Source of the DNA: a virus
Taxonomy: Duplodnaviria; Heunggongvirae; Uroviricota; Caudoviricetes
Strand: one strand, 5' to 3'
Length of the DNA stretch: 35,232 nucleotides
Virus record (IMG/VR): IMGVR_UViG_2541047821_000009
Shown: positions 1-35,232 of the stretch, in pieces
Position numbering within the stretch: the stretch's first letter is position 1
How the letters are laid out: each line of letters begins with the position of its first letter
The notes under the pieces: generated by a model
Seen by the model: only the letters and a program-made list of their open reading frames with translations
What the model was told of the DNA's origin: nothing
Database searches by the model: none
Made by a program: the position numbers and the translations under genes

Positions 1-1011
1 TTATAACGTCACTCCGCCTTTTAGTGGATTCAGAGTGACGGCGTTCTGCAGGTAGTCAGGCGCAAGGTGCGCATAGGTCATTGTCTGCTGAATGCTCGCA
101 TGCCCCAGAATCTGTTGCAGTGCAATTATGTTGCCCCCATTCATCATGAAATGGCTTGCGAATGTATGCCGCAGAATGTGGGTTGCCTGATTGGGAGGTA
201 TATCAGGTTTCACTCTGCGTAAAATCCCGCAAAACTTCTCATAATCTACCTTGAACAATTTGGCGCTGGCCTCCTCTTTAACTTTTTTCTCCAGTTCCTC
301 AGAAATCGGCACTGTTCGCTTTTTACCGTTTTTGGTTTTCAGGAAGGTAACCCTGCAACTTGTAATCTGTGCTGGTTTTAGCGTGGCAACTTCCGTCCAT
401 CTTCCTCCAGTGCTCAGACATAAAAGCGCGACAAGTAAGTCATCACCAGTCAAAACATTTAGCAGTTTTTCGATTTCCGCTTTTTCCAGGAACGTCATTT
501 CAGGGTTAGCCTCCGTCAGTGGCGGCAGTCCGTGAATTGGGTGTTGCCCGGAAAATTCATCCAATTGAATTAATTTTGTGAACATGCCGGATAATCGGTA
601 CATGTCGCGGTTTATCGTTGCAGCACTGATGCCGTCACGTAGTCGCATGGAGCGATAATCCATCAAAGCCCTTTTGTTCATCCGACTCACTGGTATATCA
701 CCTATGCCGCTGATGGTTTTGAGCAGATGATTAAACTCTTTTGTCCCATGCTCGTGGTTTTGCCCGTGGTATTTCCACCAGATGTCGAGCAATTCTGTCA
801 AAGTTCGGCGGTCTGCTCGCTGGCCTCCCCATTCTTTCTGACTGGCATTGGCGATTGTGTATCGCTCAAATGCTAGTGCTTCAGCTTTTCTTTCAAATTT
901 CCTGCGGATGCGTTTTCCGTCGCGACCGCGAGGTCTAATGTCCACTTCATAGCGACCATCATCGAGCTTCTTAATTGCCATAAGAAAGCCCTCCGGCGCT
1001 GTATTCACCAT
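1..1011 (-). CDS. int: Tyrosine recombinase (P2-type integrase)
   Basis: 336-aa ORF; C-terminal box II 'ILRHTFASHF' and catalytic Tyr context 'TMTYAHL'; sits at the prophage end beside the C repressor as in P2; minus-strand stop codon at bases 1-3. Confidence 0.9.
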   Translation of the reverse strand: MVNTAPEGFLMAIKKLDDGRYEVDIRPRGRDGKRIRRKFERKAEALAFERYTIANASQKEWGGQRADRRTLTELLDIWWKYHGQNHEHGTKEFNHLLKTISGIGDIPVSRMNKRALMDYRSMRLRDGISAATINRDMYRLSGMFTKLIQLDEFSGQHPIHGLPPLTEANPEMTFLEKAEIEKLLNVLTGDDLLVALLCLSTGGRWTEVATLKPAQITSCRVTFLKTKNGKKRTVPISEELEKKVKEEASAKLFKVDYEKFCGILRRVKPDIPPNQATHILRHTFASHFMMNGGNIIALQQILGHASIQQTMTYAHLAPDYLQNAVTLNPLKGGVTL

Positions 1012-1050
1012 CTTGGTAGCAAATGGTGAAAATGTAATTTTTATATAGAG

Positions 1051-1344
1051 TTAGCCAATCCTTTTCGCGGAGTGGTCGGATTCTGTTGATTCTGGCCCAA
1101 TGTGCGCGAGAGCCGGTGCGATTTGTCCCGCTTCCGGCGCTGTTTTATCTGTCATGAGCCATAGTGTGTATTTTTGGAACTGAGGTGCATTGGTGACCTG
1201 CAACACAACTTGGATGCCAGGGTCTTGATGGCCTCCTTCGTAATTCTTTAGCGTTCCTAACGCTATGCCGCTGATTTCACTGAATTTTGCTTGAGTTAGC
1301 CCTTCCGATTGTCTTATTGCTCTTAATTTCTGTGCGATATTCAT
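1051..1344 (-). CDS. C: Immunity repressor C (HTH, XRE-like)
   Basis: Internal Met 'MNIAQKLRAIRQSEGLTQAKFSEISGIA' gives a 97-aa product (P2 C is about 99 aa, from memory); helix-turn-helix signature; divergent from cox; the longer 158-aa track ORF is probably an upstream read-through. Confidence 0.75.
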   Translation of the reverse strand: MNIAQKLRAIRQSEGLTQAKFSEISGIALGTLKNYEGGHQDPGIQVVLQVTNAPQFQKYTLWLMTDKTAPEAGQIAPALAHIGPESTESDHSAKRIG

Positions 1345-1374
1345 TTGACATAGTCCTGACTTAATGACTATATT
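1345..1374 (+). promoter_or_regulatory. Candidate early promoter Pe (TTGACA-N18-TATATT)
   Basis: TTGACA at 1345-1350 and TATATT at 1369-1374 with 18-bp spacer, reading rightward toward cox; the -35 directly abuts the C start codon; TGACT direct repeat inside the spacer may be operator half-sites. Confidence 0.4.
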
Positions 1375-1375
1375 C

Positions 1376-1409
1376 CCCGAAAAGGTCATTAATCCAGAAC
1401 CTTTTCGGG
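1376..1409. repeat. Perfect 11-bp inverted repeat (CCCGAAAAGGT-N12-ACCTTTTCGGG) in the C/cox switch region
   Basis: Read directly: cccgaaaaggt (1376-1386) and accttttcggg (1399-1409); lies just downstream of the candidate Pe -10. Confidence 0.5.
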
Positions 1410-1479
1410 CGTGAGTCCAGCGCCGCTTAAACGGTTCCAAGCGGTTTTTAAGGGGCTGGATCCTATGAGGGTAACATAG

Positions 1480-1752
1480 ATGGAAGTTAATGATTATGTG
1501 ATTAAGTACCCGCTTGATGCGGTACATGCGGAAAAGTTTGCAGATTTATTGGGTAAACCAAAAACCGCAGTTACAGAAATGATAAAGGCTAACAAGCTAC
1601 CGGTTATCGAGCTTCGAGATCCAAATAAGCCGAAGGCCCGCGCCGGTGAGAAATGGGTTTTCATTCCAGAGTTTAATCGCGCTGTGCGTGAGGCGTTTTA
1701 TAACCGACCGGTTGAACAGCGTGATGCATGGCTTTTGTGGATGGGGTTGTGA
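1480..1752 (+). CDS. cox: Cox-like excisionase / early-operon regulator
   Basis: 90 aa (P2 Cox is about 91 aa); first gene of the rightward early operon, divergent from C; motif 'KLPVIELRDPNKPKARAGEKWVF'. Confidence 0.7.
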   Translation: MEVNDYVIKYPLDAVHAEKFADLLGKPKTAVTEMIKANKLPVIELRDPNKPKARAGEKWVFIPEFNRAVREAFYNRPVEQRDAWLLWMGL

Positions 1753-1754
1753 TT

Positions 1755-1925
1755 ATGAATGAGCCGCGTTGTATTGCTCAGTTACTGCGTAACGAAAGCC
1801 CCAGGGCGATTGACTTCACCATCACCCACGGGAAGGGACGCAAGGGAATCATTATCCGCACCAAAAAACAGAGTCCGTTAAAAAAGGCTCTGACCTTTCT
1901 GAAAAGCCGGAGGGTATGGAAATGA
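1755..1925 (+). CDS. Small early protein (P2 orf78-like position)
   Basis: ATG at 1755 three bases after the cox stop; fills the cox-B gap; no recognisable domain. Confidence 0.35.
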   Translation: MNEPRCIAQLLRNESPRAIDFTITHGKGRKGIIIRTKKQSPLKKALTFLKSRRVWK

Positions 1926-2422
1926 CAGTGATGACGCTCAATCTCGTTGAAAAACAGCCAGCAACTATGCGCCGGATAATTGGTAAGCATCTTGCCGTCC
2001 CTCGCTGGCAGGATACATGTGATTATTATAATCAGATGATGGAGCGCGAACGGCTAACGGTTTGCTTTCATGCACAGTTAAAACAGCGTCACGCAACGAT
2101 GCGTTTTGAAGAAATGAACGACGTCGAACGTGAACGACTGGTTTGTGCAATTGATGAATTGCGTGGGGCATTCTCAAAACGCCGTCAGGTTGGCGCAAGT
2201 GAGTATGCATATATTAGTTTTTTAACAGTCAGTCAGCGCCGTACTTTATTTATGCACGCACGACTGACAGAAAAAGAATTTAACCAGCCATACTGGCGAA
2301 TTAATGAGGAATCATGTTACTGGCGTGATGCTTTATTCCGTGCATTACGTGAATTATTCAGTCTGTTTGAGTATGCACCGACAATTCTGACGTCGGTAAA
2401 ACCAGAGCAATATCTGCATTAA
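1916..2422 (+). CDS. B: Replication protein B (helicase-loader-like)
   Basis: 168 aa versus about 166 aa for P2 B; position after cox/orf78. Confidence 0.7.
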   Translation: MEMTVMTLNLVEKQPATMRRIIGKHLAVPRWQDTCDYYNQMMERERLTVCFHAQLKQRHATMRFEEMNDVERERLVCAIDELRGAFSKRRQVGASEYAYISFLTVSQRRTLFMHARLTEKEFNQPYWRINEESCYWRDALFRALRELFSLFEYAPTILTSVKPEQYLH

Positions 2423-2485
2423 GTAATTAACCAGAGTTTTTAACGCACTTAATTGTGCGGGGCTTCTTTTTGCCTGGAGAAAGTC

Positions 2486-2710
2486 ATGCATACAGTTTCT
2501 GAAAATCAGTGCGGTAAATACGCATTACTGCTGCAACAGGCCAGAACCGAAGCACAGGCCGACGCAGCGACGCGCTTTTCTTCTCATCTTGACGTCATGA
2601 TTCGCCACATCACAAAGGCGGAGTTATCCCGCGTGGAGATAGTCGAGCTGCTCAGTCAGGAGTCGGAAAAATTTCACAACATCGGATTGTCTCGCGGGGA
2701 GGTGCTTTGA
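2486..2710 (+). CDS. Hypothetical early protein (orf80 position)
   Basis: ORF with GGAGAAAG ribosome-binding site before ATG at 2486; stop overlaps the next start. Confidence 0.5.
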
Positions 2711-3012
2711 TGTCCTGTTCTCGTTCAGTTGTTTTACTGAACAATGCCTTAAAAATCGCCGTTATGAAAAATGGCGATTTGTCTCTTATTCAACTTGGTC
2801 TTGATAAAGAAAAACGCGAAATAACTGAATCTGCTATCGCGATTTATCAGAGTGAATTAAACCTCCTGTCTGATGTGGTCAATTTACTTGTTAAACGCGC
2901 TGTATTTCACAAGCAAATTTCCTCCGTGGATGAACTGACAAAATTAACGACAGAAATCGCCAGCTATTGCGCTGATGAATTTAAGAAACTGAACGACAAA
3001 AGGAGCTGGTAA
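2707..3012 (+). CDS. Hypothetical early protein (orf81 position)
   Basis: 101-aa ORF, translationally coupled on both sides (ATGA overlaps). Confidence 0.5.
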
Positions 3013-3236
3013 TGCCGGACAACGTGGATTTTATTCAGGAACAACAGGCTGAATTACTGGAGCGCCAGATTAACGCGGCAAGGGTAAAGCATTGCGGTGC
3101 TTCTGCGCTGGTTTGCGAAGAGTGTGACGCGCCAATACCTGCTGCCCGTCGTGCGGCTTATCCGTCAGCCACGCGTTGTGTTTCCTGTCAGTCAGTCTTT
3201 GAAGCAAAAAACAAACATTACCGGAGAACGGCATGA
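3012..3236 (+). CDS. TraR/DksA-family C4 zinc-finger protein
   Basis: 74 aa; 'CEECDAPIP...CVSCQ' CxxC-N17-CxxC motif; AGGAG ribosome-binding site. Confidence 0.65.
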   Translation: MPDNVDFIQEQQAELLERQINAARVKHCGASALVCEECDAPIPAARRAAYPSATRCVSCQSVFEAKNKHYRRTA

Positions 3237-3511
3237 GTATTCGTATTGAAATTGGCGAACGTTATGTCGTTACCAGTGACAGCTTTCAGTTTATTCTCCA
3301 CGAGAAAAAGAGAGCGGAAAGCGGTAAAAACGCCGGTCAGGAGTGGCTGGCGGTGGTTGGTTATTACCCGAAATTAAGCCAGCTCGTTTCCGGTCTGATG
3401 CATCACGATATTCTGACCGGAAGCGCAAAGTCTTTTGCTGATTTAAACACGCAGGTTGAGCAGCTCAGCAAGCGTTGTTCAGAGGCGTTCTCCAGAGGAG
3501 CGTCTGAATGA
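3233..3511 (+). CDS. Hypothetical early protein (orf83 position)
   Basis: 92-aa ORF, coupled to neighbours. Confidence 0.5.
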   Translation: MSIRIEIGERYVVTSDSFQFILHEKKRAESGKNAGQEWLAVVGYYPKLSQLVSGLMHHDILTGSAKSFADLNTQVEQLSKRCSEAFSRGASE

Positions 3512-4515
3512 TTACTGATGCTCGTTGCCATACTGAAAATACCATCAATGTTATTTTTGTTTCAGGTGGAAAGGACAGCCTTGCTCAGTGGCTTGTCGCT
3601 ATTGAAGAAAATGTACCCATATTGCCGGTTTTTGCTGATACGGGACATGAACATCCACAGACAATGAAATATCTGGATTATCTGGAAAAACGGCTTGGCC
3701 CAATTAAAAGAGTCAGAGCTGATTTTTCCTGCCGGATTGAATCAAAGCGCAAGTTTATCCAGACCAAATGGCCTGATTTGTTGGTTAACGATTGTGGAAT
3801 GTCGGAAGAAGAAGCGCACCAGCGCATCAGTTGTGCGCTGGAAATTCTCAAACCAACGGGTATCCCGTTTCTTGATTTGTGTCTGTGGAAGGGGCGTTTC
3901 CCATCAACCAAAGCCAGATTTTGCACATTTGAACTGAAACATGAACCCGTGCGTTCTCAGGTAATCCTGCCTTTACTCAATGAATTTGAGGAAGTGATTA
4001 GCTGGCAGGGAGTGCGTGCTCAGGAATCGCCATCACGCGCAGCTTTACCTGTCTGGGAAGAGGATGCAGACAACACACCCGGATTGCATGTATATCGCCC
4101 GATTTTGCACTGGAAGCATGAAGATGTATTTGCAATAGCCAGAAGACATGACATTAAGCCAAATCCGTTATATCAGCAGGGGTGTGGCCGTGTTGGTTGT
4201 ATGCCATGTATTCATGTCCGTAAATCTGAACTGGCAGAAATTTTTCGCCGGTGGCCGGAGGAAATAAAGCGGGTTGCTGAATGGGAACGACTGGTTGCGT
4301 CGTGCTCCCGTCGGGGAAATTCCACTTTTTTCCCATCCACACATGATCCGCTACGCGCAGAACGTCGTATTGAGGTTGTAACAGTCGAGGCATACGGAAT
4401 TGAAACCTACCATGACTGGACAATGACAACGCGTGGGGGTACTCAGTTTGATTTACTGGCTTCGGCGAATGATAAAGCCGTTTGCAGTAGTGTCTATGCC
4501 GGTGTATGTGAATGA
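3508..4515 (+). CDS. PAPS-reductase / DndC-like PP-loop ATP pyrophosphatase family protein
   Basis: 335 aa; N-terminal PP-loop 'VIFVSGGKDS' (SGGxDS); C-terminal Cys cluster 'GCGRVGCMPC'; coupled to A (ATGA overlap). Confidence 0.7.
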   Translation: MITDARCHTENTINVIFVSGGKDSLAQWLVAIEENVPILPVFADTGHEHPQTMKYLDYLEKRLGPIKRVRADFSCRIESKRKFIQTKWPDLLVNDCGMSEEEAHQRISCALEILKPTGIPFLDLCLWKGRFPSTKARFCTFELKHEPVRSQVILPLLNEFEEVISWQGVRAQESPSRAALPVWEEDADNTPGLHVYRPILHWKHEDVFAIARRHDIKPNPLYQQGCGRVGCMPCIHVRKSELAEIFRRWPEEIKRVAEWERLVASCSRRGNSTFFPSTHDPLRAERRIEVVTVEAYGIETYHDWTMTTRGGTQFDLLASANDKAVCSSVYAGVCE

Positions 4516-6803
4516 GTCATTCTTTCCAGGAGCAATACACCTGCGTACCTCCGTCAGCATTTGCCGCAGGCACCGGTAAGACGTTTACCGGTGCTTATGC
4601 ATGGAACGCGCCGCGCGAGGCTGTCGGGCGCGAAAGACCTCTTACACGTGACGAGATGCGTCAGGTGCAAGGTGTTTTATCCACGATTAACCGCCTGCCT
4701 TATTTTTTGCGCTCGCTGTTTACTTCACGCTACGACTACATCCGGCGCACTAAAAGCCCGGTGCACGGGTTTTATTTCCTCACATGCACTTTTCAGCGTC
4801 GTTTATGGCCGCGCATTGAGCGCGTGAATCAGCGCCATGAAATGAACACCGACGCGTCGTTGCTGTTTCTGACAGAGCGTGACCATTATGCGCGTCTGCC
4901 GGGGATGAATGACAAGGAGCTGAAAAAGTTTGCCGCCCGTATTTCATCGCAGCTTTTCATGATGTATGAGGAACTCTGCGATGCATGGGTTGATGCCCAT
5001 GGCGAAAAAGAATCGCTGTTTACGGATGAGGCGCAGGCGCATCTGTATGGTCATGTTGCTGGCGCTGCACGTGCTTTCAATATTTCCCCGCTCTACTGGA
5101 AAAAATACCGTAAAGGACAGATGACCACGAGGCAGGCATATTCTGCCATTGCCCGTCTGTTTAATGATGAGTGGTGGACTCATCAGCTTAAAGGACAGCG
5201 TATGCGCTGGCATGAAGCGTTACTGATAGCTGTCGGGGAGGTTAATAAAGACCGCTCACCTTATGCCAGTAAACACGCCATTCGTGATGTGCGTGCACGC
5301 CGCCAGGCAAATCTGGAATTTCTTAAATCGTGTGACCTTGAAAACAGGGAAACCGGCGAGCGCATCGACCTTATCAGTAAGGTGATGGGCAGTATTTCTA
5401 ATCCAGAAATTCGCCGGATGGAGCTGATGAACACCATCGCCGGTATTGAGCGTTACGCCGCCGCAGAGGGTGATGTGGGGATGTTTATCACGTTGACCGC
5501 ACCGTCAAAGTATCACCCGACACGTCAGGTCGGAAAAGGCGAAAGTAAAACCGTTCAGCTTAATCACGGCTGGAACGATGAGGCATTTAATCCAAAGGAT
5601 GCGCAGCGTTATCTCTGCCGTATCTGGAGCCTGATGCGCACGGCATTCAAGGATAATGATTTACAGGCCTACGGTTTGCGTGTCGTCGAGCCACACCATG
5701 ACGGAACGCCACACTGGCATATGATGCTTTTTTGTAATCCACGCCAGCGTAACCAGATTATCGAAATCATGCGTCGCTATGCGCTCAAAGAGGATGGCGA
5801 CGAAAGAGGAGCCGCGCGAAACCGTTTTCAGGCAAAACATCTTAACCGGGGCGGTGCTGCGGGGTATATCGCGAAATACATCTCAAAAAATATCGACGGC
5901 TATGCACTGGATGGGCAGCTCGATAACGATACCGGCAGACCGCTGAAAGATACTGCCGCGGCTGTTACCGCATGGGCGTCAACGTGGCGCATTCCGCAAT
6001 TTAAAACGGTTGGCCTGCCGACAATGGGGGCTTACCGTGAACTACGCAAATTGCCTCGCGGCGTCAGCATTGCTGATGAGTTTGACGAGCGCGTCGAGGC
6101 TGCACGCGCCGCCGCAGACAGTGGTGATTTTGCGTTGTATATCAGCGCGCAGGGTGGGGCAAATGTCCCGCGCGATTGTCAGACTGTCAGGGTCGCCCGT
6201 AGCCCGTCGGATGACGTTAACGAGTACGAGGAAGAAGTCGAGAGAGTGGTCGGCATTTACGCGCCGCATCTCGGCGCGCGTCATATTCATATCACCAGAA
6301 CGACGGACTGGCGCATTGTACCGAAAGTTCCGGTCGTTGAGCCTTTGACTTTAAAAAGCGGCATCGCCGCGCCTCGGAGTCCTGTCAATAACTGTGGAAA
6401 GCTCACTGGTGGTGATACTTCGTTACCGGCTCCCACACCTTCTGAGCACGCCGCAGCAGTGCTTAATCTGGTTGATGACGGTGTTATTGAATGGAATGAA
6501 CCGGAGGTCGTGAGGGCGCTCAGGGGCGCATTAAAACACGACCTGCGAACGCCAAACCGTCAGCAAAGAAACGGAAGCCCGTTAAAACCACATGAAATTG
6601 CACCATCGGCCAGACTGACCCGGTCGGAAAGAATGCAAATTACCCGTATCCGCGTTGACCTTGCTCAGAACGGTATCAGACCGCAGCGATGGGAGCTTGA
6701 GGCGCTGGCGCGTGGCGCGACCGTAAATTATGACGGGAAAAAATTCACGTATCCGGTCGCTGATGAGTGGCCGGGATTCTCAACAGTAATGGAGTGGAAA
6801 TGA
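4512..6803 (+). CDS. A: Rolling-circle replication initiator endonuclease (gpA)
   Basis: 763 aa (P2 A is about 761 aa); HUH-type metal motif 'HHDGTPHWHMMLF' and catalytic Tyr region 'YIAKYISKNIDGY'. Confidence 0.85.
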   Translation: MSHSFQEQYTCVPPSAFAAGTGKTFTGAYAWNAPREAVGRERPLTRDEMRQVQGVLSTINRLPYFLRSLFTSRYDYIRRTKSPVHGFYFLTCTFQRRLWPRIERVNQRHEMNTDASLLFLTERDHYARLPGMNDKELKKFAARISSQLFMMYEELCDAWVDAHGEKESLFTDEAQAHLYGHVAGAARAFNISPLYWKKYRKGQMTTRQAYSAIARLFNDEWWTHQLKGQRMRWHEALLIAVGEVNKDRSPYASKHAIRDVRARRQANLEFLKSCDLENRETGERIDLISKVMGSISNPEIRRMELMNTIAGIERYAAAEGDVGMFITLTAPSKYHPTRQVGKGESKTVQLNHGWNDEAFNPKDAQRYLCRIWSLMRTAFKDNDLQAYGLRVVEPHHDGTPHWHMMLFCNPRQRNQIIEIMRRYALKEDGDERGAARNRFQAKHLNRGGAAGYIAKYISKNIDGYALDGQLDNDTGRPLKDTAAAVTAWASTWRIPQFKTVGLPTMGAYRELRKLPRGVSIADEFDERVEAARAAADSGDFALYISAQGGANVPRDCQTVRVARSPSDDVNEYEEEVERVVGIYAPHLGARHIHITRTTDWRIVPKVPVVEPLTLKSGIAAPRSPVNNCGKLTGGDTSLPAPTPSEHAAAVLNLVDDGVIEWNEPEVVRALRGALKHDLRTPNRQQRNGSPLKPHEIAPSARLTRSERMQITRIRVDLAQNGIRPQRWELEALARGATVNYDGKKFTYPVADEWPGFSTVMEWK

Positions 6804-7255
6804 TGGCAAAAATTCACGAGGTAAAGCTGCACGCTAAATATTTTGACCTTGTGCTGGAAGGAAAGAAACGCGCAGAGTTTCGGAAAAATGACCGTAATTA
6901 TGAGCGCGGGGACACGTTGATTTTGCATGAATGGGTACAGGGTGTGTATACGGGGCGAAAGGTTGAAGCCCGGATAACAGATGTTACTGACCTGTCAGAC
7001 TGGCTGGAAGATTATGTCTTGCTAAGTATTGAGCTGCTTAATACAGGCGCATATGAGACTGTGAACTGGAAAGAACTTAGTGAGCGTGGTCTGGTATTCA
7101 GAATTAATCATGAAATTATGCATCAGCTCGGCCTTGCTGTTATGTATGAACCAGAGACGGGGATGTCTGGCGGGGCAATGGTTGCCACGGATGGAGCATG
7201 GAACTATTCAGATGAACAGATGGAGCGTGCACAGCAAAACGGGTGGCTTGGATAA
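6800..7255 (+). CDS. ASCH (PUA-like) domain protein
   Basis: 'EGKKRAEFR' matches the ASCH G-K-x-x-E-x-R signature; ATG overlaps the A stop; first gene of the accessory locus. Confidence 0.6.
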   Translation: MMAKIHEVKLHAKYFDLVLEGKKRAEFRKNDRNYERGDTLILHEWVQGVYTGRKVEARITDVTDLSDWLEDYVLLSIELLNTGAYETVNWKELSERGLVFRINHEIMHQLGLAVMYEPETGMSGGAMVATDGAWNYSDEQMERAQQNGWLG

Positions 7256-7467
7256 TGCACAGAATACCAGGCGAGATACCGCACCATAAAACTAAAAATA
7301 TCAAGCTGATGGCTATTGTTCACCGTCTACAGCAGATTATGGTCAACGAAAATTTGACGCCTGATGAGCTAGTCGGGTGTGCCGAAATAGTCCGGGATAA
7401 TTACGGGCGACTTAACTATATCGGTATCGGTCAGTCCAGAGTTGCGCCACCACCACGTAGACGATAG
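7255..7467 (+). CDS. Hypothetical small protein
   Basis: ATG overlaps the ASCH stop (TAATG); 70 aa; no recognisable motif. Confidence 0.35.
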   Translation: MHRIPGEIPHHKTKNIKLMAIVHRLQQIMVNENLTPDELVGCAEIVRDNYGRLNYIGIGQSRVAPPPRRR

Positions 7468-7593
7468 AGAACGCCGCCAGTCGTGAAACTTGTTTTCAGG
7501 GCTGGCGGGGTTGAACAACGAGCGAAGCGAGGCGTTAGTTCAATCGATGATCATAAGCTTATGAGTTAAGCCTCGAGATTTTGTAGAAAGGGT

Positions 7594-7601
7594 TGTATAC
7601 T
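7594..7601 (+). promoter_or_regulatory. Candidate extended -10 element (TGTATACT) upstream of the methyltransferase
   Basis: TG-N-TATACT read directly; GGAG ribosome-binding site at 7617-7620 and ATG at 7626. Confidence 0.3.
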
Positions 7602-7625
7602 GGACATCGTATGGATCTGGAGTGA

Positions 7626-8651
7626 ATGATGATTGTAAAGGTGATAGACCTTTTTTGTGGTGCTGGCGGATTAACTCATGGTTTGCAACTCGCAGGTCTT
7701 GATGTCGTTGCTGGTATTGACCTTGAGGGGGAATGTCGATTTCCCTATGAAAAAAACAATAAATCAAAGTTTATTGAGAAAGATATCGCTAAAGTAACCA
7801 AAGAGGAATTACTGAAGCTATATGGTGATGCGTCTATAAAAGTATTGGCTGGATGTGCACCTTGCCAACCTTTTTCAAAATATACTCAAGGAAAAGATAA
7901 AGCGGAAGATAAAAAATGGCCTCTTCTTTATGAGTTCGAGCGTTTAATTCGCGAGGTATCTCCAGAAATTGTAACAATGGAGAACGTGCCTGATGTAACT
8001 AAACATAAAGTTTATAATGACTTTTATTGTTCGTTGTTAGAACTGGGATATTATGTTTGGGCATCAAAGGTTGATTGTGTCGAATATGGAATTCCACAGA
8101 ACCGTTCTCGTCATGTATTGTTAGCCTCAAAGTTGGGGGAGATTGAGTTAGTAAAACGTAATGATGTTATTTTGAAAACTGTTAGGGATGCAATAGGTGG
8201 CCTTCCACCATTAGAAGATGGTCAAACAGATCCAAATGATATATTGCATAGAGCCAGTAAATTAAACTCGATTAATAAAAAAAGAATTATACACTCTATT
8301 CCAGGTGGTACATGGAAGGACTGGCCGGAAGAACTTATTGCTGCTTGTCATATGAAGTCTAGCGGTAAAGGGTATGCTAGCGTATATGGGAGGATGTCTT
8401 GGGATAAGCCAAGCCCGACAATTACAACTCTTTGTTATGGTTTTGGGAATGGTCGTTTTGGCCACCCAGAACAGAACAGAGCTATTTCTCTTAGAGAAGC
8501 GGCTTTGTTGCAAACATTTCCTATGGATTATGTTTTTGTTGAAGAACAAGAAAAGTTTGTTATAAGAAGTATTGGAAAAATGATAGGTAATGCTGTGCCA
8601 GTTGAGTTAGGAAAAGTCATTGGGCAATCAATAAAAAATCATTTGAAATAA
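7626..8651 (+). CDS. DNA (cytosine-5)-methyltransferase
   Basis: Motif I 'LFCGAGG', motif IV 'GCAPCQPFS', motif VI 'TMENVPD', motif VIII 'QNRSRHVLLA', C-terminal 'GNAVPVELG'; AT-rich codon usage unlike the phage backbone. Confidence 0.85.
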   Translation: MMIVKVIDLFCGAGGLTHGLQLAGLDVVAGIDLEGECRFPYEKNNKSKFIEKDIAKVTKEELLKLYGDASIKVLAGCAPCQPFSKYTQGKDKAEDKKWPLLYEFERLIREVSPEIVTMENVPDVTKHKVYNDFYCSLLELGYYVWASKVDCVEYGIPQNRSRHVLLASKLGEIELVKRNDVILKTVRDAIGGLPPLEDGQTDPNDILHRASKLNSINKKRIIHSIPGGTWKDWPEELIAACHMKSSGKGYASVYGRMSWDKPSPTITTLCYGFGNGRFGHPEQNRAISLREAALLQTFPMDYVFVEEQEKFVIRSIGKMIGNAVPVELGKVIGQSIKNHLK

Positions 8652-8655
8652 TAAA

Positions 8656-8680
8656 ATGGCCTGCTTTGCAGGCCTTGTGA
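8656..8680. terminator. Bidirectional intrinsic terminator between convergent genes
   Basis: Hairpin GGCCTGC-ttt-GCAGGCC (8658-8674) flanked by an A-run upstream and a T-rich tract downstream. Confidence 0.55.
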
Positions 8681-9361
8681 TTATTTCTCTAAGTATTCAT
8701 TATTATTTATATAATGTTCTATATTATTCGCGATTGCATCAAGATAGGCTATTACTTCTAATGAAATATTCTCTAAATCCTGATATGAAACATTTTTCCC
8801 AATCTCAGCAAATGATACATTTCCATGAGATAAATCATTGCGATGTTGTTTAACAGTGGCTAACTTTTCACCATGTTTAGTGTGAGTGTAATCAGAATGG
8901 GTTGAAAATCCATATATTTTCGATTTTTCTTTTATTTCCTCTCTATCAATATTGCCTGAAAATATTTTCTTTTTGTTGAATGTACCATAAGAAATACCAC
9001 AGGATATGCCTTTAGTAAGTCCGTTGATTAAATTATCGATGTTAACAGATTCATTTTTTAATCTTTTTAAAATTTCTGATTTTAGGTTTTTTTTAAGTTT
9101 GTCAAACTCTATGTTTCTATCATAAATAGTCTCATGTATAAGGCAGATAGCCTCTCTCATTGTTGATTCAATAAGGTTGTATAATAGTATATATACTGCA
9201 CCCTTTAGAGTTTTTCGTGATTGAGATGTAATGGTGAACTTATGTTCTTTATTATCGGATGATATTAATTCCGCACCAGCATGCTCAATAAATTTTAAAA
9301 GATCTAAATAGGCCAAGATTTCTCCTGACCTTTCGTCAAAATCCTCACGAAAACGATCCAT
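8681..9361 (-). CDS. HEPN-like protein (putative RNase effector), partner of the DUF262 protein
   Basis: 226 aa; C-terminal 'QHRNDLSHG' fits the HEPN R-x(4-6)-H motif; its start is 1 nt from the stop of the upstream DUF262 gene. Confidence 0.5.
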   Translation of the reverse strand: MDRFREDFDERSGEILAYLDLLKFIEHAGAELISSDNKEHKFTITSQSRKTLKGAVYILLYNLIESTMREAICLIHETIYDRNIEFDKLKKNLKSEILKRLKNESVNIDNLINGLTKGISCGISYGTFNKKKIFSGNIDREEIKEKSKIYGFSTHSDYTHTKHGEKLATVKQHRNDLSHGNVSFAEIGKNVSYQDLENISLEVIAYLDAIANNIEHYINNNEYLEK

Positions 9362-9362
9362 G

Positions 9363-10505
9363 TTAATCCTCTAATAGTTTGTCTCGCACATATTCAATTC
9401 GTTCAATTACCTTCACGCGACTATTTGCTCCGTCGGAGGTGGTTAATTGTTTGAATTCTTCTGAGCTTAGCCAATCTAAGTTTTTGGGGACAAGGTTAGG
9501 CTCTAGACGTAATGCGAGTGCAGCACCAACAGCGAGAGATTCAAATCTAACTCGAGGTGTAGATTTTGCAGTGATAGTTTTCTTAAAGCCTGCTGGGAAA
9601 TGGTTTTCAACGAAAGACAGAACATTCGAAAACTCTTCTTTCATTGAGTTTTGTTCAGCTTCATCTATATTACTCTTTTCCTTCATGTAATCATTCAGAA
9701 AATCACGCACGGAATGATCAAATTTCTTATATTTATCTAAGTAGGCAAAGAATCTCAATGTAAATTCTAACCGTTCATCTCGTTTTTCTTTAGCCTCAGA
9801 TAAAGGTGCTAACTCCTTAAATTTAGATATTGTCGAGCATGGCTTAATAACCTGCGTATATAAATTTGTTGAGCCAAGTTCTGAACCTTTACGAACTTCC
9901 ATATCTTTCAATATGTCACTACCAGAGTTAATTCGCTCAAAAAGATCCCTGCGGGTTTCTTCATTGCATTTAGAACTCAACTCTATAACACGCACAGGAA
10001 TTCTCATGAAACGGCGTTGGCGTGATAATGGTAAATCTTGGAATCTGAAACCATTAAGAGAACTTAAAGATTTCAGATCTTGTAAAACTAATTCATTGTG
10101 GATAAACGCATGTATGGTTCTAACACGCTGTGAGCCATCAACAATTTCAATCCGTCCATCTAAATCGGGATCTTCTGAAAAGACATCAGCTGTAAATATA
10201 TATGGTATAGGGAAGCCCAAAATTAAAGACTCTATTAATCTTGATTGTCTCTTTTCATTCCAAACAAAGTCCCTTTGATAATCAGGAACAAAGAGTTCGT
10301 TGGTATCATCCTCTAACCCGTTATGATACTTATTAACTAATAACTCAACAGTAAATTCTTTGGTCTCAAAGTCAACATCCTTTTGCTCTGCGCGAATTTG
10401 CTCTTCAGCCTCTTGTTTTATAACTTCTAGCTGAGCTAGGAGTTCTGCCCTTTTTTTGGCATTATCTTCATGTTCTAGTTGAGATTTTAACCCAATAATA
10501 TCCAT
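9363..10505 (-). CDS. DUF262 (ParB/Srx-like, GmrS-type N-terminal domain) protein
   Basis: 380 aa; 'VPDYQRDFVW' and 'IVDGSQRVRTI' match the DUF262 signatures; no HNH/DUF1524 nuclease domain seen in the C-terminal half. Confidence 0.7.
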   Translation of the reverse strand: MDIIGLKSQLEHEDNAKKRAELLAQLEVIKQEAEEQIRAEQKDVDFETKEFTVELLVNKYHNGLEDDTNELFVPDYQRDFVWNEKRQSRLIESLILGFPIPYIFTADVFSEDPDLDGRIEIVDGSQRVRTIHAFIHNELVLQDLKSLSSLNGFRFQDLPLSRQRRFMRIPVRVIELSSKCNEETRRDLFERINSGSDILKDMEVRKGSELGSTNLYTQVIKPCSTISKFKELAPLSEAKEKRDERLEFTLRFFAYLDKYKKFDHSVRDFLNDYMKEKSNIDEAEQNSMKEEFSNVLSFVENHFPAGFKKTITAKSTPRVRFESLAVGAALALRLEPNLVPKNLDWLSSEEFKQLTTSDGANSRVKVIERIEYVRDKLLED

Positions 10506-10690
10506 ATCCAGATCCCTTAATGATTGTTATAAATGAAAACAGATAGCATACCGCATAGATCAGGAAAAATGCCATCGCATGCATGAATTTGCATGAGAGA
10601 AAGATTACCATTTGGGATTAGCTTTGCCAGTGCTGATGGGTTTTGGATTTTAATCATGTACTGCATCAAAACCGCCTCATGAAGCGGGCG

Positions 10691-10709
10691 GGCGAGGCGG
10701 GGAAAGCAC
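10691..10709. other. cos: cos site (19-nt cohesive-end sequence GGCGAGGCGGGGAAAGCAC)
   Basis: Exact 19-mer read at 10691-10709; matches the P2 cohesive-end sequence as recalled from memory; position immediately upstream of leftward Q is the P2 position. Confidence 0.55.
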
Positions 10710-10878
10710 TGCGCGCTGGCGGTGGTGCTGATTTTATTTTTTCAGCGTCTGAGCGCGTCGTGATGGCGTTTAGATTGTGCGCCGGGGCGTTGGTGTGTCT
10801 GCGGGGTGTTTTGTGCGGTGGTGAGCGTGTGAGGGCGTGATGACGGGGTGTAAAAAAGCCGCCCACAGGCGGCGATGT

Positions 10879-11913
10879 TCAGTCGTTGTCAGTGTCCAGT
10901 GAGTAGTTTTTAAAGCGGATGACTTCCTGACCGAGCCAGCCGTTTATTTCCCGAATCCTGTCCTGTAGCGGGATAAGCTCATTGCGGACAAAGACCTTTG
11001 CCACTTTCTCAATATCACCCAGCGACCCGACGTTCTCCGGCTTGCCGCCCATCAACTGAAAGGGGATGCGGTGCGCGTCCAGCAGGTCTGCGGCACTGGC
11101 TTTTTTGATATTAAAAAAATCGTCCTTCGTTGCCACTTCACTGAGCGGGATAATTTTAATGCCGTCAGCTTTCCCCTGCGGGGCATAGAGAAACAGATTT
11201 TTAAAGTTGTTGCGGCCTTTCGACTTCACCATGTTTTCGCGAAGCATTTCGATATCGTTGCGATCCTGCACGGCATCGGTGACGTACATGATGTATCCGG
11301 CATGTGCGCCATTTTCGTAATATTTGCGGCGGAACAGCGTGGCCGACTCATTCAGCCAGGCAGAATTAAGGGCGCTGAGATATTCCGGCAGGCCGTACAG
11401 CTCCTGATTAATATCCGGCTCCAGCAGGTGAAACACGGAGCCGGGCGCGAAAGGTGTCGGCTCGTTAAAGGACGGCACCCACCAGTAAACATCCTCTTCC
11501 ACACCACGGCGGGTATATTTTGCCGGTGAGGTTTCCAGCCTGATAACTTTACCGGTGGTGCTGTAACGCTTTTCCAGAAACGCATTACCGAACACCAGAA
11601 AATCCAGCACAAAGCGGCTGAAATCCTGCTGGGAAAGCCACGGGTGCGGAATAAACGTTGAAGCCAGAATATTACGTTTGACGTAAATCGGTGAGCTGTG
11701 ATGTACGGCAGCACGCAGGCTTTTTGCCAGACCGGTAAAGCTGACCGGTGGCTCATACCATCTGCCGTTACTGATGCACTCGACGTAATCCAGAATGTCA
11801 CGGCGGTCGAGTACCGGCACCGGCTCACCAAAGGTGAATGCCTCCATTTTCGGGGCCCTGGCGGTCATTGTTTTCACCGCTGGCTGCGGTGTTTTCCCTT
11901 TTTTCTTGCTCAT
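10879..11913 (-). CDS. Q: Portal protein (gpQ)
   Basis: 344 aa, same as P2 Q; next to cos and the terminase gene. Confidence 0.9.
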   Translation of the reverse strand: MSKKKGKTPQPAVKTMTARAPKMEAFTFGEPVPVLDRRDILDYVECISNGRWYEPPVSFTGLAKSLRAAVHHSSPIYVKRNILASTFIPHPWLSQQDFSRFVLDFLVFGNAFLEKRYSTTGKVIRLETSPAKYTRRGVEEDVYWWVPSFNEPTPFAPGSVFHLLEPDINQELYGLPEYLSALNSAWLNESATLFRRKYYENGAHAGYIMYVTDAVQDRNDIEMLRENMVKSKGRNNFKNLFLYAPQGKADGIKIIPLSEVATKDDFFNIKKASAADLLDAHRIPFQLMGGKPENVGSLGDIEKVAKVFVRNELIPLQDRIREINGWLGQEVIRFKNYSLDTDND

Positions 11914-13685
11914 CAGTAAAACTCCAGAATGGTGGATGTCAGCGGGGTGCTGATACCGGCGGTGAGTGGCTCATTTAACAGGGCGTGCATGGTCGCCCAG
12001 GCGAGGTCGGCGTGGCTGGCTTCCTCGCTGCGGCTGGCCTCATAGGTGGCGCTGCGTCCGCTGCTGGTCATGGTCTTGCGGATAGCCATAAACGAGCTGG
12101 TGATGTCGGTGGCGCTGACGTCATATTCCAGACAGCCACGGCGGATAACGTCTTTTGCCTTGAGCACCATTGCGGTTTTCATTTCCGGCGTGTAGCGGAT
12201 ATCGCGCGCGGCAGGATAGAACGAGCGCACGAGCTGGAACACGCCGACACCGAGGCCGGTGGCATCAATACCGATGTATTCGACGTTGTATTTTTCGGTG
12301 AGTTTGCGGATGGATTCAGCCTGGGTGGCAAAGTCCATGCCTTTCCACTGGTGACGCTCAAGTATTCTGAATTTGCCACCGGCCACCACCGGCGGTGCCA
12401 GTACCACGCATCCGGCGCTGTCGCCACGGTGTGACGGGTCGTAACCAATCCATACCGGGCGGGAGCCGAACGGATTGGCGGCAAACGGCGCATAGTCTTC
12501 CCATTCTTCCAGCGTGTCGACCATGCAGCGTTGCAGCTCCTCGAACGGGAACACCGACGCCTTGTCGTCAACAAATTCACACATGAACAGGTTTTTAAAA
12601 TCGTCGGCGCTGTTTTCACGTTTGAGCTGCTCAATGTCGAACAGCGTGCAGCCACCTTTCAGGGCGTCCTCAATGGTGACAATCTGCCGCCACTGGCCGT
12701 CCGCACAGAGAAGACCTCCGGCAAGGGCGTTATGACTGACGTCGATTTCCACGCGTTCGGCGGCGCTGGCGCGTCCCCGGTTGAACAGTTCACCCGACCA
12801 GAACGGGTAGGCGTCGTGCGCCAGCGTGGACGGGGTGGAGAAATAGGTCGAGCGCAGGTGACTCTGTGAGGCCATACCTGATGCCACCTTACGCAGTACC
12901 TGAAAATTCGGGATCCAGAAAATCTCGTCGACGTACAGGTCGCCGTTATGGCTCTGTGCGGTGTTGGAGTTGGTGCCGAGAAAAATCAGTTTTGCGCCGT
13001 TATTGCCCAGGACAATCGGGTCACCGGTCAGGTCAACGTCAACCAGCCGGGCAAAGGCGATGATGTATTCACGGAACACATACGCCTGCGTTTTACTGGC
13101 CGACAGAAAAATCTGGTTATGGCCGGTTTTCAGGGCGCGCAGCAGCGCCTCGCGGGAAAAATAAAACGTTGCGCCAATCTGGCGGGATTTCAGGATATCG
13201 CGGATGCGGTGCTCAAGCCCGGCGCGATACCAGTGCAACTGATAGTCGAAAGACTGCTCAAAGAAAATCTGCTCCAGCTTTTCGATGGCCTCGTCACTGA
13301 AAAAATTCTTTTTCGGTTTGCGGCGTTCGCCTTTGTTGCGGTTAGCGACGTTCGGATTAAGGTCTGCCTCGTTGCCGGTCTGGCTGTAGCGGTTGACCCG
13401 TGCCAGTCGTTCAATCTGGCGTCCGAGCAGGTCAATTTCCTTGAAGTCACCGCCGGTTTTCTGCGGTTTGATGATGAGCTGGGTCAGCCGCGCTTCCAGA
13501 CTCATTTCGACACGGCTGATGGGGGCAACGCTGTCCCAGCCGTCGCGCTGTTTCCAGCTCTGCACCGTCGGGCGTTTCATCTGCAACATGGCGGCAATCT
13601 GCGGCACGGAAAACCCCTGCCAGTACAGCAGCGCCGCCTGACGACGCGGGTCGTGTAAAAGAGTGGTGTCTGTGGTGATGGTCAT
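11913..13685 (-). CDS. P: Terminase large subunit (gpP)
   Basis: Start at internal Met (MTITTDTT...) gives 590 aa as in P2 P; N-terminal HTH-like region. Confidence 0.85.
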   Translation of the reverse strand: MTITTDTTLLHDPRRQAALLYWQGFSVPQIAAMLQMKRPTVQSWKQRDGWDSVAPISRVEMSLEARLTQLIIKPQKTGGDFKEIDLLGRQIERLARVNRYSQTGNEADLNPNVANRNKGERRKPKKNFFSDEAIEKLEQIFFEQSFDYQLHWYRAGLEHRIRDILKSRQIGATFYFSREALLRALKTGHNQIFLSASKTQAYVFREYIIAFARLVDVDLTGDPIVLGNNGAKLIFLGTNSNTAQSHNGDLYVDEIFWIPNFQVLRKVASGMASQSHLRSTYFSTPSTLAHDAYPFWSGELFNRGRASAAERVEIDVSHNALAGGLLCADGQWRQIVTIEDALKGGCTLFDIEQLKRENSADDFKNLFMCEFVDDKASVFPFEELQRCMVDTLEEWEDYAPFAANPFGSRPVWIGYDPSHRGDSAGCVVLAPPVVAGGKFRILERHQWKGMDFATQAESIRKLTEKYNVEYIGIDATGLGVGVFQLVRSFYPAARDIRYTPEMKTAMVLKAKDVIRRGCLEYDVSATDITSSFMAIRKTMTSSGRSATYEASRSEEASHADLAWATMHALLNEPLTAGISTPLTSTILEFY

Positions 13686-13858
13686 GAATACCTCGCCGTG
13701 ATGAATACACGGCAAGGCTACTGAGTCGCGCCCCGCGATTCGCTAAGGTGCTGTTGTGTCAGTGATAAGCCATCCGGGACTGATGGCGGAGGATGCGCAT
13801 CGTCGGGAAACTGATGCCGACATGTGACTCCTCTAATCACTATTCAGGACTCCTGACA
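13686..13858. promoter_or_regulatory. Divergent late-promoter region between P (leftward) and O (rightward)
   Basis: Only non-coding gap between the divergent P and O operons; by analogy with P2 it should hold Ogr-dependent late promoters; I could not confidently identify the TGT-N12-ACA activator site by eye. Confidence 0.3.
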
Positions 13859-14713
13859 ATGGCAAAAAAAGTCTCAAAATTCTTTCGTATCGGCGTTGAG
13901 GGTGACACCTGTGACGGGCGTGTCATCAGTGCGCAGGATATTCAGGAAATGGCCGAAACCTTTGACCCGCGAGTCTATGGTTGCCGCATTAACCTGGAAC
14001 ATCTGCGCGGCATCCTGCCTGACGGTATTTTTAAGCGTTATGGCGATGTGGTCGAACTGAAGGCCGAAAAGATTGACGATGATTCGGCGCTGAAAGGCAA
14101 ATGGGCGCTGTTTGCGAAAATCACCCCGACCGATGACCTTATCGCGATGAACAAGGCTGCGCAGAAGGTCTACACCTCAATGGAAATTCAGCCGAACTTT
14201 GCCAATACAGGCAAATGTTATCTGGTGGGTCTGGCCGTCACCGATGACCCGGCAAGCCTCGGCACGGAATACCTGGAATTCTGCCGCACGGCAAAACACA
14301 ACCCTCTGAACCGCTTCAAATTAAGCCCTGAAAACCTGATTTCAGTGGCAACGCCTGTTGAGCTGGAATTTGAAGACCTGCCTGAAACTGTGTTCACCGC
14401 CCTGACCGAAAAGGTGAAATCCATTTTTGGCCGCAAACAGGCCAGCGATGACGCCCGTCTGAATGACGTGCATGAAGCGGTGACCGCTGTCGCTGAGCAT
14501 GTGCAGGAAAAACTGAGCGCCACTGAGCAGCGCCTTGCTGAGATGGAAACCGCCTTTTCCGCACTTAAGCAGGATGTGACTGACAGGGCGGATGAAACCA
14601 GTCAGGCATTCACCCGCCTGAAAAACAGTCTCGACCACACCGAAAGTCTGACCCAGCAGCGCCGCAGCAAAGCCACCGGCGGTGGCGGTGACGCCCTGAT
14701 GACGAACTGCTGA
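13859..14713 (+). CDS. O: Capsid scaffolding protein (gpO)
   Basis: Start at internal Met 'MAKKVSKFF' gives 284 aa as in P2 O. Confidence 0.85.
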   Translation: MAKKVSKFFRIGVEGDTCDGRVISAQDIQEMAETFDPRVYGCRINLEHLRGILPDGIFKRYGDVVELKAEKIDDDSALKGKWALFAKITPTDDLIAMNKAAQKVYTSMEIQPNFANTGKCYLVGLAVTDDPASLGTEYLEFCRTAKHNPLNRFKLSPENLISVATPVELEFEDLPETVFTALTEKVKSIFGRKQASDDARLNDVHEAVTAVAEHVQEKLSATEQRLAEMETAFSALKQDVTDRADETSQAFTRLKNSLDHTESLTQQRRSKATGGGGDALMTNC

Positions 14714-14771
14714 CCGGCGTCAGTCAGTCCGGGAAAACCTTCACGATTAACCCTTAATTTCAGGAAAAACT

Positions 14772-15845
14772 ATGCGCCAGGAAACCCGCTTTAAATTTAA
14801 TGCCTACCTGTCCCGTGTTGCCGAACTGAACGGCATCGACGCCGGTGATGTGTCGAAAAAATTCACCGTTGAACCGTCGGTCACCCAGACCCTGATGAAC
14901 ACCATGCAGGAGTCCTCTGACTTTCTGACCCGCATCAACATTGTGCCGGTCAGCGAAATGAAAGGGGAAAAAATTGGTATTGGTGTCACCGGCTCCATCG
15001 CCAGCACCACCGACACCGCCGGTGGCACCGAGCGTCAGCCGAAGGACTTCTCGAAGCTGGCGTCAAACAAGTACGAATGCGACCAGATTAACTTCGATTT
15101 TTATATCCGCTACAAAACGCTGGACCTGTGGGCGCGTTATCAGGATTTCCAGCTCCGTATCCGTAACGCCATTATCAAACGCCAGTCCCTTGATTTCATC
15201 ATGGCCGGTTTTAACGGCGTGAAGCGTGCCGAAACCTCTGACCGCAGCAGCAATCCGATGCTGCAGGATGTGGCGGTCGGCTGGCTGCAGAAATACCGCA
15301 ATGAAGCCCCGGCGCGCGTGATGAGCAAGGTCACTGACGAGGAAGGACACACCACCTCTGAGGTCATCCGCGTGGGTAAGGGCGGTGATTATGCCAGCCT
15401 TGATGCACTGGTGATGGATGCGACCAACAACCTGATTGAGCCGTGGTATCAGGAAGACCCTGACCTTGTGGTAATTGTGGGACGTCAGCTACTGGCGGAC
15501 AAGTATTTTCCCATCGTCAACAAGGAGCAGGACAACAGCGAAATGCTGGCCGCTGACGTCATCATCAGCCAGAAACGCATCGGCAACCTGCCAGCGGTAC
15601 GCGTCCCGTACTTCCCGGCGGATGCGATGCTCATCACGAAGCTGGAAAACCTGTCCATCTACTACATGGATGACAGCCATCGCCGCGTGATTGAGGAAAA
15701 CCCGAAACTCGACCGCGTGGAGAACTACGAGTCAATGAACATTGATTACGTGGTGGAGGACTACGCCGCCGGTTGTCTGGTGGAAAAAATTAAGGTCGGT
15801 GATTTCTCCACACCGGCTAAGGCGACCGCAGAGCCGGGAGCGTAA
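14772..15845 (+). CDS. N: Major capsid protein (gpN)
   Basis: 357 aa as in P2 N; follows O. Confidence 0.9.
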   Translation: MRQETRFKFNAYLSRVAELNGIDAGDVSKKFTVEPSVTQTLMNTMQESSDFLTRINIVPVSEMKGEKIGIGVTGSIASTTDTAGGTERQPKDFSKLASNKYECDQINFDFYIRYKTLDLWARYQDFQLRIRNAIIKRQSLDFIMAGFNGVKRAETSDRSSNPMLQDVAVGWLQKYRNEAPARVMSKVTDEEGHTTSEVIRVGKGGDYASLDALVMDATNNLIEPWYQEDPDLVVIVGRQLLADKYFPIVNKEQDNSEMLAADVIISQKRIGNLPAVRVPYFPADAMLITKLENLSIYYMDDSHRRVIEENPKLDRVENYESMNIDYVVEDYAAGCLVEKIKVGDFSTPAKATAEPGA

Positions 15846-15848
15846 CCG

Positions 15849-16592
15849 ATGACGAGTCCCGCACAGCGCCACATGATGCGGGTCTCGGCAGCGATGACCG
15901 CGCAGCGGGACGCCGCCCCGCTGCGACATGCAACTGTCTATGAGCAGATGCTGGTTAAGCTGGCCGCAGACCAGCGCACACTGAAAGCGATTTATTCAAA
16001 AGAGCTGAAGGCCGCAAAAAAACGCGAACTGCTGCCGTTCTGGTTGCCGTGGGTGAACGGCGTGCTGGAGCAGGGCAAAGGTGCACAGGATGACATTCTG
16101 ATGACGGTCATGCTGTGGCGTCTGGATACCGGCGATATTGCCGGTGCGCTGGAGATTGCCCGTTATGCCCTGAAGTACGGTCTGACCATGCCGGGTAAAC
16201 ACCGCCGTACCCCGCCGTACATGTTCACCGAGGAGGTGGCGCTTGCGGCCATGCGCGCTCACGCTGCCGGTGAGTCTGTGGATACCCGCCTGCTGACGGA
16301 CACCCTTGAACTGACCGCCACGGCTGACATGCCTGATGAAGTGCGCGCAAAGCTGCACAAAATCACCGGTCTGTTTCTGCGTGACACCGGTGATGCCGCC
16401 GGTGCGCTGGCGCACCTGCAACGTGCGACACAGCTCGACTGTCAGGCAGGCGTCAAAAAAGAGATTGAACGACTGGAGCGGGAGCTGAAACCGAAGCCGG
16501 AGCCGCAGCCCAAAGCGGCCACCCGCGCCCCGCGTAAGACACGGAGCGTGACACCGGCAAAACGTGGACGCCCGAAAAAGAAAGCCAGTTAA
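15849..16592 (+). CDS. M: Terminase small subunit (gpM)
   Basis: 247 aa as in P2 M; basic Lys/Arg/Pro-rich C-terminal tail. Confidence 0.85.
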   Translation: MTSPAQRHMMRVSAAMTAQRDAAPLRHATVYEQMLVKLAADQRTLKAIYSKELKAAKKRELLPFWLPWVNGVLEQGKGAQDDILMTVMLWRLDTGDIAGALEIARYALKYGLTMPGKHRRTPPYMFTEEVALAAMRAHAAGESVDTRLLTDTLELTATADMPDEVRAKLHKITGLFLRDTGDAAGALAHLQRATQLDCQAGVKKEIERLERELKPKPEPQPKAATRAPRKTRSVTPAKRGRPKKKAS

Positions 16593-16691
16593 CAACCGAA
16601 TGCGCCCCGCGCCAGGGCGGCACGCCGGTCAGTGACGGTGAATCACCTGACACTGCACCGGCGTCCACCGCCCGACTTTTCAGAGGTAGTC

Positions 16692-17201
16692 ATGATGACG
16701 CTGATTATTCCGCGAAAGGAGGCTCCCGTGTCCGGTGAGGGTACGGTGGTCATCCCGCAACCGGCAGGCGACGAGCCGGTGATTAAAAACACGTTCTTTT
16801 TTCCCGATATCGACCCGAAGCGCGTCCGGGAACGTATGCGCCTTGAGCAGACCGTCGCCCCCGCCCGTCTGCGTGAGGCCATCAAGTCAGGCATGGCGGA
16901 AACGAATGCGGAGCTGTACGAGTACCGCGAACAGAAAATTGCTGCCGGTTTTACGCGTCTGGCGGACGTCCCGGCGGACGACATCGACGGTGAAAGCATC
17001 AAAGTTTTTTACTACGAGCGCGCCGTGTGTGCGATGGCGACCGCGTCGCTTTATGAGCGTTATCGCGGCGTGGATGCCAGTGCGAAAGGCGACAAAAAGG
17101 CCGACAGCATTGACAGCACCATTGATGAACTGTGGCGGGATATGCGCTGGGCGGTGGCGCGTATCCAGGACAAGCCGCGCTGCATCGTGAGTCAAATCTG
17201 A
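16692..17201 (+). CDS. L: Head completion / stabilisation protein (gpL)
   Basis: Start at 'MMTLIIP' gives 169 aa as in P2 L. Confidence 0.8.
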   Translation: MMTLIIPRKEAPVSGEGTVVIPQPAGDEPVIKNTFFFPDIDPKRVRERMRLEQTVAPARLREAIKSGMAETNAELYEYREQKIAAGFTRLADVPADDIDGESIKVFYYERAVCAMATASLYERYRGVDASAKGDKKADSIDSTIDELWRDMRWAVARIQDKPRCIVSQI

Positions 17202-17404
17202 TGAAGACCTTTGCGCTACAGGGCGACACGCTCGACGCCATTTGTGTCCGGTATTACGGGCGCACTGAGGGCGTGGTTGAAACCGTGCTCGCCGCAAATC
17301 CGGGACTGGCTGAACTGGGTGCGGTGCTGCCACACGGCACCGCCGTCGAACTGCCCGACGTTCAGACCGCGCCCGTGGCTGAAACTGTCAATCTGTGGGA
17401 GTAA
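17201..17404 (+). CDS. X: Tail protein X (LysM-like)
   Basis: Start at 'MKTFALQGDTL' gives 67 aa as in P2 X; the ATG overlaps the L stop. Confidence 0.75.
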   Translation: MKTFALQGDTLDAICVRYYGRTEGVVETVLAANPGLAELGAVLPHGTAVELPDVQTAPVAETVNLWE

Positions 17405-17407
17405 CGC

Positions 17408-17689
17408 ATGACAGCAGAAGAAAAAAGCGTCCTGTCGCTTTTCATGATTGGGGTGCTGATTGTTGTCGGCAAGGTGCTTGCCGGTGGTGAACCCATCACC
17501 CCGCGTCTGTTTATCGGGCGCATGTTGCTCGGTGGTTTTGTCTCGATGGTTGCCGGTGTTGTTCTGGTGCAGTTTCCTGACCTGTCACTGCCTGCGGTGT
17601 GCGGCATCGGCTCCATGCTGGGTATCGCCGGTTATCAGGTGATTGAGATTGCCATTCAGCGCCGTTTTAAGGGCAGGGGGAAACCGTAA
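17408..17689 (+). CDS. Y: Holin (gpY)
   Basis: 93 aa with hydrophobic helices (LSLFMIGVLIVVG, GGFVSMVAGVVLV) and a charged C-terminus; position before the endolysin. Confidence 0.75.
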   Translation: MTAEEKSVLSLFMIGVLIVVGKVLAGGEPITPRLFIGRMLLGGFVSMVAGVVLVQFPDLSLPAVCGIGSMLGIAGYQVIEIAIQRRFKGRGKP

Positions 17690-18186
17690 TGCCGGTAATT
17701 AACACGCATCAGAATATCGCCGCCTTTCTCGACATGCTGGCCGTGTCCGAAGGGACGGCGAACCATCCGCTGACGAAAAACCGGGGCTATGACGTGATAG
17801 TCACCGGACTGGACGGGAAGCCGGAAATTTTCACCGACTACAGTGACCACCCGTTCGCACATGGCCGACCGGCGAAGGTGTTTAACCGTCGCGGTGAAAA
17901 ATCCACGGCCTCCGGTCGCTATCAGCAGCTTTACCTGTTCTGGCCGCATTACCGCAAACAGCTTGCCCTGCCGGATTTCAGTCCGTTGTCACAGGACAGG
18001 CTCGCCATTCAGTTGATCCGCGAACGCGGTGCACTGGATGACATCCGGGCGGGACGCATTGAGCGCGCCATTTCACGCTGTCGCAATATCTGGGCATCCC
18101 TGCCGGGTGCCGGTTACGGTCAGCGTGAGCATTCACTGGAAAAACTGGTCACCGTCTGGCGTACCGCTGGCGGCGTACAGGCTTAA
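17689..18186 (+). CDS. K: Endolysin (gpK)
   Basis: 165 aa as in P2 K; coupled to the holin. Confidence 0.85.
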   Translation: MPVINTHQNIAAFLDMLAVSEGTANHPLTKNRGYDVIVTGLDGKPEIFTDYSDHPFAHGRPAKVFNRRGEKSTASGRYQQLYLFWPHYRKQLALPDFSPLSQDRLAIQLIRERGALDDIRAGRIERAISRCRNIWASLPGAGYGQREHSLEKLVTVWRTAGGVQA

Positions 18187-18200
18187 ACGGAGTAAACACC

Positions 18201-18626
18201 ATGAAGAAATTATCCCTTTCACTGATGCTGAACGTGTCGCTGGCGCTGATGCTGGCACTGTCCCTGATTTACCCGCAGAGCGTGGCCGTCAGTTTTGTCG
18301 CTGCCTGGGCGATTCCGGCGACGGTTATCTGTGTGGTTGCCGGTGGTGTCGGCGTGTATGCCACTGAGTATGTGCTGGAACGCTACGGGCGGGAGCTGCC
18401 GCCGGAATCGCTGGCCGTGAAGATTGTCACGTCGCTGTTTTTGCAGCCGGTGCCGTGGCGCAGACGGGCGGCGGCTCTGGTGGTGATGGTGACGACGTTT
18501 ATCTCGCTGGTCGCTGCCGGGTGGATTTTTACCGCGCTGATTTATCTCGTGGCGTCGCTGTTCTTCCGGCTGATACGTACGGCCTGCCGTCAGCGTTTTG
18601 AGGGGCGGGAACCATGTCAAAGCTGA
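18201..18626 (+). CDS. lysA: Lysis accessory protein LysA (membrane)
   Basis: 141 aa, multiple transmembrane segments; P2 LysA position. Confidence 0.65.
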   Translation: MKKLSLSLMLNVSLALMLALSLIYPQSVAVSFVAAWAIPATVICVVAGGVGVYATEYVLERYGRELPPESLAVKIVTSLFLQPVPWRRRAAALVVMVTTFISLVAAGWIFTALIYLVASLFFRLIRTACRQRFEGREPCQS

Positions 18627-19039
18627 TGACTGTGCTGGTCGTGTTGTTATCGCTGGCGGTGGCCGGTCTGTTTCTGGTGAAACATAAAAATGCCAGCCTG
18701 CGCGCCTCGCTGGACAGGGCGAACAATGTCGCCAGCGGGCAGCAGACGACCATCACCATGCTGAAAAACCAGCTTCATGTTGCCCTTACCAGGGCAGACA
18801 AAAACGAGCTGGCGCAGGTGGCACTGCGTCAGGAACTGGAGAACGCCGCGAAACGTGAAGCACAGCGCGAGAAAACCATCACGAGGTTACTCAATGAAAA
18901 CGAAGATTTTCGCCGCTGGTACGGCGCTGACCTGCCTGATGCTGTGCGCCGGTTGCACCAGCGTCCGGCCTGCACCGACGCCAGTGATTGTCCACAACGC
19001 CTGCCCGAAAGTGAGCCTTTGCCCGATGCCGGGCAGTGA
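18614..19039 (+). CDS. lysB: LysB (Rz-like inner-membrane spanin)
   Basis: 141 aa; N-terminal transmembrane helix then coiled-coil-like region. Confidence 0.65.
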   Translation: MSKLMTVLVVLLSLAVAGLFLVKHKNASLRASLDRANNVASGQQTTITMLKNQLHVALTRADKNELAQVALRQELENAAKREAQREKTITRLLNENEDFRRWYGADLPDAVRRLHQRPACTDASDCPQRLPESEPLPDAGQ

Positions 19040-19184
19040 CCCGGAGACGAACGGCGATTTAAGTGCCGATATCCGGCAGCTTGAGAACGCGCTGGCACGC
19101 TGTGCCAGCCAGGTAAAAATGATTAAACACTGTCAGGACGAAAACGATGCTCAAACCCGACAGCCTGCGCAGGGCGCTGACTGA
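18894..19184 (+). CDS. lysC: LysC (Rz1-like outer-membrane lipoprotein spanin), largely embedded in lysB in another frame
   Basis: Internal Met 'MKTKIFAAGTALTCLMLCAGCTS' with a lipobox-like LCAGC; 96 aa as in P2 LysC; overlaps the lysB 3' end and the R 5' end. Confidence 0.55.
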   Translation: MKTKIFAAGTALTCLMLCAGCTSVRPAPTPVIVHNACPKVSLCPMPGSDPETNGDLSADIRQLENALARCASQVKMIKHCQDENDAQTRQPAQGAD

Positions 19185-19614
19185 TGCCGTCACGGTGCTG
19201 AAAACAAGCCCCGAGATGCTGCGGATATTCGTGGATAACGGGAGTATTGCCTCCACACTGGCGACGTCGCTGTCATTCGAAAAGCGTTACACGCTCAATG
19301 TCATTGTGACCGACTTTACCGGTGATTTTGACCTGCTCATCGTGCCGGTGCTGGCGTGGCTGCGGGAAAATCAGCCCGACATCATGACCACCGACGAAGG
19401 CCAGAAAAAGGGCTTCACGTTTTATGCAGACATCAACAATGACAGCAGCTTTGATATCAGCATCAGCCTGATGCTGACCGAGCGCACGCTGGTCAGTGAG
19501 GTGGACGGCGCGCTGCATGTGAAGAATATCCCGGAACCCACGCCGCCGGAGCCGGTCACCCGCCCGATGGAGCTTTATATCAATGGCGAACTGGTGAGCA
19601 AGTGGGATGAATGA
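19147..19614 (+). CDS. R: Tail completion protein (gpR)
   Basis: 155 aa as in P2 R. Confidence 0.8.
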   Translation: MLKPDSLRRALTDAVTVLKTSPEMLRIFVDNGSIASTLATSLSFEKRYTLNVIVTDFTGDFDLLIVPVLAWLRENQPDIMTTDEGQKKGFTFYADINNDSSFDISISLMLTERTLVSEVDGALHVKNIPEPTPPEPVTRPMELYINGELVSKWDE

Positions 19615-20059
19615 GTTTAAGCGTTTTGAAGACCGGCTGACCGGACTGACTGAATCGCTGTCACCGTCTGGGCGTCGGCGACTGAGTGCAGAACTGGCGA
19701 AGCGCCTGCGGCAGAGTCAGCAGCGCCGGGTGATGGCACAGAAAGCCCCGGACGGCACACCCTACGCGCCACGCCAGCAGCAGAGCGCCAGAAAAAAGAC
19801 TGGTCGTGTTAAGCGAAAAATGTTTGCGAAACTTATCACCAGTCGTTTTTTGCATATCCGCGCCAGCCCGGAACAGGCATCAATGGAGTTTTACGGCGGG
19901 AAGTCGCCGAAAATTGCCAGTGTGCATCAGTTCGGTCTGTCGGAAGAAAACCGGAAAGACGGTAAGAAAATTGATTATCCGGCGCGTCCTCTGCTCGGCT
20001 TTACCGGTGAGGATGTGCAGATGATTGAAGAGATTATCCTGGCTCACCTCGACCGTTAG
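19607..20059 (+). CDS. S: Tail completion protein (gpS)
   Basis: 150 aa as in P2 S. Confidence 0.8.
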   Translation: MNEFKRFEDRLTGLTESLSPSGRRRLSAELAKRLRQSQQRRVMAQKAPDGTPYAPRQQQSARKKTGRVKRKMFAKLITSRFLHIRASPEQASMEFYGGKSPKIASVHQFGLSEENRKDGKKIDYPARPLLGFTGEDVQMIEEIILAHLDR

Positions 20060-20125
20060 TTGTGCCATTCCCGACACCTCATCGTCACATTGCCGCCGGT
20101 ATGACCCGGCGGCATCCTTCCCGTT

Positions 20126-20761
20126 ATGAACACTCTCGCAAATATTCAGGAACTCGCGCGCGCACTGCGCAACATGATACGCCCTGGCATTATCGTCGAA
20201 ACCGACCTTAACGCCGGTCGCTGCCGTGTGCAGACCGGCGGCATGTGCACTGACTGGCTGCAGTGGCTGACCCATCGCGCCGGGCGTTCGCGCACATGGT
20301 GGGCACCTTCCGTGGGGGAGCAGGTGCTGATTCTGGCCGTGGGTGGTGAACTCGACACGGCGTTCGTTCTGCCGGGGATTTATTCCGGCGATAACCCTGC
20401 GCCGTCTGCGTCGGCGGATGCCCTGCATATCCGTTTCCCTGACGGGGCGGTGATTGAGTATGAACCTGAAACCAGTGCACTCACGGTAAGCGGAATTAAA
20501 ACGGCCAGCGTGACGGCTTCTGATTCTGTTACTGCCACGGTGCCGGTGGTCATGGTGAAAGCGTCAACCCGCATCACCCTGGACACACCGGAGGTGGTCT
20601 GCACCAACAGGCTGATTACCGGCACGCTGGAAGTGCAGAAGGGCGGGACGATGCGCGGCAACATTGAACACACCGGCGGTGAACTCTCATCAAACGGTAA
20701 GGTACTGCATACCCATAAACACCCCGGCGACAGCGGCGGCACAACCGGGGGACCTCTATGA
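20126..20761 (+). CDS. V: Baseplate spike / central fibre (gpV)
   Basis: 211 aa as in P2 V. Confidence 0.85.
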   Translation: MNTLANIQELARALRNMIRPGIIVETDLNAGRCRVQTGGMCTDWLQWLTHRAGRSRTWWAPSVGEQVLILAVGGELDTAFVLPGIYSGDNPAPSASADALHIRFPDGAVIEYEPETSALTVSGIKTASVTASDSVTATVPVVMVKASTRITLDTPEVVCTNRLITGTLEVQKGGTMRGNIEHTGGELSSNGKVLHTHKHPGDSGGTTGGPL

Positions 20762-21105
20762 CTGCGCGTTATCTCGGAATGAATCGCAGTGATGGCCTGA
20801 CTGTCACTGACCTTGAGCATATCAGCCAGAGTATCGGCGATATCCTGCGCACACCGGTCGGCTCGCGGGTGATGCGTCGTGATTACGGCTCGTTGCTGGC
20901 GTCAATGATTGACCAGCCGCAGACTCCGGCGCTTGAGTTGCAGATTAAGGTCGCCTGTTACATGGCGGTGCTGAAATGGGAACCTCGCGTCACCCTGTCA
21001 TCCGTCATCACTGAGCGCAGTTTTGACGGGCGAATGACGGTCACGTTAACCGGCCAGCACAACGACACCGGCCAGCCACTTTCGTTAACCATCCCTGTGA
21101 GTTGA
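20758..21105 (+). CDS. W: Baseplate wedge protein (gpW, gp25-like)
   Basis: 115 aa as in P2 W. Confidence 0.85.
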   Translation: MTARYLGMNRSDGLTVTDLEHISQSIGDILRTPVGSRVMRRDYGSLLASMIDQPQTPALELQIKVACYMAVLKWEPRVTLSSVITERSFDGRMTVTLTGQHNDTGQPLSLTIPVS

Positions 21106-21109
21106 AACC

Positions 21110-22018
21110 ATGCCGATTATCGACCTGAACCAGCTACCCGCACCGGATGTGGTCGAGGAGCTGGACTTTGAAACCATTCTTGCTGAACGCAAGGCGACAC
21201 TGATTTCCCTTTACCCGGAGGACCAGCAGGAGGCGGTCGCCCGTACCCTGACGCTGGAATCTGAGCCTCTCGTTAAACTGCTGGAGGAAAATGCTTATCG
21301 TGAGCTTATCTGGCGTCAGCGTGTGAATGAGGCCGCACGGGCGGTGATGCTGGCCTGTGCAGCCGGTAATGACCTTGATGTGATTGGTGCCAATTACAAC
21401 ACCACGCGCCTGACTATCACCCCGGCAGATGATTCGACCATTCCGCCGACACCGGCAGTGATGGAGTCTGACACCGATTATCGTCTGCGTATTCAGCAGG
21501 CGTTTGAGGGCTTAAGCGTCGCCGGGTCGGTGGGTGCCTATCAGTATCATGGTCGCAGTGCCGACGGGCGCGTCGCGGATATCTCTGTCACCAGTCCGTC
21601 TCCGGCCTGCGTCACCATCTCTGTGCTGTCACGTGAAAATAACGGTGTCGCATCCGAAGACCTGCTGGCCGTGGTGCGTAACGCCCTTAATGGTGAGGAC
21701 GTCAGGCCGGTGGCCGACCGCGTGACCGTGCAGTCTGCCGCCATCGTTGAATACCAGATAAACGCCACGCTTTACCTTTACCCTGGTCCCGAAAGCGAAC
21801 CCATCCGCGCTGCTGCCGTGAAAAAACTGGAAGCGTACATCACGGCACAGCACCGGCTGGGGCGTGACATCCGTCTGTCTGCCATTTATGCCGCTTTGCA
21901 TGTGGAAGGCGTGCAGCGTGTCGAACTGGCTGCACCACTGGCCGACATCGTGCTCAACAGTACGCAGGCGTCTTTCTGTACCGAATACCGCGTCGTGACC
22001 GGAGGCTCGGATGAGTGA
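21110..22018 (+). CDS. J: Baseplate protein (gpJ)
   Basis: 302 aa as in P2 J. Confidence 0.85.
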   Translation: MPIIDLNQLPAPDVVEELDFETILAERKATLISLYPEDQQEAVARTLTLESEPLVKLLEENAYRELIWRQRVNEAARAVMLACAAGNDLDVIGANYNTTRLTITPADDSTIPPTPAVMESDTDYRLRIQQAFEGLSVAGSVGAYQYHGRSADGRVADISVTSPSPACVTISVLSRENNGVASEDLLAVVRNALNGEDVRPVADRVTVQSAAIVEYQINATLYLYPGPESEPIRAAAVKKLEAYITAQHRLGRDIRLSAIYAALHVEGVQRVELAAPLADIVLNSTQASFCTEYRVVTGGSDE

Positions 22019-22541
22019 TTCGCGACTGCTGCCGACCGGCTCATCACCGCTTGAAGTTGCTGCCGCAAAAGCCTGTGCGGAAATTGAAAAAACGCCGGTC
22101 AGGATTCGTGAGCTGTGGAACCCGGACACCTGCCCGGCAAATTTGCTGCCGTGGCTGGCGTGGGCGTTTTCGGTCGACAGGTGGGATGAAAAGTGGCCGG
22201 AAGCGACAAAACGCGCCGTTATTCGTGATGCCTATTTCATCCACTGTCATAAAGGCACTATAGGCGCAATCCGGCGTGTGGTGGAGCCGCTCGGCTATCT
22301 CATTAACGTAAAGGAATGGTGGGAGACAAACGACCCGCCCGGAACCTTCCGCCTTGATATCGGCGTACTGGAAAGCGGCATCACGGAGGAGATGTATCTG
22401 GAAATGGAACGGCTTATTGCCGATGCCAAACCCGCAAGTCGCCACCTTATCGGTCTGAACATTATCCAGGACATTCCCGGCTGTCTGTATACAGGCGGTG
22501 TGGTCTGTGATGGTGATGTTATTACTGTTTATCCCGGATAA
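22011..22541 (+). CDS. I: Baseplate / tail-fibre attachment protein (gpI)
   Basis: 176 aa as in P2 I. Confidence 0.85.
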   Translation: MSDSRLLPTGSSPLEVAAAKACAEIEKTPVRIRELWNPDTCPANLLPWLAWAFSVDRWDEKWPEATKRAVIRDAYFIHCHKGTIGAIRRVVEPLGYLINVKEWWETNDPPGTFRLDIGVLESGITEEMYLEMERLIADAKPASRHLIGLNIIQDIPGCLYTGGVVCDGDVITVYPG

Positions 22542-22551
22542 GTGAGAAACA

Positions 22552-25305
22552 ATGAGCACGAAATTTAAAACCGTTATCACTACTGCCGGAGCCGCGAAGC
22601 TGGCAGCCGCCACTGTTCCCGGCGGGAAAAAAGTAAACCTGTCTGCAATGGCCGTGGGTGACGGTAATGGCAAATTGCCGGTGCCGGATGCCGGTCAGAC
22701 GAAACTGGTGCATGAGGTCTGGCGTCATGCCCTGAATAAAGTCAGCGTGGATAACAAGAATAAAAACTATATCGTGGCTGAACTGGTTGTACCGCCCGAA
22801 GTGGGCGGCTTCTGGATGCGTGAGCTTGGTCTGTATGACGATGCCGGAACACTGATTGCGGTATCCAACATGGCAGAAAGCTATAAGCCAGAACTGGCTG
22901 AAGGCTCCGGACGTGCGCAGACCTGCCGCATGGTTATTATTCTCAGCAACGTGGCGTCCGTTGAGCTGAGTATTGATGCCAGCACAGTGATGGCGACGCA
23001 GGATTACGTCGATGACAAAATCGCAGAGCATGAGCAGTCCCGCCGCCATCCTGACGCCACGCTGACAGAAAAAGGTTTTACTCAGTTAAGCAGTGCAACA
23101 AACAGCACCAGTGAAAAGCTGGCGGCAACGCCAAAAGCGGTCAAGGCAGCAAATGACAACGCAAATTCACGTCTGGCGAAAAATCAGAACGGTGCAGATA
23201 TCCAGGATAAATCAGCTTTTCTGGACAATATTGGTGTTACCAGCCTGACGTTTATGAAAAACAACGGCGAAATGCCGGTTGATGCTGATCTGAATACGTT
23301 TGGTCCTGTTAAAGCTTATTCAGGTATCTGGTCTAAAGCAACATCCACCAACGCAACACTGGAGAAAAACTTCCCTGAAGATAATGCTGTCGGTGTGCTT
23401 GAGGTTTTTACTGGCGGCAATTTTGCAGGCACGCAACGCTATACCACACGTGACGGAAATTTGTATATCCGCAAACTCATTGGAACATGGAATGGTAATG
23501 ATGGACCATGGGGAACATGGCGCCATGTTCAGGCTGTAACGCGGGCTCTAAGTAAGACCATTGACCTTAACTCTCTCGGTGGCGCAGAACATTTAGGTCT
23601 ATGGAGAAACAGCAGTTCAGCAATAGCTTCTTTTGAACGACATTACCCCGAGCAGGGAGGAGACGCGCAGGGCATTCTGGAAATTTTCGAAGGTGGGCTA
23701 TATGGACGCACACAGCGTTATACAACCCGTAACGGGACTATGTATATTCGCGGCCTGACAGCCAAATGGGATGCAGAAAATCCACAGTGGGAAGACTGGA
23801 TCCAAATTGGTTATCAGACCAGTAGTACCTTCTATGAGGATGACCTGGATGATTTGATGTCTCCGGGTATTTACAGTGTGACAGGCAAAGCGACCCACGC
23901 CCCAATCCAGGGGCAGTCTGGTTTTCTGGAAGTCATCAGGCGCAAGGATGGTGTCTATGTTTTGCAACGTTACACGACCACAGGAACCAGCGCAGCTACA
24001 AAAGACCGTTTATATGAGCGAGTGTTTCTTGGTGGCTCATTTAACGCGTGGGGGGAGTGGCGACAGATTTATAACTCAAACTCTTTGCCGTTAGAGTTGG
24101 GTATCGGTGGCGCAGTGGCAAAACTCACCAGCCTGGACTGGCAGACATACGATTTTGTGCCGGGCAGTCTGATAACCGTTCGGCTGGATAACATGACCAA
24201 TATTCCCGACGGTATGGACTGGGGCGTCATTGATGGCAACCTGATAAACATCTCAGTCGGTCCGAGTGATGATTCTGGTTCGGGACGCTCAATGCATGTA
24301 TGGCGCAGCACTGTAAGTAAAGCCAACTACCGCTTTTTTATGGTGCGTATTTCAGGAAATCCGGGAAGCCGCACGATTACAGCAAGACGAGTACCAATCA
24401 TTGACGAAGCCCAGACATGGGGCGCGAAACAGACATTCAGTGCTGGCCTTTCTGGTGAACTGTCCGGCAATGCGGCGACAGCAACAAAGCTGAAAACAGC
24501 CCGTAAAATTAATAACGTTTCGTTTGATGGAACATCAGATATTAACCTGACGCCGAAAAATATTGGTGCATTTGCTTCAGGAAAAACAGGAGACACCGTT
24601 GCGAATGATAAAGCCGTTGGGTGGAACTGGAGTAGCGGAGCCTATAACGCAACTACTGGTGGGGCATCAACGTTAATTCTTCATTTTAATATCGGTGAAG
24701 GAAGTTGTCCCGCCGCCCAGTTCCGCGTTAATTATAAGAACGGCGGTATTTTTTATCGTTCTGCTCGTGACGGTTACGGATTCGAGGCTGACTGGTCTGA
24801 GTTTTATACCACAACGCGAAAACCTACAGCGGGAGATGTCGGTGCACTGCCGTTATCTGGTGGTCAATTGAATGGTGCTCTGGGTATAGGAACATCCAGT
24901 GCTCTTGGCGGTAATTCGATTGTTTTGGGTGATAATGACACGGGCTTTAAACAAAATGGTGATGGTAATCTGGATGTTTATGCTAATAGCGTCCATGTTA
25001 TGCGCTTTGTCTCGGGAAGTATTCAAAGTAATAAAACCATAAATATTACGGGGCGTGTTAATCCCTCGGATTACGGTAACTTTGATTCCCGCTATGTCCG
25101 GGATATCCGGCTTGGTGGTGCTGCCACATACAAACCTGCGAACAATGGCATGACATGGACACATCAGGCACCGTCCGGGTGTGTATATTCCGGCATTATT
25201 GTTCAGGATACCGGCTCAAACTCTGCCGATAACATTGGTGGTGTATATTACAGACCGGTTCAGAAATACATTAACGGGACATGGTATAACGTGGCGCAGG
25301 TATAA
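22552..25305 (+). CDS. H: Tail fibre protein (gpH) with expanded variable C-terminal region
   Basis: 917 aa, longer than P2 H (about 669 aa); three tandem ~45-aa repeats of a 'TQRYTTR(D/N)G..YIR...W...W' motif in the middle; Gly-rich distal region. Confidence 0.85.
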   Translation: MSTKFKTVITTAGAAKLAAATVPGGKKVNLSAMAVGDGNGKLPVPDAGQTKLVHEVWRHALNKVSVDNKNKNYIVAELVVPPEVGGFWMRELGLYDDAGTLIAVSNMAESYKPELAEGSGRAQTCRMVIILSNVASVELSIDASTVMATQDYVDDKIAEHEQSRRHPDATLTEKGFTQLSSATNSTSEKLAATPKAVKAANDNANSRLAKNQNGADIQDKSAFLDNIGVTSLTFMKNNGEMPVDADLNTFGPVKAYSGIWSKATSTNATLEKNFPEDNAVGVLEVFTGGNFAGTQRYTTRDGNLYIRKLIGTWNGNDGPWGTWRHVQAVTRALSKTIDLNSLGGAEHLGLWRNSSSAIASFERHYPEQGGDAQGILEIFEGGLYGRTQRYTTRNGTMYIRGLTAKWDAENPQWEDWIQIGYQTSSTFYEDDLDDLMSPGIYSVTGKATHAPIQGQSGFLEVIRRKDGVYVLQRYTTTGTSAATKDRLYERVFLGGSFNAWGEWRQIYNSNSLPLELGIGGAVAKLTSLDWQTYDFVPGSLITVRLDNMTNIPDGMDWGVIDGNLINISVGPSDDSGSGRSMHVWRSTVSKANYRFFMVRISGNPGSRTITARRVPIIDEAQTWGAKQTFSAGLSGELSGNAATATKLKTARKINNVSFDGTSDINLTPKNIGAFASGKTGDTVANDKAVGWNWSSGAYNATTGGASTLILHFNIGEGSCPAAQFRVNYKNGGIFYRSARDGYGFEADWSEFYTTTRKPTAGDVGALPLSGGQLNGALGIGTSSALGGNSIVLGDNDTGFKQNGDGNLDVYANSVHVMRFVSGSIQSNKTINITGRVNPSDYGNFDSRYVRDIRLGGAATYKPANNGMTWTHQAPSGCVYSGIIVQDTGSNSADNIGGVYYRPVQKYINGTWYNVAQV

Positions 25306-25308
25306 TTT

Positions 25309-25836
25309 ATGCAGCATTTAAAAAATATTACGGCGGGTAATCCAAAAACGGTTGAACAATATCAATTGACAAAAGACTTTGATGTTGTCTGGTTTTTTTC
25401 AGAAGATGGTAAGAACTGGTACGAAGAACAAAAGTATTTTGCTGATGACACGCTAAAAATAGCGTACGACAAAGATAATATCATCCGCTATGTGGAAAAG
25501 GATGTGACAGCTATCAGACCGGATGGATTAAGTGTTGTTGAAGTGGCGGATATTACTGCTAACCGACGGGCGGACATTTCAGGGAACTGGATGTTTAAGG
25601 ACGGCAAAGTGATTAAACGCATTTATACGGCAGAGGAATTGCTGCAGCAGGCAGAAAACCGGAAAGCCAGACTTCTTGCAGATGCTGAATCCGTGATTTT
25701 GCCGCTGGAGCGCGCGGTCAGACTGAACATGGCAACAGATGAGGAGCGTAGCCGACTGGATGCATGGGAGCGTTACAGCGTTCTGGTCAGTCGTGTGGAT
25801 CCTGCAAATCCTGAATGGCCGGAAATGCCGCAATAA
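25309..25836 (+). CDS. G: Tail fibre assembly chaperone (gpG)
   Basis: 175 aa as in P2 G; immediately after H. Confidence 0.75.
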
Positions 25837-26057
25837 GTTGTATGATCTCTGGAGTGAGCAAACATATCTATGGCACAGAGTAAAGCCTAATCTGACAGGC
25901 CGCTCTGTGTCTGGAGTAGATTTTAGTAAAGCATTATTTTATTAGTGCAAATTCTAATCAATACATTTTATGTATATGATATCCTGCAGACTTTAATGAC
26001 TTGGTTTAGGCTAACCAGATAACACTGAAGGAATATTTTTGATAATTAAGGTGCGGT

Positions 26058-26651
26058 ATGTTTACTAAGCGACGATTAAAAAATATTAACTGGGAGGCAA
26101 GTTCAGTGATTCTTGCTATGGTTCTCTTTGTTGGAAATATATTTTATACAAATCATCGTGATGATATAACTATGGAGGCTGAGAGGGACAGTATCAGAAC
26201 AATGTTTGCATATGAAATCGCTAATAACCATCGCGCTCTCACTTTTCTTGATAAAACGAGATATATTGGCTTTGACGAAAATTCGGAGCATTTTGTTGGC
26301 GAGCCTTTTGCCATTAATGTCAAATCATTAGGGGGGCCTCGCTTACAGATTGCATTAAACCAGACTGATAAAGTGTTTAAATCCTACTTCAGCGAATTAA
26401 GTAAGCTTGATAAAGAGGATGTTACTCTTCTTATGGACTATTACCATGAGCAAAGCATCCTGCTGGAGCGTGTAAAATCTACGTTACAGAAGATGAAAAG
26501 TGGTAATGATATTAAAGTTGATATTGATGGTTACTTATTAGAAGAACACTTCATGAATGAGCTTAATCTTTCTAATATTTTGCTTAAACGCTATAGCCAT
26601 TTGTTGTCACAACACGCCAAAGAACATAAAACAAAAGATTTACATAATTGA
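26058..26651 (+). CDS. Membrane-anchored hypothetical protein at the Z/fun-equivalent locus
   Basis: 197 aa; AAGGTG ribosome-binding site; N-terminal transmembrane helix 'SSVILAMVLFVGNIFY'; strongly AT-rich; no recognisable domain. Confidence 0.6.
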   Translation: MFTKRRLKNINWEASSVILAMVLFVGNIFYTNHRDDITMEAERDSIRTMFAYEIANNHRALTFLDKTRYIGFDENSEHFVGEPFAINVKSLGGPRLQIALNQTDKVFKSYFSELSKLDKEDVTLLMDYYHEQSILLERVKSTLQKMKSGNDIKVDIDGYLLEEHFMNELNLSNILLKRYSHLLSQHAKEHKTKDLHN

Positions 26652-26857
26652 TAATCTGCTAATGGTTATTCATGGGGTAACTATGTTTTATATGTAATCC
26701 AACTCAGATGAATTATTGATTCTGGATAATAACCGCAGAGCGGTATATACCATGACAGGCAAATGTCCGCTTCTTGTTCAAAGCAGACCGTCAGATTTGA
26801 TAACTTTTGGGCTATGTAAATTGTCAGTCGGAAAATGAGTGAGTTCAAATCAGGACA

Positions 26858-26884
26858 GGCGGGCGAATTGCCCGCCTTTTCTTT
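26858..26884 (+). terminator. Intrinsic terminator upstream of FI
   Basis: Hairpin GGCGGGC-gaatt-GCCCGCC followed by TTTTCTTTAT. Confidence 0.55.
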
Positions 26885-26980
26885 ATCTGTTGTTTCATCC
26901 ACTGACCAGCCAGGTCAAATAGCGTCTCATGCTCTGCACAACAGAAAATAGTTGCACCCATTAACCACGGAGTTAAACGG

Positions 26981-28171
26981 ATGAGTGACTATCATCATGG
27001 CGTGCAGGTGCTGGAGATTAACGACGGCACCCGCGTCATTTCCACCGTATCCACTGCCATTGTCGGCATGGTCTGCACGGCCAGCGATGCGGATGCGGAA
27101 ACCTTCCCCCTCAATAAACCTGTGCTGATTACCAATGCCCAGAGCGCAATTGCAAAGGCCGGTAAAAAAGGCACGCTGGCGGCATCGTTACAGGCCATCG
27201 CCGACCAGTCAAAACCGGTCACCGTTGTCGTGCGTGTGGAAGACGGCACCGGCGACGACGAAGAAACGAAACTCGCGCAGACCGTTTCCAATATCATCGG
27301 CACCACCGACGAAAACGGTCAGTACACCGGACTGAAAGCCCTGCTGGCGGCGGAGTCGGTAACCGGTGTTAAACCGCGTATTCTCGGCGTGCCGGGACTG
27401 GACACCAAAGAGGTGGCTGTTGCACTGGCATCAGTCTGTCAGAAGCTGCGCGCTTTCGGGTATATCAGCGCATGGGGCTGTAAAACCATTTCCGAGGTGA
27501 AAGCCTACCGTCAGAATTTCAGCCAGCGTGAGCTGATGGTCATCTGGCCGGATTTCCTCGCATGGGATACGGTCACCAGTACCACCGCCACCGCGTATGC
27601 CACCGCCCGTGCGCTGGGTCTGCGTGCTAAAATCGACCAGGTGCAGGGCTGGCATAAAACGCTGTCCAACGTCGGGGTGAACGGTGTTACCGGCATCAGC
27701 GCATCTGTATTCTGGGATTTGCAGGAGTCCGGCACCGATGCTGACCTGCTGAACGAGGCAGGCGTCACTACGCTGATTCGCCGCGACGGTTTCCGCTTCT
27801 GGGGTAACCGTACCTGCTCTGATGACCCGCTTTTCCTCTTTGAAAACTACACCCGCACCGCGCAGGTGCTGGCCGATACGATGGCTGAGGCGCACATGTG
27901 GGCGGTGGACAAGCCCATCACCGCAACGCTGATTCGCGACATCGTTGACGGCATCAATGCCAAATTTCGTGAGCTGAAAACAAACGGCTATATCGTGGAT
28001 GCGACCTGCTGGTTCAGCGAAGAATCCAACGATGCGGAAACCCTTAAGGCCGGAAAACTGTATATCGACTACGACTATACCCCGGTGCCTCCTCTTGAAA
28101 ACCTGACCCTGCGCCAGCGTATTACCGATAAATACCTGGCAAATCTGGTCACCTCGGTTAACAGCAATTAA
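26981..28171 (+). CDS. FI: Tail sheath protein (gpFI)
   Basis: 396 aa as in P2 FI; GGAG ribosome-binding site. Confidence 0.9.
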   Translation: MSDYHHGVQVLEINDGTRVISTVSTAIVGMVCTASDADAETFPLNKPVLITNAQSAIAKAGKKGTLAASLQAIADQSKPVTVVVRVEDGTGDDEETKLAQTVSNIIGTTDENGQYTGLKALLAAESVTGVKPRILGVPGLDTKEVAVALASVCQKLRAFGYISAWGCKTISEVKAYRQNFSQRELMVIWPDFLAWDTVTSTTATAYATARALGLRAKIDQVQGWHKTLSNVGVNGVTGISASVFWDLQESGTDADLLNEAGVTTLIRRDGFRFWGNRTCSDDPLFLFENYTRTAQVLADTMAEAHMWAVDKPITATLIRDIVDGINAKFRELKTNGYIVDATCWFSEESNDAETLKAGKLYIDYDYTPVPPLENLTLRQRITDKYLANLVTSVNSN

Positions 28172-28183
28172 GGAGCCTGACCG

Positions 28184-28702
28184 ATGGCAATGCCGCGCAA
28201 ACTCAAGTTAATGAACGTCTTTCTGAACGGATACAGCTATCAGGGCGTTGCAAAGTCCGTCACGCTGCCAAAACTGACCCGTAAGCTCGAAAACTATCGC
28301 GGTGCGGGGATGAACGGCAGCGCACCGGTAGACCTCGGCCTTGATGACGATGCGCTGTCAATGGAGTGGTCGCTCGGGGGCTTCCCGGATTCGGTTATCT
28401 GGGAGCTTTACGCCGCAACCGGTGTGGATGCCGTGCCGATTCGTTTTGCAGGCTCTTACCAGCGTGACGATACCGGCGAAACGGTGGCCGTCGAGGTGGT
28501 CATGCGTGGCCGTCAGAAAGAAATCGACACCGGCGAGGGTAAACAGGGAGAAGACACCGAGTCGAAAATCTCCGTGGTCTGCACCTATTTCCGGCTGACG
28601 ATGGACGGTAAGGAGCTGGTCGAAATTGACACCATCAACATGATTGAGAAGGTGAACGGCGTCGACCGGCTGGAGCAACACCGCCGCAATATCGGCCTGT
28701 GA
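28184..28702 (+). CDS. FII: Tail tube protein (gpFII)
   Basis: 172 aa as in P2 FII; AGGAG ribosome-binding site. Confidence 0.9.
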   Translation: MAMPRKLKLMNVFLNGYSYQGVAKSVTLPKLTRKLENYRGAGMNGSAPVDLGLDDDALSMEWSLGGFPDSVIWELYAATGVDAVPIRFAGSYQRDDTGETVAVEVVMRGRQKEIDTGEGKQGEDTESKISVVCTYFRLTMDGKELVEIDTINMIEKVNGVDRLEQHRRNIGL

Positions 28703-28759
28703 TTTTCATCCGGTCAGCCAGGCTGACCGGTTAACCCCCGATTCAGAAGTGAGAAAACC

Positions 28760-29035
28760 ATGAACAAAGAAAATGTGATTACCCTGGACAATCCGGTCAA
28801 GCGTGGTGAGCAGGTCATCGAACAGGTCACGCTGATGAAACCCAATGCCGGGACGCTGCGCGGTGTCAGTCTGGCAGCGGTCGCAAACTCCGAAGTCGAT
28901 GCACTGATTAAGGTGTTGCCGCGCATGACGGCACCGATGCTGACCGAGCAGGAAGTTGCCGCACTGGAACTGCCTGACCTTGTGGCGCTGGCCGGTAAGG
29001 TGGTCGGTTTTTTGTCGCCGAACTCGGTGCAGTGA
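28760..29035 (+). CDS. E: Tail assembly chaperone (gpE)
   Basis: 91 aa as in P2 E; precedes the tape measure gene. Confidence 0.8.
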   Translation: MNKENVITLDNPVKRGEQVIEQVTLMKPNAGTLRGVSLAAVANSEVDALIKVLPRMTAPMLTEQEVAALELPDLVALAGKVVGFLSPNSVQ

Positions 29036-29187
29036 CATTTCCGAAAAATCTCTCGGTCGATGACCTGATGGCGGATGTGGCAGTGATATTTCACTGGCCG
29101 CCATCAGAACTGTATCCCATGAGCCTGACCGAACTCATCACATGGCGCGAAAAGGCGCTCCGGCGAAGCGGAAACACGAATGAGTAA
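29008..29187 (+). other. Programmed -1 frameshift site (T_TTT_TTG) and E' extension giving the E+E' fusion
   Basis: Slippery heptamer T_TTT_TTG at 29008-29014 in the E frame, 7 codons before the E stop; the -1 frame stays open to TAA at 29185-29187, which overlaps the T start at 29180. Confidence 0.65.
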
Positions 29188-31627
29188 CAATGTAAAATTA
29201 CAGGTATTGCTCAGGGCTGTTGACCAGGCATCCCGCCCGTTTAAATCCATCCGTACAGCGAGTAAGTCGCTGTCGGGGGATATCCGGGACACACAAAAAT
29301 CACTGCGCGAGCTGAACGGTCAGGCATCCCGTATTGAGGGATTTCGCAAGACCAGTGCACAGCTCGCCGTGACTGGTCAGGAACTGAAAAAAGCCAGACA
29401 GGAAGCCGCAGCACTGGCTGTCCAGTTTAAAAATACTGAACGACCGACAAATGCACAGGCAAAGGCAATGGAAGCCGCGCGTAAAAATGCGTCTGAGTTA
29501 CAGGCGAAATATAACAGCCTGAGATTGTCGGTACAGCGCCAGCGTCAGGAATTGAGTCAGGCGGGTATTAATACCCGTAATCTGGCGCATGATGAACGAG
29601 GGCTGAAAAACCGTATCAGTGAAACCACCGCACAGCTTAACCGGCAGCGTGACGCGCTGGCGCGTGTCAGTGCGCAACAGGCAAAACTTAACGCAGTCAA
29701 ACAGCGTTATCAGGCAGGCAAGGAACTGGCCGGAAATATGGCCTCGGTGGGCGCTGCCGGTGTGGGGATTGCGGCGGCGGGAACGATGGCCGGAGTTAAG
29801 CTGCTGATGCCCGGTTATGAGTTTGCGCAGAAAAACTCAGAATTGCAGGCCGTGCTCGGTGTGGCAAAAGATTCCGCCGAAATGGCAGCGCTACGCAAAC
29901 AGGCGCGCCAGCTCGGCGACAACACAGCCGCCTCGGCGGATGATGCAGCAGCAGCTCAAATCATCGTGGCTAAATCAGGAGCGGATAAAAATGGCATCTT
30001 GGCACAAACACCGGCCATTTTGAATATGTCACTGGCAAACAAGAAAACGATGGAGGAAAACGCCACTTTACTTATTGGGACAAAATCGGCATTCGGGCTT
30101 GCTGATGATAAGGCTTCCCATATTGCTGATGTTATTTCAATGACGATGAATAAATCGCAAGCCACATTCGAGGGACTAAGTGATTCACTTACCTATGTCG
30201 GGCCAGTGGCAAAAGATGCAGGTGTCAGCCTGGAAGAAACAGCAGCAATGTTAGGTGCATTACATGATGCAAATATCAGTGGGTCTATGGCTGGCACAGG
30301 AAGTCGAGCAGTACTGAGTCGTTTGCAGGCACCAACCGGGAAAGCGTATGACGCTATTAAAGAGCTTGGCGTAAAGACAACTGACAGCAAAGGTAATACG
30401 CGACCTGTCTTTTCAATTCTGAAAGAAATTCAGCGGAGTTTTGAAAAAAATAAACTAGGAACAGGGCAGCGCGCTGAATACATGAAAACAATATTCGGCG
30501 AAGAGGCCAGCTCATCAGCAAGTGTATTAATGACAGCAGCAGCCAGCGGCAAGCTGGATAATCTGACCAGGTTGATTAAAGAATCTGACGGTAAAACAGA
30601 AGAACTGGTTAAGGTTATGCAGGATAACCTCGGCGGCGACTTTAAATCGTTTCAGTCAGCGTATCAGGCTGTTGGCACTGACCTGTTTGACCAGCAGGAA
30701 GGCGCACTGCGTAATCTCACGCAGACGGCCACAAAGTATGTGTTAAAACTCGACGGCTGGATCCAGAAAAACAAATCACTGGCGTCAACCATCGGCCTCA
30801 TTGTCGGTGGTGCACTGGCGCTGATTGGTGTCATCGGTGCCATTGGCCTCGTAGCCTGGCCGGTTATCACCGGCATCAATGCCATTATCGCAGCAGCAAG
30901 TGCAATGGGGGCAATCTTCACGACGGTTGGCAGTGCCGTTATGACGGCTATCGGGGCGATTAGCTGGCCGGTAGTGGCCGTGGTGGCTGCAATTGTCGCC
31001 GGGGCGTTGCTTATCCGTAAATACTGGGAGCCTGTCAGCGCATTCTTTGGCGGTGTGGTGGAAGGGCTGAAAGCGGCATTTGCGCCGGTGGGGGAGCTGT
31101 TCACGCCACTGAAGCCGGTGTTTGACTGGCTGGGCGAAAAGTTACAGGCCGCGTGGCAGTGGTTTACAAACCTGATTGCCCCGGTCAAAGCCACCCAGGA
31201 CACCCTGAACCGTTGCCGTGATACGGGTGTCATGTTCGGGCAGGCACTGGCTGACGCGCTGATGCTGCCGCTTAATGCGTTCAACAAACTGCGCAGCGGT
31301 ATTGACTGGGTACTGGAAAAACTCGGTGTCATCAACAAAGAGTCAGACACACTTGACCAGACCGCCGCCAGAACTCAAGCCGCCACGTATGGCAGCGGTG
31401 GTTATATTCCGGCGACCAGCTCTTATGCAGGTTATCAGGCTTATCAGCCGGTCACGGCACCGGCTGGCCGCTCTTATGTGGACCAGAGTAAAAACGAATA
31501 TCACATCAGCCTGACGGGTGGTACTGCGCCGGGGACACAGCTCGACCGCCAGTTACAGGATGCGCTCGAAAAATACGAACGGGATAAACGTGCGCGCGCC
31601 CGTGCCAGCATGATGCATGACGGTTAA
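29180..31627 (+). CDS. T: Tail tape measure protein (gpT)
   Basis: 815 aa as in P2 T; coiled-coil N-terminal part, Gly/Ala-rich hydrophobic middle. Confidence 0.85.
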   Translation: MSNNVKLQVLLRAVDQASRPFKSIRTASKSLSGDIRDTQKSLRELNGQASRIEGFRKTSAQLAVTGQELKKARQEAAALAVQFKNTERPTNAQAKAMEAARKNASELQAKYNSLRLSVQRQRQELSQAGINTRNLAHDERGLKNRISETTAQLNRQRDALARVSAQQAKLNAVKQRYQAGKELAGNMASVGAAGVGIAAAGTMAGVKLLMPGYEFAQKNSELQAVLGVAKDSAEMAALRKQARQLGDNTAASADDAAAAQIIVAKSGADKNGILAQTPAILNMSLANKKTMEENATLLIGTKSAFGLADDKASHIADVISMTMNKSQATFEGLSDSLTYVGPVAKDAGVSLEETAAMLGALHDANISGSMAGTGSRAVLSRLQAPTGKAYDAIKELGVKTTDSKGNTRPVFSILKEIQRSFEKNKLGTGQRAEYMKTIFGEEASSSASVLMTAAASGKLDNLTRLIKESDGKTEELVKVMQDNLGGDFKSFQSAYQAVGTDLFDQQEGALRNLTQTATKYVLKLDGWIQKNKSLASTIGLIVGGALALIGVIGAIGLVAWPVITGINAIIAAASAMGAIFTTVGSAVMTAIGAISWPVVAVVAAIVAGALLIRKYWEPVSAFFGGVVEGLKAAFAPVGELFTPLKPVFDWLGEKLQAAWQWFTNLIAPVKATQDTLNRCRDTGVMFGQALADALMLPLNAFNKLRSGIDWVLEKLGVINKESDTLDQTAARTQAATYGSGGYIPATSSYAGYQAYQPVTAPAGRSYVDQSKNEYHISLTGGTAPGTQLDRQLQDALEKYERDKRARARASMMHDG

Positions 31628-31641
31628 GGAGGTGACGAAAA

Positions 31642-32121
31642 ATGATGCTCGCGTTAGGTATGTTTGTTTTTATGCGCCAGACGTTGCCACACCAGACCAT
31701 GCAGCGTGAATCAGATTATCGCTGGCCGTCAAATTCCCGTATCGGTAAACGGGATGCCTTTCAGTTTCTCGGTGTGGGTGAGGAAAACATCACGCTTGCC
31801 GGTGTGCTTTATCCCGAACTGACCGGCGGCAAGCTGACGATGACCACGCTCAGACTGATGGCAGAGGAAGGCCGGGCGTGGCCGTTGCTGGATGGCACCG
31901 GCATGATTTACGGCATGTATGTCATCAGCAGGGTGAGTGAAACAGGGAGTATTTTTTTTGCAGACGGCACACCCCGGAAAATTGATTTTACGCTGTCGCT
32001 CACCCGCGTTGATGAATCACTGGCCGCGCTTTATGGCGATATCGGTAAACAGGCGGAATCGCTCATCGGTAAGGCTGGCAGTATGGCAACTAAATTCACG
32101 GGTATGACGGGGGCGGGATAA
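31642..32121 (+). CDS. U: Tail protein (gpU)
   Basis: 159 aa as in P2 U. Confidence 0.85.
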   Translation: MMLALGMFVFMRQTLPHQTMQRESDYRWPSNSRIGKRDAFQFLGVGEENITLAGVLYPELTGGKLTMTTLRLMAEEGRAWPLLDGTGMIYGMYVISRVSETGSIFFADGTPRKIDFTLSLTRVDESLAALYGDIGKQAESLIGKAGSMATKFTGMTGAG

Positions 32122-33284
32122 TGCTGGATGCGCTGACATTTGATGCAGGCAGTACGCTGACACCGGATTACATGCTGATGCTCGACAGCAGGGATATTAC
32201 CGGCAATATCAGTGACCGTCTGATGAGCATGACCCTGACGGATAACCGGGGCTTTGAGGCTGACCAGCTTGATATTGAACTGAACGATGCCGACGGGCAG
32301 GTCGGGCTGCCGGTTCGTGGCGCTGTCCTGACGGTGTATATCGGCTGGAAAGGTTTTGCCCTGGTATGCAAAGGGAAATTCACCGTTGATGAGGTTGAAC
32401 ACCGGGGCGCGCCGGATGTGGTCACCATCCGCGCCCGGAGTGCAGATTTCCGCGGGACGCTCAATTCCCGCCGTGAAGGCTCCTGGCATGACACCACGCT
32501 CGGTGCGATTGTTGAGGCGATAGCCTCCCGTAACAAGCTGGAAGCCAGTGTCGCTCCGTCACTGGCCGGAATTAAAATCCCGCACATCGACCAGTCGCAG
32601 GAGTCTGATGCGAAATTCCTGACCCGTCTTGCAGAACGCAACGGCGGTGAGGTGTCGGTAAAAATGGGAAAACTGTTGTTTCTCAAAGCGGGGCAGGGGG
32701 TGACGGCCAGCGGTAAAAAAATCCCGCAGATTACCATCGCCCGCAGTGACGGCGACCGCCATCATTTTGCGATTGCTGACCGTGGAGCCTATACCGGCGT
32801 AACAGCAAAGTGGTTACACACCAAAGACCCGAAACCGCAAAAGCAGAAGGTAAAACTGAAACGCAAAAAGAAAGAAAAACACCTGCGCGCACTGGAGCAC
32901 CCGAAAGCGAAACCGGTCAGGCAGAAGAAAGCGCCAAAAGTACCGGAAGCACGCGAAGGTGAATACATGGCCGGTGAGGCTGACAACGTTTTTGCCCTGA
33001 CCACGGTATATGCCACGAAAGCGCAGGCCATGCGCGCCGCTCAGGCGAAGTGGGATAAACTGCAACGGGGCGTTGCGGAGTTCTCCATCAGCCTGGCTAC
33101 CGGTCGGGCAGATATTTACACGGAAACACCGGTTAAAGTGTCAGGCTTTAAGCGCGTCATAGACGAGCAGGACTGGACAATCACTAAGGTGACACATTTT
33201 CTGAATAATAGCGGCTTCACGACGTCCTTAGAGCTTGAGGTCAGGCTTTCTGATGTGGAGTACGAAACAGAAGATGATGAGTGA
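32121..33284 (+). CDS. D: Late-control tail protein (gpD)
   Basis: 387 aa as in P2 D; the ATG overlaps the U stop. Confidence 0.85.
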   Translation: MLDALTFDAGSTLTPDYMLMLDSRDITGNISDRLMSMTLTDNRGFEADQLDIELNDADGQVGLPVRGAVLTVYIGWKGFALVCKGKFTVDEVEHRGAPDVVTIRARSADFRGTLNSRREGSWHDTTLGAIVEAIASRNKLEASVAPSLAGIKIPHIDQSQESDAKFLTRLAERNGGEVSVKMGKLLFLKAGQGVTASGKKIPQITIARSDGDRHHFAIADRGAYTGVTAKWLHTKDPKPQKQKVKLKRKKKEKHLRALEHPKAKPVRQKKAPKVPEAREGEYMAGEADNVFALTTVYATKAQAMRAAQAKWDKLQRGVAEFSISLATGRADIYTETPVKVSGFKRVIDEQDWTITKVTHFLNNSGFTTSLELEVRLSDVEYETEDDE

Positions 33285-33365
33285 TATGTTTTATTTATCT
33301 GTTTGTTTTATAAGGATAAATTAACTAAAATGGCACCATCAACAAAACCGGAAGAGGTGCTCGCG

Positions 33366-33584
33366 ATGTTTCATTGTCCTTTATGCCAGCATGCCGCACA
33401 TGCGCGTACAAGCCGCTATATCACTGACACGACAAAAGAGCGTTATCACCAGTGCCAGAACGTGAATTGCAGCGCCACGTTCATCACCTATGAGTCGGTA
33501 CAGCGATACATCGTGAAGCCGGGAGAAGTCCACGCCGTAAGGCCGCACCCGTTGCCGTCAGGGCAGCAAATTATGTGGATGTAA
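33366..33584 (+). CDS. ogr: Late-gene transcriptional activator Ogr (zinc finger)
   Basis: Internal Met 'MFHCPLCQHAAHARTSRYI...HQCQNVNCSATF' gives 72 aa with a C2C2 zinc-binding motif, as in P2 Ogr. Confidence 0.8.
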   Translation: MFHCPLCQHAAHARTSRYITDTTKERYHQCQNVNCSATFITYESVQRYIVKPGEVHAVRPHPLPSGQQIMWM

Positions 33585-33596
33585 TTACAAACAGAA

Positions 33597-33625
33597 AGCC
33601 CCTCAGTCGAGGGGCTTTATCTTAT
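33597..33625. terminator. Intrinsic terminator after ogr (possibly bidirectional)
   Basis: Perfect hairpin AGCCCCTC-agtc-GAGGGGCT followed by TTATCTTATTT; the stop of the minus-strand gene lies 10 bp beyond. Confidence 0.6.
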
Positions 33626-33634
33626 TTGAGCTAT

Positions 33635-34042
33635 TTACTTACCTGTGTAGGTATGAGTTTTGGATAACACCACTGTTTGTGCAGGTTTTTCCATTAACGG
33701 AGCGATTTCATTGCATGTGGTCAATGGGTCTTCAAAGGTATATCCAATAGACTTATATTGGTTAACTATATTGATTTCACTTACATTTTTTAAAAATGAA
33801 GAAGGAGCGTCATGTGTCCAGAGTGGGGTGCATACACCGGACATAATTAAATGATTATAGGCTTCTGATGTGATTTTTTTAGCAGGGAGAACAACGGTAA
33901 GAGAGCTATCTTTTGTTGTGATTTCCAGTGGTTGCCATGGTTTCAGTTGTTTTTGAAGAGTTTTAATGTCATTCGTGTTTGCGTATGCATTGAGTGAAAT
34001 TATTAAGGTGGTTATTGCCATTATTGATTTAAGAGTTGCCAT
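33635..34042 (-). CDS. Secreted hypothetical protein (signal peptide)
   Basis: 135 aa; N-terminal signal peptide 'MATLKSIMAITTLIISLNAYA' with an AYA-N cleavage-like site; strongly AT-rich. Confidence 0.5.
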   Translation of the reverse strand: MATLKSIMAITTLIISLNAYANTNDIKTLQKQLKPWQPLEITTKDSSLTVVLPAKKITSEAYNHLIMSGVCTPLWTHDAPSSFLKNVSEINIVNQYKSIGYTFEDPLTTCNEIAPLMEKPAQTVVLSKTHTYTGK

Positions 34043-34093
34043 AGAAAATCCTTAATAAACATTTGGTTGAGTAAATGTTATACATCTAAAAAA

Positions 34094-34117
34094 AGAAAAA
34101 AATAAAGCCCCATATGC
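34094..34117 (-). terminator. Hairpin AAAGCCCC-N8-GGGGCTTT beside an A-run (terminator-like on the minus strand; possible att-core relic)
   Basis: Perfect 8-bp stem read directly; the preceding AAAAAGAAAAAAATAA gives a U-run for the minus strand only. Confidence 0.3.
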
Positions 34118-34221
34118 TTGGGGCTTTCGGTAATCGATGTGGACGCTATGTGGACAGCGTTTGATATAAATCCATTTATATCATCAGGTTAGGTGCTTTT
34201 TTGTGACACCATCCCTGTCTT

Positions 34222-34248
34222 CCCCCACATGATGTGGGGGTTTTTTTT
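34222..34248 (+). terminator. Intrinsic terminator (plus strand) upstream of fieF
   Basis: CCCCCACA-tga-TGTGGGGG hairpin followed by TTTTTTTT. Confidence 0.6.
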
Positions 34249-34329
34249 ATCCTCAATTTGCCTGCTGCTTAATGCATTGCAGATGATTTGCTTCCGTTAT
34301 ACTAGCGTCAGTTGATAGCGGGAGTATTT

Positions 34330-35232
34330 ATGAATCAATCTTATGGACGGCTGGTCAGTCGGGCGGCGATTGCTGCAACGGCGATGGCTTCACTGCTATT
34401 GCTGATTAAAATTTTTGCATGGTGGTATACCGGGTCGGTGAGTATTCTCGCCGCGCTGGTGGATTCGCTGGTGGATATCGGCGCGTCGTTGACGAATTTA
34501 CTGGTGGTGCGATATTCCCTGCAACCTGCCGACGATAATCACTCGTTTGGTCACGGTAAAGCTGAGTCCCTCGCGGCGCTGGCGCAAAGTATGTTTATCT
34601 CCGGTTCGGCACTATTCCTCTTTTTGACGGGTATTCAACATCTGATATCTCCAACACCGATGACAGATCCAGGCGTCGGGGTTATCGTGACAATTGTGGC
34701 GCTAATTTGTACGATTATCCTTGTCTCGTTTCAGCGGTGGGTGGTGCGCCGGACGCAAAGCCAGGCGGTGCGGGCTGATATGCTACATTACCAGTCTGAT
34801 GTTATGATGAACGGCGCAATTCTGCTGGCGCTGGGGTTGTCCTGGTACGGCTGGCATCGCGCCGATGCTCTGTTTGCATTGGGAATCGGCATCTATATTT
34901 TATATAGCGCGTTACGCATGGGATATGAGGCGGTACAGTCATTACTGGATCGCGCATTACCTGATGAGGAACGGCAAGAAATTATTGATATCGTGACTTC
35001 CTGGCCGGGTGTTAGCGGCGCTCACGATCTTCGCACGCGGCAGTCAGGGCCGACCCGCTTTATTCAGATTCATTTGGAAATGGAAGACTCTCTGCCTTTG
35101 GTTCAGGCACATATGGTGGCGGATCAGGTAGAGCAGGCTATTTTACGGCGTTTTCCGGGATCGGATGTGATTATCCATCAGGACCCCTGTTCCGTCGTAC
35201 CCAGGGAGGGTAAACGGTCTATGCTTTCATAA
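34330..35232 (+). CDS. fieF: Cation diffusion facilitator family ferrous-iron/zinc efflux transporter FieF (YiiP)
   Basis: Start at '[20 protein letters not shown]' gives 300 aa; multiple transmembrane helices and a cytoplasmic C-terminal domain; recognised as enterobacterial FieF; host gene. Confidence 0.85.

Follow-up and report, generated by a model that had tools for sequence, protein, structure and literature searches.

A PAPS-reductase-superfamily gene related to orf84 of phage 186 is an optional cassette upstream of the replication initiator gene in a P2-like prophage

The Orf84-type gene and its coupled neighbours

The window (the whole 35,232-nucleotide stretch analysed here, IMG/VR virus record IMGVR_UViG_2541047821_000009) carries the gene order int / C / cox / B / orf80-83-like / A of phage Wphi, with 92-96% nucleotide identity. 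An Orf84-type gene of the PAPS-reductase superfamily lies in the early lytic operon, directly ahead of the replication initiator gene A (Table 1). An earlier note on this DNA described a 335-aa frame with an SGGKDS loop, translationally coupled to A in an early replication operon. The ORF list contains this frame, with the loop at residues 19-24, and placement in the early operon agrees with the Wphi gene order.

Table 1. Features at and around the Orf84-type gene, in window coordinates
Feature	Position	Strand	Details and evidence
orf83-like DUF5405 gene, upstream coupled neighbour	3233..3511	+	Pfam DUF5405, E 4e-14
Cassette of 1,055 bp, absent from Wphi	3490..4544	+	blastn, window against Wphi
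GAGGAG Shine-Dalgarno / ribosome-binding site before the Orf84-type gene	3495-3500	+	direct sequence reading
Orf84-type PAPS-reductase-superfamily gene	3508..4515	+	ATG start, 335 aa plus stop; ORF list, PF01507, PHROG 424
ATGA stop/start overlap, DUF5405 gene to Orf84-type gene	3508-3511	+	direct sequence reading
PP-loop SGGKDS codons (residues 19-24), ATP pyrophosphatase signature	3562..3579	+	sequence, alignment
FCTFELKHEP motif (residues 138-147)	3919..3948	+	C139 149/149, K144 149/149
CxxC, C231-M-P-C234	4198..4209	+	C231 138/140, C234 134/139
C-terminal tail CSSVYAGVCE (residues 326-335)	4483..4512	+	predicted flexible; C326 103/115, C334 114/114
ATGA stop/start overlap, Orf84-type gene to A, translational coupling site	4512-4515	+	direct sequence reading
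Replication initiator gene A (rolling-circle nickase), downstream coupled	4512..6803	+	Pfam Phage_GPA, E 1.2e-123

Stop and start codons overlap at both ends of the Orf84-type gene. A good Shine-Dalgarno sequence was looked for upstream of the start of A, which encodes a 763-aa Phage_GPA protein, and none was seen; together with the overlap, this bears out the proposed coupling. The RefSeq record of phage 186 states that 'translation to end of orf84 appears necessary for translation of A protein', and ribosomes completing the Orf84-type ORF most likely hand translation on to A here, as annotated for 186. The overlap with A has the same layout in 186 and in the listed E. coli prophage copies, the DUF5405 neighbour is also present in cassette-carrying E. 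coli prophages and in 186, and in 22 related viral loci the PAPS-like gene has a gpA homolog close downstream. A promoter and terminator scan of positions 2900-5200 gave nothing exceeding shuffled expectation, and a terminator within the start of A, in the style of tM1 of 186, was rejected on the same scan.

Cassette and distribution

In blastn comparison with Wphi, positions 1-3489 of the window align at 91.7% and positions 4545-7540 at 96.1%. The intervening cassette replaces 35 bp of Wphi and extends into both neighbours, covering the final codons of the orf83-like gene and codons 1-11 of A; in Wphi, gp83 is followed directly by A. The cassette is 72.9% identical in nucleotide sequence to the orf84 region of 186, but its flanks barely match 186. 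Among 5,426 complete E. coli genomes, 43 have the Orf84-type gene and 1,716 have a P2-type A gene. The Orf84-type gene is an optional accessory cassette directly upstream of A in the early lytic operon of a P2-like prophage.

Homologs number 5,826 at E<=1e-5, and those at E<=1e-30 form 309 clusters at 50% identity. These numbers and the PAPS_reduct score given below indicate that the ORF is not a chance one. Plasmids searched with tblastn gave 1,745 records; the matches listed are annotated as PAPS-reductase family protein, phosphohydrolase or hypothetical protein, with none among them annotated as DndC or SspD.

Family assignment and predicted fold

The Orf84-type protein matches Pfam PF01507 (PAPS_reduct) with 121.4 bits against a cutoff of 22.5 (E 5.4e-35), residues 15-236 aligning with profile positions 3-174 of 175, and matches PHROG 424 with E 8.6e-86. 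It has the Rossmann-like alpha/beta ATP-PPase fold, and the AlphaFold2 model has a pLDDT of 94.1 and a pTM of 0.91, with a pLDDT of only 58-75 across the last ~25 residues. A BFVD viral fold search matched only other proteins annotated 'PAPS reductase'. Membership of the PAPS-reductase / PP-loop superfamily, proposed from the sequence, is confirmed by the Pfam score. A suggested likeness to QueC is not supported, as the query has no match to PF06508 and some relatives have no more than sub-threshold matches in the PP-loop region (17-19 bits against 22). Some homologs are longer, up to 459 aa, and scanning their N-terminal extensions revealed no fused ParB, HTH or MTase domain.

Conserved residues and candidate active-site parts

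Conservation was counted in 150 unselected representatives, the denominator in each case being the sequences that have a residue at the column. Every position of SGGKDS is conserved in at least 123 of 130 representatives (S19 128/130, G21 130/130, D23 129/130), and conservation of the PP-loop on alignment, which had been set as a check, is thereby established. A canonical PP-loop suggests an adenylating enzyme. The same stretch aligns with the degenerate SSSFGI of CysH and the SFSGAED of APS reductase.

In the FCTFELKHEP motif, C139 is a candidate first Fe-S ligand and K144 a candidate substrate-binding lysine. The C-x4-K-x2-P spacing appears to be that of CCRLRKVVP in Mycobacterium tuberculosis APS reductase, in a register for C139 that is our own, HMMER having placed the helix 8 residues later. 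Profile alignment sets VGCmPCi on IGCEPCT of 2goy and GCMPC on GCAPC of 7lhr, so that C231-x2-C234 aligns with the [4Fe-4S] CxxC region of APS reductase. These alignments suggest that C139, C231 and C234 are a candidate three-cysteine Fe-S site, and the product is probably an ATP-using, iron-sulfur enzyme. At the extreme C-terminus the subfamily consensus is CSSxYGLCE, with C326 and C334 candidates for persulfide-carrier and resolving cysteines.

The 'C-terminal cysteine cluster' of the earlier note stands in part. C231/C234 and C326/C334 are conserved, and with C139 they make up the only conserved cysteines (5 of 12), but C226, the first cysteine of the CGRVGCMPC string, is kept in just 7% of relatives.

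Comparison with CysH and APS reductases

The closest solved structures found with Foldseek are CysH and APS reductase, with a TM-score normalised to the query of only 0.40. Against 2goy, 7lhr, 6vpu and 1sur, the DTG motif and the R/E core motifs align, and the CxxC aligns with that of APS reductase. However, the Orf84-type protein has the canonical SGGKDS where CysH has an SSSFG loop and APS reductase SFSGAED, and it has two parts that are absent from CysH, a helical insert of ~65 residues (roughly 70-135) and a C-terminal domain of ~95 residues. At the position of the APS reductase Cys-Cys pair there is a single cysteine, C139, followed by threonine, in our register, HMMER's differing. The C-terminal catalytic motif of CysH is ECGLH; the Orf84-type protein lacks it and ends in AVCSSVYAGVCE (...YAGVCE).

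All curated NCBIfam cutoffs for these enzymes are missed. Scores against the CysH models are 67.4 vs 154 (NF002537), 46.7 vs 165.1 (TIGR00434) and 39.9 vs 254.2 (TIGR02057), and against the APS reductase models 53.1 vs 235.3 (TIGR02055) and 17.8 vs 553.2 (TIGR00424). As the curated CysH and APS reductase models failed, and the DndC model likewise (see below), the protein is neither a sulfate-assimilation enzyme nor a DndC. The earlier view that sulfate assimilation is not its role was therefore sound, and 'PAPS reductase', the label that thousands of genes of phages, prophages and plasmids bear, almost certainly misstates their function.

Relatives in phages 186 and lambda

The Orf84-type gene is already known, being on record as 186 orf84 and as PHROG 424. 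The product is 76.6% identical in amino acid sequence to 186 Orf84 (CP84; NP_052288.1) over its full length (residues 2-335), and the 186 gene occupies the same slot between the DUF5405 gene and A with ATGA-type coupling. The two differ in context, the gene described here lying in a P2/Wphi-type backbone with flanks 92-96% identical to Wphi and orf84 in a 186-type backbone. The tail spacing here is C-x7-C, whereas the family consensus is C-x6-C. Dispensability, which had been counted in advance against a role in DNA modification, is already on record for 186, where orf84 is annotated 'not essential'; on a laboratory host, a counter-defence gene of the accessory kind would be expected to be non-essential.

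NinC of phage lambda (NP_040635.1), encoded in the early-region nin cluster, is a distant homolog (hhalign probability 99.2%, E 1e-19, 205 columns). Both proteins have the DTGxEHP, FCTxxLK and CxxC motifs, the counterpart of FCTFELKHEP in NinC being FCTDRLKLVP, and NinC has a cysteine pair, CSESCE, close to its C-terminus, as in the Orf84-type tail. However, the two are only 25% identical, the NinC PP-loop is SGGRTS without the aspartate, and NinC, at 290 aa, is the shorter protein and has no helical insert. NinC belongs to another PHROG family, or at least was not retrieved by tblastn at 1e-5. Literature searches found no functional study or role assignment for the Orf84-type subfamily, and nothing usable on 186 orf84, IbrA/IbrB or plasmid leading-region links.

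Comparison with DndC, SspD and BrxP

The PP-loop ATP pyrophosphatase core is common to the Orf84-type protein and to DndC, SspD and BrxP, the comparison with DndC and SspD being based on HMM scores and on residue numbers from publications. In the PADLOC library, which has no curated cutoff, SspD matches best (E 3.1e-21, 74 bits), with residues 127-282 on profile positions 73-216 of 277. BrxP follows with E 8e-13, only residues 132-257 aligning (profile positions 212-336 of 779), and the DndC models reach E 1e-7 at best. The curated DndC model TIGR03183 gives 21.3 bits against a cutoff of 290.4, with residues 132-209 alone aligning. The description 'DndC-like' is thus accurate at the level of the superfamily, but fails against the curated model.

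DndC has three Fe-S ligand cysteines in common with APS reductase and in the same order, Cys146/Cys280/Cys283, that is, one cysteine and, far later, a C-x2-C (PMC12193691). Further conserved cysteines of DndC have been proposed as sulfur carriers. This order appears compatible with C139 ... C231-x2-C234 plus the C326/C334 tail. The Orf84-type protein is much shorter, at 335 aa, than DndC at 540 aa (PMC12193691), and PF01507 is the only domain detected in it, whereas BrxP is a DUF4007 fusion with BrxC/Z/L partners. DndC, SspD and BrxP also belong to host immunity, whereas the Orf84-type gene is phage-borne and lies in a lytic early operon.

Every established phosphorothioation system pairs a PAPS-domain protein with a dedicated NTPase partner, DndD, SspC or BrxC (PMC12914056). 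The 25 families listed for sampled near neighbours in 75 related loci include no DndD/SMC-type ATPase, SspC or BrxC, and no SspB nickase, SspC ATPase or DndE adjoins the gene in the window or is among those 25 families.

DNA methyltransferase genes near Orf84-type genes

The neighbourhood survey covered 75 related viral loci and counted ORFs of 130 aa or more. DNA methyltransferase (MTase) genes occupy position -1 in 12 of 47 cases, falling to about 3% beyond +/-4. They make up 33 of 240 near ORFs but 7 of 301 far ones (Fisher p = 4.8e-7), a test that sets early-region genes against structural and lysogeny genes and, the loci being phylogenetically related, a p-value that overstates independence. 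Grouped at 70% identity, 16 of 33 lineages have an MTase within +/-3 genes, and these belong to four MTase classes. The 29 MTases within +/-2 genes all share the strand of the Orf84-type gene, and of the 16 at +/-1, 13 overlap it or lie within 21 nt of it; in phiE125, MTase gp56 overlaps gp57 by 4 nt. The remaining loci without an MTase within +/-3 genes number 46 of 75.

In the window, the C5 MTase gene (7626..8651) was rejected as a partner. It has 37.5% GC and lies beside HEPN and GmrSD_N/NsnA-like genes at the P2 tin/old hotspot; this MTase, the only one nearby, seems to belong to a separate defence cargo of low GC.

A physical joining of the two kinds of domain is found in Vibrio podophage 44E38.1, whose p0018 is a fusion of a PAPS domain with Dam (Piel et al., bioRxiv 10.1101/2021.05.05.442762). 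The phage PAPS-reductase-superfamily domain is there joined to a DNA adenine methyltransferase, which resembles the linkage of Orf84-type and MTase genes. The cassette with this fusion overcomes Dnd, a phenotype that came from a swap of two genes together (bioRxiv 10.1101/2021.05.05.442762). It is the one experiment that ties such a gene to escape from a defence system, in this case Dnd. However, p0018 consists of a ~175-aa PAPS domain and Dam and lacks the Orf84-type C-terminal domain, and matches of the query in Vibrio phages have about 26-32% identity. The anti-Dnd protein JSS1_004 is an unrelated kinase. Phage PAPS reductases figure among the candidate anti-defence genes under Aca control in a 2026 survey.

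Possible functions

We tentatively favour an accessory DNA-directed modification or anti-restriction function for the Orf84-type enzyme in the P2-like early operon. The earlier proposal of a role in DNA modification or anti-defence survives in this guarded form, its evidence being indirect and drawn from MTase adjacency, the Vibrio PAPS::Dam fusion and the 2026 survey. The enzyme would use ATP to adenylate an oxygen on its substrate, and this oxygen would then be swapped for sulfur. The sulfur, donated by a host cysteine desulfurase (IscS, for example), would be delivered by way of a [4Fe-4S] site like that of DndC and APS reductase and of the flexible cysteine tail at the C-terminus. The substrate would most likely be phage DNA, or its modification state, during early replication, and the enzyme would act alongside phage methyltransferases in accessory self-protection or anti-restriction. 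A bolder form, which we consider improbable, is that Orf84-type enzymes are self-sufficient in sulfur or other modification of DNA and need no NTPase of the DndD, SspC or BrxC type. Access to DNA could then come from a co-encoded MTase or from the nicked or single-stranded DNA produced by gpA, which would be translated in the same ribosome run as the enzyme.

An alternative confined to phosphorothioation is that the protein is a surrogate or decoy for DndC or SspD, either joining host DndDE or SspBC and thereby marking phage DNA as self, or poisoning that machinery. This would account for the absent phage-encoded NTPase partner and is consistent with SspD being the best defence-library match, with BrxP and DndC also matched, and with escape of the Vibrio phage from Dnd. 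We nevertheless regard it as unlikely, given the DndC score far below its cutoff and the remoteness and different architecture of the Vibrio protein. Phosphorothioation systems are also rare, with dndCD in about 4% of genomes and sspBCD in about 3% (PMC12914056), whereas Orf84 relatives occur in many phage types and form hundreds of clusters at 50% identity. There is likewise only a small chance that the target is not DNA, and that thiolation or adenylation of a tRNA (as by TtuA, TtcA or ThiI-like enzymes), a protein (as by the QueC-like Cap9), a nucleotide or a cofactor tunes translation or evades RNA-targeting or signalling defences. More than half of the loci have no adjacent MTase, and the subfamily has no recognisable fused DNA-binding domain, both of which favour this explanation. 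The tight, same-strand and often overlapping linkage to four MTase classes and the Dam fusion in a relative argue against it, and the best non-phage sequence relatives are the APS/PAPS-reductase and SspD groups, not tRNA enzymes.

Two further explanations are very improbable. If the gene were an auxiliary metabolic gene, its product would be a PAPS/APS reductase raising host sulfate assimilation during infection, which is what the name used by Pfam, PHROG and RefSeq implies and what the closest solved structures, CysH and APS reductase, might suggest. Scores far under the NCBIfam cutoffs (67 vs 154 for CysH, 53 vs 235 for APS reductase), a canonical loop where true reductases have a degenerate one, a C-terminus without the ECGLH motif, an insert and C-terminal domain foreign to CysH and the low query-normalised TM-score all oppose this, and no other sulfur-assimilation genes were found among the near neighbours sampled. 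Equally hard to credit is an unimportant product, with the ORF kept mainly as a translated leader bringing ribosomes to A. The ATGA overlap, the lack of a good Shine-Dalgarno sequence at A and the 186 annotation, under which A requires orf84 to be translated to its end but the product is not essential, would fit. However, Wphi couples A to the short gp83 without a 1-kb ORF, catalytic-looking residues are invariant over hundreds of diverged clusters, the predicted fold is very confident, and relatives occur in phages with no gpA homolog among the four flanking ORFs on each side.

The family reaches some of the best-studied phages through 186 Orf84 and lambda NinC. A DNA-modifying or defence-disarming function would account for a recurrent module beside phage methyltransferases and would offer a tool for engineering phages past restriction barriers. 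Were the enzymes self-sufficient, they would make up a minimal single-protein class of phage DNA modification spanning P2/186-like phages, lambdoid phages (NinC), many others and possibly conjugative plasmids. The copy in the window adds no new biology beyond that of the family. It is a cleanly delimited example in a P2-like prophage that is easy to manipulate and in which any knock-out of the Orf84-type gene has to keep translation into A.

Gene boundaries, context and family

Locations of the Orf84-type gene and of other features of the window are listed below.

Features of the window surrounding the Orf84-type gene
Feature	Position	Strand	Remarks
DUF5405 paralog	2707..3012		
TraR/DksA zinc-finger gene	3012..3236		between the DUF5405 paralogs
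DUF5405 paralog	3233..3511		
GAGGAG ribosome-binding site	3495-3500	+	5′ of the Orf84-type start
Orf84-type ORF	3508..4515	+	ATG start, 335 codons
orf91-like gene	6767..7255		downstream of A; DUF3850/ASCH (PUA-like) and DUF7415 fusion
C5 DNA methyltransferase	7626..8651	+	low-GC cargo
HEPN MAE_28990 protein	8681..9361	-	low-GC cargo
GmrSD_N/DUF262 protein	9363..10505	-	low-GC cargo; PADLOC NsnA 2.8e-55, PD-T4-2_A 7e-35

The gene is real, and an earlier note had described it accurately as encoding a 335-aa protein with an SGGKDS PP-loop; the loop is at residues 19-24, and the product contains 12 cysteines. At 3508-3511, an ATGA contains both the start of the gene and the stop of the preceding ORF, which encodes a DUF5405 protein resembling P2 orf83. 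A second ATGA, at 4512-4515, joins its stop to the start of A, which encodes a 763-aa Phage_GPA replication initiator (Pfam, E 1e-123). This overlap, and the lack of a good Shine-Dalgarno in the sequence preceding A, bear out the proposed coupling. Membership of the PAPS-reductase-type family was likewise confirmed (Pfam PAPS_reduct, 121 bits; cutoff 22.5). At E≤1e-5, a 90%-clustered collection contains 5,826 homologs, and relatives at E≤1e-30 form 309 clusters at 50% identity. The two DUF5405 paralogs belong to the same early operon, like P2 orf81 and orf83.

Sequence comparison identifies the window as a P2-like (Peduovirus) prophage. Positions 1-7514 share 93.9% identity with Yersinia phage P37, and over most of this region Wphi, L-413C and several P2-like Peduovirus records reach about 94-95%. 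In Wphi, A comes straight after gp83; blastn alignments cover 1-3489 (91.7%) and 4545-7540 (96.1%), and the 1,055 bp at 3490-4544 stand in place of just 35 bp. This region shares 72.9% nucleotide identity with phage 186, which the flanks otherwise barely match, and 186 orf84 [NP_052288.1], whose product is 76.6% identical, likewise lies between a DUF5405 gene and A. The 186 record marks orf84 as non-essential and notes that A seems to require translation through to the orf84 end. From the 1-kb replacement and the orf84 match, the gene is judged to be a well-bounded optional cassette common to P2-type and 186-type phages at a single slot. A P2-type A gene was found in 1,716 of 5,426 complete E. 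coli genomes (2,015 places) and the Orf84-type gene in only 43; among the matches listed, every E. coli copy directly adjoins a replication endonuclease gene. Neither the gene nor its family is new: an identical protein is present in public databases, and RefSeq names the E. coli copies "phosphoadenosine phosphosulfate reductase family protein".

Conserved residues and predicted chemistry

Two alignments were made, one of 61 hand-picked relatives (39-82% identity) and one of all 150 unselected representatives, in which conservation was counted over sequences with a residue at the column. Across the 150, the SGGKDS loop is essentially invariant, C139 and K144 are each conserved in 149/149, C231 in 138/140, C234 in 134/139, C334 in 114/114 and C326 in 103/115. 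C226 and C266 are each kept in only 7%. In total, only five of the 12 cysteines are conserved, which amends the C-terminal cysteine cluster of the earlier note.

The CxxC region of APS reductase (2goy, 7lhr) aligns with the CxxC here. C139-x4-K144-x2-P147 has the spacing of CCRLRKVVP in the M. tuberculosis APS reductase, a register that we infer, since HMMER sets the helix eight residues later. The conserved cysteines follow the order of DndC Cys146, Cys280 and Cys283, Fe-S cysteines common with APS reductase (PMC12193691); further DndC cysteines are proposed to handle sulfur. The conserved CSSxYGLCE tail at the extreme C-terminus is the sole low-confidence part of the structure model, and in this it resembles the flexible cysteine-bearing tails seen in sulfur-relay enzymes. 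Taken together, the PP-loop, core cysteines and tail predict an enzyme that would use ATP for adenylation, with three cysteines forming an Fe-S site and a further pair carrying sulfur, whose chemistry would follow the kind of logic used by DndC, SspD and TtuA.

Lambda NinC is distantly homologous (hhalign 99.2%, E 1e-19) and has the full motif set of the family, namely SGGRTS, DTGCEHP, FCTDRLK, CxxC and, at the C-terminal end, CSESCE. Two classic model phages therefore have related enzymes, for which the sole annotation is PAPS reductase. The ninC gene is at 882-1754 of locus L089 (lambda, NC_001416).

All curated NCBIfam cutoffs for CysH (NF002537, 67 bits against 154; TIGR00434, 47 against 165), PAPS reductase (TIGR02057, 40 against 254), APS reductase (TIGR02055, 53 against 235) and DndC (TIGR03183, 21 against 290) were missed, and a Pfam scan of the protein gave no QueC match. 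Against solved structures, SGGKDS of the family profile lies opposite degenerate loops, SSSFGI in CysH and SFSGAED in APS reductase. CysH has a C-terminal catalytic motif, ECGLH; the protein ends in YAGVCE and has no ECGLH. It is therefore not a sulfate-assimilation enzyme, as the earlier note had argued, nor DndC or QueC, with which comparison had been suggested; that it is a true sulfate reductase is scarcely credible given these scores and the canonical loop.

Methyltransferase genes near Orf84-type homologs

In every distant annotated phage examined (six phages), a DNA methyltransferase (MTase) gene lies no more than three genes from the homolog: phiE125, where MTase gp56 overlaps homolog gp57 by 4 nt, Serratia Parlo, Stenotrophomonas S1, Acidovorax Alfacinha1, Shewanella SFCi1 and a Porphyromonas phage. 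Parlo also has an ASCH-domain gene, five genes from the PAPS-like gene. ORFs were then called in 80 viral loci, and 150 near (±1-3) and 150 far (≥±5) ORFs were scanned with Pfam. Near ORFs included 11 D12 Dam, 6 C5, 4 N6_N4, 2 MT-A70 and one Mom, and the families listed for far ORFs included 2 MT-A70 and 2 N6_N4. One locus among L009-L088 has a gene of the Mom family (DNA hypermodification; Pfam, E 1.4e-67) at most three genes away from the PAPS-like gene.

When ORFs of at least 130 aa were counted with HMMs, MTases made up 12 of 47 at position -1 and about 3% at distances above ±4. Near and far totals were 33/240 and 7/301 (Fisher p = 4.8e-7), the loci being interrelated and the far set representing other functional modules. 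An MTase occurs within ±3 genes in 29/75 loci, equivalent to 26/64 groups at 90% identity and 16/33 at 70%; most of the 75 loci have no adjacent MTase. All 29 MTases within ±2 genes are on the strand of the PAPS-like gene, and 13 of the 16 at ±1 overlap it or are ≤21 nt away. The involvement of four chemically different MTase classes makes a common role on DNA seem likelier than a reaction performed jointly on a single base.

A D12-class Dam gene is at -1 in many P2/186-like relatives (L017, L022, L030, L032, L033, L035, L036 and L039), and either overlaps the PAPS-like gene or abuts it, with gaps of -7 to +2 nt. Hence the slot before A varies and may carry Dam, the PAPS-like gene or the two together; in phage 186 an exonuclease gene is there as well.

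Proposed role

On the favoured but tentative reading, the Orf84-type protein would be an accessory enzyme that acts early on phage DNA or its modification state and belongs to the phage anti-restriction repertoire, and its ORF would also be a translated leader for A. That the ORF is a mere coupling leader is very improbable: the ATGA junction with A accords with a leader, but the near-invariant PP-loop and cysteines count against it. Action on a substrate other than DNA, such as tRNA or protein, is unlikely; the predicted chemistry is of a kind seen in TtuA as well as DndC, but the MTase genes close to some of the homologs point to DNA.

A counter-measure specific to phosphorothioation systems is similarly doubtful.

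In a Vibrio podophage, escape from Dnd is conferred by a cassette of which a PAPS-domain::Dam fusion is one part (bioRxiv 10.1101/2021.05.05.442762). Established phosphorothioation systems all require a PAPS-domain protein and an NTPase (PMC12914056), and no NTPase partner is among the families listed for the sampled near neighbours, which argues against autonomous canonical phosphorothioation.

Aca-regulated phage PAPS reductases are putative anti-defence genes in a 2026 survey (PMC13551039). The modification or anti-defence role suggested in the earlier note agrees with the hypothesis in the literature found and is partly supported; no functional work on the Orf84-type subfamily turned up in the search. 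Taken overall, the family is a worthwhile experimental target.

Low-GC cargo and plasmid relatives

The 7626..10505 segment lies where P2 has its tin/old hotspot, is about 30-37.5% GC (window, 51%) and is probably a defence pair that the prophage carries together with a methylase. A distant PAPS-reductase-family gene occurs on 1,745 plasmids in a plasmid collection, 1,162 of them conjugative (e.g. NZ_CP117401.1, 2596-3198). Its product is ~26% identical to the Orf84-type protein over residues 132-328 of the latter, which include part of the C-terminal domain, and in many records the gene has the same coordinates, ~2.6-3.2 kb from the record start.

Follow-up and report, generated by a model that had tools for sequence, protein, structure and literature searches.

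Between replication gene A and the cos site of the P2-like prophage of E. coli GN04592 lies an AT-rich cassette of three genes, encoding a C5-cytosine (m5C) DNA methyltransferase (MTase), a HEPN protein and a DUF262 protein. Our best explanation, to which we assign a probability of about 0.55, is that the cassette is a restriction-modification-like anti-phage system made up of a methyl mark, a DUF262 sensor and a HEPN effector.

The cargo slot and its flanks

The window, by which we mean the whole stretch of 35,232 nucleotides under study, contains the replication gene A at 4512–6803 (plus strand; Pfam Phage_GPA, E 1e-123), which has 98% amino acid identity to P2 gpA and anchors the slot on its left. 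On the right, the conserved cos flank (10662–10709, plus strand) is 94% identical to P2 cosR and includes an exact match, at 10691–10709, to the 19-nt P2 cohesive end GGCGAGGCGGGGAAAGCAC, which had 0 matches in 100 shuffles; it is followed by the right anchor, portal gene Q (10879–11913, minus strand), an open reading frame to which every matched record gives the annotation "phage portal protein". The interval from gene A to cos/Q corresponds to the P2 old/tin slot, and comparison with relatives evidences the same flanks with different genes between them in P2, Wphi, AR_0081, PhiR44_1, P24B2 and other phages: tin/old in P2, mth, gp96 and gp98 in Wphi, two hypothetical genes in AR_0081, Dcm and paraMORC3 in PhiR44_1, and the cdt toxin, Fic/VbhT and others in further phages. 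This bears out the sequence-only reading, which had placed swappable cargo at this position, as does the fact that the locus has already been defined as a defence hotspot (Rousset 2022, PMC9122126; Vassallo 2022, PMC9519451), where the cargo that was tested proved overwhelmingly anti-phage. The absence of old and tin, also claimed from the letters, holds across the window, in which tblastn finds no homologue of either (best E 0.18–0.31). The P2 gpA-gpQ (old/tin) hotspot reportedly goes back to Odegrip 2006.

Extent of the AT-rich cassette

All five open reading frames that had been described between A and cos were confirmed at their positions, and the AT-rich block is real, but it is shorter than had been proposed and comprises three genes, not five. 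The composition switches at about 7530 and not at 6800: from 7526/7540 to 10661 the GC content is 35.7%, and of all 3.1-kb windows in the 35 kb, the one lowest in GC begins at 7551, with 35.8% against a sliding-window mean of 51.1% (sd 5.7). The three genes have 30–37.5% GC (GC3 23–29%), as compared with 53% for gene A and 52–57% (GC3 63–71%) for Q and P, whereas the first two reading frames of the interval (6800–7467) have 46.5–47% GC and a GC3 of 46%, resembling the phage early region.

The same limits result from comparative alignment. The backbone common to P2 extends to 7023 and that common to Wphi and AR_0081 to 7540, while homology of the cassette with strain JNE120442 begins at 7526, so that 7526–7540 is common to backbone and cassette and represents a short junction homology. 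These comparative boundaries define the left junction, which together with the sequence preceding the MTase gene occupies 7526–7625. The cassette also has a common core, which begins at 7566 in the comparison with Salmonella and Klebsiella prophages and extends to 10575 in that with Klebsiella lambdoid prophages. The right junction of the variable region, together with the sequence preceding the DUF262-HEPN operon, takes up 10506–10661 as placed by the limits of homology, and homology to P2 and Wphi returns at 10662/10663.

The two genes left of the cassette form an independent, backbone-like and facultative module. The first (6800–7255, plus strand) encodes an ASCH/DUF3850 and DUF7415 protein (Pfam DUF3850 7e-18, DUF7415 3e-14, ASCH 1e-10) that resembles P2 orf91, with 97% amino acid identity over residues 1–75. 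It travels with a small reading frame of 74 residues with a GTG start (7243–7467, plus strand), for which no match was found in Pfam, PADLOC or NCBIfam and which is not present in JNE120442. The pair is kept together up to 7540 in AR_0081 and Wphi-type relatives, to the latter of which it is ~97% identical. Of the 1684 E. coli genomes having this A gene, 395 contain the ASCH block, and its frequency among the P2-like loci of E. coli is about 21%.

The sequence-only reading had taken the stretch from ASCH to DUF262, with its five genes, as one AT-rich island acquired together. The interval from A to cos does contain all five, the ASCH block, too, is facultative, and Rousset et al. count the whole gpA-gpQ interval, DUF3850/ASCH included, as the hotspot locus (PMC9122126). 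However, the ASCH gene and the small reading frame have 47% GC against 36% for the trio, the ASCH domain is that of P2 orf91, the module is joined to many other downstream cargos at 95–99% identity, and it is found neither in the eight remaining E. coli prophages with the trio nor at any trio locus in Salmonella, Klebsiella or elsewhere. A single five-gene island is refuted by these alignments, and we regard it as highly improbable.

Genes and organization of the cassette

The MTase gene (7626–8651, plus strand) is assigned by Pfam DNA_methylase (1e-57) and TIGR00675 dcm (8e-37), and its translation contains the motifs FCGAGG, PCQ, ENV, QNRSR and GNAVP, with motifs I, IV, VI, VIII and X present. 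It is convergent with an operon on the minus strand in which the DUF262 gene (9363–10505) is followed, 1 nt downstream, by the HEPN gene (8681–9361). Between the two convergent stop codons lies a terminator-like hairpin, GGCCTGC-TTT-GCAGGCC (8658–8674), which a terminator scan reports on both strands and which has 7 stem pairs, 6 of them G-C. The cassette would be equipped with its own putative promoter regions and a common bidirectional terminator; promoter-like sites occur in it no more often than expected by chance (9 against 11.5).

The DUF262 (ParB/GmrSD_N) protein is a predicted NTP-dependent DNA sensor, NsnA-like over its full length: the PADLOC NsnA model matches at 3e-55 and covers residues 25–374 of 380. 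It contains the QRxxxW, DGxQR and FxxxN motifs of the DUF262 NTPase domain, and no nuclease domain was found in it, Pfam detecting only GmrSD_N. Its structure model, which is of moderate confidence (pLDDT 78, pTM 0.49), has BrxU and SspE as best structural matches, the BrxU match covering 161 residues. The HEPN protein, which Pfam places in HEPN_RiboL-PSP/MAE_28990, matches the HEPN_MAE_28990 profile above threshold and has the conserved Rx4H catalytic motif, suggesting a ribonuclease effector; in agreement, its structure model resembles RNase toxins, with the toxins of HEPN-MNT toxin-antitoxin systems as best matches. All catalytic motifs of the cassette are intact. There is no ATPase between A and Q, the HEPN protein and the m5C MTase being the only neighbours of DUF262.

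Mobility and co-inheritance of the three genes

The trio is rare, being found in 9 of 5426 E. coli genomes as compared with the 1684 that have this A gene. Its 3.0-kb core (7566–10575), both upstream regions included, recurs in P2-like prophages of E. coli and Salmonella, in Klebsiella lambdoid prophages, in Moraxella phages and in Vibrio, cyanobacterial, Bacteroidales and acidobacterial chromosomes. The contexts comprise many unrelated mobile settings adjoining recombinases, and in 36/36 loci the module is richer in AT than the sequence on either side. Sequence comparison thus presents the three-gene cassette as a self-contained unit that is horizontally mobile as a whole.

Within this distribution the three genes are inherited together and diverge together. 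DUF262 lies directly upstream of HEPN in 83/83 loci, and an orthologous m5C MTase adjoins the pair in 42 of these, its presence tracking the DUF262 tree. Among 40 complete trios from several phyla, the identity matrices of DUF262 and MTase correlate with a Mantel r=0.96 (p<=5e-4), a value higher than that for HEPN and one that may partly reflect common host phylogeny. Within the MTase, conservation is strongest in the target-recognition region. In PhiR44_1 a 56%-identical MTase occupies the same slot, paired with a different restriction-like partner, paraMORC3. On the other hand, in a large cyanobacterial sister clade of 31 loci no DNA methylase adjoins the DUF262-HEPN pair, which, together with the methylase-free system PD-T4-2, indicates that the pair has no intrinsic need for one. 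Also, in two loci (L021 and L026) the MTase is lost or only a remnant, with the DUF262 and HEPN motifs intact, contrary to the strict prediction that restriction kills without modification.

These methylase-free pairs are what one would expect if two independent functions were co-travelling, namely a PD-T4-2-like, Type IV-like DUF262-HEPN pair directed against phages with modified cytosine and an orphan phage m5C MTase that shields phage DNA against the restriction enzymes of the host or has an epigenetic role. GmrSD and BrxU, which are DUF262 enzymes, attack modified DNA, lone methylases are frequent in P2-like phages (mth in Wphi, Dam in Salmonella P2-likes), and a DUF262+DUF262/DndB+HEPN_MAE_28990 locus is called "Type-IV restriction" in Rousset Table S6 (PMC9122126). 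We nevertheless consider this separation unlikely: the MTase is closely adjacent (about 3 nt) and convergent, a single MTase orthologue with a highly conserved recognition region is retained across phyla, its presence follows the DUF262 tree, its Mantel correlation with DUF262 is higher than the value for HEPN, and the cassette transfers as one unit between unrelated phage families. Furthermore, a Type IV-like reader of methyl-cytosine placed beside an m5C methylase would risk self-attack.

The loss of the MTase in L021 and L026 bears in the opposite direction on the proposal that the cassette is primarily an addiction module (post-segregational killing or toxin-antitoxin-like) stabilising the prophage or itself, with HEPN as a toxin restrained by DUF262 and/or methylation and phage defence as a by-product. 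Restriction-modification-like gene pairs are known selfish, addictive elements; the structural likeness of the HEPN model to HEPN-MNT toxins and the compact, AT-rich cassette in many contexts beside recombinases would fit this role. The intact pair that survives in both loci speaks against strong addiction, however, as do a slot in which tested cargo is overwhelmingly anti-phage and a closest validated relative that defends its native host. Defence and addiction are not mutually exclusive, and we judge a primarily addictive function to be quite improbable.

A candidate methylation-gated defence

The restriction-modification-like reading would operate as follows. The m5C MTase would mark the DNA of the lysogen and of the prophage itself at one conserved sequence, and the NsnA-like DUF262 protein, combining a ParB-fold NTPase with a DNA-binding domain, would read the methylation state of DNA. 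On encountering unmarked incoming DNA, it would activate its operon partner, the HEPN ribonuclease, within a presumed physical DUF262-HEPN complex, and HEPN would then halt the infection, probably by cleaving RNA in an abortive-infection manner. DUF262 domains act as readers of DNA modification in GmrSD, BrxU, SspE and probably Dazbog (PMC10952713, PMC12065111), and for PD-T4-2, which pairs a DUF262 with a HEPN protein, defence against T4 has been validated by experiment (PMC9519451). That methylation would protect DNA against the activity of the partner has indirect support from the co-inheritance of the genes. Our literature search found no experimental test of the trio.

Comparison with known systems

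The hotspot slot, as well as the trio as catalogued or predicted cargo, is already known. The cassette shares with the P2 gpA-gpQ hotspot its position next to cos, the conserved flanks and a swappable cargo of ~3 kb, and differs in having neither old nor tin and in being catalogued outside the set of cloned and tested systems: the trio is listed in Rousset Table S5A (PMC9122126), and the MTase WP_001697730, the accession in strain JNE120442, is among the hotspot entries. Anantharaman et al. 2013 (PMC3710099) predicted an operon of MAE_28990 HEPN with a ParB-like gene and a DNA methylase, both of which are present here; theirs is a computational note that gives no mechanism, host range or prophage context.

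The closest validated relative is PD-T4-2 of E. coli ECOR65 (Vassallo et al. 2022), which defends its native strain against T4 and likewise consists of a DUF262 and a HEPN protein (PMC9519451). PADLOC PD-T4-2_A (PDLC04027) matches our DUF262 protein with E 7e-35 over residues 73–372, and HHpred matches PD-T4-2B to the two Pfam HEPN families that were also found for our HEPN protein (PMC9519451), while PADLOC PD-T4-2_B does not match our HEPN protein even at E<=10. PD-T4-2 has no methylase, unlike the cassette with its orthologous m5C MTase, and its reading frames together span only 1.54 kb, from which it follows that its HEPN protein is shorter than the one described here.

The NsnA model outscores PD-T4-2_A for the DUF262 protein. 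[quoted passage not shown] In Menshen, NsnA is the proposed sensor, and the part of it to which the C-terminal half of our DUF262 protein aligns is DNA-binding and not a nuclease (Li et al. 2025, PMC12065111). The cassette differs in that the NsnB ABC-ATPase and NsnC (an inactive PIN plus a nuclease) are missing, the effector is HEPN and a methylase is attached.

With SspABCD-SspE, GmrSD and BrxU the cassette has in common the DUF262 NTPase domain and its motifs, and with Ssp also a DNA-modification gene linked to a DUF262 reader. The DUF1524 His-Me nuclease domain of GmrSD and BrxU is absent, and in respect to Ssp the modification would be m5C instead of phosphorothioate, the effector being a separate HEPN protein.

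The resemblance to classical Type II restriction-modification lies in a solitary, active-looking m5C MTase convergent with "restriction" genes, a common terminator and putative promoter regions in a mobile, compact, AT-rich unit, and co-divergence of the MTase with its partner. The difference resides in the restriction arm. None of the PD-(D/E)xK, HNH, GIY-YIG and PLD restriction endonuclease folds was found in the cassette, the DUF262 protein matches one PADLOC REase_II model weakly (2.5e-5), and the only nuclease-type domain is HEPN, which cleaves RNA in characterised families. We tentatively propose a restriction-modification system with a non-DNase arm, in which a ParB-fold NTPase would read whether one specific m5C mark is present or absent and gate a HEPN ribonuclease. 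If this is true, the outcome of an epigenetic test of self and non-self DNA would be RNA cleavage and abortive infection, and the cassette would parallel the Ssp system, with m5C in the place of the phosphorothioate that Ssp senses. Unrelated temperate phages carry it as a 3-kb plug-in, and its wide distribution extends from enterobacteria to cyanobacteria.

Prophage layout

The window is found at 100% identity in the chromosome of E. coli GN04592 and contains a complete P2-like (Peduovirus) prophage, comprising an integrase gene (1-1011, - strand), the early genes orf81-83, replication gene A (4512-6803), the portal gene Q (10879-11913, - strand), the terminase gene P (11913-13715, - strand) and the tail genes, as well as the host gene fieF (34312-35232). 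The 19-nt cohesive end of P2, GGCGAGGCGGGGAAAGCAC, occurs as a single exact copy at 10691-10709 and in none of 100 shuffles.

Three further loci were observed outside the interval between A and cos. The gene at 3508-4515 (+ strand) encodes a PAPS-reductase domain (Pfam 5e-35; PADLOC SspD 3e-21, BrxP 8e-13, DndC 1e-7) and, relative to P2, is an insertion between orf83 and A (window 3490-4544). Of 5426 E. coli genomes, just 44 contain it; it is also present, at 79% identity, in Yersinia phage P37 and one Peduovirus, and is missing in the prophage of E. coli JNE120442. No partner NTPase accompanies it, which makes phosphorothioation doubtful; it constitutes a third variable locus of the prophage, independent of the genes discussed below. 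A 197-aa ORF (26058-26651, + strand) lies in DNA of 37% GC within an AT-rich stretch (26001-27000), flanked by the tail-fibre assembly gene (25309-25836) and a presumed tail gene (ORF 26981-28171), at what we take to be the Z/fun position of the P2 map. A second P2 defence hotspot, which holds fun in P2, has been described in a paper that gives no coordinates (Vassallo et al. 2022, PMC9519451). Finally, an orphan 135-aa ORF (33635-34042, - strand; 41-42% GC) between the last phage genes and fieF could be either a remnant of host DNA or extra cargo carried at the attachment-site end. Neither of these two ORFs has a Pfam or PADLOC match.

Extent and composition of the AT-rich block

The sequence-only reading had proposed a single AT-rich island of five genes, from 6800 to 10650, in place of old and tin. 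All five ORFs are indeed present within 6800-10505, namely an ASCH/DUF3850 protein with a C-terminal DUF7415 domain (6800-7255, + strand), a small ORF of 74 aa (7243-7467, + strand), a C5 cytosine methyltransferase (MTase; 7626-8651, + strand), a HEPN_MAE_28990 protein (8681-9361, - strand) and a DUF262/GmrSD_N protein (9363-10505, - strand). The compositional switch is real but sets in later than had been reported: the window minimum of the 3.1-kb GC content starts at 7551 and amounts to 35.8%, against a mean of 51.1% (sd 5.7) for such stretches over the 35 kb. The last three genes have 30-37.5% GC and 23-29% GC3, the ASCH gene and small ORF 46.5-47% GC and 46% GC3, gene A 53% GC, and Q and P 52-57% GC with 63-71% GC3.

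Comparative alignments place the breakpoints accordingly. Homology to P2 covers 1965-3489, 4545-7023 and 10662-10709, while phage Wphi and E. coli AR_0081 share the backbone through the ASCH gene and small ORF up to 7540 and diverge thereafter. In JNE120442 the three AT-rich genes follow directly after A at ~91% identity, with homology over 4545-6795 and then 7526-12000, so that the 730-bp ASCH/small-ORF block is absent there; seven further E. coli genomes have the same layout. On the right side, the right end of Wphi and P2 cosR align from 10662/10663. Taken together, the left and right breakpoints delimit a variable cargo of 3.1 kb and three genes, from about 7526/7540 to 10661. The trio is thus AT-rich and variable as had been proposed, whereas alignments and GC content set the ASCH gene and small ORF apart as a separate module, and the interval between A and cos is mosaic, combining a facultative module that is common and backbone-like with an AT-rich cassette that is rare. 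At 7526-7540 the backbone end of Wphi and AR_0081 and the cassette start of JNE120442 overlap in a 15-bp sequence, AGCGAGGCGTTAGTT (in JNE120442 GAAGCGTTAACTCAATC), and this short junction homology may mark the site of cassette exchange.

The difference in frequency between the two modules is evident from a census of 5426 complete E. coli genomes. The final kilobase of gene A is found in 1684 of them (1937 places) and the ASCH/small-ORF block in 395 (405 places), mostly at 95-99% identity and followed by a wide variety of genes; nine genomes carry the trio. The ASCH domain is that of P2 orf91 (97% amino acid identity over 75 residues). The ASCH gene itself is mosaic (compared sites: window 6800-7255; Wphi, L002 5801-6316; L093 3817-4146): here it encodes 151 aa with the DUF7415 fusion and P2 orf91 matches the first 75 residues only, and in Wphi the same sequence is split by small indels into gp91 and gp92. 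Searches of PADLOC and NCBIfam gave no match for the ASCH protein or the small ORF.

Cargo at the same slot in relatives

The claim that old and tin are lacking is correct, as tblastn searches of the whole window with P2 Old and Tin returned best E values of 0.18-0.31. The view of this slot as a position for swappable cargo is likewise borne out, since unrelated genes lie between the same flanks in P2 (tin and old), Wphi (mth, gp96 and gp98), AR_0081 (two hypothetical genes), PhiR44_1 (a Dcm-like MTase and paraMORC3) and other deposited phages (cdt toxin, Fic/VbhT, DUF4209, an exoribonuclease). The locus is a textbook case of the P2 defence hotspot next to cos, for which 18,150 loci and 1,650 arrangements with a mean of 3.2 kb have been reported directly adjacent to cos (Rousset et al. 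2022, PMC9122126), and which was also described by Vassallo et al. (2022, PMC9519451). The arrangement of the trio lies outside the set of systems cloned by Rousset et al. (PMC9122126).

Two of these relatives carry methylases of their own. Wphi gp98 (L002 8677-9882) matches the PADLOC model PD-Lambda-5_A (3e-24) and also PDC-M38A, and adjoins the m5C methylase mth, so that the classic Wphi cargo, too, has the look of a defence module linked to a methylase. Identity between mth and the MTase studied here is only 26%, and gp96 and gp98 were rejected as DUF262/HEPN homologues. In PhiR44_1 (L094 3507-6555) the gene for a 652-aa protein with a paraMORC3 annotation faces a convergent m5C MTase gene whose product shares 56% identity with the present MTase; this is another cassette of a methylase and a non-canonical 'restriction' partner.

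Anatomy of the cassette

The MTase carries all canonical m5C motifs (FCGAGG, PCQ, ENV, QNRSR and GNAVP in the translation; Pfam 1e-57) and is convergent with a two-gene DUF262-HEPN operon, in which 1 nt separates the DUF262 stop codon from the HEPN start codon. Between the two convergent stop codons lies a perfect hairpin, GGCCTGC-TTT-GCAGGCC (8658-8674), scored as a terminator on both strands. A sigma-70 promoter scan of the cassette gave nothing above chance, and no promoter is claimed.

The DUF262 protein keeps the three motifs QRDFVW, DGSQR and FERIN and aligns over its full length (residues 25-374) with the PADLOC NsnA model, its best match (3e-55), and also with PD-T4-2_A (7e-35). From this alignment and the analysis of Li et al. 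(2025, PMC12065111), it consists of a ParB-DUF262 NTPase domain and a DNA-binding 'ParBDB' domain, without a nuclease domain; among solved structures it yields just a marginal sequence match to BrxU (E 0.33). The Rx4H motif of the HEPN protein reads RNDLSH, and its residues R174, N175 and H179 show no variation among 20 homologues with identities as low as 32%. The protein has no match in PADLOC or NCBIfam, PADLOC 2.0 having no fitting model, and no relative of this HEPN family emerged when solved structures were searched by sequence. As to the MTase, its PDB relatives HaeIII, HhaI and DNMT1 match the catalytic core alone and its best PADLOC model (DrmMII/Type II MTase family) has no stated specificity, and neither points to a target site.

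Mobility of the cassette

The core of the cassette (7566-10575), which includes some 60-70 bp upstream of both transcription units, is ~76% identical at the nucleotide level to copies in Salmonella P2-like prophages, which hold it in the same A-Q slot, and in lambdoid prophages of Klebsiella, where the replication genes lie on one side of it and the NinG/RusA/Q region on the other. The cassette is common in prophages of these two genera and in cyanobacterial genomes. Variants seen in Salmonella and Klebsiella have an IS element between HEPN and MTase (L102 6933-7973), a gene for a reverse transcriptase beside the trio in the P2 slot (L103 2793-4550) or an N-terminally truncated HEPN (L098 6346-6828).

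Diverged trios occur in the same slot of Peduovirus P24B2 (MTase 71-77% identical, DUF262 47%, HEPN 29%) and beside a CI-like repressor in nine Moraxella catarrhalis phages, and other copies adjoin a resolvase (Vibrio) or an XisA/C-type recombinase (Brasilonema). In Brasilonema bromeliae (L007/L080 4910-9362) the trio and this recombinase lie between nitrogenase-family genes, and the trio may have come along as cargo on an element that this heterocystous cyanobacterium excises during development. The module has 33-41% GC and is below its flanks in 36 of 36 loci, which indicates that the low GC content belongs to the cassette and not to the GN04592 prophage.

Linkage of the methyltransferase to the DUF262-HEPN pair

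An alignment of HEPN homologues, used to scan 185,579 species genomes, gave 456 relatives, of which 80 loci, mostly cyanobacterial, were retrievable; a set of 83 loci was drawn from these and from an exact protein look-up. DUF262 is directly upstream of HEPN in all 83, and in 42 of them the pair has as its neighbour an orthologue of the present m5C MTase (53-58% identity), mostly in convergent orientation and ~3 nt away. The loci that lack the methylase fall, in a tree of DUF262, into essentially a single clade of 31 cyanobacterial members, where the pair stands alone among housekeeping genes. All remaining lineages possess the MTase, namely Enterobacterales, Vibrionaceae, Methylococcales, Cellvibrionaceae, Pseudoalteromonas, Bacteroidales, acidobacterial Pyrinomonadales and another clade of cyanobacteria. 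Exceptions outside the methylase-less clade are two contig ends and loci L021 and L026, in which the MTase is lost or a remnant and the DUF262 and HEPN motifs are intact. Ten genes neighbouring loci scored as lacking the MTase were scanned for other DNA methylase types: nine were housekeeping or unrelated and one an N6_N4 MTase. Across 40 complete trios, Mantel correlations of the pairwise identity matrices were 0.96 (DUF262-MTase), 0.85 (DUF262-HEPN) and 0.87 (HEPN-MTase), all with p<=5e-4.

In m5C enzymes the target-recognition domain lies between motifs VIII and IX. This region, residues 221-300, is the best conserved part of the MTase (column consensus 0.82-0.91), and such conservation suggests that one specificity has been retained across the family.

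Two observations concern possible decay within these loci. In P24B2, an isolated phage with a deposited genome, the MTase is frameshifted near residue 227 with DUF262 and HEPN intact (L091 2021-3041); the frameshift could be a genuine loss of the MTase but is indistinguishable from a sequencing error, and was rejected as a test of whether the pair tolerates MTase loss. Several DUF262 genes of the methylase-less clade are shortened to ~180-265 aa, with the HEPN motif RNDLAH kept (L038, L072, L073, L081, L089 and L090, mainly Microcoleus and other Oscillatoriales cyanobacteria), which may reflect decay of the sensor.

Proposed function

The best-supported reading, to which we assign a probability of about 0.55, is that the trio acts as a coupled, restriction-modification-like defence cassette, in which the MTase would write the self mark, the NsnA-like DUF262 protein would sense DNA and its modification state, and HEPN would be the effector. 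It draws on the linkage data and on the reader role of DUF262 domains, which read modified DNA in GmrSD, BrxU, SspE and probably Dazbog (PMC10952713, PMC12065111). Further evidence comes from PD-T4-2, a two-gene DUF262+HEPN system with validated anti-T4 activity (Vassallo et al. 2022, PMC9519451), and from a 2013 prediction that MAE_28990 HEPN genes share operons with genes for a ParB nuclease and for a DNA methylase (PMC3710099). The methylase-less sister clade, PD-T4-2 and loci L021 and L026 all have the pair without a dedicated MTase, which keeps alive the alternative that pair and MTase serve separate functions as independent modules; we regard it as rather unlikely. That the role of the cassette is primarily addictive appears improbable.

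Comparison with known systems

The hotspot phenomenon flagged by the sequence-only reading is already known, and published tables list its cargo twice. A search of the literature on genes neighbouring MAE_28990 gave no result, and the papers searched contained no experimental study of the trio. At this locus the gain is mainly a clean annotation, with revised boundaries and two independent modules recognised as a mosaic; of wider value is the cargo itself, the DUF262–HEPN(MAE_28990)–m5C methylase cassette.

Membership in known classes was rejected in three cases: Menshen, NsnA being the best PADLOC match but NsnB and NsnC being absent; GmrSD/Type IV, the DUF1524 domain being absent; and a canonical Type II system, an endonuclease fold being absent. 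PD-T4-2 differs from the present cassette, which adds an attached MTase and whose HEPN protein is not recognised by the PD-T4-2_B model. The strict linkage of the three genes, the conserved recognition region of the methylase, the methylase-less sister clade and the occurrence of the same methylase family with paraMORC3 provide a concrete, testable hypothesis on self/non-self discrimination by DUF262–HEPN systems such as PD-T4-2; the E. coli strain and the phages are experimentally tractable.

Follow-up and report, generated by a model that had tools for sequence, protein, structure and literature searches.

The DNA analyzed here, a 35,232-nucleotide stretch from a virus of the class Caudoviricetes (IMG/VR record IMGVR_UViG_2541047821_000009; hereafter the window), carries a predicted cytosine-5 DNA methyltransferase (C5 methylase) gene that points toward two genes on the opposite strand, encoding a HEPN-domain protein and a DUF262 protein. 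The locus raises the question of whether the methylase is a functional partner of these two proteins or an unrelated gene that has come to lie beside them, and, if it is a partner, which role it plays.

The three proteins and their cassette

The open reading frame at 7626–8651 on the plus strand comprises 341 codons without interruption. Its product matched the Pfam DNA_methylase family PF00145 with E = 1e-57 and 196.5 bits (cut-off 22), with residues 5–337 covering model positions 2–323 of 324, and scored 127.6 bits (cut-off 100.65) with the NCBIfam model TIGR00675 (dcm). The following motifs were read in the translation: motif I, F10-C-G-A-G-G15 (AdoMet-binding); motif IV, P79-C80-Q81 with the catalytic Cys80; motif VI, E119-N-V121; motif VIII, Q158-N-R-S-R162; motif IX, R285...Q296-T-F-P299; and motif X, G321-N-A-V-P-V326. 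They stand in canonical order with the variable region between VIII and IX, and motifs I and IV are among the best-conserved columns in an alignment of 75 methylase homologues. The initial annotation had listed FxGxGG, PCQ, ENV, and QxRxR as a complete set of canonical motifs, and this reading was confirmed. Judged by profiles and motifs, the product is a full-length cytosine-5 DNA methyltransferase for which methyl transfer is predicted; taken alone, it is an ordinary gene. Translation may start at the second ATG (7629), giving 340 amino acids. This start is favored because the homologues have 340 residues and the GGAG at 7618–7621 is better spaced for 7629.

The variable region comprises 122 amino acids in the alignment, compared with ∼107 in M.HaeIII. 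This is an ordinary length, so the earlier suggestion that a small target-recognition region indicates a short recognition site is not supported. Across the family, the variable region is as strongly conserved as the catalytic core, which is consistent with one fixed mark that has dedicated readers. The nearest solved relatives in a PDB sequence search were M.HaeIII, the C-terminal half of DNMT1, M.HhaI, and two uncharacterized enzymes. No recognition site is proposed, the PDB matches being only generic C5 methylases and the NCBIfam match only the dcm superfamily, and a literature search found no close methylase relative with a characterization.

The HEPN-domain protein (8681–9361, minus strand; 226 amino acids) was assigned by profile match to the MAE_28990 family and is the proposed nuclease effector. 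It matched HEPN_MAE_28990 (PF18737) with E = 1e-29 and PF18735 with E = 1e-8, and the Rx4-6H motif of the MAE_28990 family is intact (R174 and H179). HEPN domains are mostly RNases. Among the PADLOC models, none matched the protein at E ≤ 0.01. Directly upstream on the same strand, separated by 1 bp, lies the gene for the DUF262 protein (9363–10505, minus strand; 380 amino acids), a ParB-like NTPase of the GmrSD N-domain type according to its profile matches and the proposed DNA sensor or switch. It matched GmrSD_N/DUF262 (PF03235) with E = 9e-27 and 94.9 bits (cut-off 33.2). Of the PADLOC models, PD-T4-2_A was matched with E = 7e-35, and NsnA scored much better (E = 3e-55), with residues 25–374 aligned to model positions 23–376 of 385. 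The motifs DYQR (74–77), DGSQR (122–126), and FERINSG (188–194) are invariant across homologues, and the C-terminal half is helical and NsnA-like. The Pfam search revealed no DUF1524 nuclease domain. When the AF2 model of the DUF262 protein was compared with the PDB, the best matches were BrxU (top), ParB CTPases, and SspE, all of them weak. Sequence comparison of the DUF262 and HEPN proteins with solved structures gave no significant match, and Pfam and PADLOC searches of the cassette neighbors of the methylase returned no match to PD-(D/E)XK, HNH, GIY-YIG, or PLD nucleases.

Together the three genes make up a single cassette of low GC content at about 7560–10650. It occupies the variable tin/old hotspot of a P2-like prophage, with replication gene A on one side and the portal gene on the other. 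The window also contains an integrase, gpA, portal, terminase, P2 capsid genes, and Ogr, which bears out the initial description of the methylase as phage-borne. The left edge, which includes the methylase upstream region (7560–7625, plus strand), was defined by DNA homology borders, and the region holds a promoter-like site and the GGAG mentioned above. Cassette homology in other phage backbones begins at 7526–7570, and homology to the P2 backbone stops at ∼7540. The promoter-like site is weak (TCGAGA-17-TATACT, 7573–7601). The promoter scan returned 10 sites compared with 11 expected from shuffled sequences, so a methylase promoter is only suggested. At the right edge, which includes the upstream region of the DUF262-HEPN operon (10506–10650, minus strand) and was defined by homology borders, cassette homology in other backbones stops at 10505–10716, and the P2 backbone (cos region, portal terminator) restarts at ∼10654–10661. 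The promoter scan gave no convincing sigma-70 site within 10506–10650. An association of the PAPS-reductase-like gene at 3508–4515 with the DUF262 protein, by analogy to Ssp, was also considered and was rejected because the other triad-bearing prophages that were inspected are without that gene.

The methylase and HEPN genes converge with 29 bp between them. In this interval, a GC-rich hairpin with a 7-bp stem (GGCCTGC-TTT-GCAGGCC, 8658–8674) was called terminator-like on both strands, with T-rich tails on both. Its fold energy is −20.2 kcal/mol (z = −5.67), and none of 200 shuffled sequences folded as well. The hairpin is therefore a plausible bidirectional intrinsic terminator. The initial annotation had taken the convergent orientation and shared terminator as a resemblance to restriction-modification pairs. 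The convergence and the hairpin are real at this locus, but they make a weak argument for pairing since the layout varies within the family: abutting or overlapping gene ends are common among relatives, so that the hairpin is not a family feature. The same convergent arrangement is seen at this hotspot in another P2-type phage, whose methylase is unrelated. Hotspot architecture as a full explanation of the layout was nevertheless rejected, since the triad is also found outside P2 and with its genes in different orders.

Linkage of the three genes across genomes

Linkage was surveyed at loci encoding DUF262 homologues, taking one genome per species, of which 73 loci were assessable. A C5 methylase was adjacent in 70 of the 73 (96%). 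It was closely related to that of the window in 66 loci (58 convergent downstream, 7 upstream co-directional, and 1 downstream co-directional) and more distant in 4 further loci. In the survey as a whole, the methylase was co-directional in 12 loci. The association holds in three gene orders. It spans P2-like and lambdoid phages, phages of Moraxella and Vibrio, and chromosomal islands, and many of the surveyed loci are cyanobacterial, including Microcystis, the source of the MAE_28990 family name.

The same association was found when the methylase was taken as the starting point. All contexts examined for homologues with at least 62% identity lie beside HEPN_MAE_28990 and DUF262 genes. Homologues at 86, 73, 64, 64, and 63% identity adjoin HEPN_MAE_28990 and GmrSD_N genes, in settings that include the P2 hotspot, a position between int and CI in a Vibrio prophage, and chromosomal islands of Pseudomonas and Shewanella. 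The triad also accompanies DUF262 homologues of Klebsiella (lambdoid prophage) and Salmonella (186/Fels-2-like prophage). Moraxella phages Mcat24–32 match the DUF262 and HEPN proteins, and Mcat32, the one inspected, has the whole triad. E. coli P2-like prophages carry it naturally in 15 of 5,426 complete genomes, and E. coli CFSAN064036 and VG12A2 are examples of strains with the cassette. Pairwise identities are correlated between methylase and DUF262 protein (r = 0.91), methylase and HEPN protein (r = 0.82), and DUF262 and HEPN proteins (r = 0.85), and in transfer the cassette stays together as a DNA block, both upstream regions included. Methylase relatives at 49–60% identity that are without DUF262 and HEPN neighbors adjoin a ∼700-amino acid GHKL (HATPase_c_3) protein in the three neighborhoods scanned. 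This methylase clade thus behaves in a manner consistent with that of a modification partner.

Loci without a working methylase do occur. Intact DUF262 and HEPN genes are found without an adjacent C5 methylase in 3 of the 73 loci and next to a fragmented methylase in 1 more. In phage P24B2, the methylase has a +1 frameshift (G8 versus G7), and DUF262 and HEPN are intact. As a proxy for whether viability depends on the methylase, the two sides were compared for natural decay: the restriction side is broken in 4 loci, and the methylase is missing or broken in 4; this pattern is without the asymmetry that classical restriction-modification logic predicts.

The loci and the phage without a working methylase fit a reading in which two independent functions travel together. 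The DUF262 and HEPN proteins would then form a PD-T4-2-like, Type IV-like sensor of modified phage DNA or of some other phage cue, and the methylase would be a separate phage asset, for example a guard of the phage genome against host Type II enzymes or an epigenetic factor. Such a sensor would be in keeping with the dependence of GmrSD and BrxU on modification and with the PD-T4-2 pair, which is active without a methylase and blocks T4, a phage with hypermodified cytosines. Unrelated genes do sit side by side in defense hotspots (PMC9519451). We nevertheless consider independence unlikely. It is opposed by adjacency at this frequency in different phyla and with three gene orders, also outside phages, by the co-divergence of methylase and DUF262 protein, and by the transfer of the cassette block as a single unit. 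The sister methylases do not stand alone but have another putative restriction protein as partner, and the chromosomal non-phage copies would have no obvious use for an anti-restriction methylase.

Taken together, the genomic comparisons strongly support the methylase as a functional partner of the DUF262 and HEPN proteins and not a chance neighbor or an orphan. The orphan anti-restriction methylase offered initially as an alternative is opposed by the near-constant adjacency in varied gene orders and contexts. The description as the self-protecting partner of the DUF262/HEPN module is upheld in part: adjacency in 70 of 73 loci and co-divergence speak for the partnership, and the protective role is inferred.

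Proposed mechanism and alternative roles

The three proteins are identified and intact, their catalytic motifs are present, and they are tightly linked in evolution as one transferable unit. On balance, we favor the reading that the triad is a mobile restriction-modification-like defense cassette with the methylase as its modification component. The mark would denote self, the DUF262 protein would be its reader, and the HEPN protein would be the effector. In a lysogen, the methylase would set 5-methylcytosine at a single short motif, fixed in sequence, on the DNA of both host and prophage. The DUF262 protein would bind DNA, and NTP binding or hydrolysis would allow it to distinguish marked from unmarked DNA. 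Upon encountering unmarked incoming phage DNA, it would activate the HEPN protein, whose Rx4H site would cut nucleic acid, most likely RNA, and the superinfecting phage would be stopped directly or by abortive infection.

A precedent for this model is the DUF262 protein SspE, which works together with a modification module of its host (PMC10952713, PMC12707154). In the Menshen study, the possibility is raised that ParB-DUF262 proteins with a linked methylase might target DNA without modification (PMC12065111). Other observations count against the model. GmrSD and BrxU, which are the best studied among DUF262 enzymes, act against modified and not unmodified DNA, and PD-T4-2 protects E. coli K-12 without a methylase cloned alongside (PMC9519451). 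The surveyed loci and phage P24B2 without a working methylase, and decay that lacks the predicted asymmetry, also count against it. In addition, the model would have to couple a DNA mark to an effector that, as a HEPN protein, would usually cut RNA.

In a second reading of the partnership, the mark would license the system instead of shielding the host. As in Ssp, the DUF262 protein would sense host 5-methylcytosine, its NTPase would be stimulated and the system poised, and the HEPN protein would hit unmarked invaders. The anti-phage activity of SspE depends on phosphorothioate marks made by SspABCD; its DUF262 NTPase is triggered by recognition of this host modification (PMC10952713), and SspE without its modification module causes growth arrest (PMC12707154). 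The tight methylase linkage and the fixed variable region fit licensing as well as they fit a shield, and SspE is among the weak structural matches of the predicted DUF262 fold. However, the protein in the window has only the DUF262 domain in common with SspE and is without the DUF1524 nuclease domain of the latter, and its binding of 5-methylcytosine would be putative. Loci without a methylase would moreover be non-functional under licensing, yet their genes stay intact. We rate this reading as improbable, to the same degree as independent functions.

Still less probable is an addiction module, in which stabilization of the cassette or prophage would be the main selected function, loss of the methylase would leave unmarked DNA and lead to post-segregational killing by DUF262/HEPN, and defense would be secondary; classical Type II restriction-modification systems do act as addiction modules, the highly mobile cassette always travels whole, and convergent genes with independent upstream regions could differ in expression kinetics. 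This is opposed by the intact DUF262 and HEPN genes without an adjacent methylase in 3–4 lineages, by decay without asymmetry (4 versus 4 loci), and by the enrichment of the hotspot in validated anti-phage systems (PMC9519451), which points to defense.

Returning to the self-mark model, a stronger form of it can be put forward only tentatively. The triad might represent a distinct class of restriction-modification with epigenetic self/non-self discrimination on DNA, defined by a fixed, family-wide 5-methylcytosine motif, a ParB-type NTPase reader, and a HEPN RNase executioner. DNA methylation status would then be converted into a response that targets RNA and is possibly abortive, and the same methylase clade might also serve a GHKL/MORC-like ATPase as a second reader. 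If the self-mark model is true, a compact and widespread restriction-modification-like system has been built from two parts that classical restriction enzymes do not use, a HEPN nuclease and a sensor NTPase resembling ParB, and the range of the triad extends from prophages of enterobacteria to chromosomes of cyanobacteria. The model would then also be relevant to whether a DUF262 sensor of modified DNA, as in GmrSD and BrxU, can recognize unmodified DNA as well. The triad is easy to test, since its three genes span ∼3.1 kb and PD-T4-2, a validated relative with two genes, can serve for comparison.

Comparison with known systems

GmrSD and BrxU resemble the window's DUF262 protein in their N-terminal NTPase domain (DUF262, PF03235), which has QR, DGxQR, and FxxxN-type motifs. 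They differ in that their target is modified DNA and no cognate methylase is needed, and the window's DUF262 protein is without a DUF1524 nuclease domain. A linked methylase would be self-defeating if the DUF262 sensor attacked 5-methylcytosine at the same sites. The SspABCD-SspE system likewise combines a DNA modification module with a DUF262 restriction component whose NTPase serves to read the modification. There, phosphorothioation requires four proteins and a DUF1524 His-Me nickase is fused to DUF262, whereas the cassette has a proposed 5-methylcytosine mark from one enzyme and a separate HEPN effector.

In Menshen (NsnABC), the similarity lies in the sensor. The NsnA model covers almost the whole DUF262 protein, an architecture that in the Menshen study is given as ParB-DUF262 with a DNA-binding domain at the C terminus. 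The cassette is without the NsnB ABC ATPase and the NsnC effector; the HEPN gene follows directly instead, and the C5 methylase, an occasional neighbor in Menshen, is an integral partner. Classical Type II systems such as HaeIII and HhaI resemble the cassette in having a C5 methylase of monospecific size with the ten-motif landmarks, linked to putative restriction genes in a mobile unit. The restriction side of the cassette, however, consists of an NTPase sensor and a HEPN protein without a recognizable DNA endonuclease fold, and the methylase family does not diversify its variable region.

PD-T4-2 from E. coli ECOR65 is a validated anti-phage pair of DUF262 and HEPN proteins (Vassallo et al. 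2022, Nat Microbiol; PMC9519451). Its two genes occupy 1,540 bp, and the 1,824-bp fragment cloned without a methylase was active. The DUF262/HEPN pairing is the same, and the PD-T4-2_A model matches the window's DUF262 protein, which is however closer to NsnA; the HEPN protein is not PD-T4-2_B, because no PADLOC model matched it, and what it shares is only PF18735 (E = 1e-8). PD-T4-2 is self-sufficient without a methylase, whereas the clade of the window has a linked C5 methylase in 96% of loci.

Literature searches on the triad returned work on PD-T4-2, Menshen, GmrSD-like, and Ssp systems and none on the triad itself; no experimental study of it was found, and "MAE_28990" was found only in a 2013 survey. 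Neither DUF262 nor methylases are mentioned in Rousset 2022, and WonAB and GrwAB of Vibrio cholerae were set aside as unrelated systems. The 2013 survey (Anantharaman, Makarova, Burroughs, Koonin, and Aravind; Biol Direct 8:15, Table 1) lists computationally identified operons of MAE_28990 HEPN, ParB(DUF262), and DNA methylase. The triad belongs to this predicted operon type, and its function is probably anti-phage and restriction-modification-like. All three components are the same, the DUF262/ParB-like gene is immediately upstream of HEPN, and the methylase is adjacent, a linkage that the survey confirms in 70 of 73 loci. The 2013 entry differs in being a single table line without mechanism, methylase class, phage context, or quantification. 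Beyond it, the sequence comparisons presented here establish that the methylases form one C5 clade whose variable region is fixed and that the cassette is mobile among phages.

Methylase gene and its variable region

At 7626-8651 on the plus strand, the window contains an uninterrupted ORF of 341 codons. Over its full length, the product matched the Pfam model DNA_methylase (PF00145; E=1e-57; 196.5 bits, gathering score 22; positions 2-323 of the 324 in the model), and the NCBIfam dcm model TIGR00675 scored above its cut-off. The initial annotation had claimed a full set of C5-methyltransferase motifs, and motifs I (F10-C-G-A-G-G15), IV with the catalytic cysteine (P79-C80-Q81), VI (E119-N-V121), VIII (Q158-N-R-S-R162), IX (R285...Q296-T-F-P299) and X (G321-N-A-V-P-V326) were indeed all readable in the translation. 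Among solved structures, M.HaeIII (E=2e-20), the C-terminal half of DNMT1 and M.HhaI were nearest by sequence. Its sequence marks the gene as a real and ordinary C5 methylase.

A small target-recognition region, and hence a short site, had also been proposed. This is unsupported, because motifs VIII and IX are 122 amino acids apart, slightly more than in M.HaeIII. Prediction of the target sequence was attempted and yielded no site. Across 75 methylase homologues, the variable region was at least as conserved as the catalytic core, which suggests that one recognition specificity has been retained throughout the family. A single fixed specificity is unusual for restriction-modification methylases.

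Relatives with 49-60% identity that lack DUF262/HEPN are no orphans either: in the three neighborhoods scanned, all on IMG/VR viral contigs, they adjoined a GHKL-type protein of ~700 amino acids (HATPase_c_3, MORC-like). The two genes were convergent in L118 (5001-8530) and L119 (5001-8572) and co-directional in L122 (4986-8097). The same variable region was conserved in these relatives to the degree found in the DUF262/HEPN-linked methylases, suggesting one mark with alternative readers. Because of the GHKL pairing and the shared conserved region, the methylase clade resembles a dedicated module for modification that can pair with different partners.

Position and edges of the cassette

Gene content identifies the window as a prophage of the P2-like (Peduovirus) type, with genes for integrase (1-1011), gpA replication protein (4512-6803), an ASCH/DUF3850 orf91-like protein (6767-7255), portal (10879-11913), large terminase (11913-13715) and Ogr (33303-33584). 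Convergent to the methylase, on the minus strand, lie genes for a HEPN_MAE_28990 protein (8681-9361) and a GmrSD_N/DUF262 protein (9363-10505). The convergent layout around a shared terminator, as described initially, was borne out: the hairpin GGCCTGC-TTT-GCAGGCC, located exactly at 8658-8674, received a terminator-like score on both strands, with a fold energy of -20.2 kcal/mol (z=-5.7).

This triad lies between gene A/orf91 and the cos/portal region, a position that in P2 is occupied by tin and old and that Vassallo et al. describe as a defence-system hotspot (PMC9519451). Its GC content is 32-40%, compared with 50-60% in the backbone. The flanks alone (to ~7540 and from 10654 on) are common to >2,000 complete E. 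coli genomes, whereas the whole insert was present in only 8, with 89% identity. DNA comparison placed the cassette edges at ~7560 and ~10650, so both upstream regions belong to the cassette. Three cassette variants, found in 8, 4 and 3 of 5,426 complete E. coli genomes, were all annotated with the complete set of three genes. A 100% identical methylase with the same two neighbors was found on two IMG/VR viral contigs.

At the same hotspot, another P2-type phage (NC_070904, labelled Peduovirus P2; L132, 5402-8440) carries a different C5 methylase, annotated as BspRI-like and 26% identical to that of the window, followed by two convergent genes (341 and 357 amino acids) without a Pfam match. 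They may be another uncharacterised methylase-linked pair.

Immediately ahead of gene A within the early operon, 3508-4515 (plus strand) encodes a 335-amino-acid PAPS-reductase-domain protein (PF01507, E=5e-35) with PADLOC matches to SspD (3e-21), BrxP and DndC. Because 186-type relatives carry a Dam-type methylase there (PF02086; L002, 3489-4322), the site appears to be a second position at which DNA-modification genes vary. The PAPS-reductase-like gene was absent from the other triad-bearing prophages inspected and is therefore probably unrelated to the cassette. An ORF of 197 amino acids (26058-26651, plus strand; GC 0.37-0.41) directly follows the tail-fibre assembly gene (25309-25836), where Vassallo et al. 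located another hotspot for defence in P2, at Z/fun (PMC9519451). Near the right end, a 135-amino-acid ORF (33635-34042, minus strand) in a stretch of GC 0.42-0.45 adjoins Ogr. Neither ORF had a Pfam or PADLOC match.

Linkage of the methylase to DUF262 and HEPN

Methylase homologues adjoining HEPN_MAE_28990 and GmrSD_N genes were found in Pantoea (86% identity), E. coli (73%), Vibrio (64%), Pseudomonas (64%) and Shewanella (63%). Their contexts were unrelated: the P2 hotspot, the int-CI interval of a Vibrio prophage, and two chromosomal islands beside other restriction genes. DUF262 copies with the same triad occurred in Klebsiella, inside a lambdoid prophage at its nin-like region, and in Salmonella, inside 186/Fels-2-type prophages. 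Both DUF262 and HEPN proteins were matched in the nine Moraxella phages Mcat24-32; Mcat32, the one inspected, carried the complete triad.

To survey the association, a DUF262 alignment was searched against one genome per species, yielding 80 loci with 46-84% identity, mostly from cyanobacteria, with others including Gammaproteobacteria, Bacteroidota, Planctomycetota and Acidobacteriota. Enough flanking sequence for assessment was available at 73 loci. At 66 of these, the adjacent C5 methylase was a close relative of the one in the window (phmmer E<1e-90); at 4 it was more distant, and 3 had none. The close methylases were convergent downstream (58 loci), co-directional upstream (7) or co-directional downstream (1). 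When an association outlasts gene rearrangement, this is the classical sign that the genes are functionally coupled. Over 72 loci, pairwise identities were strongly correlated between methylase and DUF262 (r=0.91), methylase and HEPN (0.82), and DUF262 and HEPN (0.85). At the level of sequence comparison, the methylase and DUF262/HEPN were thus shown to be linked and not mere neighbors. The partnership proposed initially is upheld by adjacency at 70 of 73 loci, by co-divergence and by the several gene orders; the self-protecting role proposed with it is one that we infer.

Discordant sub-lineages were observed among L005, L009, L010 and L011 versus L022-L029. Relative to the window, one had 63-73% identity in the methylase with only 42-48% in DUF262 and 26-35% in HEPN, and another had 53-57% in the methylase with 57-65% in DUF262. 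Such divergence implies that methylases have been swapped between DUF262/HEPN lineages. In a Salmonella prophage (L018, 7933-8973), an IS element with an rve-family transposase separates HEPN from the methylase, and all three cassette genes are intact. In Hormoscilla, extra DUF262-like fragments ~2 kb upstream of an intact triad (L076, 3396-3896; L086, 3245-3746) may be what is left of a duplicate or of an earlier copy. A Vibrio prophage (L009, Logan SRR11066759) has the order integrase, triad, CI-type repressor. A study of the Vibrio WASA-1 prophage reports that related prophages interchange defence systems at one locus (PMC12137116).

Proposed function of the triad and relation to known systems

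The DUF262 protein (380 amino acids) retains DYQR, DGSQR and FERIN.G, corresponding to the NTPase motifs QR, DGQQR and FxxxN described for the family. The PADLOC model of the Menshen sensor NsnA matched it nearly full-length (E=3e-55), and PD-T4-2_A matched more weakly (E=7e-35). Its AF2 model (pLDDT 79) had BrxU, ParB CTPases and SspE as best structural matches, all weak. In the HEPN protein (226 amino acids; AF2 pLDDT 91, confident), the motif R174-x4-H179 was invariant. We consider it fairly probable that the triad is a restriction-modification-like module, in which the methylase would mark resident DNA, the DUF262 NTPase would tell marked from unmarked DNA, and the HEPN nuclease would act as executor. 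The direction of discrimination and the HEPN substrate in this model are points that we infer.

Several observations run counter to a simple shield. At three loci, DUF262 and HEPN were intact and no C5 DNA methylase was adjacent. At two of these, from Oscillatoriales, a conserved, convergent 220-amino-acid ORF without a Pfam match occupies the usual methylase position (L091, 7864-8526; L097, 7861-8523; both minus strand); at L095, an RsmB/F-like methyltransferase (7795-8760, plus strand; PF01189, E=4e-23) directly follows HEPN. The methylase was fragmented at a fourth locus. Since an intact methylase accompanied a broken DUF262 or HEPN gene at four loci as well, the decay asymmetry expected of classical restriction-modification was not seen in these small numbers. 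Peduovirus P24B2 (NC_049387) has G8 where a 99.3% identical prophage of E. coli 2023CK-01509 has G7; the extra G, within the codons of the methylase P-G-G motif, causes a frameshift and leaves DUF262 and HEPN intact. The extra base could reflect an error in sequencing or genuine slippage, as in slipped-strand switching of this gene. The validated DUF262+HEPN system PD-T4-2 protects K-12 against T4 from a 1.8-kb clone that contains no methylase, and T4 plaquing rose when the system was deleted from its native strain (PMC9519451).

A mechanism along Ssp lines, with the mark licensing the sensor, appears improbable. Independent functions travelling together, a reading that covers the orphan anti-restriction methylase of the initial annotation, are likewise improbable given the 96% adjacency, the co-divergence of the proteins and the existence of non-phage copies. 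That the module is primarily addictive seems very unlikely.

The association of such methylases with DUF262/HEPN is already known from computational prediction; no experimental paper on the triad was found in the literature searched. What makes this methylase noteworthy is the near-obligate partnership in a mobile cassette, quantified here, and the mechanism of the proposed restriction-modification-like module is easy to test. The Menshen study speculated that methylase-linked ParB-DUF262 proteins may target non-modified genomes (PMC12065111). The triad differs from GmrSD, whose DUF1524 nuclease is missing from the DUF262 protein; from Menshen, as the cassette has neither NsnB nor NsnC; and from classical Type II restriction-modification, as it contains no DNA endonuclease fold. 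It belongs to the C5 methylase family and to the operon class predicted computationally in 2013. The closest mechanistic analogue is SspABCD-SspE, and the closest validated system is PD-T4-2, from which the triad is set apart by the lack of a PD-T4-2_B match and by its linked methylase.

Follow-up and report, generated by a model that had tools for sequence, protein, structure and literature searches.

The DUF262-HEPN gene pair in the P2 hotspot of the window (the whole stretch of 35,232 nucleotides analysed here) appears from sequence comparison to belong to a unit of three genes, not two, the third being the cytosine-5 DNA methyltransferase on which the pair converges. Three domain identities with intact catalytic motifs, a universal DUF262-HEPN pairing, a recurrent linkage to the methyltransferase and transfer as a unit are the parts of this picture seen in the sequences compared. 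Restriction-modification logic with an RNase effector is the reading that we infer to be the best, and we give close to an even chance to the full proposal of a three-gene mobile defence and addiction cassette that uses such logic with an RNA-targeting effector and travels as P2-like gpA-cos cargo. By its models and layout the methylase-linked cassette is probably distantly related to PD-T4-2, an anti-phage system already validated; this makes it a good candidate for study and not a new kind of system.

Location and composition of the cassette

The gene pair lies between P2 gpA and the cos/portal region inside an AT-rich island. The original prediction of the P2 old/tin hotspot is confirmed by this position, as the cargo sits between gpA and an exact P2 cos site, and that of a foreign AT-rich composition by the GC profile (0.30-0.37 over positions 8500-10500 vs 0.50-0.60 in the flanks). 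The left edge of the cassette was set at the start of homology to E. coli prophages carrying the same cassette; the megablast alignments to 8 E. coli genomes start at query base 157, which is position 7556 of the window. It may be noted that in the P2 prophage of E. coli CFSAN064036 the same three genes are the sole cargo of the hotspot. An Rfam search of positions 6700-11000 returned no RNA family, a repeat search gave short chance matches only, and a promoter consensus scan of the region found no more sites than in shuffled sequences and is uninformative, so the promoter-like site listed below counts as weak evidence. The features are as follows, with positions in the window and the strand given where one applies.

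4512..6803, gpA
7556..10690, approximate extent of the AT-rich cargo cassette (left, homology onset; right, cos)
7573..7601, + strand, promoter-like site TCGAGA-17-TATACT followed by a GGAG Shine-Dalgarno sequence (consensus scan)
7626..8651, + strand, C5 cytosine DNA methyltransferase, 341 aa, putative modification component (Pfam and TIGR00675)
8658..8674, bidirectional terminator hairpin GGCCTGC-TTT-GCAGGCC between the convergent methyltransferase and HEPN stops
8681..9361, - strand, HEPN protein, 226 aa, MAE_28990 family, predicted metal-independent RNase effector
9359..9372, - strand, translational-coupling junction (GAGGA, DUF262 TAA, 1 nt, HEPN ATG)
9361-9359, - strand, ATG of the HEPN gene
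9362, single C between stop and start
9365-9363, - strand, TAA stop of the DUF262 gene
9363..10505, - strand, DUF262 (ParB-like NTPase) protein, 380 aa, with an NsnA-type helical C-terminal domain, predicted DNA sensor/switch
10691-10709, exact P2 cos site GGCGAGGCGGGGAAAGCAC (0 matches in 100 shuffles)
10879..11913, portal gene

Organization of the DUF262-HEPN operon

Both reading frames and their coupling across 1 nt were recovered as first described, and the motifs DYQRDFVW, DGSQR and RNDLSHG are all found in the translations. The GAGGA Shine-Dalgarno sequence lies 5 nt 5′ of the HEPN ATG. This arrangement was compared over 80 related loci from species-representative genomes, and in every one of them (80/80) DUF262 immediately precedes HEPN on the same strand; from the DUF262 stop to the HEPN start the distance is -7 to +7 nt in nearly all cases. 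The gene order expected of a PD-T4-2 operon, DUF262 and then HEPN, and the coupling are present at the locus, in a lineage that is methylase-linked. On the other side of the HEPN gene the hairpin is called as a terminator on both strands; it has 7 base pairs, 6 of them G-C, and T-rich tails on each side.

Domain assignment of the three proteins

The 380-aa protein matches the GmrSD_N/DUF262 Pfam model at 9e-27, far beyond chance, and carries the motifs QRxxxW, DGxQR and FxxxN together with the profile match. Among the PADLOC models NsnA matches it over the full length (3e-55), while PD-T4-2_A gives a weaker match (7e-35, 118.7 bits, 55-356 of 363 positions). Its best structural matches are BrxU and SspE, and a PDB sequence search with the DUF262 profile found just a short N-terminal motif in BrxU-like chains. 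As originally predicted, the protein is without DUF1524/HNH, for no nuclease fold is seen either by profile or in the model. In GmrSD and SspE, DUF262 is a modification-sensing NTPase; the domain binds modified DNA in GmrSD, BrxU and SspE, and DNA cleavage by these proteins requires the DUF1524 HNH domain (summarised in PMC12065111, PMC10952713).

The partner, described as HEPN-like from a single motif near its C-terminus, proved to be a member of a HEPN family. It matches HEPN_MAE_28990 (PF18737) at 1e-29, likewise far beyond chance, with 104.5 bits (cutoff 26.8) over 6-211 of 211 positions, and its E. coli orthologs carry the RefSeq name 'MAE_28990/MAE_18760 family HEPN-like nuclease'. Residues R174, N175, L177, H179, G180 and E65 are invariant in 21 homologs (down to 32% identity), and R69, which completes the upstream Ex3[KR] motif, is found in at least 90% of them. 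The RNxxxHG pattern holds in 78 of the 80 loci, the protein has Rx4-6H with a polar residue after R, and the fold is the all-alpha HEPN helical bundle. These features are those of a predicted metal-independent endoribonuclease. A PADLOC scan of the HEPN protein at E up to 1 gave nothing but a chance-level match to AbiEii (0.019), and the HEPN proteins paired with DUF262 in P24B2, Mcat, L021 and the Klebsiella phage likewise have no PADLOC match. The NCBIfam scan gave no usable match, and a PDB sequence search with the HEPN profile gave chance-level matches only.

The methyltransferase, on which the pair was correctly said to converge, matches Pfam DNA_methylase (PF00145) at 1e-57 and TIGR00675 dcm at 8e-37. 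Motifs FxGxG (I), PCQ (IV), ENV (VI), QxRxR (VIII) and GNAVP (X) are present, with residues at least 95% conserved over 39 orthologs, and the most conserved stretch of the protein is residues 221-300, that is, the C-terminal part of the target-recognition region and motif IX. The solved relatives M.HaeIII and M.HhaI were considered for the target specificity; they match the generic catalytic core only, the C-terminal part being DNMT1-like, so a target motif cannot be assigned from them.

Linkage to the methyltransferase and distribution of the trio

An orthologous methyltransferase (53-58% identical) adjoins the pair in 38 of the 80 loci. It is convergent with the pair in all but three of these, where it is co-directional or upstream, so the linkage survives rearrangement; it is adjacent also in L041, L066 and L073, where the gene order differs. 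The same methyltransferase lineage is adjacent across Gammaproteobacteria, Cyanobacteria, Acidobacteria, Bacteroidales and three unrelated phage types, and stays so where DUF262 and HEPN have diverged to 47% and 29% identity. The trio is found in the P2-like phage P24B2, where DUF262 and HEPN are far more diverged, in Moraxella Mcat phages, in Klebsiella lambdoid prophages, and beside a resolvase in an islet in Vibrio. These sequences indicate that the three genes move together across unrelated mobile elements and across phyla. The original prediction was therefore right in the location of the methyltransferase but not in treating it as a mere neighbour, as the comparative data place the gene inside the cassette. 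Its tie to DUF262-HEPN is seen as genetic linkage. Separately, the cassette occurs often in Klebsiella prophages and is widespread among cyanobacteria.

The remaining 42 of the 80 fetched loci are without a full-length adjacent methyltransferase. On a DUF262 tree in which 72 of the 80 loci could be placed, methylase presence changes 3 times, vs a mean of 24 and a minimum of 16 when the labels are shuffled, a clustering also expected from simple co-inheritance of neighbours. The methylase-less clade comprises 34 of the 72 loci with its motifs intact, which shows that a DUF262-HEPN pair can exist without a linked methylase. Its neighbours are housekeeping genes (aconitase B, ClpB, SecA, CobN), and a recurrent upstream ORF of 870-900 aa, considered as another methylase in these loci, turned out to be aconitase B, ClpB or SecA. 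In L016, L011 and L077, and apparently in P24B2, where the gene seems to be frameshifted at about residue 227, the methylase has decayed and DUF262-HEPN is intact. A Klebsiella peduovirus carries an NsnA-like DUF262 with a RiboL-PSP HEPN and no methylase; this was considered as a PD-T4-2 pair and rejected, being another pair of the NsnA-like DUF262 and RiboL-PSP HEPN kind.

Comparison with known systems

The combination had been taken as unnamed, and this does not hold: 'DUF262, HEPN' is the listed architecture of PD-T4-2 from E. coli ECOR65 (Vassallo 2022), validated against T4, including by deletion in the native strain (PMC9519451), and it also appears in surveys of 2013. PD-T4-2A and PD-T4-2B are recorded under RCO39066.1; QOYX01000002, 338334-339873. 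A match of both genes to a named system is found for the first gene (NsnA, PD-T4-2_A) and not for the second, which matches no PADLOC model. Like PD-T4-2, the pair forms an operon in which a DUF262 gene lacking DUF1524 precedes the gene of a small HEPN protein of the RiboL-PSP/MAE_28990 group; it lies in accessory DNA of E. coli, and its DUF262 matches PD-T4-2_A over nearly the full length. Unlike it, the window HEPN has no PD-T4-2_B match and is 226 aa vs roughly 165 aa for PD-T4-2B, a protein that reaches PF18737 by HHpred only (96.9%; PMC9519451); the window DUF262 scores higher on NsnA, and PD-T4-2 has no methyltransferase. This relation is read from HMM scores, the two having been compared via models. 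An anti-phage role for the locus, as originally proposed, is judged plausible.

The three-gene neighbourhood itself is on record, for Table 1 of Anantharaman et al. 2013 holds an operon of MAE_28990 HEPN, ParB and DNA methylase, and HEPN proteins found within restriction-modification loci were put forward there as linked RNase effectors (PMC3710099; also PMC3632139). In the same year Makarova et al. suggested that DUF262 and HEPN form a module for cell death linked to DNA modification (PMC3632139). The locus is an instance of the first of these computationally described associations, with the same gene family and neighbourhood, but that entry is one table line with no boundaries, phylogeny, phage-hotspot context or experiment. 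The division of the loci between a methylase-linked and a methylase-less clade, and the conservation of the target-recognition region, are results of the present comparison. Our literature searches for a characterised DUF262, HEPN and methyltransferase system, and for unmethylated-DNA sensing with an RNase effector, gave nothing past the 2013 surveys and reviews, and Rousset et al. 2022 do not mention DUF262.

Menshen (NsnABC) shares the NsnA-like ParB-DUF262 with a helical C-terminal domain over the full length (PMC12065111), but the hotspot holds no NsnB ABC ATPase or NsnC effector and has a single HEPN protein instead. GmrSD, BrxU and SspE share the N-terminal DUF262 NTPase domain with QRxxxW, DGxQR and FxxxN; they differ in the fused DUF1524 HNH, where the window has a separate predicted HEPN RNase, and act alone or with ssp/BREX genes, whereas the window pair is methyltransferase-linked. 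In PrrC-EcoprrI (an anticodon nuclease in a type Ic locus) a HEPN-type RNase is embedded with a DNA modification system, which couples DNA-level discrimination to RNA-level suicide. That is another restriction-modification type in which PrrC has its own ABC ATPase; in the window the regulator would be the DUF262 NTPase, and a separate restriction endonuclease is absent.

Proposed mechanism and alternatives

In the proposed cassette the methyltransferase would place its mark on a fixed motif in the DNA of host and prophage, and the DUF262/ParB-like NTPase, with its helical DNA-binding domain, would read the modification state of DNA as in GmrSD, BrxU and SspE. Foreign DNA, or a chromosome stripped of the mark, would trigger an NTP-dependent switch of DUF262 that allows its partner, a HEPN dimer, to cleave RNA (tRNA or mRNA); this cleavage would arrest translation, abort infection, or kill cells that lose the cassette. 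A complex of DUF262 and HEPN may be involved, to judge only from the coupling of the genes and from ParB-HEPN fusions reported in other families. The more specific version, an epigenetically gated RNase immunity in which the NTPase reads the presence or absence of the specific m5C mark of its own methyltransferase and unmarked DNA activates HEPN, so that self and non-self would be told apart without any cutting of DNA, is a tentative proposal to which we give around one chance in three. The intact methylase-less pairs argue against a strict form of the restriction-modification reading: if unmethylated self were strictly lethal, decay of the methylase beside an intact pair would be expected only seldom, except where the motif is covered by another methylase.

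A self-contained pair of the PD-T4-2 type is the first alternative, though a rather unlikely one. The DUF262 would then detect a phage cue unrelated to m5C, HEPN would be the effector, and the methyltransferase would co-travel while mechanistically independent, for example to shield the DNA of the mobile element from host restriction. PD-T4-2 protects without any methylase (PMC9519451), the methylase-less clade is large and keeps its motifs, the Klebsiella peduovirus pair has none, and the decay beside intact pairs in L016, L077 and P24B2 fits as well. Such constancy as is seen, with one methyltransferase lineage of conserved target-recognition region adjacent despite the breadth of hosts, the changes of order and the divergence of the pair, is however not expected of a hitch-hiker.

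Less probable again is a restriction-modification system with a guard like PrrC, in which DUF262 cuts or nicks DNA and a silenced HEPN fires once a phage anti-restriction factor disables DUF262. Anantharaman et al. name the partner 'ParB nuclease' and propose the PrrC-EcoprrI analogy (PMC3710099), and the PADLOC 'REase_II' model (372 positions) has a weak match to the DUF262 domain (2.5e-5); but DUF262 in GmrSD, BrxU and SspE is an NTPase and sensor, the DUF1524 HNH that does the cleaving is absent here, and the DUF262 model shows no nuclease fold.

We consider very improbable a type IV-like sensor, with DUF262 recognising foreign modified bases (hmC, glucosyl-hmC) as GmrSD does to trigger HEPN and the m5C methylase in another role or tuning the sensor (for example as a positive cofactor, like phosphorothioate for SspE), because a self-modifying methylase beside a modification-dependent sensor is a risky coupling, even though DUF262 binds modified DNA in GmrSD, BrxU and SspE, PD-T4-2 was selected on T4 with its glucosyl-hmC DNA (PMC9519451), and the tolerated loss of the methylase in some loci fits a cofactor better than a protective role.

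Significance

The question at stake is how DUF262 sensors that lack a nuclease (PD-T4-2, Menshen, Dazbog) discriminate self from foreign DNA. Current PADLOC models would miss the cassette, as its HEPN subunit matches none of them. The cassette is small, with three genes, and native to E. coli, and the gene for its self mark is probably the adjacent one, which opens the question to the classical genetics of host-controlled modification. If the methylase does gate the HEPN RNase, restriction-modification logic would here drive abortive infection and not DNA cleavage. Such epigenetic gating, if true, would at the same time act as a post-segregational killer and so stabilise prophages, and would account for the three genes spreading together through prophage hotspots.

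Prophage context and genes of the cassette

The window is a complete P2-like prophage in which an AT-rich island (GC 0.30-0.41 vs. 0.50-0.60 in the flanks) lies between the replication endonuclease gene gpA and the cos site. The original prediction had put a coupled pair of DUF262 and HEPN-like genes in this island, within a known defence hotspot, and its two ORFs, its location, its domain calls and all the motifs it quoted from both proteins were recovered.

1-1011: integrase
4512-6803: replication endonuclease gpA
7626-8651, plus strand: C5 cytosine methyltransferase, convergent with the HEPN gene, all catalytic motifs intact
8658-8674: bidirectional terminator hairpin between the methyltransferase and HEPN stop codons
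8681-9361, minus strand: HEPN protein, 226 aa (Pfam HEPN_MAE_28990, 1e-29; HEPN_RiboL-PSP, 1e-8)
9363-10505, minus strand: DUF262 protein, 380 aa (Pfam GmrSD_N/DUF262, 9e-27)
10691-10709: P2 cos site, exact match
10879-11913: portal gene
11913-13715: terminase gene
33303-33584: Ogr, followed by a host cation-efflux gene

The DUF262 stop and HEPN start are separated by 1 nt (TAA-C-ATG), as had been predicted, and GAGGA is present 5 nt ahead of the ATG. Using PADLOC, the DUF262 protein was matched over its full length by the model for NsnA (3e-55), a component of the Menshen system NsnABC, and also by the PD-T4-2_A model (7e-35); its motifs QRxxxW, DGxQR and FxxxN are invariant across 27 homologs. 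In the HEPN protein E65, R174, N175, L177, H179 and G180 are invariant and R69 occurs in at least 90% of the homologs, and together these residues form Rx4H and Ex3R, the defining motifs of catalytic HEPN domains (PMC3710099). No PADLOC or NCBIfam model detects the 226-aa sequence. The identities of the three domains, their intact catalytic motifs and the translational coupling are directly supported.

Other genes were also noted in this prophage. A 335-aa PAPS-reductase-domain protein (3508-4515, plus strand; Pfam 5e-35), unusual cargo for the P2 early region, is encoded in the early operon directly upstream of gpA, and its top PADLOC matches are enzymes of the DNA phosphorothioation type, namely SspD (3e-21), BrxP and DndC. 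Two ORFs separate gpA from the cassette: one for a 162-aa DUF3850/ASCH and DUF7415 protein (6767-7255, plus strand), overlapping the gpA end, and then a 74-aa ORF (7243-7467, plus strand) with no family match. The E. coli prophage CFSAN064036 has the same cassette but neither of these ORFs. A further AT-rich stretch (GC 0.37), falling after a tail-fibre assembly gene (25309-25836) and ahead of the following tail gene (from 26981), holds a 197-aa ORF (26058-26651, plus strand) with no Pfam or PADLOC match; Vassallo et al. placed the second P2 defence hotspot here (PMC9519451).

Comparison with known systems

The combination had been taken as unnamed, which is wrong, as "DUF262, HEPN" is the listed architecture of PD-T4-2; HHpred links the PD-T4-2 B subunit to both of the Pfam HEPN families matched by our protein (PMC9519451). 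By model our locus is not a member of PD-T4-2: the B subunit is unmatched, and for the A subunit NsnA is a better-scoring model than PD-T4-2_A. It is not Menshen because NsnB and NsnC are absent, and it is not GmrSD-like because DUF1524 is absent. It may be noted that Anantharaman et al. 2013 had already tabulated the three-gene neighbourhood of the MAE_28990 family (PMC3710099), and that in Makarova et al. 2013 the pairing of DUF262 and HEPN was put forward as a cell-death module connected with DNA modification (PMC3632139). No experimental study of the methylase-linked form turned up among the papers we searched.

Survey of related loci

Scanning 185,579 species-representative genomes with a pattern gave 475 relatives of the HEPN protein, and 80 loci were fetched; the family comprises 1,744 clusters at 50% identity, all of them standalone proteins of about 210-260 aa. 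A DUF262 ortholog was found immediately upstream on the same strand in all 80 loci, and in nearly every one the stop-to-start spacing falls between -7 and +7 nt. An adjacent ortholog of the window's own methyltransferase (53-58% identical) was present in 38 of the 80, convergent in 35 cases and co-directional or upstream in 3, and so the predicted two-gene boundary has to be widened to include it. Across 39 methyltransferase orthologs conservation is highest in residues 221-300, which take in motif IX and the C-terminal portion of the target-recognition region, and this implies that a single specificity has been conserved.

The trio also occurs in other mobile elements (identities are against the window's proteins): the E. 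coli P2 prophage CFSAN064036, where it is the sole hotspot cargo (methylase 94%, DUF262 93%, HEPN 94%), Peduovirus P24B2 (71-77%, 47%, 29%), Moraxella Mcat phages (59%, 43%, 31%), Klebsiella pneumoniae lambdoid prophages (DUF262 85%) and Vibrio jasicida, adjoining a resolvase (HEPN 42%). The HEPN protein is the fastest evolving of the three, while the methyltransferase is the most conserved in phage comparisons and roughly equal to DUF262 in bacterial loci. The cassette is present in 8 of 5,426 complete E. coli genomes (~89% nucleotide identity), and the Klebsiella DUF262 protein is listed by 487 blocks of the searched sequence collection. On four K. pneumoniae chromosomes (L085-L088) the cassette, very common there, lies in lambdoid prophages between replication and NinG/RusA/antiterminator genes; L087 combines a HEPN gene cut down to 160 aa with intact DUF262 and methylase genes. 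Recurrent methylase linkage, cassette mobility and position in a known defence hotspot are likewise direct observations.

Loci without a methylase

The remaining 42 of the 80 loci have no full-length adjacent methyltransferase, though one contig is too short for judging and two others retain only fragments. Most of the rest have intact motifs and housekeeping neighbours, e.g. aconitase B, ClpB, SecA and CobN. The DUF262 gene is truncated in six or seven Microcoleus loci. In L028, L044, L062, L063, L071, L079 and L080 (cyanobacteria, mostly Microcoleus) it is truncated or missing, with at most ~265 aa left, and five have lost DGxQR, while the HEPN catalytic motif is retained in all except L044. 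In many Nostocales, as in loci L021, L029, L031, L033 and L036, the pair holds a fixed chromosomal position just downstream of aconitase B, which suggests a long history of vertical descent and not carriage by mobile elements.

Over the 72 tips of a neighbour-joining DUF262 tree only 3 changes are needed to account for methylase presence, as opposed to a mean of 24 (minimum 16) on shuffling the labels. Gain or loss of the methylase is therefore rare, and the trio passes on as a unit, both by inheritance and by transfer. The loci that lack it make up a single cyanobacterial clade; nested in the methylase-linked clade, L011 and L016 represent a recent loss. Such clustering does not prove functional dependence, since neighbouring genes are co-inherited anyway.

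The methyltransferase ortholog of P24B2 (L082, NC_049387; 2021-3041) breaks into two reading frames near residue 227, through either a frameshift or a sequencing error, and the adjacent DUF262 and HEPN genes are complete. The case matters for the question of whether the pair becomes toxic when methylation is absent. The P2-family Klebsiella phage ST16-OXA48phi5.4 (L084, NC_049450; 2363-4266) has a 407-aa NsnA-like DUF262 followed by a 220-aa RiboL-PSP HEPN without a methylase, between tail-fibre and tape-measure genes, and no PADLOC model, PD-T4-2_B included, matches this HEPN partner.

Possible mechanism

In GmrSD, BrxU and SspE, DUF262 is an NTPase that senses modification (PMC12065111, PMC10952713), and catalytic HEPN domains are metal-independent RNases (PMC3710099). 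The model we tentatively favour, at somewhat short of even chances, is that the methyltransferase would mark self DNA, DUF262 would read the modification state, and its NTP-dependent switch would license a HEPN dimer for RNA cleavage, leading to abortive infection or post-segregational killing. The main evidence against it is that intact pairs survive without a linked methylase (the methylase-less clade, L011, L016, L077 and P24B2). Also, PD-T4-2 protects E. coli, its native strain included, against T4 and requires no methylase (PMC9519451). These cases fit a self-sufficient two-gene system with the methylase as a hitch-hiker, which we consider unlikely but the strongest competitor. Less probable still is true restriction-modification in which HEPN acts as a PrrC-like guard, an arrangement proposed by Anantharaman et al. 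(PMC3710099). The most improbable reading is a type IV-like sensor that depends on modification and has m5C for a cofactor.

The cassette is real and well delimited, and is probably functional in defence or addiction. While the idea and the gene association are already known, this cassette is a tractable E. coli model for self discrimination by nuclease-less DUF262 sensors.

Follow-up and report, generated by a model that had tools for sequence, protein, structure and literature searches.

A predicted P2-type cos site in an integrated, apparently complete Peduovirus prophage

The cos gap and its surroundings

The window, by which we mean the whole 35,232-nucleotide stretch of DNA that was analyzed, contains a non-coding gap bounded by the start codon of a leftward DUF262 gene (position 10505) and by the stop codon of the portal gene Q (position 10879). 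A 19-nucleotide sequence, GGCGAGGCGGGGAAAGCAC, is located in this gap at positions 10691–10709 on the plus strand. The distance from the 19-mer to the gene Q stop codon is 169 bp, and the terminator tQ lies in between, which is the same placement as that of the P2 cos site. The cos of P2-type phages lies in non-coding DNA that has the variable A-to-Q cargo locus on one side and, beyond tQ, the 3′ end of gene Q on the other, and this is the arrangement observed here. An earlier reading of this DNA, made from its letters alone and hereafter called the sequence-only reading, had assigned cos to a GC-rich gap between an accessory island and gene Q. This placement is confirmed, since the G+C content is 61% at 10661–10878 compared with 37% in the island (7024–10660).

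Most of the DNA between the 19-mer and gene Q consists of a non-coding right arm of the cos region (10717–10857) that is specific to the P2 lineage in alignments. The right arm extends for ~140 bp up to tQ and is ~95% identical to P2, whereas its identity to P4 and 186 is ~45–47%. The entire ~170 bp from cos up to gene Q likewise matches P2 at ~95%. The intrinsic terminator tQ (10858–10873, minus strand), which ends the leftward P–Q operon, is composed of a hairpin and a T-run and aligns with the annotated tQ of P2 (160–181). When a stretch containing the cos region was used as a query, matches were found in 2154 of 5426 complete E. coli genomes.

Two short ORFs span cos, one on the plus strand (10643–10840, 65 aa, TTG start) and one on the minus strand (10666–10866, 66 aa, GTG start). 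In P2, the counterparts of both have their frames broken by 1-nt indels near 10793 and 10836, and the minus-strand frame also encounters a stop codon. No CDS is annotated in bases 1–186 of the P2 record NC_001895, and in a related E. coli prophage RefSeq likewise leaves this gap without a CDS. The proposal that the short ORFs at cos are spurious is therefore well supported, and they should not be called as genes.

The genes to the right encode the packaging machinery. Gene Q (10879–11913, minus strand; Pfam Phage_portal) specifies a portal protein that shares 340 of 344 residues with P2 gpQ. The large terminase gene P (11913–13685, minus strand; Pfam Terminase_6N, Terminase_6C and Terminase_5) yields a product identical to P2 gpP at 589 of 590 residues; the ATG at 13685 gives this 590-aa protein, and the ORF list extends the frame to a TTG at 13715. 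The small terminase gene M is found at 15849–16592 on the plus strand (Pfam Phage_term_smal), and its product agrees with P2 gpM at 243 of 247 residues. Genes Q, P, O, N and M follow the P2 order, encode proteins with 98–99.8% identity to their P2 counterparts, and lack internal stops. Thus, the cognate gpM, gpP and gpQ are all encoded in cis by intact genes. Because the terminase is nearly identical to that of P2, it can be expected to cleave a site that has the P2 sequence.

An integrase is encoded at the left end of the window (1–1011) and a host fieF-type cation-efflux gene at its right end (34312–35232), which shows that the phage is integrated. Within the first 25 kb, approximately 80% of the sequence can be aligned to sequenced Peduovirus phages, at ~96% identity. 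Alignment to the complete P2 genome shows collinearity at 97.7% identity for the segment spanning the 19-mer to gene S inclusive, with P2 base 1 as its exact starting point. The window retains the whole set of essential P2 genes, none of them interrupted by a stop codon (Q, P, O, N, M, L, X, Y, K, R, S, V, W, J, I, the N-terminal part of H, G, FI, FII, E, T, U, D, ogr, B and A), and the sole absences are of non-essential genes (orf30, fun(Z), tin and old). The window therefore holds an integrated P2-type (Peduovirus) prophage that is apparently complete. We estimate that its packaged genome is roughly 34 kb in length, with attL located outside the window.

To the left of cos, homology breakpoints relative to P2 delimit a variable cargo island (7024–10660) that replaces tin and old, and its maximal right limit abuts the conserved cos core. 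Pfam matches identify its cargo as a C5 cytosine methyltransferase (7626–8651, plus strand), a HEPN nuclease-like protein of the MAE_28990 type (8681–9361, minus strand), and a DUF262/GmrSD_N protein (9363–10505, minus strand). The last of these is matched in PADLOC by NsnA (3e-55) and PD-T4-2_A (7e-35), whereas the MAE_28990-type HEPN protein has no PADLOC match. The DUF262 and HEPN genes form a two-gene leftward operon that converges on the plus-strand methyltransferase gene. A GmrSD-like protein beside a methyltransferase is an odd pairing, and the GmrSD family includes modification-dependent nucleases. The trio of methyltransferase, HEPN and DUF262 genes was found at the same locus in one E. 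coli prophage, and the junction between the DUF262 gene and cos is present at ~86% identity in eight complete E. coli genomes. The island sits in a known cos-adjacent defense hotspot of P2-like phages, the gpA–gpQ (A-to-Q) locus described by Rousset et al. (2022; PMC9122126).

The cos site had also been proposed to define the right border of the island. Homology with P2, P4 and 186 begins ~30 bp to the left of the 19-mer, near 10661, and a relative that is 97.9% identical and carries a different island diverges exactly at 10660. For these two reasons, the border must be located at least 30 bp to the left of the 19-mer. The proposal thus needs correction: the border falls at 10660, against the left edge of the cos core, and not at the 19-mer itself. 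The conserved TGCAT repeats at 10580–10594 suggest that cos-associated sequence extends ~110 bp further to the left.

The 19-mer and the conserved core

The sequence GGCGAGGCGGGGAAAGCAC at 10691–10709 is the sole match in the window on either strand, even when up to three mismatches are allowed. None of 100 dinucleotide-preserving shuffles of the window gave a match, and an exact 19-mer is expected to occur by chance only ~2.6e-7 times in 35,232 nucleotides. In the P2 record NC_001895, bases 1–19 are annotated as 'cosL; left cohesive end' and bases 33575–33593 as 'cosR; right cohesive end'; each consists of the same 19 nucleotides as the window sequence. Bases 1–19 of the satellite P4 (NC_001609) are also identical. 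The sequence-only reading had recognized the 19-mer as the P2 cohesive end, and both this identity and the location given for the string prove to be correct.

Other types of cohesive end fit the window less well. The 19-mer of 186 and PSP3, which represents the 186-type (Eganvirus) end, is GGCGTGGCGGGGAAAGCAT and differs from that of the window by two mismatches. A comparison with the published P2 and 186 cos sequences, which had been put forward as a check, therefore gives 19/19 matches with P2 and 17/19 with 186 and assigns the site to the P2/P4 (Peduovirus) type rather than to the 186 type. The 12-nt cohesive end of lambda, GGGCGGCGACCT, finds its best matches in the window with two mismatches each, and these fall inside tail genes.

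Sequence conservation extends beyond the 19-mer. To measure conservation per column, we anchored loci from IMG/VR on the exact 19-mer. The sample consisted of 120 independent phage and satellite loci, 114 of them unique and used for the column counts, and locus types were assigned by tblastn. A P2-type portal gene was detected at 93 of the 120 loci (median 176 bp to the right) and the P4 gene psu at 20 (median 167 bp to the left), whereas seven loci were unclassified. Across the 114 unique loci, a sharp block of conservation extends from ~10656–10661 to 10716. An ungapped alignment of the window with P2, P4 and 186 reveals a common core of the same extent (~56 bp; 10661–10716, plus strand), which consists of 30 bp to the left of the cut that include a TGCAT at 10662–10666, the 19-mer, and TGCGCGC on the right.

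This core is identical to that of P2 at 53 of 56 positions. The three differences (10667, 10677 and 10679 by alignment) all fall within the left half, and their positions are variable in phages and satellites known to be packaged; P2 and P4 themselves differ there. The exact 56-bp core of the window is absent from the 120 sampled loci, among which there are 67 distinct cores. The segment 10661–10716, which agrees with the conservation block, corresponds to the published '55-bp' cos core common to P2 and P4, which is attributed to Ziermann and Calendar (1990) in passages of PMC9594776, PMC2231350 and PMC5694545. The recognition site is thus predicted to be larger than the 19-mer, comprising the ~56-bp core and probably also the TGCAT repeats described below.

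Within the core, positions 10672–10687 resemble a terminator on the minus strand, with a hairpin and a T-run pointing leftward to the island. We evaluated the palindromic CCGC...GCGG of this element as a hairpin or leftward terminator. By inspection, the stem exhibits no compensatory changes in either pairing register among the 120 loci, and this interpretation was dropped. The lack of compensatory changes suggests that CCGC...GCGG is probably recognized by a protein as sequence rather than acting as a structure.

The resemblance to known cos systems is closest for P2 (NC_001895/AF063097), which shares with the window the 19-mer, most of the core, the right arm, tQ, the Q–P and O–N–M operons and the A-to-Q hotspot. 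P2 differs in carrying tin and old instead of methyltransferase, HEPN and DUF262 genes, in the three left-half core positions, and in having an integration and immunity module of another type. P4 has the identical 19-mer, a ~55-bp core and TGCAT repeats at the same offsets, and it is packaged by the P2 terminase (PMC9122126, PMC2231350). In contrast to the window, P4 has psu on the left and gop on the right, no structural genes, and a right arm that is unrelated beyond ~7 bp past the cut. The Eganviruses 186 and PSP3 likewise have a 19-nt 5′ cohesive end, the core, TGCAT repeats and a portal gene (W/Q) ~180 bp to the right, but their flanks are only ~45–62% identical to those of the window.

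TGCAT repeats to the left of the core

Two exact copies of TGCAT are located to the left of the core at 10580–10584 and 10590–10594, in addition to the copy inside the core (10662–10666, offset −29 from the cut). Together they form a TGCAT-N5-TGCAT dyad (10580–10594, plus strand) at offsets of −111 and −101, which we consider a putative accessory cos element on the basis of its positional enrichment. A candidate third copy, which is degenerate, is found at ~10571–10580. Both copies of the dyad, within 1 bp of −111 and −101, are present in all 17 unique satellite flanks and in 51 of 76 unique phage flanks, against a background of ~0.01 per offset. The dyad and the core TGCAT at −29, together with an additional copy around −120 to −129, are also found in P2, P4, 186, PSP3 and Ralstonia phage RSA1; the last of these has a different cohesive end and yet retains the TGCAT repeats. 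In phiCTX, TGCAG and CGCAG repeats take the place of TGCAT, and 'R repeats' and an IHF site are already marked near cos in its record. The ~65-bp spacer between dyad and core (10595–10660) has low per-column conservation, whereas the motifs that flank it are held at fixed offsets, which indicates that its length is constrained across loci. This phased TGCAT feature, located ~100–110 bp from the cut on the right-end side, was derived in the present analysis and is not a published criterion; the window exhibits it.

The terminase of lambda makes staggered nicks at a nicking site that is flanked by binding repeats. By analogy with lambda cosB, the TGCAT repeats may be accessory cos elements that serve as binding sites for terminase or for a host factor. 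The lambda cos (cosQ–cosN–cosB) resembles the present site in outline, with staggered terminase nicks, flanking accessory repeats and 5′ cohesive ends (PMC7617512). It differs in having a 12-nt end of unrelated sequence, and the two terminases belong to different families (P2-type gpM/gpP versus lambda Nu1/A). Moreover, concatemers are the packaging substrate of lambda, whereas closed circles are favored by P2 and P4 (PMC2231350).

The packaging signal of the P2 family could conceivably include a cosB-like array of TGCAT repeats with 10-bp phase, placed ~100–125 bp from the cut on its right-end side and separated from the core by a spacer of fixed length and free sequence, although we regard this extended signal as speculative and rather unlikely. 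It would be new only if the primary cos literature holds no prior description, and it may already be described there. A literature search for gpM or gpP binding sites in P2 cos gave nothing relevant, and a paper on lateral transduction states only that this process is not carried out by cos phages.

The dyad was also considered as a promoter-upstream element of the leftward cargo operon. In P2, it is located just upstream of the −35 element inferred for the old–tin promoter. This explanation is made less likely by the satellites, which keep the dyad at the same offset even though psu reads toward cos and no such promoter is expected there.

If the TGCAT repeats are indeed binding sites for terminase or a host factor, then the real inner boundary of the cargo hotspot would lie at them, and the array would be the element that P4-like satellites must copy for packaging. 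The freely exchangeable cargo would then be suggested to end near 10570 if the repeats belong to cos. A population-level map of the constrained positions (the core, the TGCAT repeats and the spacer of fixed length) could be of use in designing minimal P2/P4 cosmids.

Genome ends, alternative readings and other departures from P2

Several virion-derived genome records begin at the equivalent of position 10691, namely those of HQ103, VB-YPM-4, S164, fiAA91-ss (where the start is annotated as cosL), Wphi, R18C and P24A7b. In other records (P2, L-413C and vB_YpM_476B), the last base corresponds to position 10709. The records of 186 and PSP3 state 'top strand cut at 5' end and bottom strand cut at 3' end', which implies 5′-protruding ends. 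It is a strong inference from these sequence comparisons that 10691–10709 marks the vegetative genome ends of the prophage. This assignment would fix base 1 of the vegetative genome at window position 10691 and make 10709 the last base of the right end. Cleavage by terminase in the present prophage would accordingly be predicted to leave 5′-protruding ends of 19 nt.

Published work on P2 and P4 provides a framework for how the site might function. The two have their cos signal in common, and the terminase that P4 relies on is that of P2 (PMC9122126). Both are packaged preferentially from closed circles, and cleavage generates 19-nt cohesive ends (PMC2231350). When cos was replaced in a P2 lysogen, phage progeny were abolished but cosmids bearing cos were still packaged (PMC9942202). 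In the proposed mechanism, gpM and gpP would recognize cos on circular phage DNA after excision and replication, and the recognized region would include the core (10661–10716) and probably also the TGCAT repeats (10580–10594). Two nicks would be introduced 19 nt apart, one in the top strand between 10690 and 10691 (5′ of G10691) and the other in the bottom strand between 10709 and 10710 (after C10709). Strand separation would then yield a linear genome with complementary 5′-protruding ends of 19 nt, which would enter the procapsid by way of the gpQ portal. Once the DNA had been injected into a new cell, its ends could anneal and be ligated, thereby restoring the present sequence. In the integrated state, the site would be silent, located ~10.7 kb inside the prophage. 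For this prophage, we infer the cleavage, the overhang polarity, the use of circles as packaging substrate and the role of TGCAT.

Given these data, 10691–10709 can very likely be assigned as the cos of a P2-type (Peduovirus) prophage that is integrated and apparently complete. Such a site is already known, being a textbook feature of a common prophage family, and its assignment here reveals nothing new about packaging biology.

One alternative explanation is that the site is a genuine cos by descent that is never used, a relic in a prophage that is defective or fails to excise. P2-type prophages are classically not SOS-inducible, which is compatible with this scenario. In addition, int, C and cox are only 45–52% identical to those of P2, attL lies beyond the window, and the exact 56-bp core was not seen among the 120 sampled loci. 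Against this, all essential genes are undisrupted; Q, P, M, N and O remain 98–99.8% identical to their P2 counterparts without internal stops. The 19-mer and right arm are intact as well, and the three core differences fall at positions that are variable in packaged elements. We therefore consider an unused relic improbable.

Since P4 has the identical 19-mer and core, and the cos of 186 is only two bases different, the site could in principle be that of a P4-like satellite or a 186-type (Eganvirus) phage instead of a P2-type helper. A P4-like satellite would carry psu/sid/delta to one side of cos and its cargo and int to the opposite side, and would have no structural genes. The window instead has P2-type Q and P directly to the right of the site and a full set of P2 structural genes. 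No homologues of psu or sid were found in the window, and the sole P4 match is that of delta to ogr, a known paralogue. The right arm (95% identity to P2 versus ~45–47% to P4 and 186) and the two mismatches with the 186/PSP3 19-mer also argue against an origin in either kind of element, which the gene content of the window already refutes and which we judge to be exceedingly unlikely. An equally slight chance is assigned to the notion that the match is fortuitous, or that the stretch between the island and gene Q is mainly another element, such as a terminator or a regulatory region. The terminator-like hairpin and T-run on the minus strand (10687–10672) are in keeping with the latter idea, as is the location of the region upstream of the leftward operon of the island; P2 old–tin transcripts start ~150 bp to the left of cos. 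Yet the stem shows no compensatory pattern by inspection of the 120 loci, and the same core occurs in P4 satellites amid entirely different genes, which argues for a packaging role rather than locus-specific regulation. A coincidental match is countered by the very low chance expectation and by the shuffled sequences, none of which contained the 19-mer. The P2-type cos assignment is therefore retained.

Several other regions of the prophage depart from P2. The integration and immunity module (1–1750) encodes proteins that are 52% (Int), 45% (C) and 46% (Cox) identical to those of P2, and a repressor ORF of up to 158 aa is possible, compared with 99 aa in P2. Between the orf83 homologue and replication gene A, a plus-strand gene (3508–4515) encodes a 335-aa protein with a PAPS-reductase domain for which P2 has no counterpart at this location. 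The second cargo locus of P2, Z/fun, is replaced by DNA of ~37% GC (25900–26770), and a 197-aa protein encoded there (26058–26651, plus strand) has no Pfam match. A 135-aa ORF of low GC content (33635–34042, minus strand) is located between the ogr terminator and the fieF-type gene; its product has a hydrophobic, signal-peptide-like N-terminus and no Pfam match, and it is a candidate for either phage cargo beside attR or host DNA. The non-essential P2 orf30 (786 bp, between S and V) is cleanly missing, which leaves an S-to-V gap of ~65 bp (20061–20126). Finally, the tail-fiber gene H (22552–25305, plus strand) encodes 917 aa versus 669 aa in P2, and its resemblance to P2 is confined to the first ~207 residues (84% identity). 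For the assembly protein G, identity to the P2 counterpart is 74%, and the H/G segment is by its sequence a presumptive chimeric host-range module.

Follow-up and report, generated by a model that had tools for sequence, protein, structure and literature searches.

The cargo site between G and FI

The window (the whole stretch of DNA that was analysed, 35,232 nucleotides) comes from a P2-like prophage of E. coli, and the cargo site described here lies among its tail genes. A single gene occupies the slot between the tail fibre chaperone gene G and the sheath gene FI, which is known as the Z/fun slot or moron position 2; RefSeq names the products of the two neighbours tail fibre assembly protein and tail sheath protein. 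In P2, fun(Z) occupies the equivalent G-FI position, which agrees with a sequence-only reading that had recognised an AT-rich segment at the P2 Z/fun position; the GC content of the segment is 0.35. Two backbone junctions bound the segment. The left junction (25837..25911, plus strand, as are all features below) consists of P2-type backbone 3' of G and matches what two records of the Z region, AJ512682 and AJ512676, annotate as the 'left inverted repeat'. It is near-identical to P2, P2-EC30 and P2-EC53 as far as ...CCGCTCTGTG, and the resemblance is lost past approximately 25911. The right junction (26766..26856) is conserved backbone that aligns with P2, EC30 and EC53 and corresponds to the 'right inverted repeat' of AJ512682. 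The AT-rich inserted cargo, or moron, fills the space between them (25912..26765), with approximately 854 bp and one gene. All of 25837-26980 had been read as the insertion; this holds for 25912-26765, whereas the remainder (25837-25911 and 26766-26980) is backbone common to P2, P2-EC30 and P2-EC53.

The GC content of the cargo is approximately 0.35-0.37, compared with 0.55-0.59 in the tail genes. The ORF has a GC of 0.35 and a GC3 of 0.33 (0.565 and 0.675 in FI; GC 0.45 in G). Of 1018 complete E. coli genomes with a match anywhere in the 25837-26980 query, 201 have the full-length cargo, and carriers make up 3.7% of complete E. coli genomes. At about one fifth of locus-matching genomes, the gene is among the commonest E. 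coli occupants of the classic P2 G-FI cargo site. The cargo also occurs in 13 Peduovirus records (13 of the 112 phage records matching the locus). The gene is missing from P2 and most of its relatives and is therefore non-essential; approximately 80% of the E. coli genomes that match the conserved flanks also lack it. By its position and junctions, its deviant GC content and its presence/absence polymorphism, the gene is a self-contained accessory moron acquired horizontally by a P2-like phage at the G-FI hotspot; it is cargo, not backbone, as expected of the accessory single-gene insertion that had been proposed.

Flanking inverted repeats were considered as a sign of site-specific insertion and were rejected in the window (19 nt at 79%, 25889-25907 and 26779-26797; score 18 versus a shuffle mean of 15 ± 2.3). 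Hairpin folding of the left junction was not significant (z = -1.3). The G-FI slot is of mixed purpose and is documented as holding the virulence gene neaT (an acyltransferase), exchanged tail fibres, invertases and defence genes (PMC3573123; bioRxiv 10.1101/2024.10.15.618418), so it was too strong to call single-gene membrane proteins in this position typical abortive-infection or superinfection-exclusion factors. NCBI calls the product a 'lysogenic conversion protein', a name most likely taken from the positional label that the depositors of the Z-region records had used.

Transcription signals

An intrinsic terminator is located at 26857..26887, with a stem at 26857-26877 and a T-run to approximately 26887. 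The 9-bp stem (7 GC) folds with -20.1 kcal/mol (z = -4.4), and none of 200 shuffled sequences folds equally well. The sequence-only reading had described a strong terminator insulating the gene from FI. The terminator is real; however, it is a feature of the backbone and not of the insert, conserved in P2, EC30 and EC53 immediately 5' of the activator site of the FI late promoter, and it probably closes the late operon that runs from V to G. The FI late promoter region (26888..26957) was located by alignment to the P2 annotation, with 84% identity over 240 nt. Positions 26888-26913 are homologous to the P2 activator-binding site (NC_001895 17555-17583), and positions 26955-26957 are homologous to the P2 pF transcription start (NC_001895 17626-17628).

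The folding scan revealed no significant terminator between G and 26857-26887. Because the gene is co-oriented and lies between G and the backbone terminator, it should also be transcribed late in lytic growth. A 5' region appears to travel with the gene and may hold its own promoter (25950..26057); approximately 110 nt are alignable with a 69%-identical Pantoea copy located in a different element. Homologues in other elements run opposite in strand to their neighbours, and an own promoter would thus be needed there. The best upstream match in the promoter scan was weak (26019-26046, 9/12 consensus), and promoter-like sites are no commoner than in shuffled sequences. The match at 26019-26046 would leave almost no leader. 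The Rfam scan of the region returned a sub-threshold snoRNA match only, and folding of the 3' untranslated cargo was not significant.

The gene is under purifying selection

The coding sequence (26058..26651, ATG start) encodes a 197-aa protein predicted to comprise a basic N-terminal tail, one transmembrane helix and a four-helix bundle; its RefSeq product name is 'hypothetical protein'. A Shine-Dalgarno sequence, AAGGTG (26048..26053), is read 4 nt 5' of the ATG, matching the ORF and the good ribosome-binding site reported earlier. The dN/dS ratio is 0.07-0.15 (about 0.1) where dS is unsaturated, and pN is far below pS in every comparison, with the first 34 codons included. Length and architecture are kept down to approximately 21% identity. 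The gene is real and is under strong purifying selection.

Purifying selection on the N-terminal codons, together with their conservation across genera, led to the rejection of a shorter GTG start at residue 17, which the annotations of SIDE7 and AC1 use. A 161-aa plasmid copy that appeared truncated is not truncated, since tblastn finds residues 2-197 encoded.

A predicted membrane-anchored four-helix bundle

The 197-aa protein contains one hydrophobic segment, at residues ~12-31 (26091..26150), with K4, R5, R6 and K8 ahead of it; hydropathy, flanking charges and the structural model assign it as a transmembrane helix. Its Kyte-Doolittle 19-mer score of 1.54 is borderline and falls within the family range of 1.4-2.3. 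A second hydrophobic segment is absent, and outside the transmembrane segment the Kyte-Doolittle maximum is 0.38. The AlphaFold prediction (pLDDT 82.9, five models concordant) likewise places a helix here, in keeping with the single N-terminal transmembrane helix first read from the sequence. In the model, this helix runs into an up-down four-helix bundle; one unbroken helix spans residues 12-66, and a conserved non-helical insert of 25 residues (loop 67-91) separates helices 1 and 2. The fold is predicted with good confidence. As the four-helix bundle is a generic fold, the structure gives no pointer to mechanism.

The charges flanking the helix are asymmetric. Family-wide, the N-flank contains 67 K+R versus 24 D+E, whereas the C-flank contains 59 versus 71; in the 197-aa protein the values are +4/-1 and +2/-5. 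The net charge favours an N-in/C-out orientation, which is predicted to face the bundle to the periplasm. The topology rests on this charge bias, and for positive charges alone the bias is modest (67 versus 59). Three distant members of 215-218 aa terminate in C-x4-C, which fits a periplasmic disulfide. With only approximately 10 residues in the cytoplasm under the predicted topology, sensing or action would be possible at the envelope only.

A family without known relatives

The family comprises 28 representatives among 1.84 billion proteins, and all identified ones belong to Enterobacterales. The 197-aa protein resembles no known family. Pfam yielded zero matches at E <= 10, none of the 5027 models of PADLOC-DB v2.0.0 matched at E <= 10, and the sole NCBIfam line, rSAM_yydG, is noise (13.8 bits versus a cutoff of 300); the initial observation of no recognisable motif is borne out. 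A Pfam scan of 23 diverse family members gave scattered single-member noise and nothing consistent, and the profile searches revealed no enzymatic or nucleic-acid-binding motif. In PHROGs, the protein matches phrog_3829, which is annotated as 'unknown function'. The sole match of the PDB profile search, 6un9_A (E = 0.23), covers a C-terminal helix and was taken as compositional, and the BFVD viral structure library gave no structural match (best E = 0.087). WP_047335206, phrog_3829 and FIG00644420 are nowhere mentioned in the literature searched. The remote homology, structure and topology predictions that had been suggested as checks thus return no relative, an anchored four-helix bundle and an N-in/C-out charge bias.

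Homologues are solitary in every setting, and no partner sensor gene is conserved alongside. They are found in P2-like phages, P4-like satellites, lambdoid and sipho prophages, an ICE, islands and plasmids, where they occupy sites of cargo or defence genes; a scan of species-representative genomes found the family at two loci only. In P4-like satellites, the homologue lies directly 3' of the primase, a site described as a minor defence hotspot (preprint 10.64898/2026.02.27.708500). At the end of a Salmonella lambdoid prophage, it adjoins a type II R-M pair (PADLOC 3e-182 and 4e-178); in an AT-rich islet of Proteus, it adjoins a putAbiC-domain protein; and in Dickeya, it lies ~3 kb from SIR2-HerA. 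Together with an AbiJ_NTD3/PDC-M01A-like protein, these are the known defence genes found near the family in 4 of ~16 contexts, a number of loci too small for statistics on enrichment, and several of the loci have no recognisable defence neighbour. The ICE homologue is located in the variable region of the tra genes, a Pectobacterium siphophage carries its copy within the tail-gene cluster on the opposite strand, and homologues in CP4-type islands are found at the ends. Homologues might have turned out to be conserved structural or assembly proteins; instead, they are solitary genes at cargo sites. The hosts include plant pathogens, plant endophytes and animal-associated Enterobacterales, a range that argues for a function in conflicts of phages or mobile elements and against a virulence role tied to particular hosts.

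Lysogens of related phages

SIDE7 carries a 100% identical copy of the gene and AC1 a 95% identical copy. Lysogens of E. coli C with either phage were challenged with lambda, T4, P1, 186, CLB_P2, LF82_P8, AL505_P2 and T7 (PMC9122126). The sole protection reported was that of AC1 against lambda and LF82_P8, which the cloned TIR locus of another hotspot reproduces; no protection was reported for the SIDE7 lysogen (PMC9122126). This is weak negative evidence, with no T5 or P2-type challenge of the SIDE7 and AC1 lysogens reported. H-NS can silence AT-rich cargo genes of prophages: Kunado (YmfE) of prophage e14 was silent in the laboratory until H-NS removal and then blocked T5-like phages (bioRxiv 10.64898/2026.09.05.749240), so that a negative lysogen test is not decisive.

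Possible functions

We tentatively favour, at less than even confidence, the reading that the 197-aa protein is a superinfection-exclusion factor acting at genome entry as a periplasm-facing tethered bundle. The N-terminal signal-anchor helix would insert in the inner membrane, leaving ~10 basic residues in the cytoplasm, and the bundle of ~165 residues, continuous with the membrane helix, would lie in the periplasm. There, the bundle and the conserved 67-91 loop may bind a genome-delivery component of the incoming phage or an inner-membrane host factor used by it; DNA entry would be blocked and the cell would survive. Expression in the lysogen could start from the gene's own AT-rich 5' region, possibly damped by H-NS, and lytic expression could arise by read-through from the late tail operon. 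A broader proposal is more doubtful, namely that the family constitutes a new kind of one-protein barrier to incoming DNA, in which a 'sensor-domain-like' tethered bundle intercepts phage delivery machinery or a host entry factor at the inner membrane and a one-gene cassette is traded among P2-like helpers, P4-like satellites, prophages, ICEs and plasmids.

A periplasmic bundle could also serve lysogenic conversion apart from phage defence, altering envelope physiology or signalling by binding chemoreceptor or sensor-kinase bundles or a transporter and changing stress, colicin or antimicrobial tolerance or colonisation. We consider this unlikely, while giving it some weight. The layout resembles a chemoreceptor sensor domain minus the second membrane helix and the signalling module, one homologue adjoins a Tar-type chemoreceptor gene (a single case), and many E. 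coli carriers are blood and ExPEC/APEC isolates. The G-FI slot holds non-defence cargo, including neaT, which raises bacteraemia fitness (PMC3573123), and no phage phenotype was reported for lysogens (PMC9122126). However, the structural likeness is generic (3-16% identity, with designed bundles top-scoring), neither the TarH nor the 4HB_MCP profile matches, and a spread over such hosts and over satellites, ICEs and defence islets is more in keeping with mobile-element conflict than with a niche-specific trait. The mobile-element and defence-neighbour settings would also fit a defence of another type, directed against phages or mobile elements, in which a cytoplasm-facing bundle (N-out/C-in) acts on entering DNA or proteins at the inner membrane face, or an Abi effector oligomerises on sensing infection and damages the membrane. 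SNIPE provides a precedent, as a membrane-anchored single-protein defence that combines an N-terminal helix with a working domain in the cytoplasm (PMC13190303), and positive charges alone separate the two flanks weakly. This is nevertheless rather unlikely: N-in/C-out is clearly the orientation that the net charge favours, the bundle is hydrophilic, and the protein has neither an enzymatic or nucleic-acid-binding motif nor a conserved partner sensor gene, and carrier lysogens showed no reported defence phenotype (PMC9122126).

Late read-through, expected from the co-orientation with G and the absence of a significant terminator before 26857-26887, raises a role in the phage's own lytic cycle, such as lysis timing, protection from lysis-from-without, or sparing progeny wasted injections. 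T4 Sp, an N-terminally anchored periplasmic protein with such a role, is a precedent. This role is improbable, because P2 and most flank-matching E. coli genomes lack the gene and homologues reside in satellites, an ICE, islands and plasmids with no lytic cycle, or opposite in strand to siphophage tail genes. The lack of a known domain, the 'hypothetical protein' label and the AT-rich location, in which only selection would make the interruption of long ORFs less likely, could be taken to indicate an ORF without function in junk DNA, arisen by chance or left over from a decaying gene. Strong purifying selection across genera, an architecture and length kept to ~21% identity, a confident and consistent fold prediction and the 201 complete E. 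coli genomes with an intact copy refute a non-functional origin.

Should the favoured reading of an entry-exclusion factor hold, the few injection blocks understood so far would be joined by a new protein family and possibly a new target, and the gene would be relevant to host-range prediction for phage therapy in ExPEC carrier lineages. A cassette common to P2-like helpers and P4-like satellites would exemplify a kind of sharing reported as rare in a recent preprint. If envelope signalling is altered instead, a new type of lysogenic conversion would be represented. At present, the gene is a well-defined candidate, one of many hotspot cargos that await characterisation.

Comparison with known systems

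P2 Fun(Z) shares with the present gene the G-FI position, the character of AT-rich, non-essential lysogenic-conversion cargo, the same junctions, the terminator and the FI promoter. Conversely, Fun(Z) has 528 aa, is encoded on the opposite strand and is annotated as blocking T5 growth, and homology between the two proteins was not detected (BLASTP best E = 2.1; tblastn of the phage collection without a P2 match). The bundles of chemoreceptors and sensor kinases (PcaY 6s18, Tsr 2d4u, 4k0d) are 6-11% identical to the 197-aa protein, and designed bundles score higher. As in TarH and 4HB_MCP, the four-helix bundle is continuous with membrane helix 1. Unlike them, the 197-aa protein gives no profile match, lacks the second membrane helix, HAMP and the signalling module, and ends at residue 197; the conserved 25-residue non-helical insert between helices 1 and 2 also sets it apart from the chemoreceptor and sensor-kinase bundles. 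Kunado (YmfE), compared by description, likewise belongs to the AT-rich cargo of a prophage and encodes a membrane protein, but several membrane-spanning regions are predicted for it in the figure legend, in contrast to the single anchor and soluble bundle predicted here.

Small membrane-anchored proteins that block entry are encoded by several phages, among them HK97 gp15, T4 Sp, T4 Imm, P22 SieA and lactococcal Sie2009, and for HK97 gp15, an inner-membrane protein of a temperate phage, a block of DNA entry has been demonstrated. For superinfection exclusion by gp15, PMC13190303 cites Cumby et al. 2012. The Pfam and profile searches did not connect the 197-aa protein with T4 Sp/Imm, P22 SieA, Sie2009 or SieB, the search of the viral structure library did not link it to any exclusion protein, and it did not align with gp15 at E <= 100. 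The gp15 moron is a single small gene in the tail-gene cluster, co-oriented and followed by a terminator, as is the gene described here; gp15 has only 62 aa, compared with a helical domain of 165 residues in the 197-aa protein. Like T4 Sp/Imm, P22 SieA and Sie2009, the latter is the product of a single phage gene with a short N-terminal anchor and a working part predicted to lie outside the cytoplasm. The one predicted membrane helix and the N-in/C-out charge bias would make it a putative small envelope protein of phage origin.

The cargo gene and its boundaries

The window holds a complete E. coli P2-like (Peduovirus) prophage, in which the RefSeq annotation of copies of this DNA places the baseplate, tail-fibre, sheath, tube and tape-measure genes in P2 order. 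The ORF of the 197-aa protein (26058..26651, + strand; ATG start, 197 codons) is flanked by G, the gene for tail-fibre assembly (25309..25836), on the left and by the sheath gene FI (26981..28171) on the right. The sequence-only reading had given exactly this position and these coordinates, and the ribosome-binding site (AAGGTG, 4 nt before the start) and AT-richness that it described were confirmed. The ORF has a GC of 0.35 and a GC3 of 0.33, compared with 0.565 and 0.675 for FI.

The limits of the cargo were set by aligning the G-FI region with P2 and with P2-EC30 and P2-EC53, two of the deposited G-FI-locus sequences of P2-like coliphages (Z-region records). The backbone, which continues past the stop codon of G up to about 25911, restarts at about 26766; therefore, the inserted cargo spans about 25912-26765 (about 854 bp) and contains one gene. 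Flanking inverted repeats were annotated by the depositors of the Z-region records. The repeats at the cargo flanks in the window (19 nt at 79% complementarity) were no better than shuffled sequence and were rejected.

The strong hairpin terminator claimed for the insertion is present (stem 26857-26877 followed by a T-run; -20.1 kcal/mol, z = -4.4), but its assignment to the insertion was not borne out. It is located within the right-hand backbone, is near-identical in P2, EC30 and EC53, and abuts the homologue of the annotated pF activator-binding site of P2 (about 26888-26913); the P2 pF transcription start maps onto about 26955-26957. Because it sits in shared backbone next to the pF activator site, the terminator is not the insertion's own. 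Most simply, it would be the end of the late V-to-G operon, and the cargo landed between G and this terminator. Among phage records, the right-hand breakpoints of similarity form three classes (about 26762-26778, about 26852 and about 26890) that flank the conserved terminator just before and just after it, which suggests sites of recurrent recombination.

The ORF and G share the same orientation, and folding revealed no significant terminator between them (left hairpin, z = -1.3); the sole other candidate is a weak site within the ORF. Given this arrangement, the ORF should be transcribed late in the lytic cycle by read-through from G, whatever its own promoter does. The second P2 cargo hotspot in the window, between replication gene A and portal gene Q, holds three cargo genes (7626-10505): a cytosine-5 DNA methyltransferase (7626-8651, +; PADLOC DrmMII/MTase_II, 5.5e-92), a gene matching NsnA (3e-55) and PD-T4-2_A (7e-35) at 9363-10505 (-), and a 226-aa ORF (8681-9361, -) with no PADLOC match, which may be the partner of the 9363-10505 gene.

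Selection and the start codon

Sequence comparisons show that the ORF is a real gene. When the E. coli, Salmonella, Pantoea and Kosakonia copies are compared, divergence is much lower at non-synonymous than at synonymous sites, with a dN/dS of 0.07-0.15 wherever dS is unsaturated. A non-functional ORF is effectively ruled out by the shared family architecture, the consistent AlphaFold fold and the dN/dS. The first 34 codons exhibit the same purifying pattern, which settles the ATG start of the 197-aa form. The GTG at residue 17, which also gives rise to a 181-aa protein cluster, was rejected as a start because it would cut off the conserved and constrained N-terminus. This GTG is used in the annotations of phages SIDE7 and AC1 (loci L015 and L016, both 1549-2094), and the copy on Enterobacter plasmid CP033467 (L008, 6001-6486; annotated as a 161-aa product) is also started too late; such starts omit the basic tail and shorten the membrane helix. 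A tblastn search found residues 2-197 encoded on CP033467, which supports the long form along with the conservation and dN/dS.

Predicted fold and topology

As the sequence-only reading had noted, the protein bears no recognised motif, with no match in the Pfam, PADLOC and NCBIfam models. PHROGs assigns it to phrog_3829 ('unknown function'), and NCBI names many members 'lysogenic conversion protein', a name that most likely derives from the positional label given by the Z-region depositors to unrelated ORFs at the locus and for which the Z-region records cite no experiment. A single N-terminal membrane segment is likewise predicted: residues 12-31, approximately, are hydrophobic, and no second hydrophobic stretch follows. 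All members share a short basic N-terminal tail (K4, R5, R6 and K8 in the 197-aa protein), one hydrophobic segment and a hydrophilic remainder. Only R47, N57 and L117 are invariant among 23 diverse members, and S16, A51, E53, I54 and Y129 are near-invariant.

AlphaFold with close homologues only gave a mediocre model (pLDDT 64.5); after the addition of distant members, all five models were concordant (pLDDT 82.9, pTM 0.71). Residues 12-66 form a single unbroken helix that comprises the membrane helix and bundle helix 1. The conserved residues of helix 1 (47, 51, 54, 58, 61, 65 and 68) have a 3-4 spacing and therefore line one helical face. A non-helical excursion of 25 residues (67-91), highly conserved in closer homologues (GFDxN...GEPFAINLKSLG), is followed by three further helices (92-116, 119-148 and 151-183).

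In the 197-aa protein, the N-terminal flank of the membrane segment carries charges of +4/-1 and the 15 residues past the segment +2/-5; the family totals are 67 K+R and 24 D+E for the N-flank and 59 K+R and 71 D+E for the C-flank. Positive charges alone discriminate the flanks modestly, and the net flank charge favours an N-in/C-out orientation. The bundle is thus probably periplasmic. Three distant members (P0044, P0050 and P0054; 215-218 aa) possess a C-x4-C pair at the C-terminus that is conserved there and absent from the E. coli protein; such a pair would be compatible with a periplasmic disulfide. In P0044, the long basic N-terminal tail additionally contains a C-x-C-x-C cluster.

Distribution and genomic contexts

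Of 5426 complete E. coli genomes, 201 carry the full segment, chromosomal every time; they make up about one fifth of the 1018 genomes with a match to any part of the query, conserved flanks included. Thirteen phage records carry it, all Peduovirus, including P24E6b, P22H1, P24B2, D8, 12W, PhiR44_1, SIDE7 and AC1. Outside E. coli, the family is very small: 38 clusters came from a word-indexed search of 5.8 billion proteins, and an exhaustive profile search of 1.84 billion representatives returned 28, some of them fragments and one a spurious TPR protein. Every host identified belongs to the Enterobacterales (Escherichia, Salmonella, Pantoea, Kosakonia, Pluralibacter, Enterobacter, Proteus, Dickeya and Pectobacterium).

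In all of about 16 independent contexts inspected, the P2 G-FI slot of the window included, the gene is solitary, with no recurring partner gene. Among P4-like satellites, those of Pantoea ananatis and of two Kosakonia species (L006 5402-6001; L012 6001-6591; L017 about 7989-8591) have copies with about 62% amino acid identity to the P2-borne copy directly after the primase. A 2026 preprint names this position as a minor P4 defence hotspot and reports that P2 and P4 almost never have defence genes in common (10.64898/2026.02.27.708500). The cassette of this family occurs in both P2-like and P4-like elements, yet in different genera. A Salmonella lambdoid prophage (L009 7040-9188) carries its copy at the far end; next comes a complete type II restriction-modification pair, composed of a Dcm-type methylase and a DUF4928 protein (PADLOC REase_II model, 3.6e-178). 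In Proteus mirabilis ATCC 29906, the gene is part of an islet next to ahpCF with an extremely low GC content of 21-30% (L018 3712-7461); the islet also encodes a 471-aa putAbiC-domain protein, for which PADLOC gave no match, and a 510-aa HD-domain protein (weak dGTPase-like match, 2.6e-4); it may be an uncharacterised defence islet.

Other copies lie in an ArdC-bearing Dickeya island, with a SIR2-HerA pair about 3 kb away; at CP4-type island ends adjoining RadC, anti-restriction or CbtA/CbeA genes; in a small AlpA islet; and on plasmids or plasmid-like replicons. In a Salmonella ICE (variable region between tra genes) and a Pectobacterium siphophage (tail-gene cluster), the gene is on the opposite strand and therefore requires its own promoter. 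About 110 nt upstream are alignable between the E. coli gene and a 69%-identical Pantoea copy; together with the opposite-strand contexts, this indicates that the mobile unit is the 5' region plus the gene. One 69%-identical copy, at a contig end (L023 4944-7594), is situated 450 bp downstream from a gene for a Tar-type chemoreceptor (TarH/4HB_MCP, HAMP, MCPsignal). This single case is curious given the fold-level likeness of the bundle to chemoreceptor sensor domains, and the adjacency may be a coincidence.

Possible functions

Published evidence on the gene is scant and includes no phenotype. Rousset et al. isolated four P2-like phages and challenged E. coli C lysogens with lambda, T4, P1, 186, CLB_P2, LF82_P8, AL505_P2 and T7 (PMC9122126). 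Two of the four carry the gene: SIDE7 (OU784746, protein 100% identical) and AC1 (OV192280, 95%). Protection was reported for AC1 only, against lambda and LF82_P8, and was reproduced by the cloned TIR locus of the other hotspot, with nothing reported for SIDE7 (PMC9122126); thus, no phenotype is attributable to the 197-aa gene. This evidence is weak because the panel omits T5, the phage blocked by Fun(Z), because negatives are implied only, and because H-NS may silence AT-rich cargo, as for the e14 membrane protein Kunado/YmfE in laboratory hosts (bioRxiv 10.64898/2026.09.05.749240). The analysis of Rousset et al. was limited to the A-Q hotspot (PMC9122126), and the G-FI slot is a mixed-purpose hotspot (PMC3573123; also the iLund4u preprint).

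Our leading, tentative reading is an inner-membrane-anchored, periplasm-facing exclusion factor against genome entry. The bundle would be tethered in the periplasm by the N-terminal helix, and the anchored protein would interfere with genome entry by incoming phages; with about ten cytoplasmic residues in the predicted topology, sensing or action would be confined to the envelope. The gene's occurrence as a one-gene cassette that selection maintains on diverse types of mobile element, frequently in cargo or defence sites, argues for this reading. Another mode of defence, with the opposite topology or an abortive outcome, is unlikely. Carriers range from plant pathogens and plant endophytes to animal-associated bacteria, a breadth that argues against a host-specific virulence role and favours either bacterial conflict with mobile elements or general envelope biology as the setting. 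A non-defence conversion factor that disturbs envelope signalling or tolerance is, in our view, slightly less unlikely than the alternative defence modes. A contribution to the late cycle of the phage itself would suit read-through from G, and the gene also resides on plasmids and islands; we regard this role as improbable. The remaining probability belongs to functions outside those listed.

The locus type was already known, and the family was catalogued as unknown by PHROG and NCBI name. The exact cargo limits, the reassignment of the terminator to the backbone and the corrected start codon are new, as are a confident predicted fold and a predicted topology for an orphan family. Also new is the finding that this family is a solitary cassette common to P2-like phages, P4-like satellites, other prophages, an ICE, islands and plasmids. 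The gene is a good, cheap experimental candidate, and also one among many uncharacterised hotspot cargos. Neither P2 Fun(Z), which has 528 aa and is encoded on the opposite strand, nor the HK97 exclusion protein gp15 is related to the 197-aa protein. The exclusion reading draws on an established mode of entry block, that of small anchored envelope proteins from tail-gene morons, as in HK97 gp15 and in T4 Sp and Imm.

Follow-up and report, generated by a model that had tools for sequence, protein, structure and literature searches.

The tail genes of phage P2 contain the closest described counterpart of the locus reported here. Two published accounts, each referring to Christie et al. 2002 and Xu et al. 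2004, state that TTTTTTG is the site of a −1 shift in P2, which yields a 91-aa E protein and a 142-aa E+E' protein (PMC3091744; PMC3931495), the two products sharing one start (PMC3091744). The P2 E' frame overlaps the T gene's start, has no ribosome-binding site of its own and reaches '37 nt back into E' (PMC3931495). In the reference record (NC_001895), the long product is annotated as 'E+E'; shares amino terminus with gpE; -1 frameshift; essential tail protein', and a separate feature marks the 'site of -1 translational frameshift'. The E/E+E' frameshift is thus already known, indeed a textbook case, and the locus described here adds no new principle to it. In the work of Christie and colleagues, the efficiency of the shift is reportedly roughly 10%. 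A comparable arrangement is found in phage lambda, where a −1 shift, occurring at low frequency close to the end of the first ORF, fixes the ratio of short to long product (PMC5009743).

The E/E+E' cassette and its prophage

The window, i.e., the whole stretch of 35,232 nt that we analyzed, comprises a complete P2-like (Peduovirus) prophage adjoining fieF of E. coli. The prophage spans from an integrase gene (1-1011, minus strand) to gene D (32121-33284), and the flank at 33590-35232 is the fieF region of E. coli. Its late genes (22.8 kb) share 96% identity with Peduovirus phages, and from the order of the ORFs and the P2-like similarity of the whole region we infer that the terminase, capsid, baseplate and fiber genes are located between the integrase and D. 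The genes around E/E' follow the order FI (sheath; PF04984), FII (tube; PF04985), E/E', T (tape measure; PF10145), U (PF06995) and D (PF05954). Within this order, positions 28760-29187 are almost certainly the cassette from which this P2-like prophage makes E and, by programmed −1 ribosomal frameshifting, E+E', judging from the following features of the sequence:

28184..28702, + strand: tail tube gene FII, directly upstream of E (Pfam PF04985 Phage_tube, E = 2e-60)
28760..29035, + strand: gene E, zero-frame product, a 91-aa tail assembly chaperone (ORF list; PF10109; phrog_103)
28999..29035, + strand: 0/−1 overlap of 37 nt in which both frames are open (TAA 28996-98 in the −1 frame; E stop 29033-35)
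29008..29014, + strand: slippery heptamer T_TTT_TTG in X_XXY_YYZ phase, the putative −1 shift site (sequence, phase, conservation)
29014..29187, + strand: E' segment, 57 codons plus TAA in the −1 frame, predicted C-terminal extension of E (translation; PF06528; phrog_1756)
29180..29187, + strand: overlap of the E' stop with the T start (TAA 29185-87, ATG 29180; AATGAGTAA)
29180..31627, + strand: tape-measure gene T, directly downstream of E' (Pfam PF10145 PhageMin_Tail, E = 4e-47)

Gene E starts at the ATG at 28760 and stops at the TGA at 29033-29035. In the −1 frame, a TAA at 28996-98 is followed by an open stretch from 28999 to the TAA at 29185-29187; since both frames are open in 28999-29035 alone, the heptamer and any productive shift are confined to these 37 nt, the same stretch as the published '37 nt' of P2. 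As in a P2-type pair, the heptamer falls inside this overlap, E/E' is placed between FII and T, and E' has no conserved initiation signal. The slip-site codons are GGT (29006), TTT (29009) and TTG (29012), the last of which is the seventh codon before the E stop (TTG TCG CCG AAC TCG GTG CAG TGA). After a slip, reading would resume with GTC at 29014 and continue through 57 sense codons to the TAA at 29185-29187, giving a fusion of 142 aa, of which frame 0 contributes 85 and frame −1 the other 57, with a coding span of exactly 28760-29187. A sequence-only reading of this DNA had placed the heptamer in frame seven codons before the E stop and had let the −1 frame end at a TAA overlapping the T start, and both placements agree with these coordinates; its '58 further codons' in the −1 frame hold as an open frame but number 57 sense codons, 58 being reached only if the stop is counted.

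At the nucleotide level, the 428-nt E+E' stretch matches P2 (NC_001895) at 417 of 428 positions. Ten of the 11 differences lie in the first 204 nt, nine of these ten at third codon positions, and the segment 28999-29029, heptamer included, is identical to P2. The fusion differs from P2 gpE+E' at one of 142 residues (N29 here, S29 in P2). Both halves belong to curated families: for E this is Pfam PF10109 (Phage_TAC_7; 'tail assembly chaperone proteins E, or 41 or 14'), with 47 bits over residues 7-85 (gathering score 25), and for E' it is PF06528 (Phage_P2_GpE), with 76-79 bits, 78.7 being the score of the E' segment, and E = 2e-22 (gathering score 23). In PHROGs, E is assigned to phrog_103 ('tail protein') and E' to phrog_1756. 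None of E, E' and the fusion matched an NCBIfam model, and a sequence search of the PDB returned no solved structure of any relative. An alignment of 16 phages, each from a different genus, shows conservation of the E' motif DDLMADIAVIFHWPP...W-R-E across all of these genera.

Other parts of the prophage also drew our attention. At the position of P2 tin/old lies a low-GC (~35%) cargo island of three genes (7626-10505), which is probably an anti-phage defense module:

7626-8651, + strand: C-5 cytosine DNA methyltransferase
8681-9361, − strand: HEPN MAE_28990-like protein
9363-10505, − strand: GmrSD_N/DUF262 protein, matching PADLOC NsnA and PD-T4-2_A

Between the tail-fiber assembly gene G and the sheath gene FI, at the P2 Z/fun position, a 197-aa ORF (26058-26651; GC 37%) has an apparent hydrophobic N-terminal segment; searches of Pfam and PADLOC gave no match and its sole match is phrog_3829 (unknown function), making it a candidate moron or exclusion gene. 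The FII-E intergenic region contains a perfect 10-nt inverted repeat at 28710-28730, CCGGTCAGCC a GGCTGACCGG, with no T-run after it, at the position that bears the label 'tI, partial terminator of pJ transcript' in the record of phage 186.

Conservation of the slip site and other readings of the E' frame

A tblastn search with the fusion protein matched 418 phage records, in 401 of which two pieces together account for at least 80% of its length. Our comparison covers 95 loci, namely 16 phages and 79 prophage loci from genomes of different bacterial species. The phage loci were picked from the tblastn matches and represent different genera; they include 186 and phages of Yersinia, Burkholderia, Klebsiella, Stenotrophomonas, Ralstonia, Pseudomonas, Halomonas and Arsenophonus, as well as Aeromonas, Xuanwuvirus, Vibrio, Acidovorax, Mannheimia and Salmonella. 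The 79 bacterial loci come from a single-protein genome scan in which one of the search words, LAGKVVGF, touches the slip site and introduces a mild ascertainment bias, of which the 16 phage loci are free. Among the bacterial loci, three from genomes labeled Bacteroidota or Firmicutes, one in Chryseobacterium sp. 18061 (L020) and two in Vagococcus sp. WN89Y (L027 and L029), carry enterobacterial-type P2-like E/E' genes with 83-93% protein identity to the window; these are most likely contaminated or mislabeled assemblies.

The −1 frame contains E' at 94 of the 95 loci, each of which also has an X_XXY_YYZ heptamer in frame within the overlap. The heptamers found are T_TTT_TTG (83), T_TTT_TTA (8) and one each of T_TTT_TTT, T_TTT_TTC, A_AAT_TTT and G_GGA_AAG. 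The sole exception (L074; Enterobacter sp. EA-1, CP025776.1) has its E' homology in the +1 frame and no heptamer, and is probably an indel or a decaying prophage. In the 16-phage alignment, the T-rich heptamers fall at one protein position, G-F-L. The A_AAT_TTT of Xuanwuvirus P88_4B11 (L013, 552-558) sits at this same aligned column, and the lambda-type G_GGA_AAG of Mannheimia phage PHL101 (L016, 582-588) lies ~18 codons further downstream; in two Peduoviridae lineages, the T-rich heptamer has given way to other classical slip sites. The residue before Phe can be G, L, S, D, N, Y, P or T, and because its third base is T whatever the amino acid, the constraint acts at the nucleotide level and not at the protein level.

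Codon usage in an alignment of 66 enteric relatives gives the same picture at higher resolution. The slip-site codons are GGT in 65 of 65 and TTT in 66 of 66 sequences, followed by TTG or TTA (58 and 8), and on the −1 side GTC (58/58) and GCC (41/41) are fixed as well, whereas glycine codons outside the slip site use 3-4 synonyms. Counting synonymous changes by parsimony on a neighbor-joining tree, we found 4 changes in codons 83-87 against 45.7 expected (ratio 0.09), a roughly tenfold suppression. This trough, centered on the heptamer, is the single deep one in the synonymous-rate profile. At the far end of the cassette, the GAG codon of E142 is invariant (56/56), and by annotation the E' stop and the T start overlap or abut in most relatives examined.

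Programmed ribosomal frameshifting is not the only conceivable way to a fusion. RNA polymerase could instead stutter on the T6 run and add one extra U to some transcripts, from which E+E' would then be translated. That the slip site is a homopolymer would suit such slippage, but six T form a shorter run than those usually tied to productive polymerase slippage, and relatives use the non-homopolymeric tandem-slip heptamers A_AAT_TTT (Xuanwuvirus) and G_GGA_AAG (Mannheimia PHL101) at the equivalent gene-end position. Codon phase should not matter to a polymerase, yet it is the same at 94 loci, and the base after the T run is restricted to G or A, with rare exceptions. A weak terminator-like hairpin with a T-tract, flagged at 28987-29008, would likewise fit slippage by the polymerase; it is, however, not conserved, the wobble base of A78 varying opposite the fixed G of V81. 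Even with the lack of a canonical ribosomal stimulator downstream of the heptamer counted in its favor, we consider transcriptional slippage very improbable.

It is slightly less probable still that E' is an independent small gene, translated with no recoding from the GTG at 29032 to give 51 aa. PGAP does call a separate 'GpE family phage tail protein' CDS here, overlapping the E stop as GTGA, and many phage records give a separate ORF of 29-51 aa; but the GTG at 29032 is found only in the window, in P2 and at two other near-identical loci, GTA taking its place in 45 of 49 relatives, and the first start-like codon is usually a Met inside the conserved LMAD motif. The lack of a ribosome-binding site reported for the P2 E' (PMC3931495) also speaks against an independent start, as do the −1-frame residues between the heptamer and the GTG, which are conserved (e.g., G90 in 65 of 66) and encoded by synonymously frozen codons. 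As for a chance overlap, or a decayed prophage gene whose −1 ORF goes unexpressed, the window contains the bare heptamer 15 times where 11.5 would be expected, which is no enrichment, and because of this near-chance frequency it is by phase, position and conservation that the heptamer at 29008-29014 is unusual. The −1 ORF, though, matches a curated Pfam family (the E = 2e-22 given above) and is kept across proteobacterial P2-like phages down to ~35% identity, and the E/E' locus is present in 1582 of 5426 complete E. coli genomes, nearly always at 95-99% identity. The Pfam match and this breadth of conservation exclude a chance ORF, and we regard an unexpressed remnant as vanishingly improbable. 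The reading we prefer is therefore the programmed −1 ribosomal frameshift.

Candidate RNA elements around the slip site

A canonical 3' stimulator was not found 5-9 nt after the heptamer, and the segment 29015-29074 folds like its shuffles (z = −0.6), in agreement with published statements on P2, which describe no canonical downstream structure (PMC3091744). A search of 28600-29400 against Rfam gave just two sub-threshold chance matches. As U_UUU_UUG is absent from the heptamers listed as efficient in E. coli (PMC4066793), the heptamer alone does not account for a useful shift rate. Several nearby candidates were considered and rejected. A very small GCCG/CGGU hairpin located 3 nt past the heptamer would sit inside the ribosome, and dual coding accounts for its conservation. 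In the terminator-like hairpin with its T-tract at 28987-29008, four of the pairs are G-U, and the wobble base of A78, in the 5' arm, is free to vary. Under a disome model, a ribosome halted at the stop codon of E would push the ribosome behind it onto the heptamer; the spacing of 18 nt (~21 nt from P site to P site) is too short for this and, moreover, is not conserved outside the enterics. Two further elements, both on the + strand, are retained as candidates:

28997..29005, + strand: candidate Shine-Dalgarno-like box AAGGTGGTC (anti-SD pairing, wobble constraint)
29065..29107, + strand: candidate conserved RNA hairpin in the E' coding region (folding z-scores, pairing conservation)

Depending on the pairing register, the AAGGTGGTC box lies 2-7 nt 5' of the heptamer, at or below the range of 6-17 nt given for Shine-Dalgarno spacing by Sharma et al. 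and closer than in established −1 stimulators. It forms the strongest anti-SD duplex in 28730-29211 (−12.8 kcal/mol), within the top 0.18% of 12-mers in the window. Its wobble bases are near-fixed (K80 AAG in 57 of 60, V81 GTG in 63 of 66), whereas other Lys and Val codons vary, and synonymous changes there reach 0.28 (K80) and 0.26 (V81) of the expected number at sites where the −1 frame is untranslated. Compared with synonymous-codon resampling, the signal of the box is modest, with z ~ −1.6 in enterics and −0.8 in distant clades.

The second candidate is built from an outer stem, CTGATGGCGG/CCGCCATCAG, and an inner stem, AGTGA/TCACT, and sits in the most conserved E' motif, LMADVAVIFHWPPSE, 51 nt 3' of the slip site, where ribosomes would be sparse. 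At this distance it is not a classical stimulator. The hairpin is more stable than dinucleotide shuffles (z = −4.0) and is the sole outlier of the CDS against a synonymous null (z ~ −2.2); it also beats the synonymous null in most enteric relatives (mean z −2.1, n = 53) and in 41% of distant relatives, the Cupriavidus/Ralstonia clade being an exception. Across the alignment, 88.8% of cells pair, compared with 28-61% when the partner is slid. The substitutions include many wobble-compatible changes and one compensatory event (GC to CG/UG, with a Pro-to-Gly change, in the Scandinavium clade). Wobble sites that need one specific base for pairing (L103, A105, V109, H112 and P114) have observed/expected ratios of 0-0.34, whereas no such constraint is seen (0.94-1.64) in the loop or at wobble positions facing U, with which either A or G can pair.

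RNAalifold adds helices at 29014-21/29057-64 and, weakly, at 29000-10/29131-41, and according to this model the hairpin may be part of a larger fold with both. Taken as a whole, the 162-nt domain exceeds its synonymous nulls in stability in 66 of 66 relatives (mean z −1.5). For the long-range helix 29000-10/29131-41, which is G-U-rich, was scored on its source alignment and leaves the fixed K80 wobble unexplained, there is a weak possibility that it is real. All of these values derive from phylogenetically related sequences in which the amino-acid motif itself favors pairing, with some structures scored on their source alignment, and the evidence for the box and the hairpin as functional elements is suggestive. 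That the enterobacterial P2-type E/E' cassette carries two undescribed RNA elements, the AGGUGRUY box (28997-29005) and the hairpin (29065-29107), under synonymous-site purifying selection is a proposal we make tentatively, while leaning against it ourselves. If it were true, the two elements could lift the otherwise modest slip rate of U_UUU_UUG; more speculatively, they might serve stability, Rho polarity or an initiation of T coupled to the frameshift.

Proposed mechanism and comparison with known systems

Under the preferred reading, most ribosomes would end E at the TGA and release the 91-aa chaperone, and a minority would slip back by one base. At the slip, tRNA-Phe on UUU (29009-11) would occupy the P site and tRNA-Leu on UUG (29012-14) the A site; both tRNAs would re-pair on U_UUU_UU, and reading would restart at GUC (29014). 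The shifted ribosomes would then read 57 codons to the TAA at 29185-87 and yield the 142-aa E+E', which shares its N-terminus with E. A tandem slip after Leu decoding would leave the junction ...VVGFLVAELGAVTFPK, and a slip before A-site decoding the junction ...VVGFFVAELGAVTFPK. Databases hold 142-aa products of both kinds, GFL|VAEL (e.g., Wphi gpE+E', ...GFLVAEL...) and GFF|VAEL. If the analogy with lambda gpG/gpGT holds, the tape-measure protein T would be coated by E and by the E portion of E+E', the E' domain would recruit the tail tube protein FII, neither chaperone would stay in the virion, and the frameshift would set the E:E+E' ratio. The ribosomal nature of the shift, its efficiency, the essentiality of E' and the chaperone roles are points that we infer or take from the literature.

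The overlap of the E' stop with the T start is probably a point of translational coupling. The T ribosome-binding site is a weak GGA, and in a predicted fold of 29036-29200, ACUCAU (29133-38) pairs with AUGAGU (29180-85), T start codon included. Given the overlap and this weak GGA, translation of T may be coupled to ribosomes that have frameshifted into E'.

The chief value of the locus lies in annotation. The sequence-only reading had held that standard ORF callers overlook the fusion, and PGAP indeed reports E and, from the GTG, the separate 51-aa 'GpE family phage tail protein'. Like PGAP, many phage records split E+E' into E and a spurious 'GpE family' ORF of 29-51 aa, and some omit E' entirely; since pipelines split or drop it in this way, the 142-aa product is missing from most proteomes. 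The databases also contain entries for versions of E+E' (P0001, P0003, P0005, P0009 and P0022). Among database sequences are in-frame fusions of 141-144 aa that read ...GFVAEL... (P0009 stands for 22 sequences); these may be T-run length variants or assembly errors, and they would yield the long product alone. Beyond annotation, the locus is a clean and deeply conserved case of recoding that sets chaperone stoichiometry, and it poses a mechanistic question, namely how a heptamer outside the list of efficient ones in E. coli reaches a useful rate with no canonical 3' stimulator, for which the SD-like box and the hairpin are candidates.

Among described systems, P2 gpE/gpE+E' of the FETUD operon (Christie, Temple, Bartlett & Goodwin 2002, J Bacteriol 184:6522) is the nearest. 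The two loci share the genes, the 428-nt length, the heptamer and its phase, the 37-nt overlap and the overlap of the E' stop with the T start, but the window locus resides in a different P2-like prophage with other cargo genes. The earlier reading's likening of the locus to the P2 tail chaperones is borne out by a fusion identical to that of P2 at 141 of 142 aa and by the −1 frameshift product annotated in NC_001895, and its claim of a conserved shift by the 94 of 95 related loci with E' in the −1 frame and an in-frame heptamer.

Coliphage 186 orf51/orf52 (gene H) has homologous E and E' domains in a −1 relation and a T-rich heptamer at G-F-L. The E/E' pairs of Burkholderia KS5, KS14 and KL3 and of Stenotrophomonas Smp131 likewise combine the same domains, the −1 relation and a T-rich heptamer (PMC3091744; PMC3931495). 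These and other Peduoviridae pairs differ from the window in their identity of 35-75% and in their longer E tails, which extend for up to 22 codons or more past the heptamer; T7G, T6C, A_AAT_TTT or G_GGA_AAG is found in some of them.

The lambda gpG/gpGT system (Levin et al. 1993; Xu, Hendrix & Duda 2004, 2013, 2014) has the same architecture and logic, with two overlapping ORFs between the major tail and tape-measure genes, as here (PMC5009743). Overlapping ORFs, a position between tube and tape measure and a shift near the end of the first ORF, which characterize the lambda G/GT class, are all present (94 of 95 loci), and the placement of E/E' between the FII tube and T tape-measure genes accords with the lambda-like architecture that had been suggested earlier. 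Lambda nevertheless uses the heptamer G_GGA_AAG, and its tail is non-contractile, unlike that of P2, a myovirus with a sheath. Given no amino-acid similarity between the P2-type chaperones and lambda gpG/gpT (PMC3931495), we regard the relation as one of analogy or architecture and not of demonstrated homology.

E. coli dnaX (gamma/tau) is also a bacterial tandem-slippage heptamer, and its upstream SD-like stimulator is comparable to the box described here. In dnaX, the heptamer is A_AAA_AAG, the SD lies ~10 nt upstream and a strong hairpin follows ~6 nt downstream, whereas in the P2-like cassette the SD-like box lies 2-7 nt upstream and the only significant hairpin is 51 nt downstream.
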